Below, piece by piece: positions 1-64,000 of a DNA stretch of 64,000 nucleotides. Made by a program: the position numbers and the translations under genes. This DNA is from Cyanophora paradoxa CCMP329. Lineage: Eukaryota; Plantae; Glaucophyta. Within the stretch, counting starts at the first letter, position 1. Each line of letters opens with the position of its first letter. The stretch lies in assembly GCA_004431415.1 (NCBI GenBank), contig QPMI01000395.1:1-64000 (forward strand), read 5' to 3'. The notes beneath the pieces are model-generated. The model was not told where the DNA came from. It ran no database searches and saw nothing but the letters and a program-made list of their open reading frames with translations.

Positions 1-2719
1 AACATAAGCCCCAATTGCAACAGGCTTATCTAGCTTCACATGTTTTGTGTAAAACTCAAAGGCAACTGCTCTTTCGTTTATGGGACTTGTTGATTTCACC
101 AATGGAGAGGCTGCATATTTCATAAACGTTTCTCACTGTTTGCAATCTTAACCACAGATCTACCTCTACATGATTCAATGCATTTCCCATAGATTGAGTT
201 ATTCATGAGCTTATAGAAATCAGCCTCGAATTTATTCACTGCTTTCCTTCTCATCTCAGTGTTCAGCTCAATATAGGGTTTCATGACAGGAGCCACAGTA
301 AATGATAGGACCCTGTGAACCTTCTTTAATTTCACCCCTTTGTCCAACAGATACTGTAGAGAGGCTCAGAAATCACATAGTTTGTCACAGAACAAAGGTT
401 GCAGTTAGCTTAGGGTCTTATCAAGCTCTTCTCTGAAAGATCTAATAGGCTCTTTGATATTGTGATAATTCGGCATATTCTACTATTTTCTTGTTAATAA
501 TTAGGGGGAAATCACTGTGATCTAGAATAGCCTAATTGGGTAATCCAGATCAACTTCTAGGAAACTGGATCTGTTATCTTGTGGGTTGAATTCGGTCTCC
601 CATCTAAAATCACCAACTGGGATTGGCTGACTCAAACAGTAGCCATACAAGTTGTTAGCATCAAACAGCATTATATGGGAGTTCACCATCGCCTCAGCAT
701 ACCTACAGGGCATTGTTGCAAAGCCACCCCTGATTCCCCTCTCAACAAATTCGTATTGCTCTACATCACTGATAGTTCTATTTTGCCTTGGTGGTCCTAA
801 GCATAGCATCCCAAGATAACCCAGGTGCAGATACATAATGAACTGGGTCAATCCATATACTGAGTGTGAAAGCCTTCTGAAGGCCTTGGAATTTGTTCAT
901 TAACTCACTCACATCAGCAGCTCCGAAATCCATGAAATTGCTTGCATCAATGAACTTGTAAAGACCCCATTGCAATGAAAGGTATTGATCAAAGTTTTTC
1001 GAAAGGATTTCGATTCGCTTTTTATCACCCATGCCTGCTATTTTTCTGAAAATGAATGTCCCACAGTCATCCATTTGGTCAACAACAACTGCAACTTTGG
1101 TTTGCTTTGAGATTCTCCTATGGAGATTGCAGTTTCTGCATGCAGGAGCAATGTAATGACCTGTGTGGTGATCATGATCTCTGCATTTGAAGTTTTCTTA
1201 GTGAACCTCTCACTGCAAAGGTAACAGTGTTTAGTAGCCCTGTAAATAGCCTTTTGCTCATCTGTGAGTTCATTCATTGGAATATTGGTGAACAGGAAAT
1301 CGATTAGTTCTCTAGCTTTGGACTCCAAGCATTCAAAGAGACCTCCCATTGGATCCTGCCCTCAAATCGAAAATCTTGAACATCTTCCCCAGTGACTACT
1401 CTAGGTTGACTGCTGAGACTTCCCTCTTGGATTTCGATGCATCAATGGGGATGCTTCTATGTTCAATCTTGCAGTAGACCACAACAGGAAGCCAAACAGT
1501 TTTCCTGAGGTTTTTCAGTCCAAACTCTATGGTGGTCTCAGGTTTAGGGTGATTCCCTTTGAGAGTCTCCATCAATGCATCTATTTGAGTCCACATGAGC
1601 AGTGAGTTTAGCCTCAGACCTGAATCGAGATAAGCATGTGTCACAGTAGTGTAACTTCTGATCATTGTATGTTTCATGGTTTACTTTCAATAATCTGAAA
1701 GGGACATGATTGTAATATAATGACCATTCCCTTCATCATCAAATATCAGCATGAGATTAACCTTATGCTTTCTGCCTGGGTTACTGGATTGATGCAGGGG
1801 ATAAAAACCTCTCCATCGATTCCGAATATATTAATGCTAATGCCTGCATTTTGAGCCTCGAATTTATCAATAATCTCAGCATACAGGCAACAGGGAATGG
1901 GATGTTATCGAAATTCAGAGCAAGAGGATTGTAAGCGATTGGTGAGTATTTCCATTTGCGATATTGGGAAAGCTCATTCCTCTTATGGGAGTTAATAGAT
2001 TTTCTGTAAATCGAGGCCTAAAATCGCATTTTCGAAGCAGGAATCATCAATATTTCGAATATTCACTGTGGCTCTCTTCCTAGCAATCCACTCTGGGTTT
2101 GTAGAAAGCATCCACCAGTTGGAGCATAACTCATAATAGCCACTCTGAGTATTTCAATTCTTTCTAAGCGATAGCTATCAACCACATTCATCTGCTCCTG
2201 ACACATTTGGGCTGCTTTATTCAGCTCAGTTCGAATATTTCTCGACCTGGTTAATACAAAGTAATCACTGTAAATGTATTCGATATCCAAACTGTGGATT
2301 GCTCACTTTTACGAACTTGCAGATAAAAGACAAGCGAACCTTGATTGCCCTGAATTGATCTAAACCTGCTTTAATCGATTGGAAGGGATGTAGCAATTCT
2401 GTCCAGGAATTCAATCACATCTACAACAACTTCCCTTCTGGCTCTGTAAGTGAGCCAGCGATATAATTCATTCATGGCTGTTCCATCTTCTGCCTCAGGT
2501 TCTATTTGCCTTAGGCGATCCAGTTCATCCAAGGTTTCAATTTTATCATATAGGTTATTTGCTTTTCTGGTTAATCTGGCTAAAGTGGGTCTCCCTTTGC
2601 AATTAAATCTATTTCCCGTCATATTCAGCCTCTGTAATTTCATGGGCTGCATAAAGTGTTCCCAGCAATCCATGAGTTCCCATTTCTTCTCCTTATGAGT
2701 TTGTTGGTAATTCGGGCAT
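1..2719 (-). CDS. Polinton-type (protein-primed family) DNA polymerase B of element A; many frameshifts, 3' part outside the window
   Basis: ORF fragments 2371-2673, 2063-2290, 1396-1677, 1038-1349, 778-1074, 522-851 and 120-347 are colinear with the intact frame at 23988-26525; motif A DANNLYG, motif B KLMNNSIYGK and the SAPGLSWDAML signature are present. Confidence 0.92.
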
Positions 2720-2789
2720 TATTCCTAACTTGTTCCTATTCTAAGGGATATTTTATTTTAGGATGTTCTAAACGCAATTTAAAATGTTT

Positions 2790-3126
2790 TAATGGATCCA
2801 CTGGCTTCCTCTGAATGGAATCGCAAAAACCTATTAATCCTAAATCGGGATTTCGGTTTTTGTAAATTGACTATCCAAGGTTCAAAGAGATACATGTAAT
2901 ATGCTTCTCTGTTCATTAGGTCTTCATGCCCACCCTTCTTACTTGAATACAGACTGAGAACTTCACATCAGAAGCCTTGCATAGGTCTGCTGTAGATGGC
3001 ATTTGACCTGATTGTGTTGTCTCCATCTTTTTGAAGTGGCTGTGAGGTTCTTCCTATGTAGACTTTGTTCATTTCCTGACTCTCAATCATATAGATCGAT
3101 CCAGAATCATGATCTGTTCCAGCCAT
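2790..3126 (-). CDS. GIY-YIG endonuclease (frameshifted)
   Basis: Manual translation from ATG at 3126 gives MAGTDHDSGSIYMIESQEMNKVYIGRTSQPLQK and, after a frameshift, RWRQH: the IY...YIG.T...R..QH GIY-YIG signature. The 3' end is approximate. Confidence 0.7.
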
Positions 3127-3177
3127 TTCTTACTAGTTACATATAAATATATTTTTCTATCTCTTAAATCATTTTTT

Positions 3178-3283
3178 GGTTGACTTAGTGGGTGGAGTTG
3201 AGGCACTTTTTATTTCTTTTTAGGGCAGAGTCCTCTTTTAGAATCTGTGAAAAAATGAGTCAACTCCCCCCACTTAGTCAACC
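3178..3283. repeat. Element A internal inverted repeat (~25-bp arms), putative replication origin
   Basis: GGTTGACTTAGTGGGTGGAGTTGA (3178) pairs with TCAACTCCCCCCACTTAGTCAACC (ending 3283); lies just downstream of the helicase stop; a second copy is at 23277-23388. Confidence 0.75.
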
Positions 3284-3369
3284 TAATCGATAAATAAACC
3301 ATAAATAAAAGACTGTTTGGGTCTTTTATGATAAATTTGAGTCAACTGTGAGTCCACTTTTGAGTAAAC

Positions 3370-5960
3370 CTAAACTTCAACATCAGAGTCATAATCTGAT
3401 GCATCAGGATCAGCAGCAGGTAGTTCTTGTTTCATCCTTGGATTAGCTTCTTCCTCAATGGTCTCATCATCTACAAGCTTCATCTTTCTGAATTCCTCAA
3501 ATACTTGTGGGAATAGGAAATGATAGTATTGTTTACCATTTGTAGTTTTCACTTGGATATATGTAACACTTCGCATTTCTGTATAATATCTGCGACTATT
3601 ATAATCGTTTTTATATTTATTGCTGGTAATGAACTCCTGGAACCATTTCCAGGTTTCCACAAGGCTACCAGACTTGCATTTATTCTCGGAAATTAAGCCT
3701 CGATCCACAAGCCACTTAGTGAACATAAGGATGATTGGAGCGCACACCTGCTGGGCTAAATAGTATTTATTTGTAAGGGGTCTATCAGCAATCCAGTTCA
3801 CATCCTCACATTCAACTTTGGTTCTCAAATAGTGGGCAATGTTTCGAATATTGCAGTGATCATTAAGCCATTTTACAAGTGGAAGGAAGTATGACCTATC
3901 CTTTGCGAATTTCTTACTAACTTCAACAACCACAAATCGCCTATCTCCAGCTTCAATTTTAACTGGAATGTTGTTATTGCTGGTGAATATAATCCTGGCA
4001 AAGTTGCTTTTTGTGTATGAATCTATCCCTTTGTGTTCAATAACAATCTTATCAGAAGTAATGAGATCTTTAAGCATATCATTATTTTCGAATGTGTCCT
4101 TGCCTGAGGCTTCATTCACAACAATCAAGATCTTATCCTCTCTATTGTGGGCAAATCGACCAAACAGATCCTCTTTTGGCTTACCAGTTGCATAACTCAG
4201 GGCATCTCCAAGTATCTTCTTTTGGAAAGTATCAACCAACACATTCTTACCAGTTCCCTGTTCACCAATGAAGATTAAGGATACTCCATTGAGTTCCCCA
4301 GGCTTTTGCAGCATGTGGGCAAACCATTTCAACAGATATTCATAGGTATTTTGATCCTCACCAGACATTAAGAACAAGTGATCAAGGAAAGGCTTAATCA
4401 TCTCAGCAGTTACATCCTCTGGAGCATTTTCGAATTGCTGATGGTCGACCTTCATTCCTGGATAGAGATTAAATACAGACTTGCATTTTGCACTGAGAGT
4501 AGCAGGAGGTGGGAGGAAATCCATGTAAGTTGATCTTGTGGCTGTTGGATCCACAATCCATTTCCTAAATGATTGCTCCCATTTCTCTTTCTCATTATCT
4601 GTCCCTCATTCACAATCACCTTATGCATCAAGTGGGGGAAATGCTTTGTAGACAGTTTTCCAATGTCTTTGGGCATCCAGCAAAGTAGTTGTTCATCCCA
4701 GAGCATCACACAACCAACATTTTCAACATGATGCATGCGAGCATTGAAATACCTCTTATGCACATTGTAATGTTCAGCAAAGGAGGGATACTTGCAGTCT
4801 TGTAATCGATTTCATCTGTGTCCTCTGGTAGGAATGCATACTTTTTGGGAAGAGTTCCTTGAAAAGCTCATTGTTATCTTTGCTCAACCAATAAACCAAG
4901 GATTTGAAGGTCAACACTTTGCCAGGCTCAGCCTTCTTCTTGCTTCTGCGAAGCTGTGTAAACTTTTCCTGGCATTCATCATAATCATACTTGTCACTCT
5001 GTTCTGAGAATTGGTGGAAGAGTTCAGCCTGCATTTTAGGGGTAAATTTGTTGTCTTCCCCAACATTGATGATGACCAGTCCAACATCAATCCAAGTCTT
5101 ATACTCGCTGGCTCTTTCAGCATTGAGACCCATTATAACACTTTGTAGCAGTTCGAAAGTAACAGGATTTTCGGGTTCAGTGTCTTTTTCAGCTTCTACC
5201 TTCTCAGTCTTCACTTTATCACTTTTTGGCTCCTTTTTAACTGGTTTTGGCTCAGGAGTATAATTTGCAAATGCAGAAATATTTGATTCATCCACAAGTT
5301 TAGTAGTAGCTGAGAAGTAAGATACAAAGAAGTCCTCATTTCGCATTAACACTTTGTCACAGTCAACGAATTTCTTAAAGCAAACGTTTTATCAACATCT
5401 TTTTTCGACTTATTTTGAGCATCCAGAGTCTCACCTTTGCAGCAATTGAGGCAGATTAGGTTCTGTGTGGAGCTGTAAACTCCACTGTCATAATCCTCAT
5501 TTTTCACCAATCCCATCGCTTTGAAAAGCTTGGGGATATCTTCATGTTTGCATGCAAGCGATTTAATAATAAAGTGGGCTGAAATCTTGAACTTGGTGAC
5601 ATCCTCCTTAATCAAATAAACCCTTCTATGGCGAACTGCAACAGCAATATCGTTAATAGAAGTGGTACCAGATCGCTTCCATAGCTTATCTCTCATCTCT
5701 CTTACAACAGTTTCCGCCTCAGCATAGTTATCAGCAATGTTCTCCTTCAAATCAGCGAATTTATCCAGGTCCAGGTAAACTCTGGTCACTTGCTCAGGTT
5801 GAATGCATTCAGCCCAGGTCTTAACCTTGCTATTATCAATGGCTTCAAGGGCATCTTCGGCAGAATCAAATACATGGGTGACCTTGTTGCGATCACCAAT
5901 GAGAGTACTAAGGAATGTAGCATTTTCAACAGGGGTGGCGAATTTCTCGATTTTGTTCAT
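3370..5960 (-). CDS. AEP primase - PriCT-2 - superfamily 3 helicase fusion (split by frameshifts into 4 ORFs)
   Basis: 5346-5960 has AEP motifs RVYLDLD, SAHFII and DSGVY; 4774-5352 is PriCT-2-like (YKTWIDVG...FSEQSDKYD...SLVYW); 3370-4554 has Walker A GEQGTGKN, Walker B IVVNE, motif C IFTSNN and the arginine finger DRRF. Confidence 0.88.
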
Positions 5961-6176
5961 TTTCGATTTTGGGGACTTCTACCTTAACGAAGAAAATAAT
6001 TTCGGAAGGAGGAATTGTCTTTTATATATATCCTATTATTTGCCAAGTCCTTAAGTAGTTTTGGGTCGGGATACTGTCTCGATATATAGGTACAGTTTTA
6101 AAAAAGAGGGAAGAAAGCTGTCATTTTTTTGCCTCCGATCAAATCGATTTCTACAAAATTTGTTTCGATCGAGAAT

Positions 6177-6503
6177 TTATTCTTCGATATATTTCCGAGG
6201 TCTTCCAACCGGTTTATGCTCTTTGGGTTTCTTGGGCTGTTCATCTTTCTTCTTGTGGTAATATTCCAGCGCTTTTGCCTTTTTTTGCTCGCGATATTCT
6301 TCATTTTCCCTGTATTTCCTCTGGTGTCTGAGGGCAATCTTTTTGAGTTCTTCTGGTGTGTGAACTGTAGCGGCTCCTTGGGATAATCGTTCCTGCTTCT
6401 TTTTATGATAGGCTTCGCGTTTTCTTTGGGCATCTTGCTCCCTTTTCAGTCTCAGCTTCTCTGCTTTTTCATCATCTGTGAGTATCTTGCGGATATTCGG
6501 CAT
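6177..6503 (-). CDS. Small basic coiled-coil protein with C-terminal AT-hook
   Basis: Lys/Arg-rich, ends PVGRPRKY; shares the EYRE.KK..AL.YY motif with 29496-29732. Confidence 0.75.
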   Translation of the reverse strand: MPNIRKILTDDEKAEKLRLKREQDAQRKREAYHKKKQERLSQGAATVHTPEELKKIALRHQRKYRENEEYREQKKAKALEYYHKKKDEQPKKPKEHKPVGRPRKYIEE

Positions 6504-6551
6504 TTCTCTTTAATAGTAGATACGAAAATAATTTTTCTCAATACAATCTAT

Positions 6552-6674
6552 CTACTTTTTCCTTAAGTCATTTTTTGTTGCGAACACCAGTTCCTGTCTG
6601 TAAACTTTTATAGCTGCCTCAGTGGCATACTGAGACCGCTTTTTCTCAATTATCTTATAGACCTGGGGGTCCAT
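6552..6674 (-). CDS. Conserved 40-aa viral hypothetical protein
   Basis: Manual translation MDPQVYKIIEKKRSQYATEAAIKVYRQELVFATKNDLRKK; a homologous 36-aa ORF lies at 29809-29919 in element B. Confidence 0.55.
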   Translation of the reverse strand: MDPQVYKIIEKKRSQYATEAAIKVYRQELVFATKNDLRKK

Positions 6675-6694
6675 TGCTACTATCAGTAGGCAAA

Positions 6695-6899
6695 TAATAT
6701 TTAATCGGTCTCCCTCTGGGTCTCTGCTCCTCTTTTTGGGCTTTTCTGCGATAATAGGATGCCAGGGCTTGCTGCTTTTTATACTCTCTATATTCTGGGT
6801 CCTCTCTATATCGTTTCTGCATTGCTAGTATGTGTCTAATAGAACCTCAGTAACAGGTTCATCACTGGTAAACTCGATTAAACTAATAGTGTCCTCCAT
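6695..6899 (-). CDS. Second AT-hook-like small basic protein (frameshifted)
   Basis: Manual translation MEDTISLIEF...(fs)RYREDPEYREYKKQQALASYYRRK...RGRPIKY; closely matches element B ORF 29496-29732 (EDPVYREYKKAQSLASYYRRK...RGRPRKY). Ends approximate. Confidence 0.6.
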
Positions 6900-7155
6900 T
6901 TATATTCCCAGAGAAAACGTTTTCTGCTGGCAGAGAACTTCTCCTTGGATACTCCTGTTGCTCATATGTATACTCTGTGGGGTCTGCTGGCATTGACTCC
7001 ACAGAAACTGTTGATCTCCTTCTCTCTCTTGCCTCAGATACATTATCCTCAGTATCTGACATCTCAAACTCTATTGTTGTGTCACAGCATCCACTGTGGC
7101 AATTGCTTACCACATGCAGACTGAGCATCTCAATAAACTTTCGTATTATATCCAT
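6883..7155 (-). CDS. Small Cys-rich viral protein (CH.xCCDT motif)
   Basis: Syntenic homologue at 29941-30158 shares H...CH..CCDT..E...SD. Confidence 0.7.
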   Translation of the reverse strand: MDIIRKFIEMLSLHVVSNCHSGCCDTTIEFEMSDTEDNVSEARERRRSTVSVESMPADPTEYTYEQQEYPRRSSLPAENVFSGNINGGHY

Positions 7156-7177
7156 GTCTCTAATAAAACAGAGAAAA

Positions 7178-7911
7178 TTAAAGCCAAACTCGTCTTTTAT
7201 ATACTGTGGGAGCTACTCCCTTTTCTACTTCAGCTTTAGTGGCACCAGGTTCAATGGTTCCCTTTTGGGTCTTTGTTTTCATTTCATCTACTGCTTGCTC
7301 ATCGATTTGGTTCTCTTTCTTAGCAATAAACTGTTTATCTGGACACCAGTAATGCCCATTTTATAAACTTCCTTTCGAAGCATCTCCTTTAGCTTGGCTC
7401 TCTCTTTCTTCTCAGTAACATACTGCTCCAAAGCACTGGATTTGGCTTCCAGATCTTTGAGTTTAGCAGTCATCTCATCCCATTGAGCCTTGGGAATTCG
7501 ATGAATATTTTGAGTGGGAGCAGTCTTATATGTGACTTCACCAGCCATGGACTGGATTACCTTGTCTGATTCCTTACTAAGACCTTCACCTTTGCGAGCC
7601 AGTGATAGATCTTGCAAGCCTAAACCTTTATCATCAGCAGCACCAATAATTCGCCTGGCACCCTCAGCAACAGCCCTCATTTTCGAAGCTTCTGGTGAGA
7701 TGTTGAGTTGATCACTGGTTGAAGCCTGTGGGGCTTTATCATCGACTGATTCCTCATAGGCAGCATTAAGAGGGTCCTCTTCTTGCTGTGAGGGCTTCAC
7801 CTCATTCATACCATTGAATTTCATTGGTTCAGTATTAATGGATCCATTGTTTCCACCACCTGAATAGCCAACAGCCCCAGCTGGGATCCCTATCTTTCGT
7901 TTGGGAGGCAT
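7178..7911 (-). CDS. Conserved viral protein starting MPPKR (candidate core/virion protein); one frameshift near 7335
   Basis: Highly similar to 30186-30917; restoring the frame gives the shared C-terminus VAPT.YKRRVWL with a stop at 7178-7180. Confidence 0.8.
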
Positions 7912-7939
7912 TGTATCTTTATTAGAATGAGAGATAATT

Positions 7940-8722
7940 TTATAAACCGCGTTTATATCGCATCAATTTATTGCTATGGACTTGGCTTTTCACTTCTTTA
8001 GGGGCTTCCTCTTTCTCTGGAGGTTTCAGTTCATCTTCTTTCTTTTTTGGCTTTCTGTGGAAGCGAGGAAATGGGAAATCTTTCACAAGCTCAGCTTTAT
8101 CTACATAGTATTTAACTGAGTAGTTTGCAGAGGACCAAATAATATACTGATAGGAGTGAACATACTCTTCAAACATCTTGTAAAAATCCTCTTTATTTCG
8201 CATTATATTGTATTCTTCCTCTATGGCTTCCAGTTCTTTGCGATTTGCAGCACTTAAAAACATAGCATAGTCCGAATTAACTCGAATAGTCGAAGAGACT
8301 TTCCTTAGCTTTTGTGTGATGCAGATAATGGATATTTTCGAATGGCGACCTCTGGAATACAGAGAGCCAATAATTTTATCACGAGTTAGGTCTACAATCT
8401 CATTATCGATTAAATCATCTAGAACCACACATAACTGGTTAACAGGTTCACCTTTTTCTATTTTCTCTTGCCTTTCATCTAGCAATTTAGCAATGTAAGG
8501 GGCATCCCATTTTCCCAGTTGCAATGTTGCAACTTTATCCCAGAAATGATTGAAGCTGGTTCCACTCACAACTAATACAACATCAATCTTTTTGGCATCA
8601 TGCAACTGCTTCAACCAATATTTTACAGCTTCTGATTTACCAGTTGCTGATTTCCCAATTGCTAGGACTCGAAATGGTGGTTCTATCATTTCACCAGCCA
8701 CAAATTCATCCAAATCATTCAT
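7940..8722 (-). CDS. A32/FtsK-HerA-like genome packaging ATPase
   Basis: Walker A GKSATGKS, Walker B CVVLDD, RGRH.KISIICITQ and IRVNSDY motifs typical of Polinton/NCLDV packaging ATPases; adjacent to the MCP gene. Confidence 0.93.
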   Translation of the reverse strand: MNDLDEFVAGEMIEPPFRVLAIGKSATGKSEAVKYWLKQLHDAKKIDVVLVVSGTSFNHFWDKVATLQLGKWDAPYIAKLLDERQEKIEKGEPVNQLCVVLDDLIDNEIVDLTRDKIIGSLYSRGRHSKISIICITQKLRKVSSTIRVNSDYAMFLSAANRKELEAIEEEYNIMRNKEDFYKMFEEYVHSYQYIIWSSANYSVKYYVDKAELVKDFPFPRFHRKPKKKEDELKPPEKEEAPKEVKSQVHSNKLMRYKRGL

Positions 8723-8787
8723 TGTTGTATATCTTTCTAAATAAATACAGATAAAAATAATGCATGGTGACTGAATATCGTAACAAT

Positions 8788-10154
8788 CTACAAATTTATA
8801 CGCCTTAAACCATCCTTGTCCAAAATTATAAACGAATGCATGAGAGCGCGAACATTAACATCGATTACCTTATCTGAGGGCATGTAGAGGGTGAGGAAGG
8901 AAGAAGAGGAATTTGTTAAATCAACATAACCAGACTGGGCAATATTTCGAATTGCCTTTTCTCCATCAAGACAGAATGGGAGTCCTGAGAGGACATAGCG
9001 ATCAGCAACCTTATCCATGTTAGAGCATTTGAAGGCATCAGCAATTAGCTCAGCACCTTTGAGTAGGGAAATTGGCTCAGTGGCAAAAAGTCGCTGACCA
9101 TTTATTTCAGTTGTGAATGTGATGTCTTTGGAGTTGGCATAGGTCTTAAGAACACTGTGGGAGCCATTGGATTTGTCAACAGTTTCATGATCACGAACTG
9201 AAACAAGCAGAGCATATACAAGACCTGAGATTTGAGAGAGGTTAATTCGATTGGGTTGGGCATTGCCCTTGGCAGGGAAAGCACTAGCATCTACAAATCC
9301 AATATCAAGGGAGGGAATAGCCATGCCAGTTGTCTTAACCTTTTCAATGACAGTAGCGAAAAGCTCATCAGAAACATTAATAGCATGCATGTAAAGGCGA
9401 GGAGAAGTAATAGAAATAACAGGAGTTGTTGCACCAAGACTGAAAGTTGTGATATTTTGACCAACATGGGCAAGTGTGGCATTAGCAGTATCACCAAGAC
9501 CATCATCTTCTGTCTTATCAGCAACTGTCCCACCAACAACAGGGAGAGAGCGACCACCATAGGAAGTTTCAACATAACCCTTTCCAGCATCCTTAAACCA
9601 AACAGTAACAACCATTTCACCAGATAAAGCACCAAGGGAAGGTAGTGATTTAGCCAAGGCACAGGGATTTCAACAAAGAATGAGCCACCAAGGCGGTTGG
9701 TTCCATGAGCAGGGATGCCATGAACCATGCCATTGATCGCTTCTTTTTAGCTAGTTGATCCTCCGAATAATAGACCAGGGGAAATGAGCAAGGAAATCAG
9801 ATGGAATATGGTAGGTGTAAGATCCATAGGTAATTTCAAGTCGCTGAACTAAAGCACCAACTGGGCGAGTGTATCCATTGCGAACTAGGTCAGTATCACC
9901 AGCAAACGTGATGGCTGGAAGGTCGAAAGCAAGTTCGAGTTTTCCACAGAAATTGTAGCGAGGTAGCTTGAAGGAAATGCGATTTCCAACATTATTCTCA
10001 AAAGTATTGCTGGGATTCACAACAACTAGAACTGGCTTAGATTTGGATTCGAGACCAAGCATAAGGGAGTTATCCAGGAAAAAGGCTTTCGCCTCTTCTG
10101 GGTTGTTAGGGCTTCTTTCAGCGAAAGTCTTTGAAGAGTGGAAGTGATATCCAT
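8788..10154 (-). CDS. Double-jelly-roll major capsid protein (3-4 frameshifts)
   Basis: Fragments 9751-10368, 9291-9728 and 8788-9657 reconstruct a close homologue of the intact 466-aa ORF at 31790-33190; the true start MDITSTLQRLSLKEAL is at 10154. Confidence 0.85.
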
Positions 10155-10207
10155 TATATTCTCTTTTATTATACTGCAACATAAAAAATCTACCAATGAT
10201 CCTTAAT

Positions 10208-11216
10208 TTATGCGAAGTTTGTAATAACTGGATAGGAAGGGTGAAGCTGTGACATTCGCATCTTGAAGTATTCATAAACTGGGTCCCCAGCTGGCTCATC
10301 ACCATAGCGAATTTCAAAGGTAAGATGAACAGGTTGACCCTCAAAATCAATTGGTTCATTAATAGCATTTACAATATCAACCGAGAAAGTGGATAATCCA
10401 ACCTTTTTATTATAGTATTTGTAAAGTGGGTGAGCTTCTGTTGAATTGTAAACAACATGCTCACCATAGTCTTTATCAGGGACCACTATTTTGTGAAAGT
10501 AACCAGTCAGAAGACCATCCCCACATTGCACCAGATCACCCAGCTCCTTTACTCTCACAAACAAAACACTGTCCCTGGTCTTCTCAGGCTCAAAAGAAGA
10601 TATAATGCCATTCACGCGACCACCAGTAAAGATTCCATCAGTGAGAGCATCATAGACCTGTGATTGGATTGGGGAGTTACCATATCTTCCAGGATCAAGA
10701 CCCAGCAGTCTAGCTGAACTCAACAGCTTTTGGATTGTTTGTTGGCTTGGGTTCACAGCTACTGAGAAAGCCAAGTAAAATGGTACTGCTGAGTGGAATA
10801 TAATTCGTTTCAGTGATTCATCCCATTTGCAGCGAATGGATGGTTGGGGATTTCTGCCTTCGAATTTAGAGTTAATTACATTCACCAGTTGCTGGTGGCT
10901 TTGGATGGGGTGTTTCGACTTATAATGAATTGTTTCCATTGTTCATAGTCAGCAGCTGGGCGAACTGTTGGAATTCCTGAGCTTCCAGCTCCAGGAGTTT
11001 GTTCAGAATAATAAATGCTAAATGCATTGTCAACTGTCACATCTCCTGCTTTGGTTTCACCACTCACCATAGGGATACTGTTATAAAATTCGGCTGAGAC
11101 CAGTCTCACAGCCCTCACATTCTCATAACTACTGGGAGTCTAGCCACAAAGCTTGATGTGGGACCATCACCAGAGATTGTATTAAATGAGCTAACCTCGA
11201 TGTAATCCACAGGCAT
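10208..11216 (-). CDS. Minor capsid (penton) protein 1, frameshifted
   Basis: N-terminal YENVRAVRLVSAEFYNSIP and C-terminal LSTFSVDIVN..NEPIDFEGQPVHLTFEI, typical of single-jelly-roll pentons; homologue at 33245-34249. Confidence 0.8.
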
Positions 11217-11245
11217 TCTTCTTTTATCTATATTTATATATTAAA

Positions 11246-12178
11246 ATGAACCGGCTCGTTAATATTGATAGCAGGGATAGAAGCCAAGGACAAAATGAAA
11301 ACTCTTACAGGGTCACCCTCACAACTCCAGTAGAGAGACCAAGGGAATGTAGGGTTCTCTATGCAGAGATTCCAAACAGTATCTATAACAGTGTGGGAAC
11401 TGATCATCTAACAGTTCAGTTTAATTACCAAGATGGTTCATATAACCAAGTGATCACACAACAAGTGTATCCCCTTCCCAGTGGCTACATTAACCAGGGT
11501 CATTTTGGGGTAACACATCCCTATAATTATGGGCTGAACTATTCAAGCTTCCAAACCATTGCAGGCAAAACAGTAGCTTTTGAGTTCAAGATATTCTATA
11601 ACCCAACTACCTATAAAGTGGAGTTTTACAGTAACCATGAGTTTCGTTTTATTGCAAGCAACCAGAGAATAGGGAAGCTTTTGGGTGTAAGCTCTACTGA
11701 ATATACCAATGGGTATTATAGCACTCCTCCTGTTGGTGGATCTCCATATCGACCTGAGAACCTTTTAAAGTATGATGGTAAACCTATTACACCTGATCAC
11801 CCAGCATGGGGAATCACCTTCTCAGGACCCAGACTCTCCTCAAAGCCCTTGCAGTATTATTTCACCAGTAATAAGATGTCTGATATGAATGCTGAGCAGT
11901 ATCTGTACATGCATATTAAAGAGCTAGCCCCCTTTGCCAGCAGACACAATATAATCCCGAAATCGCAGCCACATAACCAAGGGGCAATCCTTAGACTGCA
12001 GTTGAGTAAAGATATAGGGGGCTATGTTTACCATAGTGGTGAGCATGCAGAATTTATTCAAATCAATGACAGAAACCTGGTGATAAGGGAACTCACAGTT
12101 GAGTTTAAAGATTACTTTGGTGAACTGATTGATATGAATGGAATTGACAATTCCTTTCAGTTGGAGTTTATCGAATAA
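11246..12178 (+). CDS. Minor capsid (penton) protein 2
   Basis: Starts LVNIDSRDR...N.Y.V.L...AEIPNSIYN and ends LTVEFKDYFGELIDMNGIDNSFQLEF, the PLV/virophage penton pattern. Confidence 0.85.
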   Translation: MNRLVNIDSRDRSQGQNENSYRVTLTTPVERPRECRVLYAEIPNSIYNSVGTDHLTVQFNYQDGSYNQVITQQVYPLPSGYINQGHFGVTHPYNYGLNYSSFQTIAGKTVAFEFKIFYNPTTYKVEFYSNHEFRFIASNQRIGKLLGVSSTEYTNGYYSTPPVGGSPYRPENLLKYDGKPITPDHPAWGITFSGPRLSSKPLQYYFTSNKMSDMNAEQYLYMHIKELAPFASRHNIIPKSQPHNQGAILRLQLSKDIGGYVYHSGEHAEFIQINDRNLVIRELTVEFKDYFGELIDMNGIDNSFQLEFIE

Positions 12179-23199: not shown

Positions 23200-23640
23200 T
23201 AAGTGGACTCAAGGTTGACTCATATTAATCGTAAAAGTAGTAAAAGTATATGGATTTTGTTACGAATTCAATGCAAGGGTTGACTAAGTGGGTTGAGTTG
23301 ACTCAAATTTCACAGGAAATATTTGGGACCTAAAGTTTTCTAAAAAGGATTTGAAAAAATGTGTCAACTCCCCCCACTTAGTCAACCCTGACCATAAACA
23401 GTAAGGATTTGAGCTAACATGTATCACAAAGTGAACATTTTGAGTCCACTTAGAAGATCCACTTTTGAAATCCAAGTTGATTTTGCTTGAAATTTCAAAG
23501 TTGATCTAAAAGTGAGTCCACCCTGATTGATTATGGTAACAAAGTTGACTAAGTTGACTAAGTTGAGTCATCTTAAGAAATTCAAAGAGACTAAGAGTTC
23601 AAAATGTTTATGAAAAGTGAGTCAACTTAGACCACTTCTG
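23200..23640. repeat. Element A subterminal origin-like region: copy of the 3178-3283 inverted repeat plus dispersed GTTGAC/GTCAAC/GTCCAC motifs
   Basis: GGGTTGACTAAGTGGGTTGAGTTGAC (23277) pairs with GTCAACTCCCCCCACTTAGTCAACCC (ending 23388); tandem AAGTTGACT units at ~23540-23570. Confidence 0.75.
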
Positions 23641-23654
23641 ATAACAAAGTTAAA

Positions 23655-23912
23655 TATTTAATTGATTTAATCGGAAAAGAACATGATTTAATCGAATTTA
23701 TTGATATAATTCCGATTAGATTCATTTAGGATTCAATTAAGATCAATCGAAGTTATTGATATAATTCCGATTAACTACAATTAAGATACAATATCGATTA
23801 ATCGAGTTTATCGATATAACATCGATTAAATTAATTGAAAATGCATATAAAAATACGAAAAGTCATGTGAAAATTCAAATAAATTAATCGATTTTATTGA
23901 TATAACATCGAA
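23655..23912. repeat. AT-rich subterminal short repeats (TTAATCGA / TTATTGATATAA / ATCGAT)
   Basis: Repeated TTATTGATATAA(T/C) and ATCGATTAA units; an analogous tract lies at 37160-37400. Confidence 0.7.
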
Positions 23913-23914
23913 TC

Positions 23915-23987
23915 ACACATATGAATATTCATATTTTAATCCTGAGGCGGAACGCCGAGGGATTAAAATATGAATATTCATATGTGT
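23915..23987. repeat. Terminal fold-back hairpin of element A
   Basis: Perfect 28-bp arms ACACATATGAATATTCATATTTTAATCC (23915-23942) and GGATTAAAATATGAATATTCATATGTGT (23960-23987); the loop contains GGCG-GAA-CGCC. Confidence 0.9.
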
Positions 23988-26525
23988 AAAGAAGTCGCTT
24001 TCGAAATGGTTAGTAGATTCATGCCTGAGAAGAGTATTCAAACCAATGTAAGACTTCATGAATGGGGAAGTAGCGAAAGAGAGAACCTTATTTATTTTCT
24101 TGATTTCAACACCCTTTTTAACGATGTAATTAAGAAGAGGTCGAGCGATCACGTATTTATTCTTGGGCGTAAATGTCGCTGTAAGTTTGGGGTCTCTGCT
24201 GATCTTTTCGCCCGTCAGATCTAATAGTTTACGTTGATAATCACCAAGCATCTCATTGGTGATCACTTCTTTATTCACAATCAGTGGGAAATCGTAATGA
24301 TCTTCAAGAGTTGTGGGGTATTCAAGGTCAACTTCAATAAATGCGCTTCGACCCTCTACCTCTTTAAGTGCCTCTGTGACATCTTCCCATCGATAATCTC
24401 CGATAGGTAGTGGTTGGCTGAGAGCATACCCATAAAGATTATTTGCGTCCAACAAAACTATATGATCGTCAGCATTCTCTACCTTTGCGTATCGTGTGGG
24501 CATGGTAGCAAATCCACCTCTAATGGCTCTCTCAACAAATTCGTATTTCTCTACATCATCGATTAGTTCAATCTTAACTTTGGTGTGTTTGAGCATAGCG
24601 TCCCAAGAGAGACCCGGTGCGCTAACGTAATGTGCGGGATCCAATCCATATTGAGAAAACGCCAATTTGCGGAATGCTTCAAACTTTCTCATTAAATCGC
24701 CCACATCCACAGATTGGAAATCCATGAAATGGGAAGCATCAATGAACTTCCACATGCCCCATTGAAGCGATAGGTATTGATCGAAATTCTTGCTCAGAAT
24801 CTCAACACGAAGTTTATCGTCTTGCTGTGCAATCTTGCGGAATATTCCGTGTCCGCATTCATCCATGTGATCCACCACGATAGCTACTTTGGTTTGCTTC
24901 GAAATTCGCCGGTGGAGGTTACAGTTTCGGCATGCCTTTCCGATGAAATCGCCGGATTGGTGGCAATGATCTCGAACCGGGAAGTTTTCGTGGGTGAATC
25001 TCTGAGAGCAAATGTAACAGTGTTTTGTTACCTTGTATTCCGCCTTCTGATCATCTGTGAGTGGATGCATCGGAATATTTCTAAATAGCGTCTCAACGAT
25101 TTCGGGTCTGATATCTTGGAGAGTTACAAAGAGAGAACCGAGCGGATCGATTCCCTCGAAATGGTATGCTCTCACTTCGTCTCCCATTACCACTCGCAAT
25201 GAAACCGCTTTAATCTCACGTTTACTCCTCTGAGCATCAATAGCGACCGAATGATCTTCGACTTTAACGTAACAGATCACAGGGAGCCACACAGTTTTAC
25301 GCAAGTGTTGCAGACCGAATTCAATTACGCTTCCCGCTTTTGGGCATTTGCCTTTGCTCTCCCTCCAATCAATGCAGCGATTCGCTTCAACATGCATGTC
25401 TAATTTCTCCTGAGTTCTGAAACGCGACAAGCAGGTTTCACAGTAGTAAATGCGACCATCACATGCTTTATCAAACGTAGTTTTCAGAAGACGACTAAAA
25501 GACATGATAGTAATGTAGTGTCCCCGATCATCTTCGGTGTTTTCGATAAGTAAAAGATTAATCTTGGTCTTTCTTCTTGGGTTACTTGATTGATGGAGAG
25601 GATAGAAACACTCTTTGGCGTTATCGGCTCCGTAAATGTTAATAGAGAGTTCGGGGTTCAGTTCTTCGAATCGATCGATTACCTCAGCATCACAGGCAAC
25701 GGGAAACTGAATACCATCGAAATTGAGTTCATTTAACCATCGGCGGTATTGGCTCGGTTCGTTACTCTTGTGTTTATTGATGTCCTTTCGATGCAGGTAA
25801 GCCAAAATCGCATACTTGAAGCAATCTTGCCCGTCGATATTCTTAACATTCACCGTCGCTTTCTTGGATGCGATCCATTCGGGAGTTGCGAAATAGCATC
25901 CTCCCACAGGTGCATAAGACATGATAATGCCTCTAAGTATTTCGATCTTCTCCAAACGGTAACTATCCACTTGCGTCATTTCCTCTTGCATTTTCTGTAA
26001 CGCTTTGCGAACTTCTGTGTCTATGTTGCGGGATCGGGTAATTACGAAATAATCGCTGTAAATGAATTTGGTGATATAGATGCGCGGATTACCTACTTTG
26101 GTAAATTTGCAAACGAAAGTCAGACGGACTTTAACGGCTCTCAGTTGCTCTAAGCAGGTTTTAATGCGTTGCGGTAGACTTGGTGCGATTCTTTCGAGGA
26201 ATTCGATAGCATCCACGACAACTTCATTTCGGGCGCGATAGGTCAACCACGAATACGCTTGATTCATCGCTTGTCCATCTTCGATATCCGGTTCAATTGC
26301 TCCTAATCTCTGTCCTTCACCCATAAATTCCTCCATTCGTTGCATGCGATCGTAGAGGTCATTTGCAATCTCAGTGAGTTGACCTAATCGCGGTCGTCTA
26401 TCTAAGATGGCGGCTTCTCTATCGTATTCCGCTTCGGTGATCTCACCTGTAACTAAGAGAGTTCCTAACAATCCAAGTATTTCATTTTTCTTTTCTTTGA
26501 TCAGTCTGTTCGTTTGGCGGGGCAT
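23988..26525 (-). CDS. Polinton-type DNA polymerase B of element B, truncated just before motif B
   Basis: N-terminal region, OTU-like protease motifs (NIDGQDCFKYAIL...GHYITI), C2H2-like CETC..H, endonuclease VII-like Zn module (HCYIC...VRDHCH...CRNCNL), SAPGLSWDAML and motif A DANNLYG. Homology stops at FESDFF; the last 24 aa of ORF 23913-26525 are read from element A's hairpin. Confidence 0.93.
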
Positions 26526-26567
26526 CTTTGCTATAAAGGAACATTTTTATTTTGGATTTTGAACGCA

Positions 26568-26726
26568 TTAAGTTCTAATGATTCTCACCGTTGTTTCCTT
26601 TGGAATATATATAGTAACATAGTTTCTCTTCCGCCTGTTATTGATACCACAATTATACTTTATGAACTTTGCAACCTCTTCCAAATCACCTTCCACAACC
26701 GATTGGTTCATTTTGACGCTATTCAT
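26568..26726 (-). CDS. Small hypothetical viral protein
   Basis: Short ORF in the slot occupied by GIY-YIG in element A, preceded by two AAAATTGA motifs; no recognisable domain. Confidence 0.4.
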   Translation of the reverse strand: MNSVKMNQSVVEGDLEEVAKFIKYNCGINNRRKRNYVTIYIPKETTVRIIRT

Positions 26727-26786
26727 TTTCAACTGAGACACACGTTCAATTTTTAAATCACCAGTCAATTTTTTATTTTTTATTCG

Positions 26787-26878
26787 GTGTAACGGGTGTA
26801 ACAGGTAAATCCCAAAGTTTTCGGATTTTCACCTCCCTAGGAGCGAAGTTTGGGATTTACCTGTTACACCTGTTACAC
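26787..26878. repeat. Element B internal inverted repeat (30-bp arms with GGTGTAACA iterons), putative replication origin
   Basis: GTGTAACGGGTGTAACAGGTAAATCCCAAA pairs with TTTGGGATTTACCTGTTACACCTGTTACAC (1 mismatch), ~70 bp downstream of the helicase stop. Confidence 0.8.
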
Positions 26879-26946
26879 TTACTGTTTTCAGTAAGGTTAT
26901 AAAAAAAAGTATGAATTATCAGTAAGAATAGTATGTTTTGTTGTAA

Positions 26947-29289
26947 TTAGTTGGGAGCCTCTACGTCGTCGTCATCGTCGTCCTCAATCATAATCTTCTT
27001 TTTCAGTCCGAAGTAACCACGCTTCACCTGACCTCTTTCTCGAACAGTTTCAGACTTCACATTAAAGACTTCGCGGACTCGCTTTCCAATACTGGCGGCA
27101 TCGGTTTTATCATCAACAGAACGATAGCCAGTAATGATAGCTTCACTCCTAATGAAATCGTTTCGGCTTCCAGTCTTCTCATAAGTGCTGCGGAGCCACT
27201 CCCCGATTTTATCGTTATCATTGAAGTATTCCAGTCCCTGATCGATGATAGACTGTGGCGGATTCATCAGCAGCTGTGCAAGATCCTGTTTCTTCCACAT
27301 GTCCAAGAAGATCGACATTTGAGCCATCTTGTATTCGTCGTCATTCATGATGGACATAAGTGAAGTATCCGCTTTCTTCTCACCAGGTTGAGGGTTGGGC
27401 TTGAAGACGCAAGAGAAACGATAGTAAGAGAGTCGCCGGTAAATCGCAGCATCGGGTTTACTCATCCCCAGGTTCTCATTCGTCGATAAGAAGATTTGAC
27501 CCATAGGAATGTAGGTAACAGGATCTTTGAACAGGGCGCGAACCTTCATCTCGTTACCACCTGTAATCTCTTTGATCTTGCTAATTTGAAGCTTGTCGCC
27601 ATCTTCCGCTTCATTTGAAAAGATAATGCGACGACCCAGAATATCCGCAAGTTCAGGTGTAGCGTCTGATGCATTCTTTTTCGGTTTCGTCCAATATGAC
27701 ATATTGATTGTTCCGAAATACTGTCCGAATGTTTGCTTGACCATCTCCTGAACGAGAGATTTACCATTGGCTCCAATTCCAGTCCAGAAATTGAACTTTT
27801 GAATATCTGTGCGACCACTCAGAGAGAAAGCGATCGAACCCATCACGAAATTGCGCTCAATTTCCTCTTCGATGATGTCAGAGTAGATGGAAAGGATCTT
27901 GGTGACTTTCACAGAATCCACCTCGGGGCAATAATCATAACCAACAGTCTTACTGATCATGTCTTCTGGGAGTCCCCTTCGGAAAGTCATAGAATTCAGA
28001 TCAAATACGCCATTTGTGAATCCAATCACATTGGTAACAGTATCAAGTCTCTCGAAGAATGTCTTATCGTTCATCAGAACTGTGAGATCAGACAGAAGAG
28101 AAGTTCGGTAATTAGTCTGTTTGAGTTTCTTTGCGATACCAAGAAGAACCTGTGATCTCTCCTCCAAAGATGCACGATTCTCTTCATCACGAAGCGCTCT
28201 CTGAGCGAATTGCACAGCACGTTGAAGATAAGCCGGGCAAACCCTGCAACTCAAACACAGATAGATTCGTTTCCCGGTCTCATCCATCTCCCAGATTCCG
28301 TAAGCCTCGTTGAACTTGAACCACGTCTTGTTTGAATACTTGTAGCTGTCTCGCAGAACAAGAAAAGCAACCTGGGCAACATCATAATGTCCGCCATCAG
28401 ATCCAATCGACCGATCAATTAGCTTTTCAATCTGAACATCGGTATCAGCTTGAACGCGAACCGTCATAACTCGCTTCTTGCAATTGGTGCTATAACTTGA
28501 AACAATATACTTGTCTTTCTCGTTCCCTTGAAGTATATACCAATTGTTGGAGTCATGGCTTCCCTTGCAGCAGGGACAAATCAGACCTTTGTTCTCAGCA
28601 GTGAAACTGTAACCCTTCTCGGTCTCATTAATGATTGTGGGTAAGATGAAACCAAATTCTTCAAGTTTCCGGAGAATGTGTTTCTGCAAATCCTCTTCAA
28701 TGCTCCTATCAATAGAAGAGTGTCCGCCTTTCGGAAAAAGGTAGTTGTCAATCATCCACTTTTGGAGTTCAGCACTCGGTTCGATCAACTCACAGCCTTC
28801 CGCCCATGGTTCTCTGATCCAAGTTTTACCGGGGCTTGGGGAAACGTTGATCAACCCAGCAGTTCCAGTGGACGCAATTGTCTTACAGTCGATCTTAGGA
28901 TAACCTTTGAAAGCACCCGCTTTATCCCAGATCTTCACAGCATCGAAGTCAGAAGGACGAGAGAAGTAAACATGATATCCTTTTTTGGTTTTAGCAAGAG
29001 GATTGACACCACCGAAATCATCGGGGAATTGCTCCTCGAATTTGGTGAAATCCTCCTCTTGGTCGAAGTCGATAACCACGATATTGCGAGCGAGAATGCC
29101 CCAAGCAACATACTTACCGGATTTCAGGGCTTCATCGAATTTATCCCAAGTCCACGATCCGTCTTTATGGGCGAAAAGGGGTTTTTTGGTATCGGGATCA
29201 ACGGGTATTACGATATTCTCAGACAGGACATCGTCTTCACGAAGCCAATCAACAAGGCGTTTCAGGGATTTCTTGGCGGCAGCGTTCAT
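26947..29289 (-). CDS. Prim-Pol-type primase - Zn finger - D5-like SF3 helicase
   Basis: IVVIDFD and KTKKGYHVYF (Prim-Pol), CPCC..SH Zn site, D5_N-like IGFTNGVFDL...FR...PED.IS..VGYDY, Walker A GIGANGKS, KEITGG and AIYRR. Confidence 0.9.
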   Translation of the reverse strand: MNAAAKKSLKRLVDWLREDDVLSENIVIPVDPDTKKPLFAHKDGSWTWDKFDEALKSGKYVAWGILARNIVVIDFDQEEDFTKFEEQFPDDFGGVNPLAKTKKGYHVYFSRPSDFDAVKIWDKAGAFKGYPKIDCKTIASTGTAGLINVSPSPGKTWIREPWAEGCELIEPSAELQKWMIDNYLFPKGGHSSIDRSIEEDLQKHILRKLEEFGFILPTIINETEKGYSFTAENKGLICPCCKGSHDSNNWYILQGNEKDKYIVSSYSTNCKKRVMTVRVQADTDVQIEKLIDRSIGSDGGHYDVAQVAFLVLRDSYKYSNKTWFKFNEAYGIWEMDETGKRIYLCLSCRVCPAYLQRAVQFAQRALRDEENRASLEERSQVLLGIAKKLKQTNYRTSLLSDLTVLMNDKTFFERLDTVTNVIGFTNGVFDLNSMTFRRGLPEDMISKTVGYDYCPEVDSVKVTKILSIYSDIIEEEIERNFVMGSIAFSLSGRTDIQKFNFWTGIGANGKSLVQEMVKQTFGQYFGTINMSYWTKPKKNASDATPELADILGRRIIFSNEAEDGDKLQISKIKEITGGNEMKVRALFKDPVTYIPMGQIFLSTNENLGMSKPDAAIYRRLSYYRFSCVFKPNPQPGEKKADTSLMSIMNDDEYKMAQMSIFLDMWKKQDLAQLLMNPPQSIIDQGLEYFNDNDKIGEWLRSTYEKTGSRNDFIRSEAIITGYRSVDDKTDAASIGKRVREVFNVKSETVRERGQVKRGYFGLKKKIMIEDDDDDDVEAPN

Positions 29290-29495
29290 TTCGATAATCG
29301 GGGGTGTCTTATCTATGATGGAGAAAAGAGTTTCTCCGGATTCCTGTCATTTTTTGGCGGCTAACCTTTAAGTGGTTGATATCTCTTCAATTACCAAAAA
29401 CGGCAATCGGGAGATGGTTACGGATCTATCGAAGCATATCGATAGACCGCTCGAAAAATGAGTAATTGGGTTCAGCGGTCAAATGGGTATTTCCC

Positions 29496-29732
29496 TCAAT
29501 ACTTTCGTGGACGTCCCCGTGACTTGTTTTCGATTCCCTCCCGCTCCTTACGACGATAATATGAAGCGAGCGATTGCGCCTTCTTATACTCCCGATAAAC
29601 GGGGTCTTCGTTGTAGAGCGTTCGCTTCCTTAGAGCATCTCTCATCTTGTAATTGGCGCGGGTCTCCTCTTCTTCATCGCCGAATTCGACAACGCTAATC
29701 ATGTCTTCGGTTATATGAATTACAGTCGCCAT
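29496..29732 (-). CDS. Small basic protein with C-terminal AT-hook
   Basis: Ends SRGRPRKY; homologous to two element A ORFs; the ATG at 29732 is preferred over the longer non-ATG start. Confidence 0.72.
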   Translation of the reverse strand: MATVIHITEDMISVVEFGDEEEETRANYKMRDALRKRTLYNEDPVYREYKKAQSLASYYRRKEREGIENKSRGRPRKY

Positions 29733-29808
29733 GTTCCCCTTTATATGTAGTTGAGAAAATGTTTTACCACTCTGTATTATGCCTGATGTCTTTAAGTATT
29801 TTATGGTG

Positions 29809-29919
29809 TCATTTTTTGTTGACCAAAGCCAGTTGGTGTCTACGTTCTTCAATTGCAGATTTAACGGCGTAAATCCTTCGTTTCGATAGTATGATGTCGT
29901 AGATCTCTTCGAGTGACAT
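29809..29919 (-). CDS. Conserved 36-aa viral hypothetical protein
   Basis: MSLEEIYDIILSKRRIYAVKSAIEERRHQLALVNKK aligns with 6552-6674 (Y.II..KR..YA...AI). Confidence 0.55.
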   Translation of the reverse strand: MSLEEIYDIILSKRRIYAVKSAIEERRHQLALVNKK

Positions 29920-29940
29920 TTGATACCATAACCAAAGATA

Positions 29941-30158
29941 TTATTTATGATCGTTATGCGAAAACGATCGGCGACGGACAGTCTCAGTTTCCGTAACGGT
30001 GACTGTCTCAGTTGTTATCGAATCTTGCGATTGCCTTCGCCCTCCATTGCTTCCACCATCTGAGAAATCCATTTCGAATTTCGTATCGCAGCAGTCATTG
30101 TGACAATCGGTTACGCAATGCATCTCAAACATCTCAATGATCTTTTTCAGAAACTCCA
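29941..30158 (-). CDS. Small Cys-rich viral protein
   Basis: MEFLKKIIEMFEMHCVTDCHNDCCDT, homologue of 6883-7155. Confidence 0.7.
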
Positions 30159-30185
30159 TTGATTCCCTCTTTAAACAATATATAA

Positions 30186-30917
30186 TTAAAGCCAAACTCT
30201 CCGCTTGTATGCTGTGGGAGCTACACCTTTGTCGACTTCCGCTTTGGTAGCACCAGGTTCAACAGTTCCCTTTTGGGTCTTTGTCTTCAACTCATCTACC
30301 GCTTGTTCGTCAATTTGGGTCTCCTTCTTACCAATAAACTGCTTATCAGGAACACCAGTAATACCCATTCGGAATACCTCTTTGCGCAGCATTTCCTTGA
30401 TTTTCGATCGCTCCTTCTTCTCAGTTACATACTGTTCAAGAGCGCTTGATTTTGCTTCCAGATCCTTTAATTTAGCGGTCATCTCATCCCATTGCGCTTT
30501 CGGGATTCGGTGGATGTTTTGAGTTGGCGCAACCTTGTAAGTAACTTCACCAGCCATCGATTGAATTACCTTGTCGGATTCTTTGGAAACACCTTCACCC
30601 TTGCGAGCGAGGGAAAGATCTTTGAGACCGAGTTCACGATCATCGGCAGCACCGATAATCCGACGGGCGCCTTCACCGACCGCCTTCATCTTCGAGACTT
30701 CCGGCGAGATGTTCAATTGCTCACTTTGGGATGTTTGCGGCGCTTTATCACCGGGCGCTTCTTCATAAGCGGCATTTAAGGGGTCTTCTTCCTGTTGTGA
30801 TGGTTTCACTTCGCTCATTCCGTTGAATTTCATGGGTGTGGTGTTGAGAGATCCATGACTTTCACCGCCGGAATATGACATAGCACCAGCGGGAACACCT
30901 CTACGTTTCGGCGGCAT
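30186..30917 (-). CDS. Conserved viral protein starting MPPKR (candidate core/virion protein)
   Basis: 243-aa intact ORF, highly similar to 7178-7911, directly downstream of the ATPase. Confidence 0.82.
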   Translation of the reverse strand: MPPKRRGVPAGAMSYSGGESHGSLNTTPMKFNGMSEVKPSQQEEDPLNAAYEEAPGDKAPQTSQSEQLNISPEVSKMKAVGEGARRIIGAADDRELGLKDLSLARKGEGVSKESDKVIQSMAGEVTYKVAPTQNIHRIPKAQWDEMTAKLKDLEAKSSALEQYVTEKKERSKIKEMLRKEVFRMGITGVPDKQFIGKKETQIDEQAVDELKTKTQKGTVEPGATKAEVDKGVAPTAYKRRVWL

Positions 30918-30945
30918 TGTATATTTATAACATACAGAGATAATT

Positions 30946-31728
30946 TTACAATCCCCTCTTATATCGCATCAACTTATTCGTGTGAACAGCGCTCTTTATC
31001 TCTTTCGGCGCTTCCTCCTTCTCGGGTGGTTTTAATTCGTCTTCTTTCTTTTTGGGCTTTCTGTGAAACCGAGGAAACCCAAACTCTTTAACGAGTTCCG
31101 CTTTATCAACATAGTATTCCACCGAATAATTCGCAGAACTCCAAATGAGAAACTGATAGGAGTGAACGTATTCCTCAAACATCTTATAGAAAGCGTCTTT
31201 ATCCCGCATGATATTGTATTCTTCTTCAATGGCTTCCAGTTCTTTGCGATTGGCGGCACTAAGGAACATTGCATAATCCGAATTAACGCGAATGGTTGAA
31301 GAAACCTTACGCAGTTTCTGAGTTATGCAGATAATCGAAATTTTCGAATGTCTTCCACGGCTGTAAAGACTTCCAATAATTTTATCACGGGTTAGATCGA
31401 CTATCTCATTGTCTATAAGATCATCGAGAACGACACATAACTGGTTAACGGGTTCTCCTTTCTCAATTTTCTCTTGTCTTTCATCGAGAAGTTTAGCGAT
31501 GTAAGGCGCATCCCATTTACCGAGTTGCAATGTTGCTACTTTATCCCAGAAATGATTGAAACTCGTCCCACTTACAACGAGAACCACATCTATCTTTTTC
31601 GCATCATGTAGCTGTTTTAGCCAATACTTGACCGCTTCGCTTTTACCCGTCGCAGATTTTCCAATTGCTAAGACACGGAATGGTGGGTTTATCATCTCAC
31701 CAGCATTAAATTCGGGAACGTCAGACAT
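30946..31728 (-). CDS. A32-like genome packaging ATPase
   Basis: Near-identical protein to 7940-8722; the true start MSDVPEF is at 31728. Confidence 0.93.
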   Translation of the reverse strand: MSDVPEFNAGEMINPPFRVLAIGKSATGKSEAVKYWLKQLHDAKKIDVVLVVSGTSFNHFWDKVATLQLGKWDAPYIAKLLDERQEKIEKGEPVNQLCVVLDDLIDNEIVDLTRDKIIGSLYSRGRHSKISIICITQKLRKVSSTIRVNSDYAMFLSAANRKELEAIEEEYNIMRDKDAFYKMFEEYVHSYQFLIWSSANYSVEYYVDKAELVKEFGFPRFHRKPKKKEDELKPPEKEEAPKEIKSAVHTNKLMRYKRGL

Positions 31729-31789
31729 GGCGTAGTAGATTCTTCTTAATAAAGATAGATAAAAATAACGAAATCTTACTGATAATGGT

Positions 31790-33190
31790 TTAGAGATTAA
31801 TGCGGCGAATTCCGTCCTTATCGACAATAATGAACGAATGCATGAGAGCGCGAACGTTAACAGTAATTGTGCGATCAGCAGGAAGATATAGAGTGAGGAA
31901 TGATGAAGACGAGTTCGTAAGGTCAACATATCCAGATTGGGCAATGTTGCGAATCGCCTTCTCACCATCAACACAGAATGGGAATCCAGTAAGGACGTAA
32001 CGGTTTGCTTCCTTGTCCATATTCGAGCATTTGAAGGCATCGGCGATGAGTTCCGCACCTTTGAGTAGCGGGATCGGCTCCGTCGAATAAAGACGCTGTC
32101 CGTTGATCTCACAAGTCATCGTGATATCCTTCGCATTCGCAAGCGTTTTAAGGACGCTGTGAGAACCATTCGAGGTATCGACACCATCAGCATCACGAAC
32201 AGAGACAAGAAGAGCATAAACGAGACCGGAGATTTGGCTAAGATTAATTCGGTTGGGTTGAGTGTTACCTTTTGCAGCAACAGCGATAGAATCGACGAAA
32301 CCGATGTCGAGAGCGGGAATAGCCATCCCTGTGGTCTTAACCTTCTCAATAACAGTTGCAAACAGTTCATCAGAAACGTTGATAGCATGCATGTAGAGAC
32401 GAGGTGCTTTAATGGAGATGTAATGGGTCATTGGTGGAACAGTTCCAGCAACTTCGAACCCAGTAATACCGCCAGTGGTGATGTTTTGACCAACATTAGC
32501 AAGTGTAACGCTCGTAGCATTTCCAAGTCCATCATCTGATGATTTATCAGCAGCAGTGCTTCCTACAACAGGAAGAGAGCGACCACCATAAGAAGTTTCA
32601 AGGTATCCCTTGTTAGCTTCCTTAAACCACACAGTGATGACGGCTTCACCCGAGAGAGCGCCAAGTGGTAGATAATGGTTCAACCACGGCACCGGAATTT
32701 CGACGAAGAAAGCGCCACCTTTACGGTTGGTTCCGTGAGCGGGGATACCATGAAGCATTCCCATTGAACGCTTCTTTTTCGCCAGTTGATCCTCAGAATA
32801 GTAGACCAGTGGGAAAATCGCCAGGAAATCAGACGGCACGTGGTAGGTATACGAGCCATACGAGAATTCAAGACGCTCTACAAGCGCACCGACGGGACGA
32901 GTGTAACCATTTCGCACCAGGTCGTCATCACCAGTAAAAGCAGTTAGTTCGGGAAGATCGAAAGCGAGTTCGATTTTACCGACAAAGTTGTAGCGGGGAA
33001 GTTTGAAAGAAACGCGTTGACCAACGTTGTTATCGTAGGTTGTCGATGGACTAACGGTTACCAGAACGGGTTTCGTCTTCGATTCAAGACCAAGCATAAG
33101 CGAGTTATCGAGGAAGAACGCTTTGGCTTCCTCGGGCGTTGTAAGCGCCTCTTTCAGAGAAAGACGTTGAAGGGTCGAGGTAACATCCAT
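31790..33190 (-). CDS. Double-jelly-roll major capsid protein
   Basis: 466 aa, beta-rich; N-terminal pattern G.RVSFKLPR...L.FDLP.L....Y..PVG.LVERLE..YG and VEIP.PW...LPL.AL...ITVWF resembles NCLDV/PLV capsids; lies between the ATPase and the penton. Confidence 0.87.
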   Translation of the reverse strand: MDVTSTLQRLSLKEALTTPEEAKAFFLDNSLMLGLESKTKPVLVTVSPSTTYDNNVGQRVSFKLPRYNFVGKIELAFDLPELTAFTGDDDLVRNGYTRPVGALVERLEFSYGSYTYHVPSDFLAIFPLVYYSEDQLAKKKRSMGMLHGIPAHGTNRKGGAFFVEIPVPWLNHYLPLGALSGEAVITVWFKEANKGYLETSYGGRSLPVVGSTAADKSSDDGLGNATSVTLANVGQNITTGGITGFEVAGTVPPMTHYISIKAPRLYMHAINVSDELFATVIEKVKTTGMAIPALDIGFVDSIAVAAKGNTQPNRINLSQISGLVYALLVSVRDADGVDTSNGSHSVLKTLANAKDITMTCEINGQRLYSTEPIPLLKGAELIADAFKCSNMDKEANRYVLTGFPFCVDGEKAIRNIAQSGYVDLTNSSSSFLTLYLPADRTITVNVRALMHSFIIVDKDGIRRINL

Positions 33191-33244
33191 TCTGTTTTGC
33201 TTTTACTATACAAAAATATAAAAATTCTGTGAATGATCCTTAAT

Positions 33245-34249
33245 TTACGCGAATCCGGCAATATTTGGATAGAAGGGGTGGGTCTCTCTCATTCTCATTT
33301 TGAAATACTCATAAATTGGGTCACCGGCGGGTTCATCACCATAACGGATCTCGAATGTCAGATGCACAGGTTGACCTTCGAAATCGATTAATTCATTTTG
33401 ACCATTCACTACATCTACCGATAGTTGCGATAGTGATAGTTTCTTATTATAGTATTTATACAGCGGATTTGCTTCCGTCGAATTGTAAACAACGTGTTCC
33501 GCAAAGTCTTTATCTTGAACCGTGAGTTTATGGAAGTATCCAGTAAGGAGACCATCGGCACATTGGACGAGGTCACCAAGTTCTTTTACTCTCACGAAAA
33601 AGACGTTATCTTTACAGGTCTCTGTGGGGAATGTTGAGATAATACCGTTTACATTTGCACCTGTAAAAACGGAACTTGTATCTGTTCCATAGACTTGTGA
33701 TTTAATAAACTTGTTTCCCCAGCGTCCAGCATCCAGACCCAAGATTCGAGCGTGTCGTAGCGCTTTCTCGATTGCGGAAACAGAAGGATCTTTTGCATAT
33801 GAGAAGCAAATATAGAATTCCACAGGAGCATAAAAGATAACTCTTTTTGCGGTTACATCCCAACCACAGCGAATTGCAGAAGGAGGCGAGAGATTCTCAA
33901 AACGGTTATTGATTCGGGCAACGAGTTGCTGATGAGTATTGATTGGGGTTTTTAGACCTGCACCAGGTCTAATAGAACGCCAACTATCATATAGAATCTC
34001 AGGAGCATTTGCACCGGTGGATGTGGACTTTTGGCTGAAATTGATAATAAAGGCATCCTCTATTGTTGCATCCCCAGGTTCTGTTTCACCGCTAATGAGT
34101 GGGATGGAGTTATAGAATTCAGCGGAGACGAGGCGAACCGCTCTTACATTCTCATACGTCTTTGGAAGATCCGCAACAAATCGTGATGTTGGAGCATCCA
34201 GATTAGGTATTGTTTTGAAGGAAGACACTTCAACGTATTCCACAGGCAT
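33245..34249 (-). CDS. Minor capsid (penton) protein 1
   Basis: F...LPKTYENV..VRLVSAEF.NS and LSQLSVDVVN..NELIDFEG..VHLTFEI. Confidence 0.82.
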   Translation of the reverse strand: MPVEYVEVSSFKTIPNLDAPTSRFVADLPKTYENVRAVRLVSAEFYNSIPLISGETEPGDATIEDAFIINFSQKSTSTGANAPEILYDSWRSIRPGAGLKTPINTHQQLVARINNRFENLSPPSAIRCGWDVTAKRVIFYAPVEFYICFSYAKDPSVSAIEKALRHARILGLDAGRWGNKFIKSQVYGTDTSSVFTGANVNGIISTFPTETCKDNVFFVRVKELGDLVQCADGLLTGYFHKLTVQDKDFAEHVVYNSTEANPLYKYYNKKLSLSQLSVDVVNGQNELIDFEGQPVHLTFEIRYGDEPAGDPIYEYFKMRMRETHPFYPNIAGFA

Positions 34250-34277
34250 CTTCTTTTATCTATAACCATATAATAAA

Positions 34278-35189
34278 ATGATTCGGCTTGTCAATGTCGA
34301 TAGTAGAGATCGATTAGATGGACAGAAAGAAAATGCTTACAAGGTCTCACTTACCACACCAATAACCAGACCGCGACAGTGTCGTATCTTATATGCAGAG
34401 ATTCCCAACAGCATTTATAATTCGATTGGAACCGATTATATTATAGTTCGTTATAACATTGGTGGTTTCATCCTTAATCAGCAAGTATTCCCATTACCAA
34501 GTGGTTACATAAACCAAGGACACTTTGGAGTTACTCAACCATATAATTACGGTTTAAACTTTGCGGTTACTGAAAACATATTATTTAAGATCTACTACAA
34601 TCCAACGACATACAAGTTAGAGTTTTACAGTAACTATCAATTTGAACTCATCGCAGGAAACAATAGAATCGCAAAATTATTGGGTCTGAGTTCCACGGTA
34701 TTATTAGGTAGTGTAGCGCAGGTAATCGAAAACAATCGGTCTTTATATGCTCCCGAAAATATCTTATTTTATGCAGGGACTCCGATAACACCAGATCACC
34801 CACAATGGGGAATAACATTTGAAGGAGCAGAATTAGTAACGGCACCAATTGCGTTTAAAGCAGTTAGTCCAAAGATGGCGGATATGAACGCTGAGCAATA
34901 CTTGTATATGCACATCAAAGAACTCTCTTCTTTTGCATCCAACCACAATATAGTCCCGAAATCGCAACCGCAGAATCAAGGCGCGATCTTGCGATTACAA
35001 TTGAGTCAGGACATCGGGAAGTATGTTTACCATAGCGGAGAGCATGGTGAATACATAAAAATAACAGACAAAAACCTTGTTATTCGTGAATTAACAGTTG
35101 AATTTCGTGATTATTTTGGTGATCTTGTAGATATGAATGGTATCGATAATTCGTTTCAGTTGGAGTTTGTAGCTATTGGAAACGATTAG
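34278..35189 (+). CDS. Minor capsid (penton) protein 2
   Basis: VNVDSRDR...AEIPNSIYN and LTVEFRDYFGDLVDMNGIDNSFQLEF; homologue of 11246-12178. Confidence 0.85.
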   Translation: MIRLVNVDSRDRLDGQKENAYKVSLTTPITRPRQCRILYAEIPNSIYNSIGTDYIIVRYNIGGFILNQQVFPLPSGYINQGHFGVTQPYNYGLNFAVTENILFKIYYNPTTYKLEFYSNYQFELIAGNNRIAKLLGLSSTVLLGSVAQVIENNRSLYAPENILFYAGTPITPDHPQWGITFEGAELVTAPIAFKAVSPKMADMNAEQYLYMHIKELSSFASNHNIVPKSQPQNQGAILRLQLSQDIGKYVYHSGEHGEYIKITDKNLVIRELTVEFRDYFGDLVDMNGIDNSFQLEFVAIGND

Positions 35190-35790
35190 CTATTGGGATA
35201 TATGGTTTGAAGATATCAGCGACAACACCATTCTGATCCTCTGTATACCATCTGTTGTTTTCGCGAACCCAACGAGCGCCATTTTGTTTAAGGTATTTAC
35301 GTAGAGTCGCTCGGTTCACAATCTTCCATCCATGCTCTTCAAACTTAGCATGATAAGCACGAAGATCTCTTGGAATGTGGAAATAGTAACGTTCACGATG
35401 TTCTTCTTGTCCATAGCATATCCCAATTGCATTAATTACGTCATCGTGAGTCTTTGTAGTGTTGAAAAGAAGATCATGAAAATTAACAACAACGATGAAA
35501 TCAAGTTCAGCATTACGCACTTCATTAAGATGGCTAAACTTACCATGATCATTATAATTCACATGATTATAGAAGAACCGATCATCGCGAGTTCTCGCAC
35601 AAATCCGATCCGAATTTCTCCGAAAATAACCAAAACAAACCATTTGATCCATTCCAGGATAAGAGTATGTTCCAATCTTTCGATGCAAAACCTCAATAGT
35701 TTCAGCAAGATCAAGAATATCCTTCACACCAAATCGCATTTCAGCAATCGGAACCGAGAAGATCGGCTCACCTTCGAAGAGATACGCCAT
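35173..35790 (-). CDS. Hypothetical viral protein (205 aa) in the accessory slot
   Basis: ATG-initiated ORF convergent on penton 2 (same position as patatin in element A), preceded by an AAAATGATTTAAG motif; no recognisable domain. Confidence 0.65.
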   Translation of the reverse strand: MAYLFEGEPIFSVPIAEMRFGVKDILDLAETIEVLHRKIGTYSYPGMDQMVCFGYFRRNSDRICARTRDDRFFYNHVNYNDHGKFSHLNEVRNAELDFIVVVNFHDLLFNTTKTHDDVINAIGICYGQEEHRERYYFHIPRDLRAYHAKFEEHGWKIVNRATLRKYLKQNGARWVRENNRWYTEDQNGVVADIFKPYIPIANRFQ

Positions 35791-36044
35791 GACACTGAAT
35801 TACGTCTGAGAAAATCTTTTACCCGGTTTACTCTATACTGTCGCTTCTTCCTTAAATCATTTTGGGTTGCCCACGAGCATCATTTTTTGAAAGTAAGACC
35901 TCCGTAATATCTAAATTGATAGATGAGAGAATAACAGAGATCTTTTCAGGGTTGGAGAAAGCGGAGAAGCAGATAGCAGCGCGATTTCCGAGTTAATCAC
36001 ACTGAGATTTTGAAGAAATATAACATGTCTTATTGAATATCGTC

Positions 36045-36322
36045 AGGTGTAACAGGTGTAACAGGTAAATCCCAAACTTCGCTCCTAGGGAGGCCAAAAA
36101 CCCAAAACTTTGGGATTTACCTGTTACACCTGTTACACCTTGGGATTCACCTGTTACATCTATCAAACAAAGCATTAATATATTCGATTCCTTACATTGA
36201 TTATAGTGTCATGTAACAGGTGTAACAGGTGTTTCCCAAACTTTCCTCATAGGAGATGAAAAATCCAAAACTTTGGGATTTACCTGTTACACCCGTTACA
36301 CCTTGGGATTCACCTGTTACAC
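36045..36322. repeat. Two subterminal copies of the element B GGTGTAACA inverted-repeat unit
   Basis: 36046-36138 is an inverted copy of 26787-26878 including the spacer (CTTCGCTCCTAGGGAGG); a second diverged copy is at ~36212-36320. Confidence 0.85.
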
Positions 36323-36325
36323 ATT

Positions 36326-37115
36326 GATTATCGACTGTTTAATTGGACATGTTACACTTGAAACACAATTTTGATACAGTAAAAAACAGAATCCAATCTT
36401 ATCAATTGTTTAATTGGACATAATGCAACTCTGGGGTCATTTTTGATACAGTAAAAATCTCAACCGAATCTCATCGATTGTTTAATTGGACATAATGCAG
36501 TAACCATCTCTTCCAACAAAATACGCCGCAATCTCATCAATTGTTTAATTGGACATAATGCAGTAACCATCTCTTCCAACAAAATACGCCGCAATCTCAT
36601 CGATTGTTTAATTGGACATAATGCAGTAACCATCTCTTCCAACAAAATACGCCGCAATCTCATCGATTGTTTAATTGGACATAAGGCAGTAACCATCTAA
36701 TCCAACAAAATACGCCGCAATCTCAACGATTGTTTAATTGGACATAATGCAGTAACGAGTGAATTATTTTCATCCGATATTTCATCGATTGTTTAATTGG
36801 ACATAATGCAGTAACGAGTGAATTATTTTCATCCGATATCTCATCGATTGTTTAATTGGACATAATGCAGTAACAAGTGAATTATTTTCAACCGATATAT
36901 CATCGATTGTTTAATTGGACATAATGCAGTAACCATCTCTTCCAACAAAATACGCTGCAATCTCATCGATTGTTCAATTGGACATAATGCAGTAACGAGT
37001 GAATTATTTTCAACCGATATATCATCGATTGTTTAATTGGACATAATGCAGTAACGAGTGAATTATTTTCAACCGATATTTCATCGATTGTTCAATTGGA
37101 CATAATGCAACTCTG
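36326..37115. repeat. Tandem array, ~13 units of 59-72 bp with a constant core ATCGATTGTTTAATTGGACATAATGCAGTAAC
   Basis: The core recurs at ~36330, 36401, 36473, 36536, 36599, 36662, 36725, 36784, 36843, 36902, 36965, 37024 and 37083, with two main linker types. Confidence 0.92.
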
Positions 37116-37159
37116 TGTGAATTTTTGCGATTTCCGATAGAATGGGCGGTGGACTACTT

Positions 37160-37400
37160 CAATCGTGATTATATCAATCGTGATTATATCATAAATTTAT
37201 GTTCCTTCAATCGAGATTATATCAAATTTGCATAAAATACATATTAATCGCGTTTATATCAATAAATTAATCGATATTATATCAATTGTTTAATCGAGAT
37301 TATTGAAATTTAATATAAAAATACATATTTATCGATTAATTTATACATATTTATTAACATGAAAATACATATTTATCGATTAATTATACAAATTTATTTA
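37160..37400. repeat. AT-rich subterminal short repeats (AATCG.GATTATATC / ATCGATTAAT)
   Basis: Repeated short units directly upstream of the terminal hairpin, analogous to 23655-23912. Confidence 0.7.
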
Positions 37401-37406
37401 AGAAAA

Positions 37407-37491
37407 ACACATAAAGAAATACAAATTTAAATCCAGGAGCGAAGCGCGAAGCGCGTAGCGGAGGGATTTAAATTTGTATTTCTTTATGTGT
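37407..37491. repeat. Terminal fold-back hairpin of element B
   Basis: Perfect 28-bp arms ACACATAAAGAAATACAAATTTAAATCC (37407-37434) and GGATTTAAATTTGTATTTCTTTATGTGT (37464-37491); the loop holds GCGAAGC-GCGAAGC-GCGTAGC (37439-37459). Confidence 0.92.
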
Positions 37492-39365
37492 TGGGTTGCA
37501 GCCATGTCACGCAAAATCCAACGAAAGCAATAGCTAGGATTACGAATGGCTGCATCGATTGTTGGAAAACTTGTAAATCAGATTTGTTGATGAGAAAGTT
37601 GCTCACCAAGTACTTGAGTCCTCTTCCAGCACGTCCCCATCGGTTGGAAAACGAATGCTTCCACTCCCCAATGACATTCCGGCGAAGTTTTGCAGCCTTG
37701 CCATCGGACAACCTGTCATCCGAAATGAATTCAACGTTGAACTCTTATATATAAAATTATAATTCAAAATATTGATGCGACAGTCGCTCACCGAAACATC
37801 AAAGCTCGCGTTGCGAAAAACGCAATTGAGATCATAACAGTCGCAAGGCTTTTCCAGAGTGCTTTCCGATCGATCTGGGTAAGACTTGCTGTGCAGGTCG
37901 CCTTGAAGATTTCGTCGAGCAGAGTTTTGAATGTAACGCGATTGATGTACTTGTCAATGTCGAGTGTGCAGCTGGAGGTGCTACTCTGATCTCCCTCGGT
38001 AGGCTTCGCAGCACTTTCCGAAATCGCAGTCCACTTGCAAGTGCACTTTTTTTGAGGATCACCTTTCGGAGAACGAATGAGGGCTACAATAGTTGAATCA
38101 ATTGAAATATTAATGTCAAGCGGTAATCGCACCATCTTGTTTGTTGGAAGTTTTATCGCGAACTTTGTAATGTTTATTGCGGATGATTCGGTAGTTGGGA
38201 TGTCCACTGTCCGGAAGGAGATAAAGACGAATTCCCATGTCGTTCAGTTCTTTCTCGACCTCCTTGCTGACTTCCTCCGAGTGCACCAGAAGATCGGCAA
38301 TTTCCATCTTGTAATGCTGATGCACCAAAATTTTGGCATTGATGAACTGCTCCTGATCCGAGGTTTGTGTGGACGACTTCGAAGGCTGACATAATTTGAT
38401 TGATGAATGTGTGTAGTACACTGCACATTGCAGAATAACGAGTGCGGCATGATCGAAAAACTGCTTGGCGGGCCGGGCTCCGAGATTAATTCCCATCGAC
38501 CAAGTATGCGCATGCGTCCGGAAGTTTCACGCAAACGAACCGTTAGGAAAAGCAGAGTTTGTGATGCGTCAATAAACCTTTCTTCTTCGTCGGTGGATTC
38601 GAAGCCGTTGCCGGACATTGACTGCAAGGCAAATTTCATGATCAGGCGGCATCAACCGCATCAACGGGACTGCAGCTGCCACACACCCACTCATTAGGAG
38701 TTGGCTTGCTCGTGAAATCGAATGCGGCATCGATGAGCAAGTAGAGAGTAGTTGCCAAAAGAGCAAACAAAAAGCCTGGAAGGCCCCACTTGCGCCACCA
38801 TGATTTTTCGGTGAGGACGTCAAGGTACCGGTCTGACTTTGCTGCGACTTTCTTGCTTTGGACATCATCCGACGAAAACTCGTCTTCGAAGATGCTTCGG
38901 AAACCAAGATATACGATGGCTACCACAATAAAGATAAGGCTGGGCTTCACCGCTGCGAACAGTATCGATATCAAAGCATTATAATTAGTCGATTCTGCAA
39001 TTGCAGCAGCTGCAGATTAAAAGTACTTTGCTGAGCGCGCGCGCAGACGATAGCGCAGCTCAGTTCCATGGCCAGTGCTATAGCTAGCACTATGAAAAAA
39101 GTTAATGATCCAGTGATTGCACCTGACGTGTTGATGAGCGTTAAGCTAGCGAAGCAGCTGCTCTTCAGGATCTCGTCAAGGAGCTCGACCCAGAAGCGCC
39201 CCATGAGATATCTGTCGACGTTGAAGTACAGTACAGCCGCCCAAGCACGCTTGTGATCCTCATCATAAATATCGTAGTCATCATCATGATCATCGGCACG
39301 CTCCCCTTCGGCGCGCTCCTCATAGGGGCGCTTCTCATCACGATCAACTGCGCGAGAATCATGAT
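37492..39365 (-). other. Possible host gene fragments (membrane-protein-like exons), unresolved
   Basis: Several minus-strand ORFs, 38642-38974 with two hydrophobic segments; no recognisable family, and no gene model could be built. Confidence 0.25.
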
Positions 39366-41332
39366 AAGCTCTGGCTAGCGCTCTAGCAAGAGCACAAGTT
39401 ACCTACAACATGATCTTGCATGCATATGCGCACCTATAACGTTGACTTGGTTCGTCGAGGTACCGGTATCATAGTATCCGTTGGTACTCATGATATCGAT
39501 ATCGATATCTTTCAGATCGCAATCGCTGCAAGAGGTATCAGTGGCTCAGCGGTTTCGCAGCTCATGATCAGCGGCTACTTGAAATACTGTACATGCGATA
39601 ACGCATCGATATCTGCTAGCCATAGATCTAGAATTCCATTGCAAGTTGGGTCTCCGACGACTTTCCGTGGCACGCACCTTCGAATTCAAGGCTTCGTTAT
39701 AACTCAGTGCGTTAGGTACGGTACACACGCTTGGCAACCTGCCAGGCTGGCCGGCCGCATGCGCAGCCTCAGCGCAGGGAGTCCAGGGACTGTCACCGTG
39801 TCACGTCAGTGTCTCAGTCTGTCTGGCCCAGAGCCTGGCCATATGCATGGGCCAGAGCCTGACTCAGTGAGAGCTCACGATCGATATCGACGCGGACGTA
39901 CGTTACGGTACTACGGTACGTAATTATATACTGTCACAGTGTACATGATAAACGCGTCAGCCACGCTGTACGGTCTGTACCGCGGCCGTCCTGTACGGTT
40001 ACTACGGTACAGTACCGTACAGACTGTACCGTAGTACAGTGTACATGTAGTGCCCGGCCACGTGGCAGATCTAGACTGGCAGTATGGCACATGCACAGAG
40101 ACGACGGCGCGCGAGGCTCATGAATTTAATCATGAATATTAATCATGATCACTGGTGAGTCAGTGGTGAGTCAGTGGTGACTCACTGGTGAGTCATAGAC
40201 TCACAGACTCACAGTGACTCACTGAGTCACTGGCCCTGGCCGGGGCCCTACTACTTACTAAGTTAGGCTAGCTGAGCCAGCCTCAGGCCCTCAGCCAGGC
40301 CCTGCCCAGGCTGCCCTGGCCCCTGAGGCTATAATAATTACGTAATACGTACCCCCCGGGCCGGTAATAATTGGCCCTGTATTATTAGGCTGTATATGCC
40401 ATGACGTAGCGGCGAAAATCCCCAATGACTCAGTATAGTGGCTCTGCAGCCTCTGCTACCGGGGTACACTGGGCCCAGCCTCCCAGCCTGAGTCCCAGGG
40501 CCCCTGTGCGGCGGTGAGTCACTGCAGCTGAGTGGGGGCCACTGGGGGGCCACTGGGGGCCTGTGGCCCAGGCTGTGGGCCCAGTAGTAGAGGCCCGAGA
40601 GGCTGTGGGCCCAGTGTGGGGCCACTGTCACAGTGTGCGGCTGTACATGTGTGCCGCGGCCGCATGCGCAGTCTCAGGCTGTGCGGCAGTCTGTGCCCAG
40701 TGCCCACGGGCCACTACTGGAGAGCTAGAAATATTTAGTGGGCTGCATATTTATAGTACTAAAAGTTTTTGGGCGATCTACTAAATATTTCTCGCCTGCT
40801 AAAGCCGAGAATTTGTAAAGGTAGCCCCGCCTCCGCCATACAAACGCCCTGCGAAGATCGACTGACCTACTAAAGTTTTACCAGCTGCTAAAGTGGCAGT
40901 TTTGGCGAAGTACTAATTATTTTCCTGTACTAAATTAACCAGTTCTATAGTAGTACTGCGCATGCCCACTGCCCAACCCCTAGCTATATATATATAAAGA
41001 GCGGCAGTAGTACAGCCAGCTACGTATACGTATTACGTACTACGGTATACAGCCTACAGCCTACAGGCCACTGACTCTACAAGTTATTTGGAACCGGTTC
41101 CTAGCCGTACGGCGGCACCTAGACCCAGGCGGCACCGTGGCACTGCGCGCGGCAGTGCCATGCGGCCACGCCCACAGGCGGCACTGCGCGCGGCAGTGCC
41201 ATGCGCTACCAGTATAGCTACCCGGTACTACGGTAGTGGCATGCACTGCCGCAGTGCGGCAGTGCCACCGTGGCACGGCCCGCACGGGCCGCACGGCCAC
41301 GGTCGTGCGCATGCCGCAGTGCGAATACACGC

Positions 41333-41841
41333 TAGGGTTGCCGCTTCCTAGGAAGTTTCCTACGCCCCCATGGAAACGGAAACTGATAGGAAGTTTCCAT
41401 AGTTTCCTAGGAAACTTCCTATCTTTCCCATACCAGCGCGTCTCGCGACTGTTCTCGCATAAGACAGGCGTTTAGAGATGCCTGGGTGCCTTTTCTGTGC
41501 TATTTCACGTTCCTGATGCGTTAATTCGCTTCAGACACAAGCATTTTGTGGGTGGCTCAGGGGGGGTAGGCCTTCACACAGGGACCCAGGAGCCTGAAAA
41601 TGCTTGATTCCTGACGCAACTAAGCTTGTTTTCGAATATAATGCCGGTTTGTACAATTAAGACATCGTTCTGGAGCCTCGAACTGTGCGTTTCAGGGGGT
41701 TTCCGCCGTGGCTCCAACCGCGGCTTTTGTATGAGAGCGCCAGTTTCCTAGGAAGTTTCCATCGCCCAATGGAAACAGAAACGGAAACTTTGCACTTCCT
41801 AGGAAGTTTCCATGCATGGAAACTTCCTACCGGCAACCCTA
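41333..41841. mobile_element. Non-autonomous hAT-type MITE (509 bp)
   Basis: TIRs TAGGGTTGCCG / CGGCAACCCTA, a perfect 8-bp TSD ATACACGC (41325-41332 and 41842-41849) and subterminal GGAAAC/GTTTCC repeats. Confidence 0.9.
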
Positions 41842-42269
41842 ATACACGCAGACTCTGACTCTGTGAGAAAGCACAGATATATATATAATGTTACAGAGTA
41901 GTCTGAGAAGAGGCAGAGTCTGAAGTATTTATTAGTCCGGGGTTTTGGCATCTTTATTACCAAATAAATATATTTATTACTTGGGGCTGAGAGCTTTATT
42001 AGCGCTAGCGGTCTTTATTACGGGGTGCCCCCCGCCCCGGGCCGAGTCCCGACCCCCCTCCGCGGGCCGCGCACAGTATACCTTACACAGTTACACTTAA
42101 GTAGTGCGCGGACTTAACAATGCGCCCCGAAAATAAATGCGTATTCCGCTAGCGCGCTGGCAAAACGCATTAATATTGAAGCGCTAAGAAATTGCGGTCT
42201 GTACCCCCCAGATGCAGCCAAAAAGCTTCGAAACGCATTAATTTGATGCCGCATAATCCCGAGTCCCGG

Positions 42270-45200
42270 CTCGTAAGCAGCTGACCGCGCAAGAGGCCTG
42301 CTACGTTGTCGAGGCCGTCGTGCAGGCGCGGATCGCCTACGGGCTCAAAGTGACGCCGCTCACAGAGAAGCAGTGCGATCGCCTAGATGCCATCTGGATG
42401 CGCGTGGTTAAGCACCATGGGGGCCTGGCGGCATCGACTTCCAACTACGCGCTCTGGAGCCACGGCACGTACAGCCTGCCGCGCACAGCGCACCTGATGG
42501 CCAAGAACCAAATCACGGATCTGCTCGTGCGGCTCTGTGGAGAACCGGAAGAGCTGCTATCCCAGGTGATGTTGCACCGCATCCGAGACCTCCAGCGAAA
42601 GCTAGGCGTCCCGCTGCTGCCGACCGAGTTCCTGAACGCCCCAGTGTCACGCCAGCTTGCTCGATCGAACGCAATCGCCGCAGTGATGCCGCTCCTGCAG
42701 CGCCGGCTCTACCGGATCCAGTCCAACCACGCCCGCTTCCTGTTTACGCCGTACCCCCCCGCAGCCACTTGGCCCGACCCCGCGGAACTGCGCCGGGAAT
42801 TCGTGCTTGCCTCACACATTCCCCGGGAAGTGTTCAGCACGGCCGCGCCCGCCCTCCACCGCGCACGACTCTACTGGATGTCCGACGTCACGGCGCGCGA
42901 TGGGGCACGCCTCTGCACCTGGCGAGACCTGCACCTCCGCGCCCCCTGCGGCACGCTCCCTTGGGCAGCGCCCGCCTGGTGGAAGGCGGTGGCCAAGGCC
43001 CTCACGATCGACGGGCGCGGTTCGGGCGCCCTCCGATACCCCATGCGGCAACCGCCCGGTACCCCTTCCTCGGCCATGGTACAGCTTCCGGGCGGGGCAA
43101 GGAAGTTAATTCACCAACCGGGAGACTTCGTCTGCTACTACGACCTCGCAACGATTCACGAGACGGATGCGGTACCGGAAATCGGCCGGGTCCGCTCCGC
43201 CGAGGCTGAGGCCGGCAGCCTAGTAGCGACGGAGTGCCGGCTGGAGCACTGGGTCCCCGTCCCAGAAGAGGCCGACGACGAGGCCGACGGAGCCTACTGC
43301 CGCTGCGATGGCCACTGTCAGCTCGGACCCCGCGAAGGGCCGCCCGCCCCAGCTGCGCGCCGCTTTAATATCGTACCGGGAGAGGGCCGCCGCCACTGGC
43401 ACGACGACCACGTCTGCCCTCAAGGCGCCGGCGCGGCCTGCCGGGCGACGAGCACCTGCGATGACGAGGGCAAGTACGGGACGGCGGTGGGAGGATGGGT
43501 AGAGCACGCGTCCGCACTCTGCACGATCCCCGGCACGGTGGAGCTAGTAGAAGTGTCGGGCGCCCCCGTGGAAGAATGCGAGGGGCAGGTACAGACGCGC
43601 TCGGGGCGCGCCAGTCGCCAGGTCCTGCGCCAAGCCCGTCTTGAATACTTCAAGCCCTCCAGGCAGGCGGCCGCGACCATCACTGCGCACCGATGGCGGA
43701 TGCTGCTGCAGGCAAAGCAGGAGGGCGATGAGCGGGTCAACTGGCACCTCCTCTCCGAGCCCGACGCCGCTCACCTCGCCACGCTCGAGGCGAACCCGCC
43801 CGACTTGCCCCCCTGCCGCAAGATGAAGCGCCCCCGGTCAGCTCCAACAAGGAGGCGCGCGAGCTATATTACTATCAGGCCGATCCGTACAGTTGGGTTG
43901 CATACCTGGAGACCTGGAAGGGCCTCGAAGCCCGCTACCGCAAAGAGCACCTGGAGGCCGAGGCGGCGCCTGGCGGCTCATACGTGGCCGACGCCCCAGC
44001 GTACGCCTGGACGGACGGGAGCCTGAAAGAGGGCCAGACGGTTAACGCTCGCGCGGGCTACGCAGTACACTGGCCGGAAACGGACCTCAGAACTGGCGCA
44101 AGCCTGCACCCGCCGGGTATCCTCACGGACTTCTTTGCCCGGCTCCGGGGCCTGCAGGAGATCAACAAGGCGGAACTCCAGGCGGCGCTTATGGCTGACC
44201 TGCTCTCGCCTTTCGGAGCGGTTCTACACGTCGACAACATGAACGCGATCCGCTGGTACTCCGATTTCGTCCAGCACGCGAGCTGCCGCAGCCCGCGGGA
44301 ATACATCCGGCACGCCTGCTCCGCGGAACTGTACGCATGGAGCAAGCTCAGGACAATGCTAGAGGAGCGCGGGCGGCCGCTCAAACTCGTCAAAGTCAAA
44401 GCGCACGCAAAGGGCGACGCCCGCGACCCCCACAACGACGTCGCGGACGCCGGAGCGAACGTGGCGGCCGACCTGGAGCTGGCGGACGAACACCGGCATG
44501 AGCCTCTCTTTCTGCCGCCGGCCTTCAGCATGCCTGCGGTGCTCACCATCAGCGACCCCGACGGGCGCACACGACGGGTGGAAGGGGACCCCAAGGCACA
44601 CATGGACGCACTTCACGAGCACCAGACGCACTTTGCCTGGACCCAACAACCGCTGGCTGGCGCGCTCCTGCGCCGAGGCGCCGACGGCGCAGACATAGCA
44701 GGGCTATATGCGGAAACGAGCGTAGGTTCCCGATTCCAAGGCGCCAATGGAGCCCGCAACGCGCTATTCAAGTTTCGGACGCAGCTGCTCTGTAGCTCGC
44801 TACCAGCGAACGAAGTCCGGGTACGTGACCAGAAGGAACTCTACGCCGCCTGCAACCCTGGGGGACGCTGTGCGGGCTGCGCCACCAGAACGCCGCTCCC
44901 TCGTGCAGAGACTAGCGGCCCGACAGCCTCACAGAACAGCCAGACTGCAACAGAGGCCTCGCATGCTCAACCAGCAGCGGGCGCCAGCCGCCCGATCCGG
45001 GCACCGACGGCTCTCACCGCAGGCCCGACTGAAACTTTCCCGCACGTCTTCCTGTGCCCGGGTCCGCATGCGGTCGCGCACCGCGCGGAGACTGCTCGCG
45101 AACTGAACCGACTTCTGCTCTGCGCATACAGAGAGGCCCACGGCCTCACAGCGCCGCCAGCAGGAGCCCTCCTTGCTCCCGACCTGGTCCCAATCTTCCT

Positions 45201-46734
45201 CCGCGTCGCGGACGACGACACCGAGGCGCGCAGCTACGATGGTAGGCCGTACGCGTATCCGCGCCTCTGGGTGCTCCAGGGCCTTGCTCCGCAGAGTCTA
45301 GAAAGCGCCCTCACACGCTGCCTGAACCTTGCACCCCGGTACGCGGCACGCGCAGCTAAACGCGTTCGGCAAACGCTTCTGGAACGGGCCCGACGCCTCT
45401 GGTCACGTCGCTGCGAAATCAACGCGGAGTGGGAACGCGACTGCCGCGTCTCCCAGGCCTCAAAGAAGCGACCGCGCCCGCCCCGCACGGGCGCCCGCGC
45501 CCGAGAGCGGGCCCGCGGCCCCGGACCTGTAAGGAAGTCTGCGCCGCCTGCGACGGGCCGATTCGCCTTCACAATCTACTCAACGCCGCTCGGAACGCAG
45601 ACTGCCCACCGGAGTACGCGGGCTGGAAGGCGGCGCTCCGCGCCCAAGAGCTCTACGATTGCGTCAAGGTACGCCCTTGGGAGTCACATCCTAGCCGCTC
45701 TAAACGGTACCCCGAGCCGCGCGAAAGGGGGGGGGGGGGGGGGGGGCTACGTCGGGAGGAGACTCTCGACACCACCTACCTACTACTTCACCATACCTAG
45801 TCCTCGAGAAACTTACCTGATCTACTCTTAGCCTCGCACACACTAGATATAGCCGCCCCGACCGACTCGCTGGGCCCCGCCCAAGCGAGCGCCTGCCTTG
45901 CCTCCCTCTCCCGCTCTGCCCTCCCGCTCGCTCTCTTGGCCCTGCCTCCATTCACGACCTCGCCCGCGCTCCTCGCGCCTCGACAGGGAGGGAACGATGG
46001 ATCGGAAGGCTTGGCGGAAGGCTTCGGCTGGTCGTTGCACCCACCAGATACCCCGGCCATCGTGCCAGGACCGTGGGTTGAAGGACCGCCGCGGAGGGGG
46101 GCTCGCAATTGCCCGCGGCGGGGGTGCGGCGGCTGGTTCGAGGCTGGAAGCCCTGCTGACCGAGAAATCCGACCCTCCCCTCCCCGCCACGGCCGGCGCC
46201 GACCTTCTCCGTCCCGCCCCACTTCTTCCCCGCAACGTCCCCCTCGCCTCATTCCCCTCGGCCCTCTACGCCGACGTGCTTCCACCCGCGCTTCGGGCGA
46301 GCGGCCCCCTCGACGCGGAGCCCGCCGCGCTAGCTGTAGTCGCGGCCGCGTCGAGAGTAGGCAGATTAGACCGCGGGTCCGTCCTGGCTTTCCTACCGTA
46401 CAGTAGAACAGCCCGCGAGCTCCGGACGTCCCGACGGTCCCTAGGCAGGCAGCACTAGCAGTAGTAGTGTTTTAATTTACCTCCCTCTCGTAGACCCTGG
46501 GTAGTCCTCTCGGTAGCCTAGTCCTAAGCTAGGCTAGATGTATAGGTAGTAGCTCTCTGCTCTGGGTTAGCTTTGCTTTAGTTTACGTCTCCTTGACTAG
46601 CTCCACCCTGTCCGATGGCTGATAGGTTCCCTACCCGGCGTAACCAGTAGGCTCATCTTTCGACTTGACACTTTACGGACTCCTCAGTTCTATCATTAGC
46701 CGTATTGTCTCGGTGTGTGCGAATTCACTAATGG
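42270..46734 (+). mobile_element. 5'-truncated non-LTR retrotransposon (LINE) with RNase H
   Basis: 17-bp TSD ATAATCCCGAGTCCCGG at 42253-42269 and 46735-46751; the ORF starts mid-RT-thumb; no poly(A) tail. Confidence 0.88.
42272..45831 (+). CDS. LINE ORF2 C-terminal part: post-RT region, RNase H and CCHC Zn finger (frameshift in a C-run near 43810)
   Basis: RNase H motifs WTDGS, NKAELQA, HVDN, VKVKAH and HNDVAD; CAGC...ETFPHVFLC Zn knuckle; the N-terminal RKQLT...YVV.AVV.ARIAY resembles the RT thumb. Confidence 0.85.
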
Positions 46735-46751
46735 ATAATCCCGAGTCCCGG

Positions 46752-47445
46752 GTCCGGGACTCCGGGTCCAAAGACTCATTAATATTAATATTGAGCGCAT
46801 TACTGCAGTAATATTGTGTTATACGGTACTTACCTTGTAGTTACTCACCTATAATTGTTACTTACTCCGTGTTCGCATATGAGCTCAACAAGCAAGATCA
46901 TCGGAATCGAATTCAATCGATGATCGGATCTGGAGCGCGGGTGAGTTGAACTGAGTTCAACGGTTGCATGAAAACAATTCAGAAGTCCCGGAGTCCTCTA
47001 TCAATGTGACAACGTCGACGTGCACGGTCGACGTCGTGCCACGGTGCACCAACTTAGGCAAGCGCACGTGCACGTGCACGTTGCCGCATCGCCGCGGCCG
47101 TCAACGTCGACGTCATTGCGGGAAGTCGCAAGCCTGCAGGCTGGCAAGACTCGCAACGTCAGTTACCGTAAAACACATGTACAATATTAATGCGCTCAAT
47201 ATTAATGCGTTTTTGGACCCGGCCCCCAAGTGTGGCGAATAATGCGCCCCCAAATTAATGCGTTTTTACGCTTCGTCGCCTGCGCATGCATTAGAGGGGT
47301 ACTGAGGTCTTCTGACAGCAGTTTCTTCGCAATCTGGTATAATCAGTGGTATTAATGCGCCCCCAAATTAATGCGCGTTTCCACGGCAAAATACGCATTA
47401 AATTGGGGATCCGGACGCATTAATATTATGCGCACATTAATATTC
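46752..47445. repeat. Foldback/MITE-like element rich in TAATGCG/CGCATTA; its left part (42093-42252) is separated by the LINE
   Basis: The same motif family (TTAATGCG..., GGCAAAACGCATTAAT) occurs on both sides of the LINE and at 48090-48170 and 48833-48947. Confidence 0.55.
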
Positions 47446-48170
47446 TGTTTTACGGTAACGTTGCGGGAACCGTACGCGTTGAACTTGCCATGGCCAGTTG
47501 CCAACTTGGCAAGTTGCCGCCCAACTTGCCGGTACTACTTGGTCCGGTAGTACTACGGTACTACGGTAGGTCCGGCCCGGCGGTACTTGCAAATTACTAA
47601 AAACCGCACCACATAAATACCGCACCCCATATATACCGCACCCACTTAATTACCGCGGTACCAAATTACCGCGCCAAGAGTTTGTTAAAACGCGGTAATT
47701 TGGTACCGCGGTAATTCTCTCCGCAGAAGATACCCCGTACAGTACCCCTCCAACATTACCGCGGTATTTTGCTCTATGGCGGGCCGGGTGCGGTAATTTA
47801 TGCCGCGGTAATTGCCAGACGGGGCCGCCGCCCCCCGCCGGGCGCCGGCCGGCGGCGCGGCGCCGGCGCCAACCGCCGCCAAGATATCCATGCATATGAT
47901 TATCGCGATCGATTGGTCTGAAATTCAGACTCTGAATCGAGTTGCGTTGAAGCACAAGGTGATTGGACATTCAATGCTTCTGGTCTGAAATTTTAGACAT
48001 GCATATGCATAATCATAGTGTGCGCGGCGCTAGCGCAGCAGTAGAAGCGCTGCGCGCGCGCACAGCGCCGCACACTGCCGCACAGCGGCGCACTTAAGTA
48101 CTGCGGTCCCAAATTAATGCGTTTTTTGCTGGCAAAACGCATTAATCATTGAATTCGGGACCGCATTACT

Positions 48171-48414
48171 GTCAGTTCATTATGTTAGACGGATTCTCGT
48201 CTATACGGTATAGACGAGCGAGCTAGCGCTGATTCGTCTAACTAAAACCATCATAACAGGTCGTCACACGGCGTAGACGGGGCGCTACCATAGTAATGCC
48301 TCATAGCAGCGGTACCAAGCTCGTCTATCATTGACCACCGTGGCACGTGACCACGTCTATCGCGCACGGGCTGCAAACGTCTAACAAAGGCGACGTCTAA
48401 CATAATGAACTGAC
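48171..48414. mobile_element. MITE-like element with 21-bp perfect TIRs
   Basis: GTCAGTTCATTATGTTAGACG / CGTCTAACATAATGAACTGAC with internal CGTCTA repeats; no clear TSD. Confidence 0.7.
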
Positions 48415-48832
48415 GTACACTGTAGTCTGACAGTAATTAACCTGGCGAGGCTGGCGTTGAAGACGGTTGAACCCGCACTAGCTCAGTCTAGCTGTAGTCG
48501 GCCTTAGTGATGCCTCTGAAGCGCGGCGTGCCTCAGCCGGGCGAGGAGCCTGCCAGCCTCAAGCTCGCCGAGTCACTGAGTTGCCCGGTGCCACAAGTTG
48601 CAATTGCCAAGCCTAACCGGTACTACCGTAGTACGGACTGTACGGTAGGGCGCCCGCGGCCGGCGGCGCCGGGCGCTGCGGGCCTGATCATGAGGGCCGC
48701 CGCACTGCGGCGCCGGCAGACGCCGGCAGTGCGCCGGCCCTGCGGCCCTGGCTGGCAGTGGCTGCGGGCCACTGCAGTCTGCAGCTGGGGCCACACTGCC
48801 GCCACACTGCGGCCACAGCGCTACCGTGTAAC

Positions 48833-48947
48833 ACTTAATTAAGTAATGCGCGCACTTAAGTAATGCGGTCCCTAATTAATGCGTTTTTCGCTGGCAAAAC
48901 GCATTAATTTGGGACCGCATTACTTAAGTGCGCGCATTACTTAAGTA
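48833..48947. repeat. Near-perfect palindromic foldback repeat
   Basis: TTAAGTAATGCGCGCACTTAAGTAATGCGGTCCC...GGGACCGCATTACTTAAGTGCGCGCATTACTTAA. Confidence 0.8.
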
Positions 48948-49889
48948 CTACGTACTACGGTATACTGTAAAGCAGGCCGGAAATATTTAAGATATTGGAT
49001 ATTATTAGTACTAAAGTTCTAGGGCCTGAGTACTAAAGTTTTTTATACTATTAAACCCGAGGTCCGTGGGGGGTACGTAGCGCAGTAACGTCGGCGCGGC
49101 CGTAGGTGAATTGCTCGAAGGGAGCGTAGAAGCCCGCGGCGTCCGACGGTCTCCAGCGTCGAGCACTCCCACCCTTGCACGCACCGCTCCCGCGTGCACC
49201 CCGGAACCCCCTGCTAAAGGCTTCCGCGACCAACTCTTAATTATTTTAGGCCTATTAAACCGGCCAAACCCCGGAATTACTAAACATTACTAAACAACTT
49301 ACTAAACATTTTCCTGCTTTACAGCACTCTACTTCACATTCCAATGATTCCATATTATAGTCTATACCTAGCGCTACATTCCATACTAGTACGTATACTG
49401 TTCGCCAACTGGCAACTTGTGGCAAGTCGGTGCTTACTAAGTTAAGCGCGGCCAAAGCGCCTAAGCTTAATTGCAAAGCGTAACTTACCTTTAGTAAGCG
49501 TCCAAGCCTTGAAGCTTAAGCCTCGGAGCCCGCAGCAGTCGGCTGCTGCTTACAGTGAGCTGCAGTCTGGCACTTGCTGGAAGCCTGCAGTTAACGTTCG
49601 CCCACAGCATCATCTGCTAGCTCGGCGATGCATGCGCATATGCGCATGCGAGCGGACGATGCAAATGCATATGTATATAGCGACCTCGAGCTCGACGGCA
49701 AAGCCCGCGACAACGGCAAAGCCATACTTAATCCGTGCGCATGCATATGGGCATGCGCCATTGCTTACACGTGCACCGTCGCACTGCCATATATATATAA
49801 TATATATGCTTAAATCGTTGCTTATATATATGAGCGTGAAATCGCCGTGAATACGCGAAGTCCGAATACATGTTTATGTGGTTGGCGCA

Positions 49890-52800
49890 GGCCGCCCGTA
49901 CTTGACGGCGCCGCGTTGCTGACGAAGAAGCTTGACGATGCCAAGAAGAAGTGGGAAGAGGAGACCAAGGGTGCGGATATCCCCGCGATACGGGCAAAGG
50001 TACGATATGCTTGACATCCTGAAGCGAACAGATCTCGAGGATCGGAACTAGCTATATATATATACAGGATGAGGGAAATGGCGTTGACTTTCGTTTGCAA
50101 CTGCAGTCCATGGAGGAGGCGGGAAAGCTGTTTGATGACATCGTCAAACTGGAGCAGAATTCGAAGCCTAAAGGGCGTTTCACTGACCAGGATCTGACCG
50201 AGGCGCTCGCCCATGCAACCCGCGAGCTCTTCCCCCCGGGCGTCTGCGCGTACGTATGATCACTGCGTTACTTACTAGATGCGATAGACTCGCCTCCAAC
50301 TTGCTACGTGTACGCTTGAGACGCTCCCGATTGCTGACTGTGCCACCTGTTCATGTCGGGCATCCGCGCGCGTGCAGGATCTTCAAGATGCACAATCCGC
50401 AGATGGGAAGGACCGTGGACGCTATGCATGGCCATACCGGCGAGGCTTCGCAACCGCTACTGGAGCACCCGCTGCTCTCTGCGATCAATGCCCTGGATCC
50501 GGAGTACGCGTACGAGGACGAGGATAGCCAGAATGAAGACGAATCCGAAGACCAGAGCTTCCGGTCGCGGATCCGGAAAGCAGACAGCATCCACGTTATG
50601 TGCTACAAGATAATTCTTCAAGAATACGTTAGGGTCCTCCAGGTTCGGTGGCAGCCGCCCGTTTCTTTCACTCGAATTCGACTCGTTTCTTCAAAATGCA
50701 GAACGAAGTCATCAACATTCGCACGGTGCGCGCCAAGCGCAACCTCGTCATGCAAATGATCCACAAGGAGCACGTCGACCTCGCCTTGTGCGTTATACTG
50801 TATGATCTAGGTGTAAAATCATTCGAATCAACATGATATAGTCCACTTGTATACATTAATCGTACCCTGCTTAGATGGTACCTCAAAGGCTGCGAAATGA
50901 AACCTCGTCTGGACATGTTCCCCCCGGACCTGTCCTACGTGGACATCGACGAGAAGAACTTTCTTGCATACGCGTTTGAAAACGCGGCAGACCGGCTTGA
51001 TGAATTTATCGAGATAGTGCCCCAGCAGAACCGCAAAGCACTCCTTAATCAGCGCGTTGGAACAAAGAAGGTGCACTCCGGGGGACAGACCATTCTTATG
51101 AGGGTAAGACAAATTTACCTTTATATATTTAGAGCGTTAGCATCCGTCCCATGCTTTAGGCTAAGAGCGTTTCGGCCTCTTGTTCCGCTAACAATACTCC
51201 GCAGGCCTCCGAATGGGGCAATGAGGACGTAGTGCGCCTTCTTCTCAGGAACGGAGCCGATCCACGCATCCTAGACAACGATAATTGGACGGTACGAGAG
51301 TTCGGCTGTTCCTTCAGACAGAGTTCACAATCTCAGTCCTAAAAATGCAACTGAAACAGTTCGAATTCTCTCTCCTAGCAATACCTAGCAATTGAAAATA
51401 AATGGAGCTCACGTAGCGTATATATATATAAATCTTTCCGCAGGCGGCGTTTTACTGTGCGAGCCCTGACAACAGCCCTCGTCTGCTCTACCACTTCTTC
51501 GGTGGGAATGGAATGTTGTGCGCACGATCGGCTTATGATTAGGTATATATATAATGCAGGACTAGTACTTATACAGGCACACGACGCGCAGCCACTCGTC
51601 AGCAGTGTATCAACATTTCAAGGAAGACATGACGGAGGAAGACCTCGAGAAACTTCTGAGCAGCTCGAGCTCCGGCTACCGCGCACGTGGCCGGTCATCG
51701 GACATCAAAGGCTTGCGTAGTCTTAAGAAACAAAACCTCCTCCAGTGAGCCCGCTCAACGTCATGATCAACATTAATATTGTTAAATTGCACCCCTGACG
51801 TACTTGCAATTGCAGCATTGCTGCTGTGTACGGGAATTACGAAGTTTGCGCGGTCCTTCTCACGGATTTCGGCTTCGCTGACGTGAGTTTGCCGCTGTGG
51901 TGGCGCCGTGCATGATTGCATCTGTCTCGAGCTCACGATGAGTCCTCATGACTCCAGATGATTAACGACCGTGATGACGATGGGCGCACACCGCTTGTGC
52001 GTCCCATGGCCATGGCCACTTAAGCTTGCATTGCAATTGGCTTTGTCGCATGTCGAAATTGATTCCATTCCGTGCTCTGCACAGCTACTTGCCACTATTC
52101 ATCAACACGAACAAGTAGTTGACTTGCTCCTCAAAGTAGAGCTTGACGAAGAGCAAGAGCAGGCGTTGGAGGATGTCCAGGTATAAAAATTGATATATGA
52201 TTATTCCCGGTATTCCCCGCAGAAGCCAACTAAATACGTTTACGCTTGTTTCTGCAGGTAGCAAACAAGTACGTTGAAGACAAAGTCGGAAAGGTGGCGC
52301 TGGAGTACGCTCTGGAGAGCGAGCATTTCGGAATTGTCGCTTCACTGCTTGAAGGAGAACTGGTGATGAAAAACCAAGAGAACGAGGACAATCCCGAATA
52401 TCAAGTTTCCGGAAAAGTTTGCACCATCCTCCCTGGCGCTGTTTACGATGGTGGAGTCACACCGCTGATGGTGCGCGCATCCAAATGAAACCGCTCATAC
52501 CGTATGTCTACGTTTGCGGGGCTGACGCTGCACTTAATTATAATACAGAAAGCTGTCGGCAAGGATGCTAATCTCGTCAAGATTCTGACGCTGGCAGGAG
52601 TTGACGTGAACGCAAAGGACAAGCAAATGCGAACAGCACTCATGTATCTCGCGGTTGAAGCAAACGGGCCCCCCGAACTACCGGCGGCTTTCAACATGTC
52701 GCTTCGACATCTCTTGGACAAGGATATCGTCCTCGATTTCCAGGATTCGCTCGGCCGCAATGCACTCCACCTGTGTTCGAAGCTGTTCAACAACGCTGCA

Positions 52801-55800
52801 TACGACACCACGGCCAACGCGGTCTCTCTCGCACAAGTGCTGCTGGAGTTCGAACCATCTGTGATCAACACGAAAGACAACCAGGGCCGCACTCCGCTCT
52901 CTTACGCGTCCATTTACGGCTTCGGCGAATCGTCGTTCAAGGACATCTTTACCGACCACCTTGAAGTGGAGCAGATCCTTTGCGATGACGTGACAGGCAT
53001 GAACGCGCTCCTGTGGGCAGCATACGCCGGATGCAAGGAGACTGCCAACCTGGCCGAGGCAGTCGTTAAGATCTTCGACAATTCGGATAAAACCAACAAG
53101 CACTTTGGGCAGTCGCAGCAGTTTAGCTACGTGAAAGAGTTGAAGACGTTCACTCCAAGGGAGCAGTTTGCAATTATTCAACTTCTTGCAAGCAAAAAGG
53201 AGGTCAACGTGGAGAAGGTTGTTCGTAGCCGCTGCTCGAAATCATGGAACGCCGACGGCAAGTCGATCGACGGGCGGCTGCATGCCGCCGTGATCTTTGC
53301 CATCCATTTCGGACGTCTGGCCATGGCACAGCAGGAGGCGCGCAGTGATGAGTACGCGGAGAAGAAGAAGGAGGCTCTAAAGCTGGCCGTGAAGATGCTT
53401 GACGAGATGGTTGCGAGCCCAGGCGACTTCGAGGTGAGGGATCCGCAGAAGATCATCTGGCACAAAGTCATCATCGACTTCGCGCACAAGGATCCGGAGC
53501 GCTTGTCCAAGAGGCCCACGTCCAGGAACGTCATCGAGATGCTGGAGGAGATCGGCCCAGACGCAGGCAAGCTCATCGCCCACCCGTGCATGATGCAAGA
53601 GCTGGACGGTGTCTGGCGCGGTAAATCCGAGCCAGGCGAGTCCATCGTTGAGCTCGCGTTTCTCAAGCCCTTCTCCACGCTCATCACGGCGCGCGAGTCG
53701 GACGAGCCTGCCGCGAGCTGGGACCTATTCGCCCGCAAGGACATGTTCTTCGGGACGCCCCGCGGGAAGTTCTTCATGGAGTTCGCCTTCTACGTCATGT
53801 TCCTGGCCGTCTTCACGTGGGCCCTCAACTGGCAGACCGAGCAGCTCAACGTTGCCGACTTCTTCATGGCCTTCCTCCTCGTCAGTTTTGTCGTGTCAGA
53901 GGGCTCACAGGCCTTCCAGGAGGGCCCGAAGTACTTCACGTCCATCTGGAACTTTGCGGATGTGCTCATGGTGATGCTCTTCATTGCTTACTATGGCGTC
54001 CGCATCAAGAACATCTTCGTCTTCCACCATGTCGATGTGCGTACGCATGCGAGAGCTTCTGACGATTTCGAACTCTTATTATATTTTTTTTCAATCGGCC
54101 AGGTCACAACGGCGTATCGAATCCTAGCTTTCAATTCCATTCTCCTTTGGACGCGCTTGCTCAACGTCTGTGACCTTCACTCGACGCTTGGTCCCCTCCT
54201 CACCATCATCAAGAACAGTGCGACGGCTGGGTTGGGCTCTAGGTCTGGGTCATTCCATATCGCGAATCTTATGCTTGTGGGCAGTGGCGACGGACACTAT
54301 CACGTTCCTGGGAGTGCTGCTGTTGGTTATGCTCGGGTTTTCTCAGCTCCTTCACATCCTCATCATCCGGATCCTCGTGCGCCAGACCGGGACCCGGCCG
54401 CGGGAGCCAGAGCTGTAATTATACATGTGTTACATGTGTGCCGATATATAACGATCGCGAGCGCAGGAGCCCAACGAGCAGACTCCGCAGGACACAATCC
54501 TATTCATGTTCAAGACCATCCTCGGCGACGTATGTCCATCAATGTCGAACTCGCTCATAACTTCTTTAGTAAGCCCATTAATCAACGTTTCGCTATCGCC
54601 TACTCCCGCAGAGTGACATCGACTACGTCATCGAAAACAGCTCGATGGTTGGATTCACCATCTACTCGTTTTATCTCGGTGCTCATGTGATCACCCAGAA
54701 TTTAGATGTGCTGCCGCGCGCACGAGCAGTGCCGGAGCTGACGCAGCTTGGCCCAGTGCTCTCTGTGATCATGCTACTCAACCTCCTGATTGCTGTATAC
54801 GGCGGCACTTACGCCAAAATAGGTTCGCGCTGCGAAATGCTAAGCTAGGCCCAAATTATTCTAGGCCCACAGCTTCTTACGGATGCTCCTTCTGTGCAGC
54901 TGAGCGAGCTGAAGACCAGTTCCAGTACACCCGTGCGCAAGCCTATCTGGAATACATGGGGCGAGGCTTCGTGTACATCCCGCCACCCTTCAGCCTCATC
55001 CAGTTCCTCGTTCGCGTGCTTCTCGAGAAGCCCCTGTGCGCTCTTGGAGGCAAAATGTTCGAGGGCCTGGGCACCAAGATATCTTCCCTGATCTTGATGG
55101 CGATGATCCTGCCATTCGCCATCTTCTTTGCGGTTCCGTACTCAATCTCCTATGGAATATCGAGCCTGGCAGTGAAGGCTAAGAAGAAAATCAAGGAGCA
55201 TACGCAGTCAAACGCGAATGTGATATCGACGTCGACGCAGCCGCATTCCAAAATATCTGCAGCCAGCAAGCCGACGCCGGCTTCCTTCAATCCAAATGCA
55301 ACTTCAGTGTCCTTCAACATGAATCATGGTCAAGGTCCGGCGACTGGCAATGCAGCGAAATTCGGAGCAGCAAAAGTTGAACAGAAGAAAGCCCGGCCGC
55401 GGTCAACTGCGATCTCCGTTGCACGTTTCATTATTCTAGTGGATACAGGACTGCGGATGCTCCTTGGCAGGAGCGTCGCTGCCGACGCAGGCGCAATCAC
55501 GCAGCTGAAACAGTTCAAGGCCGGCAGCGAGGACGACCGCCAGAAGCAATTCGACCTTGAGCTGTGGGACGGCGAGCGCCAAGAGGACGAGGAGCGGGCG
55601 GCGGAGCAAATGAAAGCGATGGGCGCAATGCTGGATGTCATCCGGCAGCGTCAACAGGACATCGACAAGAATGTCAAGCGGTCCTCCGACATGCTCACCT
55701 CCATCGTGTCTGGCAAGCTTAAGGTCGGGATCGACGGCGCAGCAGGCCTAGGATCGGGCGTGGTGGATGGCATCCGCCGCACTGTGTCACGGCTCACCAG

Positions 55801-56122
55801 CCAGGCGTCGATTTCCAGCACGAACGAGGAGGTGGGCACGGCGGCGCAGACGGCGGCCTCGCGCGTCTCGGTCGACATCCAGCGCCGGCTGGCGGACATG
55901 GAGGACAACCTCGCGCGCCGCATGGAGCGCGTTGTCGACCAGCGCCTCGCCTCCGCCGGCGCCCTCCAGGCCTCCGGGTCCCGCTCCGCGCCGGCGCCGT
56001 ACCAGAGCGGCTCCGGATCCGTCGAGGAGCTCGCGGCCCAAGTGCGCGCCATGAACGCCTCCATGCAGGAGTTCCGCGACTACGTCCAGAAGAAGAAGCA
56101 GAAGCGCGGTCTCTTCAGCTAG
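49890..56122 (+). CDS. Ankyrin-repeat TRP-family cation channel (multi-exon; 5' end uncertain)
   Basis: Ankyrin repeats (G.EDVVRLLLRNGADP, AGVDVNAKDKQMRTAL, DNQGRTPLSYA), TM region with YFTSIWNFADV, LGPLL.II, S6 IMLLNLLIAV, TRP-box-like QFQYTRA followed by IPPPFSLI, and a C-terminal coiled coil; GT-AG introns join the frames. Confidence 0.88.
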
Positions 56123-56419
56123 GGCAGCGATACCAGCAGCAGGTGCAGCGACGCAATTGTCGTTTCTTTCTATATTAATATTGCCTTACGCCGAGCTCGC
56201 TTCAACAGATGCAATTTTCTTTTTAATTCAAACCCGCCACATCCTGTCGACAAGTCAGCTGCAGCTTGTGATTTGCTATTGACATCATGATCATGATAAT
56301 CTTGAGCAATTATATTGCCTGGCATAAAAAGGGAATTTATTTCTCGCCTCCAGCGGCGCCGGCGCTCACTTTTCGTACCTCCCCCGCCGCCCACCCAGGA
56401 GCCTGAGAAACGCATTCGA

Positions 56420-57404
56420 ATTCACGCCGATGGGCACGGGCGGCCCGTTTGCCGAATGGGGCCCGTGGGAGACTCAGAGAACGGCGGGGACAGGGGCCGG
56501 CAGGCGCGCAGGGGAGGGGCAGCCCGTGTGCGGACGAGATAGAGGGCCGAGCGAGGGCCGAGGGGCCGGCGAGGGCCCCCTAGGCGGCCCGGCCCCGCTC
56601 CGGACCGCGGCCATACCCCCTCCAGGCCGCTTCCCGTCCCTCCGTGACCCATGGCCATGGTCGCCGAATCGAGTGAGGGCGACGCTAACCACCGAGTCGC
56701 CCATGGTCATTGCCGTCCCGCTCATGGTCAGCTGCGCGGCCCGCGTGGCCGCCTTGAGCTCCTGCGCCGGGCGCCCTCAGCCGAGGCAGGGCGGGGCAGG
56801 CGCGGGGCGGGGGCGGGGGGGCGGGCTCGCGCGCGTCCTCGAGGAACTCGACGTAGCAGGAGCCGCGGCCCTGGTTGCTGTGCCCCGCCGGGATCCGCAC
56901 CTCCTTCACCTTACAAATGGATTCGCACACAACGAGACAAATGGCTAGAGATACAACTGAGGTGTCCATGGCCATCTGTGTCGAGTCGAGAGATGACCCT
57001 GCGGGACTAAGCCTTTCGGACATCGGACCGGGCGGAGCTCGACCTCCTTCACCTGCGCCCCGATCGCGACCCCTCGTCGGCGGCGCGCATATGCATCTCA
57101 CGCCGGGGGCGGGGGCGGGGCGGGGCGGACCTGGCCGCACTTGACGAAGAACGCCTCCGACGGTCCCTTTCTCCACGTTCCGCGGCAGGTTCTTCACGAA
57201 CACCGCCTCCTCCTCCCGCGCCCGCTTCTTGCAGCTGCCGCCCTCCTCCCCGTCGCCCCCGAAGCCCAGCCCCGCCTTCCGCTGCCCTCCGCCACCGCCG
57301 TCGCCCCACCCGCCATGCTCGCCGCTGCCGCGCTCGGATCGGCCGCCGGGCCCAAACGAGTACAGCGCAGGCCTGGAGGGTACCCCGGCCTCGCTGCCTA
57401 GCAT
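56420..57404 (-). CDS. RRM-domain protein (multi-exon, interrupted by an insertion; may be a pseudogene)
   Basis: RNP2-like AVFVKNLP, VKEVRIP and RNP1-like GRGSCYVEF; boundaries uncertain. Confidence 0.55.
56912..57041 (-). mobile_element. 130-bp 3'-end fragment of a LINE related to 42270-46734
   Basis: 13-bp TSD ACCTCCTTCACCT (56899-56911 and 57042-57054); the minus strand aligns with 46595-46734 (TCATCT.TCGACT.GACAC, GGAC.CCTCAGTT.TATC..TAGCC, TTGTCTCG.TGTGTGCGAAT). Confidence 0.85.
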
Positions 57405-57945
57405 CAGTACCCCCGCCGTCCCTTAGGCTCTCCGCGTGGTCCATTCGGCACTGGGCGGGTACAGGCCATTGCGTCGACTCAAATAAATGGGGGGGTGGGG
57501 GTGGGGGGCACCGGTGGGGGGTACCGGTGGTCACGGGGGGAGGGGGGTGGGGGGGGGGTGGGGGGGGAGGGAGCGTCTAGGCTGAACGGCAGGGCCGACC
57601 CGGCGATCTCAATTCCTGCAAAGGGCGACCCGGCAGGGCGGAAATGCACCCGTCCTGCAAAGCGCGCGTCCTGCAAAGGTCTCCAGGGGGAGGGTACCGA
57701 TGTGCGGGGGGGGGAGGGGGGGGGGGGAATGGAATCTAACTGTGGGCCATCCGGATCCTTGCTTGAATGAATGGATCTGTTTGTACACTTCTAAGCGACC
57801 TAATCCTGTCAGGGTGGCCCGCGCGGCGCCGGGGGGGCGCTGGCCGGCGACGCGGGGGCGGAGCTGGGGAGAGGGACAGGAGAGAGCCGAAAGGAGGAGA
57901 AAGAGGAGAGGGAGAGCAGGGTGGGGGAGAGGCGCCCCGGGGGGG

Positions 57946-59820
57946 CTACATGAACATCTCCTGGAAGGGTACGACGTTCGGGTTGCGGGGGGCCACCCGG
58001 TCGTTGTCTGAGAGCGACTAAGTAGGAGTCGAAGAGAGGGGGGGGGGGGGGCGAGCGGGGAGGGGTACCGGCGGACGCAGAGAAGACGTTCCACGTCCGC
58101 GAGAGGTGCTCGTCGATCTCGAGCACCGACGCGAGGTTCCCGCACCTGCGTACCCCCACCGGGCCATCAGGGGGGTACGCGAGACAGGAATGCGCGGGGG
58201 GGCTGTGAAGCGCCGCACCGGTAGCAGTAGTTGGGGGCGGACCAGACCGTCGAGAGGGATCCGTCGAAGAGGACCTGGTACCCCTCCATGCAGAGCTGGT
58301 GCGCCCGCAGCACGTGCTCCACCTGCACGCCGGGGTTACGGCGTCACGGGCGGGCGGGGCGCTCCGAAAGGGGCCCGCACGGAGTTGATGCGGAGGAACT
58401 GGGCCACGACGTCGCGCCCGAAGGTGTACCCCGCCCCCCTGCGACCCCCGCCTCGGCCGCCGCGCTCGAGGGTGGGCGGGGAGGGCGGGAGGGAGGTACG
58501 CGGCACCTCGCGGAGATGTTGAACCCCGGCCGCTCGAGGTCGGGGTCGGACCACATCAAGTCCGCCAGGGGCCCGTCGTGCGGCACCTCCTGCGAGCCGA
58601 TTGAGTCGGGGGTACGGGGAACGAGCGAGGGGGGTACGCCGTGGTCAGGAGAACGCTCGCCTGGAAGCGCTCGAGGACGCGGATGGCGTCGATGCACTGG
58701 AGGGAGGGGGAGAGGCCGCCGTGGACGCAGAAGACGCGCGAGTCGATGAGCGCCGCGATGGGCAGGTAGTCGAACATCTCCGTGAACATGCGCCACACCC
58801 GCGCGTTCCCGTACTTCATCATGCACTGAACCCCGGCCAGTCGTCGCTCAGCGCGGCGCGGCGCGGGGGCCGGGGCGCCGGGAGGGGCGGGGCAGGGCGG
58901 GGGCGGGCGGTGGCGGGGTACCTCGTCGAAGAAACCGTAGACCTGCGGTCGGGGCGGAGGAAATGTGAGCGGGGGCCGGCCGGGGAAGGGCGAGGAGGGT
59001 GCGGGGCACCTGCGTGATCTGCCTGGACTCGTGGTTGCCTCGCAATAGCGTGATCCGCCGGGGGTACCGCACTTTCAGGCACGTGAGCAGCGAGATGGTC
59101 TCGCAGGAGAACATCCCCCGATCCACGTAGTCCCTGCGGGGCGGGCCTGAGCGGCGCGGGGCGGCGCGGGCTTCCCGGGCGGGCGCGGGCACCCGAGGAA
59201 GATGAAGTTGGTGTTAGGGCTGTTGCCGGCGACGCGGAAGAGCCTGCGCGCGGATCCTTGAGCAAAGCTAAGCTATCTGGGCCGCCTGGGACCGCCTCAC
59301 TCGTTCAGATCGAAGTATTGCCTGCGCGCGGCCAGGCGTCAGCCGGGAGCCGCGCAGCTCGCGAAGGGGTGAGGCGGGCGCCCGAGGGCGAGAGTCGAGC
59401 GCTTGCCCGGCCTCTCTCTGCCGGTGCGAGACGGCACGGCTCACCCGTGGATGTCCCCGCAGACCGTCACGGGGGACGGCACGTAGTGCACGTTGGCTTC
59501 CTCGATGAGGATCTCCTTCGCCTTCTCTGCGCGCCGTTCGCAATCCGAACATCAGAAGAGCCGCTTGGCCCAGCTTGCGGGCGCCGAGCGCGCTGCGGAC
59601 CGGTGATGAACTGGACTTCGGCCTCAGTGAGCGGCGTGGGCCGAACGGCGATGTTCGGGTTCTCACGGGCGATCTGGAACACCTTCTTAAGCTTGTCTAT
59701 GCACTGATCTACATCTAGCACCGATCCGGCCGTAGAGCTGCCTCCTGGCTGTGCGGCGGGCGGTGGACTGGGCGCAGGAGGAGGCGGGCCCGCTCCGGGC
59801 CCTGGCGAGAGGCTGGACAT
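57946..59820 (-). CDS. PP2A-family Ser/Thr protein phosphatase catalytic subunit (Ppg1/PP4/PP6-like), multi-exon
   Basis: [55 protein letters not shown] and [12 protein letters not shown] across short introns. Confidence 0.92.
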
Positions 59821-60339
59821 CGGGATCCCGGCCCGCTGACCCCGCTTGCTGCTCGCGCGATTGCCTTGTACCCGTCTAGAACACCGTACCCCCGGACGCC
59901 AATCTCGGAACAAGCAGACTGCAGGATTTCCACGCACAGGAGAGCGCAGCATGGTCGCGACATACCTCTCGAGGCCTATGGGGCCTAGGCCACCACAGAT
60001 TATCGCCCCAAGAGGTGCGCGCCCGAGACCAGCAGATGGCCACCTGCTAGCCCCAGTCCTCGTCCAGACGATAGCTGTACTCTCGCAACAGCGACCAGAG
60101 CCATTAGAAGCTGGCGCCGCCGCCTCCAGCTGCTGCTGCGCACTCCCCGGCACTTCCACGTCGCCGAACTGACCCGCTGCCCCCGCTTCTGCACGCGCAG
60201 ATTACAACAGGAGCGCACTAATAGGAAACTGGTATGAAGAAAGGTGCGGCGGGTGATGCGGCGCCCTTCAGCGCCGTGCACCACGCGTGGCCTCGGGGCC
60301 GACCGGGCGCGGGGCGGCAGGTTCGAGCCGGTGGACGGC

Positions 60340-61603
60340 ATGGCGGCGGCTGCGAAGGCGGTAGAGGAGGAGAAGCTGGCGGCGACGCTGCCGCCGGCGG
60401 AGTCCATCGCGCGGGGCTCTGGCTTCCGCGCCATCAGCGCCAAGAACATGCAGGTCTTCGACAGCAAGCGCACCATCCCCGACGACGGATTCGTGCGCCC
60501 TTGCCGAGCTCAGCTCAGCTGACGCTTAACTGACGGGCCGCCTCCGCCGCCGCCGCGCAGCGCGTGCACCAGACGCTGAACCAGACGACGTACACGGACC
60601 AGACGCGGCCGATGCCGGGGCGGCAGTTCGGCAGCTACGACGCCGGCGGCCCGCAGCCGGCGCCGTACCCGGACACGCCGTTCGGCCCGGACGACACGGG
60701 CGGCCCGGCGCGGAAGCAGAAGCCGCGGAACCGGATCGTGACGCTGGGCAACTACAGGCGGATCTTCTCGGAGCGGCCCGACCTGGGCGCCGTCCGCGGC
60801 CTCGACGAGATCCTGCCGCACCACCCGCCCGACTACGACACCCGCCACATGGAGACCACGCAGGTCCGCCCGCCCCCGCCCCCGCCCCCGGCCCCGCCTG
60901 ACGGGCGCGCGTTCCTTTCGCCCGCCCGCAGCGGTACTTCCAGCAGACGGGCCTGAAGGGCGTGCCCTACAACGAGTCGTTCGGCTACGGCACGCCGGTG
61001 CCGGGGCAACACGCGACGTACACGTTCCCGAACGCGCCGGAGGGCCTCAACCAGGCGCCGCCCTCGTTCGGGCGGGACGTCGGCTGCGGCGAGAGCAACT
61101 ACACGGTGCTCCCCGGGGGCAAGAAGGTGGCCCTCATGAGCGCGGCCACTCTGAACCCGGCGCGCCACACGCACTTCCACCGCTTCGCGCGGGACCAGAA
61201 CCCCCTCCGCGGCACCACCGACGTCGGCGGCGCCACCCTCGGCAAGGTCGGCGAGCTTCCCCCCCCCCCCCCCCCCCCCCCTTCTCCAGCCCCTAACTCT
61301 TCGCAGGGTACGGAGATGCTGCACCCGCAGCCTCGGAGCTACACCGTCTCCCGTGTGCACAAGGAGGAGTCGAACAAGGGCGGCTCGCGCGTCTGGAGCG
61401 ACTACACGCCCAAGGACAAGCCCTGGATCGCGCCGGACCCCTTCGGCGTGGTCGACGGGCCCTACTCCGCCTACGGCCACTCCGCCCGCGCCTCGGCCCG
61501 CTTCGGCCCCGCCTCGGCCTCGGCGGCGCAGGCCCCGGCCGCGGCGCCCGAGCCTCAGGGCGAGGAGGCGGCGGCGGCCGAGCAGCAGCAGCAGCAGCAG
61601 TAG
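60340..61603 (+). CDS. Hypothetical protein, possibly a ciliary microtubule inner protein (CFAP95-like)
   Basis: Codon-like GC3-rich exons separated by short GT-AG introns; the ILPHHPPDYDTRHMETT motif is reminiscent of C9orf135/CFAP95. The family call is tentative. Confidence 0.5.
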
Positions 61604-61976
61604 CCTTTCAGCTAGGCAGCCCTCCCTATAGGTACTTCGATCGATAGCCCCTCCGGGCGTTCTGCTGGAGCGCGGGGCCGTGTAAATGATACGAGGCCCT
61701 GCTTCTTTTACAGGCCCTGCTGGCGAGCGACTGGCCCGAGAGCGGGAGCGACGTCGACCGGTACCCTTCAGACGCGCACGCGTACCCCGGCGTGGCTTGT
61801 CTCCATACCCCATACCCCTCCCCTTGCTCCCCCAAGACGACACGCACCCACCGCCACCACCGCCGGCGCCAGCCCTTCGACTCCCCCGCCCGCTCGCTGA
61901 TACGAGAGAAGGAGAGAGCAGGGCCGTGAATCGAGAGAACAAAAGAAAAGGGTAAGGGAGATCGCCGCGGGCCACG

Positions 61977-64000
61977 CTACAGACACTCTAGCCGGCCGGC
62001 TATAGCTAAGAGGAGGGGTACTCCTCCACGATGCGGGCCGAGGGGAGGGTGCGGGCCACCAGCAGGCTCGTGTTCTTGTTCATCGCGGCCCTGAACTGGG
62101 CGTCCCACAGGGGCGCCCTGATATGGACCTGCGGCGAGTCTAATCAGACTAGTTCGGATGGCTGAGCTTAGATTATTAAGCTTTTCATTAGCCGGGCGGA
62201 CCTCGAGCTGGCCGGCGGGGCAGCCGGCGAAGGCGGCGAGCCCCTCCAGCAGCCCGCCTCCGGTGATGGCCTCTTGGCCGGCGAAGACCCGGAGGGCGAG
62301 GCGGCGGGGCGGGGCGGCCGCCAGCGCCGCCGCGGCCGCCGCGGCCCAGGCCTTATCCGGGTACACCTCCATGGTGAGGTGGAGCCGCCCTTGGGCGAAG
62401 CGCGCCAGCCGCCTCAGCCCCTCGAGCGCCGCCGGCGTCATCTTCGAGTCTGCCGTGCGGGTCAGAGGAGCAAGCAGGCAAGCGGGAGGGGGCGCGGCGC
62501 GGCGAGCCGGGCCAAGCCAAGCCAAGCCGAGCCGAGCCTAGGCGAGGCGAGGCGAGGCGAGGCCATCGACTAGAAGTTCGGGATCGACGAAAAGTTCGGG
62601 ATCGAAGAAAGATATCGGGGAGGGGCGGGGCGGGGCGGGGCGCACCCAGCGCGAGCTCGACGTTCCTTAGGGACATCGAGAGCCCGACGGGGTCCGCGAG
62701 GTTCGGGATCGACCAAAAGTTCGGGATCGAAGAAAGGCGCACCGGAGGGACATCGAGAGCCCGACGGGGCCCGCGAGGCCCCGCAGGAAGACGGCGAGCG
62801 CGTCGCCCTCGTGGCAGGCGCGCAGCTCCCCGAGGGTCCGGAGGGCGCGGCAGGCCGCCAGCGCGGCCAGGTCGGTAGGCTCCACCTCGGGGTACACCTG
62901 CAGGGGGGGAGGAGGCCGGGGTAAGAGGTTCCTTCGGGCCGAGTGCGGGGACGGGGGGGCGGGCTCACGCCGAGGGGGCCGCGGAGGGTCTCGAGGGCGG
63001 CGAGGCGAGGGAGGGCCTGAAAAGCCTCGGGAGAGAGCTCGAACTCGCCCCTCGGCGCCCCGCCCTCCGCGAAGCCCAGCACGACCCTGCGCCCCCTGCG
63101 CTCGGCCGGGCGGGCGGGCGGGCGGGCGGAGGGGTACGCGCACTCTTTGACGGAGCGGGCGGCGGGGCCGGAGGCGAGGCCCTCGAGGAGGGGCCCGGCG
63201 TCGCCCCCGTCCTCGACGACCTTCGCCGTGAGGTGCTCGAGGGCTGGGAAAGCCCCGGCCCCGGAGGCCACCTCGTAGAGGTCCTCGCAGCAGACCTCCA
63301 GCTGCGCCCCGGCCCGCTGAGCCGAAGCCTGCAGCGGCAGCGAAGGGCGGGGGGGCGGACCCGCTTGAGGCGCGGGAGGCACAGGGCGAGCGCGTCGGCG
63401 GCGGGCCGGTCTGCGGGGCGGCAGAGGACGTCCAGGGAGAGGCTCTCGAGGTTCGGGAAGAGCACGGGGCGCGGGAGCTGCCCGATCCCGAGGGCGACCT
63501 CGTGGTCCTCGTAGTCCCCGCCGCCGCGCCGGAGCGCGAGGCTGCGGAGCGCGGGGCGGGCGGCGGCGCCCGGCGGCGCGAGGGCGCAGAGCAGGTCGCC
63601 GAGGTTGGCGCCCGCGCCCGCGCCCGCGGCCGATGAGCTGGGGCATGCGACGTCCGCCTCGCCCAGGCCGCCGCCGCCGCCGCCGCCGCTCGCCGCCGCG
63701 ACCGCCGAGACGAGCGAGAGCGTAGCCCGCCAGTCCCCGCCGCCACCACGCGCAGCGACGCGCCGGGGGCGACGCGGATCCACCGCCGGCCGCGGCCCGC
63801 GCCCGCGCCCGCTGCCGGATCGTCCACGGGCTCCTGGCCTCCGGCGCCAACCAGCTGGCCCGCGAACACGGCCGCGCTCGCTCGCTCGTCTGCGACGACG
63901 TCCAGCCGGCGCCAGAGCACCGCCCCCGCGGCGGCGCGCCAGCGGCGGGAGACCGCGCGGGCGATGGCGGCGCCCCGCAAGCCCAGGCGCTCGAGGATGT
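61977..64000 (-). CDS. F-box protein with degenerate LRR-like region (5' end outside the window, multi-exon)
   Basis: The window edge reads ILERLGLRGAAIARAVSRRWRAAA..V.WRRLDV (C-terminal half of an F-box), followed by LRSLAL, FPNLESLSL and FPALEHL repeats. Confidence 0.7.

Follow-up and report, generated by a model that had tools for sequence, protein, structure and literature searches.

The window analysed here, a 64,000-nucleotide stretch of Cyanophora paradoxa CCMP329 (contig QPMI01000395.1), is AT-rich over its left 37.5 kb (approximately 40% GC, versus 50–75% rightward), and this portion consists of two related virus-like elements, designated A and B (Table 1). The two are similar at the DNA level across pPolB (64%), the ATPase-capsid block (75%) and a further structural gene (68%), and their right ends are also shared; at the protein level the identities are 64% for pPolB, 94% for the ATPase and 79% for the likely capsid protein. 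A direct scan of the window returned three palindromes in all, two of which are the homologous right ends of A and B. Both terminal palindromes have GAA apex loops, mismatches near the tip and a final TATGTGT, and in this they resemble an opened hairpin telomere. In each element the internal inverted repeat and the terminal hairpin are separated by tandem repeats, with a unit of 59–63 bp in B (36327–37168) and 55 bp in A (23687–23934). The third palindrome (47648–47716), located in the host part, has 19-bp arms and a 31-bp spacer, is unrelated to the element ends and is possibly a small non-autonomous transposon. Host ORFs were also noted at 52489–54690 and 43732–45831 (an ankyrin-repeat TRP-like ion channel; a weak RNase H match).

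The palindrome of A meets the pPolB gene of B at the very start of motif B (23988–23990), and the residues FTHMN that follow the cut in the frame of B are palindrome sequence of A. As such, A has most likely inserted into the pPolB of B, a nested insertion to which a misjoin is the alternative, and the remainder of B should be found beyond the left end of A. The right flank of B (37493–38700) gave no Pfam match and by its motifs resembles a broken remnant of a Harbinger/PIF-type transposase; B itself may have inserted into another mobile element. At least three quarters of the sampled words of B are present in 20 of the 24 listed public runs, all of one organism, and four runs hold many variant contigs of the elements, which are therefore a multi-copy family in this host.

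In gene content the elements agree with the Polinton-like viruses in the broad sense in their A32 packaging ATPase. The 454-aa ORF and two 300-aa ORFs by the ATPase are conserved between A and B, and as candidate capsid genes they returned no Pfam, PHROG or PDB match. Neither a retroviral-type integrase nor a Ulp1-type maturation protease was found among the scanned ORFs of the window, outside of which both left ends fall. Some 11 kb of A (12168–22924) are absent from B, and contain a discoidin-domain ORF, a patatin lipase, an S-adenosylmethionine decarboxylase and several fibre-like ORFs with C1q and H-lectin domains.

Table 1. Features of elements A and B, in coordinates of the window.
Feature	Position	Strand	Remarks
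Element A	from left of window to 23987		left end outside window
pPolB of A	1..2719	-	runs off left edge before motif C
Internal repeat pair, A	~3179-3359 and 23201-23626		unrelated to those of B
Primase-helicase region, A	3370..5978	-	three frame pieces: unassigned N-terminal piece, PriCT-2, SF3/DUF5906
Right-end palindrome (hairpin), A	23915-23987		abuts cut end of B's pPolB; fold z -11.4
Element B	23988-37492
pPolB of B	23991..26525	-	845 codons; cut at motif B by right end of A
Polymerase motif A, B	24429..24455	-	LLDANNLYG, intact
Deletion junction, B	24669..24746	-	FIDxxxFM joined to Exo III helix
Exo II remnant, B	24849..24875; motif DHMDECG 24872-24852	-	catalytic Asp absent
Endonuclease VII-like Zn-binding insert, B	24906..25040	-	within exonuclease domain; also in intact relatives
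Exo I remnant, B	motif CYVKVE 25274-25257; Lys421-Glu423 25257..25265	-	Lys421 for Asp; Glu423 kept
vOTU-like protease domain, B	25476..25910	-	Cys235 and His336 retained
Terminal-protein-like domain, B	25911..26240	-	~aa 96-205
Candidate priming Ser188, B	25962-25964	-	shortened DSY loop; most relatives read GSGW
Internal repeat cluster, B	26786..26878		between pPolB and primase-helicase; inverted partner 36045-36357
Primase-helicase, B	26947..29289	-	Prim-Pol, D5_N, SF3/DUF5906; one open frame
Virion module, B	30946..35189		homologous block in A ~7079-12169
A32 packaging ATPase, B	30946-31731		PF04665, E 2e-10
Likely major capsid protein, B	31790-33154		454-aa ORF; label from size and position
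Two likely minor capsid proteins, B			300-aa ORFs beside ATPase; label from size and position
Right-end palindrome (hairpin), B	37406-37492		homologous to that of A; fold z -10.3

The pPolB of B runs from a terminal-protein-like (TP) domain through a vOTU-like domain and an inactivated exonuclease domain, which bears an Endonuclease VII-like Zn-binding insert, to a palm with motif A and TPR1. In an AlphaFold2 model built from 65 sequences (pLDDT 87.1, pTM 0.65) the core of the exonuclease is kept, although the alignment behind the model consists mostly of intact relatives and may bias that fold. Residues 87–205 of the model match the Y-family little-finger fold (Z 9.3, rmsd 2.6, 104 aligned), which is the fold assigned to Polinton terminal proteins (PMC11161782, cited here and below for its available sections); the vOTU name is taken from the same sections, by position and motif, and the retained cysteine and histidine of this domain are invariant in all 65 aligned sequences. 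The Zn-binding insert scores below the curated cut-off with Pfam PF02945 (E 0.01), and at E 9e-5 with PHROG endonuclease VII. The best structural match of the whole model is phi29 polymerase (Foldseek E 2.9e-6; VIA Z 12.1, rmsd 3.9, 312 aligned), with model residues 414–845 lying on phi29 5–381. The fold is phi29-like and includes TPR1 and TPR2, the latter seen beyond the cut of B in a full-length relative described below. Viral structures matched by the model are adintovirus and bidnavirus-type polymerases, with a weak match to mavirus pPolB (E 2e-6).

As the sequence-only reading had stated, polymerase motif A is intact in both elements and motif B (YKLMNNSIYGK) is intact in A. The same reading had described the frame of one element as uninterrupted, and that is so for the 845 codons of B up to the point where the palindrome of A cuts it. 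The window copy of A carries the same exonuclease lesions together with up to 38 frame-changing indels relative to B by pairwise alignment; eight of its 18 one-base losses fall at homopolymers (background 0.37), which is no clear enrichment. Of the indel places, 11 (12 of 48 rows) were compared with the four runs, and at four of them every run departs from the window copy at full depth, so the breaks at these four places are copy-specific or assembly errors, and the A family need not be decayed.

Our central observation concerns the exonuclease domain, which was aligned between B and 270 homologues (the best 120 of 605 matches, the best 150 of 11,275 matches, and one cluster member). Alignment with these homologues bore out, on the minus strand and at the expected place, the earlier claim that lysine replaces the Exo I aspartate in both elements (the motif of A reads VYCKIE). 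Exo II had likewise been called altered, and is: in DHMDECG of B and DQMDDCG of A the column of the catalytic aspartate is a one-residue gap or a glycine, the one-residue loss being common to A, B and the relative P0002. Last, a segment of roughly 100 residues containing KG.YPYEY was held to be missing. From FxDS to DVFE B has 18 residues, where the median is 112 (5th–95th percentile 109–126) over the 256 of 271 rows spanning both anchors. The letters at the junction of B on the minus strand are FIDASHFM (24746–24723) followed directly by DFQSVDV..KFEAFR (24722–24669), and the counterpart in A is FMDFGAADVSEL..KF. Approximately 94 residues are gone from B, among them KGxYPY and the Exo III tyrosine, which is replaced by phenylalanine. 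The further claim that the catalytic carboxylates are lost holds for the Exo I and Exo II aspartates and fails for Exo I Glu423 and Exo III Asp607 (eight residues before the phenylalanine of DVFE), which survive in A and B; in both elements two of the four carboxylates and the Exo III tyrosine are lost, whereas P0002 has lost all four carboxylates. None of the three carries the DEDDy set of a 3'-5' exonuclease, that is, four carboxylates and the Exo III tyrosine.

A family-wide drift of the motifs was considered and rejected, as D-E-D-D is intact in 240 rows out of the 249 (B included in the 249) in which every site is covered. The nine exceptions are B, P0002, P0178, P0271, P0243, P0096, P0172, P0058 and P0238. 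P0178 and P0271 have a damaged exonuclease site, a deletion of their own and intact polymerase motifs; in P0243, Exo I has Asn/Gln and Exo III has Cys, with no large deletion; and P0096 has a single Asp-to-Asn change. P0172, with its short segment, resembles an intact-type protein whose gene prediction has been spliced, and was not counted as a loss; nor were P0058 and P0238, which look like alignment gaps. Such lesions are thus rare in the family, and from its residues we infer that the pPolB of the A/B lineage has no 3'-5' exonuclease activity. Structure prediction, which had been proposed as a check, bears on this in part: with phi29 polymerase as the best match, an ungapped first strand would put Lys421 on phi29 Asp12, a placement drawn from the ends of the matched range, and the correspondence of the second lost aspartate to phi29 Asp66 is by motif homology only. 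One could alternatively postulate a rebuilt site, in which Glu423 and Asp607, together with Asp552, Asp555 and Glu556 near Exo II, form a different metal site with residual exonuclease activity. A and B do keep the Exo I glutamate and Exo III aspartate and share acids around Exo II; yet the metal-bridging residue of Exo I is a lysine, the Exo III tyrosine and KGxYPY segment are gone, and P0002, with none of the canonical four, has no such acid at the same column, and we regard a rebuilt site as very improbable.

P0002 is valuable here in that it is a full-length protein of 1083 residues in a single open frame, 46% identical to B over the full length of B, with the same deletion and Exo II loss and no canonical exonuclease acid. 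Its polymerase motifs are intact (A, YLDCNNLYG; B, KLMNNSLYGK; C, SDTDS), and the intact motif C is read from P0002 only, as the window copies of A and B end before it. The spacings of 155 residues from motif A to B (median 161) and 99 from B to C (median 100) are ordinary, and TPR1 and TPR2 are kept at normal length; motif C is followed by a stretch 17 residues shorter than usual (28 versus a median of 45), and the protein ends 109 residues past the anchor that follows motif C (median 116) with no helicase fusion. We placed these proteins in a FastTree phylogeny of 89 sequences (79 best matches, 8 others and the test proteins, rows with more than 35% gaps dropped) over 452 vOTU and palm columns, excluding the exonuclease and rooting at the midpoint; its deep supports are low. 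B and P0002 group together in a single clade with support 1.0, surrounded by exonuclease-intact proteins, and P0178 groups elsewhere (support 0.88) at a distance of 2.5–2.6. The junction of P0178 (30 residues) and the replacements of its acids differ as well, and so its lineage likely lost the exonuclease site separately.

The best exonuclease-intact matches to the pPolB of B are about 30% identical, and a whole-length word search with this protein was empty; a region search and a full HMMER search found the homologues. The exonuclease region of P0002 gave eight matches, seven covering only 21–34% of the region. Scans of IMG/VR with pPolB, capsid, ATPase or P0178 returned one exonuclease-intact element and no member of the A/B/P0002 lineage; a metagenome scan (five loci) and a genome scan (11 loci) returned only exonuclease-intact, partial or decayed relatives; and phage records and PDB sequences gave no match. 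The contigs L007–L017, which carry Polinton-type pPolBs and in some cases integrase and capsid genes as well, come from bacterial and archaeal MAGs, where they are probably binning contamination.

Whether an inactivated domain is decaying or maintained can be judged from its rate of change. Between A and B, pN/pS is 0.31 over 779 codons and ranges from 0.24 to 0.42 over the domains; it is 0.34 in the exonuclease (170 codons) and 0.30 in the palm (198 codons), with synonymous sites near saturation. The identities of B and P0002 in the dead domain (0.36 and 0.44) equal those of 230 palm-matched pairs of intact proteins (medians 0.30 and 0.45). Among copy variants, taken from the best 40 of 640 rows, 34 fall in the frame of B and 30 of these are silent. 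Recent decay is rejected by the pN/pS values and by the match to intact pairs. The dead domain is as conserved as the palm, which argues for an inherited trait under selection, and the sequence-only reading, which had proposed as much, is further supported by the sharing of the lesions with P0002 at its present distance.

A mutator polymerase was one of two functions offered by the sequence-only reading, both of them weak suggestions. Proofreading loss should raise the error rate, as is established for family B enzymes, and it may be asked whether that loss was itself favoured, so as to diversify fibre or capsid genes. The host copies do comprise many sequence variants, and the stem branch to the clade of B and P0002 is long (0.59). 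However, the root-to-tip lengths of B and P0002 (1.26 and 1.15) lie inside the spread seen among intact relatives (median 1.12, top 1.53), so that protein branch lengths, a weak test, give no sign of a mutator lineage; furthermore, the listed variants are mostly silent, and errors could be tolerated rather than favoured. We hold a selected mutator to be decidedly improbable.

The genes adjacent to pPolB are informative in a different manner. The primase-helicases of A and B do not align (best E 1.0), and on the strength of this comparison they appear to differ in origin, with homologous genes on either side: a module has been swapped, likely together with its origins. Each helicase type is accompanied by a pair of inverted repeat clusters peculiar to it, the first adjoining the gene and the second close to the right end, and these clusters are likely the origins that serve the primase-helicase. 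Since pPolB and the ATPase align and the helicases do not, the partner has been swapped, a helicase has been kept, and pPolB has not been discarded. The link to a helicase is seen in two related elements of one host. Three loci with exonuclease-intact relatives (L006, L008 and L011; seven ORFs scanned in each) had no primase-helicase match; all have the ATPase and two of the three have integrase and capsid genes, and as there are only three, incomplete and chosen by pattern, they are a weak control.

One might suppose from this arrangement that pPolB is a relic being replaced by the primase-helicase, or else a separate, transpoviron-like module travelling with the capsid module. The internal inverted repeats enclose the helicase and capsid genes and leave pPolB outside, both window copies of pPolB are broken, and published dual-replicase genomes have been read as transient states or accreted modules (bioRxiv 10.64898/2026.07.28.741278 and 10.64898/2026.10.13.758929, in the sections available). 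Against this, every domain of pPolB is under purifying selection, its position is the same in A and B across the swap of helicases, the break in B is the insertion of A with P0002 whole, and the breaks of A at the four places noted above are specific to the copy or to the assembly. We therefore consider a relic or passenger improbable.

The reading toward which we lean, with modest confidence, is that of a polymerase which does not proofread, whose exonuclease domain is kept as a tunnel wall and which leaves unwinding to a helicase. In phi29, the template tunnel is built from the exonuclease domain and TPR2, the processivity element of that enzyme (PMC4974454, available sections), and the D12A/D66A double mutant, a standard exonuclease-null, is defective and not improved in strand displacement (PMC6351526, available sections). 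The positions changed in this mutant are the two lost here (Asp12 by structural range, Asp66 by motif homology), and this result led us to reject the suggestion, made from the sequence, of an enzyme specialised for strand displacement; the loss points instead to dependence on a helicase. The state in A and B is, unlike the mutant, natural and fixed, is accompanied by a deletion, and occurs in a protein with fused TP and vOTU domains. In the proposed mechanism, pPolB would copy DNA with no 3'-5' proofreading; the shell of the exonuclease would be retained as a lining of the template tunnel, together with TPR2, and as the link between vOTU and palm; and the helicase would take over the intrinsic strand displacement, relaxing selection on the exonuclease active site. 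Synthesis would start from the retained terminal-protein serine or, alternatively, from primase-made primers at the repeat clusters or from the terminal hairpin. Hairpin priming, which had been suggested earlier, is possible given the terminal palindromes, but the terminal-protein serine and the vOTU Cys/His are kept. A helicase-assisted replicase also matches what Krupovic et al. report for mavirus and Tlr1-type pPolBs, in which the gain of a helicase accompanies the loss of the exonuclease (PMC11161782), a precedent that the sequence-only reading did not mention. As a counterpoint, primase(-polymerase) domains are present in the primase-helicase genes, which could by themselves be enough to replicate the genome.

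A division of labour is the other reading to be weighed, in which replication of the main part of the genome starts at the repeat clusters and falls to the primase-polymerase/helicase, and pPolB makes or completes only the ends, by terminal-protein priming, extension of a nicked hairpin or fill-in at integration, steps at which proofreading would be dispensable and 3' degradation harmful. The homologous hairpin-forming palindromes at both right ends, the change of the repeat clusters together with the type of primase-helicase, and the retention of the TP serine and vOTU residues are consistent with this, as is the finding that palindromic ends in Halocafeteria mostly accompany non-pPolB replication genes (bioRxiv 10.64898/2026.07.28.741278). 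However, TPR2, the processivity element of phi29, is of normal length in P0002, and the left ends lie outside the window; we think an end specialist rather unlikely.

Among known systems, the polymerase studied here is close to the pPolB of Polintons/Mavericks (PMC11161782; 10.1101/2023.08.22.554363, available sections), with which it shares the order TP-vOTU-EXO-PALM, the EndoVII-like insert, the vOTU Cys/His, motifs A, B and C, and the spacing of TPR1 and TPR2. It differs in the loss of the Exo I and Exo II aspartates and of the deleted segment, in the neighbouring primase-SF3 helicase, and in that no integrase or protease is seen in the window. Jeong et al. describe the exonuclease motifs as conserved across taxon groups of 20,702 and 1,331 integrase-linked pPolBs (10.1101/2023.08.22.554363), and a Polinton-derived polymerase of Entamoeba with all four acids does proofread (PMC3511435). 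The mavirus-type pPolB (TP-vOTU-PALM) is likewise predicted to have no working exonuclease, has a separate SF3 helicase and keeps TP and vOTU; it retains only a remnant of the domain, whereas A and B keep most of the fold and the Zn insert under selection, and their nearest relatives are intact. Since B and P0002 nest among exonuclease-intact Polinton-type pPolBs, in a tree that does not include mavirus pPolB, the loss is most likely separate from that of mavirus, to judge from this placement. The Tlr1-like and transpoviron fusions of pPolB with an SF1 helicase also pair exonuclease loss with a helicase, but there the domain is absent and the helicase fused, at the C-terminus, where P0002 has none; A and B retain the domain in an inactivated form and have a separate, exchangeable SF3 helicase furnished with its own primase. 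Endogenous virophages and PLVs of Halocafeteria are palindrome-ended as well (bioRxiv 10.64898/2026.07.28.741278, in whose available text the word "exonuclease" has no occurrence). Palindromic ends, dual replicases and module swaps are treated in the available sections of PMC12721341, PMC13215967 and PMC10120064, and of bioRxiv 10.64898/2026.06.19.733378, 10.1101/2023.08.22.554363, 10.64898/2026.07.28.741278 and 10.64898/2026.10.13.758929. A Polinton-type pPolB with its exonuclease inactivated in place was not found described in the available main-text literature.

The A/B/P0002 lineage is a new and probably earlier-stage case of the trade-off between exonuclease and helicase already proposed for virophages. 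We would tentatively go further, to what is a possible rather than a probable account: A and B may be intermediates of a repeated path, in which strand opening is handed to an exchangeable cassette of primase-helicase and origin repeats, the chemistry of proofreading is lost and its shell kept, in a hairpin-ended virus with three possible priming routes, and which at least two separate lineages (A/B/P0002 and P0178/P0271) would have taken. The proposal of Krupovic et al. rested on two cases in which the domain is almost or wholly gone (PMC11161782, available sections), whereas here it is inactivated in place, with intact close relatives and a full-length natural protein in P0002, so that a side-by-side comparison of fidelity, strand displacement and helicase dependence can be made. 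As a matter of caution, a pPolB beside a primase-helicase need not be an outgoing replicase. If the account is true, the two lineages would provide natural series for testing the proposed trade-off.

Follow-up and report, generated by a model that had tools for sequence, protein, structure and literature searches.

The question raised by this locus is what a perfect hairpin at the very tip of an integrated virus might do. The window, meaning the whole stretch of 64,000 nucleotides of Cyanophora paradoxa CCMP329 that was analysed, holds two viral elements in succession: element A at positions 1-23987, with its left end beyond the window, and element B at 23988-37491. The terminal hairpin of A (23915-23987, plus strand) has arms at 23915-23942 and 23960-23987 and a 17-nt loop, and that of B (37407-37491, plus strand) has arms at 37407-37434 and 37464-37491 and a 29-nt loop. 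The two stems of the original prediction were recovered with 28 perfect pairs out of 28 in each case, and that of B amounts to 29 pairs once the flanking A/T is counted.

Both elements have the same gene order, in which pPolB, an element-specific dyad, a primase-helicase, a shared 243-aa ORF, an A32 ATPase and the MCP are followed by two shared ORFs, accessory genes, dyads, AT-rich ATCG(A/T) repeats and the hairpin. In element B, these are the pPolB (23988-26525, minus strand), which is cut after residue 846 by hairpin A, the primase-helicase (26947-29289, minus strand; Prim-Pol, D5_N and DUF5906), the A32-type packaging ATPase (30946-31728, minus strand), the MCP of double jelly-roll (DJR) type (31790-33190, minus strand) and two divergent ORFs common to A and B (33245-34249, minus strand, and 34278-35189, plus strand). 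These two ORFs had no informative family match and are, by their position, candidates for minor capsid proteins. In element A, the pPolB (1-2700, minus strand) is split by frameshifts into many frames and runs off the left edge of the window, the primase-helicase (3370-5960, minus strand) is spread over three ORFs with PriCT-2 and DUF5906, and the ATPase, a frameshifted MCP and the two MCP-adjacent ORFs (7940-12178) are 68-75% identical to B at the DNA level. The ATPases matched Pox_A32 with E values of 6e-11 and 2e-10.

Several other features of the gene content were observed. A frameshifted fragment of a GIY-YIG nuclease, present in A only, lies between the dyad and pPolB (2782-3126, minus strand; Pfam E 0.0012, below the cut-off). 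A 10-kb accessory block in A (12168-22924), absent in B, encodes F5/8 type C and patatin proteins, a phage-tail-repeat (PTR)/H-lectin fibre, two C1q-domain fibres and an AdoMet decarboxylase. Small basic ORFs with a weak AT-hook match at their end are located at the same position in both elements (6177-6503 and 29496-29852, minus strand) and are candidates for binding the AT-rich subterminal repeats. The many frameshifts of A, compared with the mostly open ORFs of B, fit either decay or an unpolished assembly. No integrase (rve or tyrosine recombinase) and no HUH endonuclease family was found among the 36 ORFs scanned, a set that stops short of the left part of A, beyond the window, and of the displaced left part of B; no maturation protease was seen within the window.

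Judged by sequence, A and B are polinton-like viruses (PLVs) with their nearest capsid relatives among the endogenous viruses catalogued for Cyanophora paradoxa. They share the PLV hallmarks of a DJR MCP, an A32 packaging ATPase and a pPolB with a primase-helicase. The B MCP had two relatives among 1.84 billion representatives, namely P0001, from C. paradoxa and 57-60% identical to it, and P0002. P0001 appears in Table S2 of Bellas et al. 2023 (PMC10120064), where HHpred gives 98.5% to an iridovirus MCP, and another MCP of the same table agreed by eye with the B MCP at 48 of the first 49 residues. The presence of P0001 and of this closer MCP in the accessible tables makes A and B members of a catalogued endogenous family of PLV type. 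That study reports 366 C. paradoxa MCP genes in two 'new' clusters, and the accessible portion of its main text makes no mention of hairpins or palindromes. A C. paradoxa PLV with a fibre bearing PTR and H-lectin domains, like that of element A, figures in the accessible text of a study of cryptophyte PLVs (PMC12220804). In the Atlas, the clusters nearest to the B MCP carry Capsid_NCLDV/Capsid_N, with a score of 0.98 and recognition below the reliable level, while a model of this protein (pLDDT 37) had DJR capsids in 9-10 of its top PDB rows (E 0.003-0.009), which is weak support.

The position of each hairpin relative to the end of its element was then considered. The pPolB of B aligned to a full-length relative (1083 aa) until residue 846, the last codon before stem A, and the arrest of the alignment at the codon adjoining the stem fixes the boundary of A within a base. 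This suggests that element A was inserted into element B, the other half of which would lie outside the window. At the end of B, homology to the end of A stopped at ATGTGT, GC content rose, and an open frame of 84 codons belonging to the non-viral flank entered the stem; such a frame was obtained in 2.9% of 2000 shuffles, but at 31% of the local-flank positions. The claim that each boundary is the last base of the stem was thus borne out for A by the break in pPolB, while for B, where homology, GC and the open frame define it, the boundary is set less sharply. The window contains just the right-hand ends of the two elements, with no TSD seen in it, and each hairpin may itself cap a TIR, so the contrast originally drawn with the long TIRs of canonical elements lapses. 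The non-viral flank (37492-38974, minus strand) is apparently a spliced membrane-protein gene, with no family match above the cut-off. The junctions of A and B have no common target motif. On the minus strand of 23960-23999, the outer arm of A and the equivalent stretch of the A pPolB gene agree in 9 of 13 bases in the register set by the break in the B pPolB; this may be chance, or it may point to pairing of the end with its target.

Folding of the two hairpins gave z values of -11.8 to -14.2 on all four strands, none of 200 dinucleotide shuffles was equally stable, and about 6e-9 stems of such kind are expected by chance in 64 kb. Further long stems of 34, 32, 26 and 22 bp were found elsewhere in the window, so stem length alone is not distinctive; hairpins A and B are set apart by their terminal position and their mutual homology. 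Some of the other palindromes are concentrated in two regions (39900-42300 and 46700-49000) with dense short palindromes and longer dyads, which flank a retroelement-like RNase H region (42320-45831) and contain a 34-bp stem (48839-48944), a 26-bp stem (47648-47716) and repeats of TAGGAAGTTTCC (41349-41829); neither region showed similarity to the viral elements. A host ankyrin-repeat ion channel of TRP/polycystin type lies further on (52504-56122, plus strand). Rfam gave no match in the 64-kb window, phage DNA gave none to positions 36000-37491, and no terminator-like site was found at the end of B.

Comparison of the stems of A and B showed that 21 of the 28 bases are identical and that these are spread along the full length, which is about the level at which the capsid modules agree in DNA sequence (68-75%). 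The stems had been described as sharing only their ends, with compensatory change in the middle. The first part of this description does not agree with the distribution of the identical bases, while the second does, as all seven differences are mirrored: 7 of the 28 pairs are changed, each of them on both arms, and none of the 56 cells is unpaired. This level of co-variation was reached by 3 of 500 shuffles, in what is a single comparison of two sequences. Seven two-sided changes, with no pair broken, imply either mutual correction of the arms or selection for their pairing. The mirrored substitutions show arms that pair or are copied from each other, and do not indicate the priming agent. The outermost seven pairs (ACACATA/TATGTGT) are invariant between A and B.

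The loops contain the motifs that had been predicted, with the heptamers GCGAAGC, GCGAAGC and GCGTAGC beginning at 37439, 37446 and 37453 in B, and GGCG-GAA-CGCC between GA/GA in A. The proposal of GNA-triloop or parvovirus-like multiple ears was not supported by folding, which favours one rod in B, or by the single apex of A, which is closed as G-GAA-C and hence no GCGNAGC. The computed rod of B, with one GCGC-GAA-GCGC apex, has an energy of -31.0 to -32.1 kcal/mol. The three-ear fold, at a computed -22.7 kcal/mol, was rejected on this basis, the computed two- and three-ear folds both lying 8-9 kcal/mol above the rod, with the caveat that nearest-neighbour rules may undervalue sheared G.A pairs. 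On the plus strand, the loops are symmetric and purine-rich (GA/GA in A, GGA/GGA and GAA/GTA in B), a pattern that, going by known DNA structures, could stack via sheared G.A pairs. A and B share one plan, in which the stem leads through an interior rich in purines to a GC clamp topped by a GAA apex. The orientation of the loop is alike in the two elements, and the strand bearing GAA is in both hairpins (2/2) the strand that ends 3' at the element end, a polarity that is weak evidence when drawn from two copies.

Inward from the hairpins, AT-rich tandem repeats occupy positions 36300-37406 of B (59/63-bp, then 22/23-bp units) and 23650-23914 of A (27/55-bp units). The frequency of ATCG(A/T) in these subterminal regions was 27 per kb in B and 45 per kb in A, versus 7 and 3.6 per kb, respectively, inside the elements, and a 69-bp stretch of the A repeats matched the subterminal region of B at 77%. 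Next to these repeats, two B-specific dyads (36045-36315) consist of the 9-bp repeats (GGTGTAACA)2 plus GGTAAATCCC, which we label iteron-like; a third, inverted copy (26786-26878), 95% complementary over 93 nt to 36047-36139, is located between the primase-helicase and pPolB genes. Element A carries a different cluster of repeats and dyads near its right end (23195-23640), with the words AGTCAACT, GTTGACTAAG and GAGTCCAC, and an inverted copy of it (3170-3360) between the primase-helicase and the GIY-YIG/pPolB genes. Each element therefore has its own dyads twice, in inverted orientation, beside the primase-helicase gene and near the right end. The primase-helicases of A and B showed no similarity by blastn or tblastx, and the dyads are likewise unrelated. 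As a separate observation, dyad sequence and type of primase-helicase differ together, as if origin and initiator were exchanged as a unit. The cumulative skew follows gene orientation and gives no clear origin.

The B pPolB belongs to the EndoVII-containing group. A search with the whole protein gave no match, nor did a PDB sequence search, while its region 480-846 had 364 homologues; motifs were counted in the 80 sequences of more than 1150 aa found among the 120 matches listed of these 364. Among these listed matches, a GSG[WF]-type terminal-protein (TP) loop is present in 76 of the 80, and the exonuclease I and II motifs are each kept in 78 of the 80. B and its homologue P0003 have neither the GSG[WF]-type loop nor the exonuclease I and II motifs, and the exonuclease domain of both is shortened by a deletion of some 93 residues, as seen with 40 of the 80 aligned. 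The pPolB fragments of A have the same DSY loop and the same exonuclease loss as B. This DSY is kept in the TP loop of A, B and P0003, and reads QVDSY in B. The identity between B and P0003 is 55% in the vOTU, 52% in the polymerase core, 37% in the TP region and 26% in the N-terminal exonuclease part. The vOTU residues Cys235 and His336 are invariant in the 29 sequences aligned (29/29), by which the putative dyad for TP release is intact. Residues 500-537 of the B pPolB form an Endonuclease VII-like insert, which carries D519, H520 and a CxxCN motif and is of a kind common among the homologues. The lineage of B and P0003 can be described by what is gone, the exonuclease motifs and about 93 residues, and by what is kept, the TP, the vOTU and the EndoVII insert.

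An AlphaFold model of residues 101-360 of the B pPolB (mean pLDDT 85) gave the succession helix, three strands, helix, loop and strand, and matched the N-terminal regions of adintovirus/MELD pPolBs with an E value of 1e-18. Ser188 falls in the modelled loop that joins helix 2 to the last strand (strand 4). The linking residue has this same position in the accessible text of Krupovic et al. (10.1101/2024.03.18.585575), where Gly or Pro stands beside it in all D1 domains. The loop of B has neither Gly nor Pro beside Ser188, and its helix 2 is four residues shorter than in the homologues. The B pPolB is thus predicted to have lost its proofreading motifs and retained the TP fold. As the vOTU is as conserved as the core and the exonuclease part is only 26% identical with its motifs lost, the TP-releasing protease appears to have been kept while proofreading was dropped.

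The co-varying arms and the homologous termini make folded single-stranded DNA the best reading of this end, in line with the original prediction, and of its three options (self-priming, a local duplex origin for protein priming, a substrate for integration) the second is preferred. We tentatively propose that the hairpin tip acts as an end origin, formed by fold-back, for protein priming. Strand displacement would expose the end as a single strand, or replication driven by the primase-helicase would leave it as a 3' overhang. The predicted fold of the strand that has its 3' end at the tip is a rod with the GAA loop as its cap, and this fold would re-form a 28-bp duplex locally, in place of a panhandle of 15-25 kb. 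The TP domain of pPolB would prime the copying of the end on the folded rod, with the invariant outer ACACATA/TATGTGT as a possible priming template, the dinucleotide repeat of which would suit sliding-back, the mechanism of phi29 and adenovirus. The inner arm would serve as a repair template for the outer arm, and the arms would stay identical to each other while their sequence drifts. An integrase from outside the window would join the extended duplex end to the target DNA. The preference for TP priming comes from the vOTU being kept with proofreading lost, from the invariance of ACACATA and from the constant polarity. Counting against it are the TP loop without Gly/Pro, the absence of the GSG[WF] motif and the low identity (37%) of the TP region. 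In addition, a perfectly paired 3' end beside its template is a natural self-primer, so protein priming at this end would need a block to run-on extension.

A tested bacterial precedent for such an end is known. In the accessible text on Streptomyces (PMC5449611, PMC4513846), TP-capped telomeres have 3' overhangs that form GNA-loop hairpins with sheared G.A closure, and an end that has been truncated is restored by being extended along the fold-back. By analogy, A and B could belong to a lineage of eukaryotic DJR viruses with the replication mode of a linear Streptomyces replicon, with the primase-helicase copying the bulk and pPolB patching the telomere, although we consider this wider reading unlikely. 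The exchangeable primase-helicase would then copy the bulk of the genome from its own iteron-like dyads, and the proofreading-dead pPolB would be a dedicated telomere patcher whose TP primes on the GAA-capped 3' fold-back. If true, this would explain the presence of two replication systems per element and provide a non-parvoviral mechanism for hairpin-tipped PLVs.

The main rival to a fold-back origin for protein priming is a self-priming 3' hairpin with terminal resolution, as in parvoviruses or poxviruses and in the model of Haro et al. 2026 (bioRxiv 10.64898/2026.07.28.741278); the closed end would be opened by a nuclease 28 bp from the loop and the opened form would integrate. The accessible text of that preprint describes palindromes within TIRs, beside TSDs, in virophage subtypes 1, 2, 5 and 6 and PLV subtype 4 of Halocafeteria seosinensis, retrieved by a palindrome screen that allowed gaps of up to 10, and, with parvo- and poxviruses as its model, proposes that replication is primed by the hairpin. 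The palindromes there occur preferentially with non-pPolB replication genes, which, together with the primase-helicases of A and B, means that the hairpin may belong to the primase-helicase system. The arm length of 28 in both our elements is also near that of the 52-nt palindromes of Halocafeteria virophage subtype 5. We nevertheless regard self-priming as a somewhat unlikely explanation. The 3' end is fully paired next to its template, primase-helicases of D5/SF3 type are present and the TP loop deviates from the family motif, all of which it would accommodate, but strict resolution predicts both flip and flop and a single loop orientation was found in A and B, and the vOTU dyad is retained. 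No HUH nickase was found among the 36 ORFs scanned in the window, and GIY-YIG is present in A only. The EndoVII-like insert of pPolB, with D519, H520 and CxxCN, has a fold that cuts branched DNA, yet it is common in homologues, and 15 distant pPolB loci were without a terminal stem.

Single-stranded DNA hairpins are recombination substrates in the attC sites of integrons, the attP site of CTX phage and the ends of IS200/IS605. The hairpin could in the same way be a folded substrate for integration or excision by a tyrosine recombinase or an HUH-type enzyme, with no part in replication. The location of junction A at the last stem base and the purine-rich, strand-asymmetric loop are consistent with this, but no tyrosine recombinase or HUH-type enzyme was found in the window and the two junctions have no common target motif; moreover, the distant pPolB relative at locus L016 has an rve integrase beside pPolB, and rve acts on duplex ends. 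We therefore rate this explanation as improbable.

Two further alternatives are each less probable again. It is very doubtful that the end does not fold and consists of inverted duplex binding sites, for an integrase or the packaging ATPase, at an ordinary TIR tip kept symmetric by conversion. A and B do carry other dyads made of repeated words resembling binding sites, but sequence recognition alone needs no mirroring and the differences between A and B stay mirrored, and at the axis both loops keep a GAA apex on a GC stem. Slimmer still is the chance of a single-strand initiation signal for the primase of the element, whose position at the end would let copying of the displaced strand start from the tip. 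Mini-hairpins occur at primase sites, with GAA mini-hairpins in ssiA of RSF1010 and in the G4 origin, in the accessible text of PMC13037366, and the iteron-like dyads, AT-rich repeats and hairpin of our elements are arranged in series; however, the hairpins are homologous while the primase-helicases of A and B are unrelated, and a primase site has no need of a flush element end. An assembly or fold-back artefact is scarcely credible, since the many frameshifts of A do recall poorly polished long-read assemblies but the hairpins are two differing homologous sequences of equal arm length at equivalent positions, with structured, non-palindromic loops.

Searches for further copies of the fold-back end were made with proteins and with a half-site pattern. 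The B MCP, the A ATPase and the B pPolB each retrieved no related locus in viral contigs, and an alignment of the MCP gave 0 of 305 candidate stretches in metagenome contigs. The pattern ACACAT-N17-AATCC-N(10-40)-GGATT-N17-ATGTGT had no match in viral contigs, three in metagenome contigs and one in genome contigs. Three half-site matches were rejected because only 14-15 of 28 positions are paired and there is no tblastx similarity to the window; the match at L003 has 27 of 28 paired, but it lies within a longer unrelated inverted repeat and also has no tblastx similarity. Alignments of pPolB led to 15 distant loci, none of them with the B MCP, and showed a stem of at least 18 bp in 4 of the 15, all internal, and long TIRs in 2 of the 15. 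The lack of a terminal stem of at least 18 bp at these 15 loci is a weak negative, since several contig ends lie beyond the 10-kb flank. At L016 (3211-14173), a distant PLV-like contig has an MCP-sized ORF, an ATPase, a pPolB and an rve integrase converging on pPolB; by analogy with this layout, the integrase of our elements might lie beyond the left edge of the window.

Parvovirus telomeres are terminal fold-backs in which the 3' end is paired and the loop bears small GC-rich hairpins. A and B resemble them in these general features, but have no HUH Rep/NS1 among the 36 ORFs, carry a dsDNA DJR gene set, show a single apex in place of T/Y ears and have no flip/flop in the two copies (2/2). Polintons/Mavericks with an EndoVII-containing pPolB share the TP, the vOTU and the EndoVII insert with our elements, whereas A and B have lost the exonuclease motifs, have an altered TP loop and an extra primase-helicase, and show no maturation protease or integrase in the window, and the B MCP has only two detectable relatives. 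The telomeres of Streptomyces are alike in several respects (PMC5449611, PMC4513846, accessible text): a linear replicon with a TP, GNA-loop hairpins on the 3'-ending strand, a trait that the GAA apex reproduces in both A and B (2/2), sheared G.A pairs and fold-back repair. This literature itself draws a rabbit-ear comparison with parvovirus hairpins. The Streptomyces system differs in being bacterial, in carrying as many as seven short palindromes within some 180 nt and not one 28-bp stem, and in priming by Tap and not by a B-family polymerase. No Pfam match to Tap/Tpg was found among the ORFs scanned, so Streptomyces is an analogy of mechanism and not of membership.

The literature search, which covered few subscription papers, found palindromic PLV or virophage tips only in the Halocafeteria preprint and no paper on the ends of the Cyanophora family; hairpins are not mentioned in the accessible portions of PMC12721341 and PMC8502044. 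The end structure can no longer be called undescribed, as was first suggested, because terminal palindromes and hairpin priming are already in that preprint (10.64898/2026.07.28.741278). Replication and integration of PLVs and polintons have hardly been tested, and the same preprint calls for such tests. In the Halocafeteria elements as in ours, an integrated DJR virus ends right at its tip in a local palindrome, and the arms are of similar length (52 nt in total in subtype 5, 2 x 28 in A and B). As far as the accessible text allows comparison, they differ in that the loops of A and B are 17-29 nt long and GC-rich, with a conserved GAA apex, and in that A and B carry a pPolB with a predicted TP domain in addition to a primase-helicase. 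A and B go beyond that text in three ways: the arms co-vary between viruses that have diverged, the loop is structured and asymmetric, which lets its orientation be read off any copy, and the pPolB retains its predicted priming apparatus.
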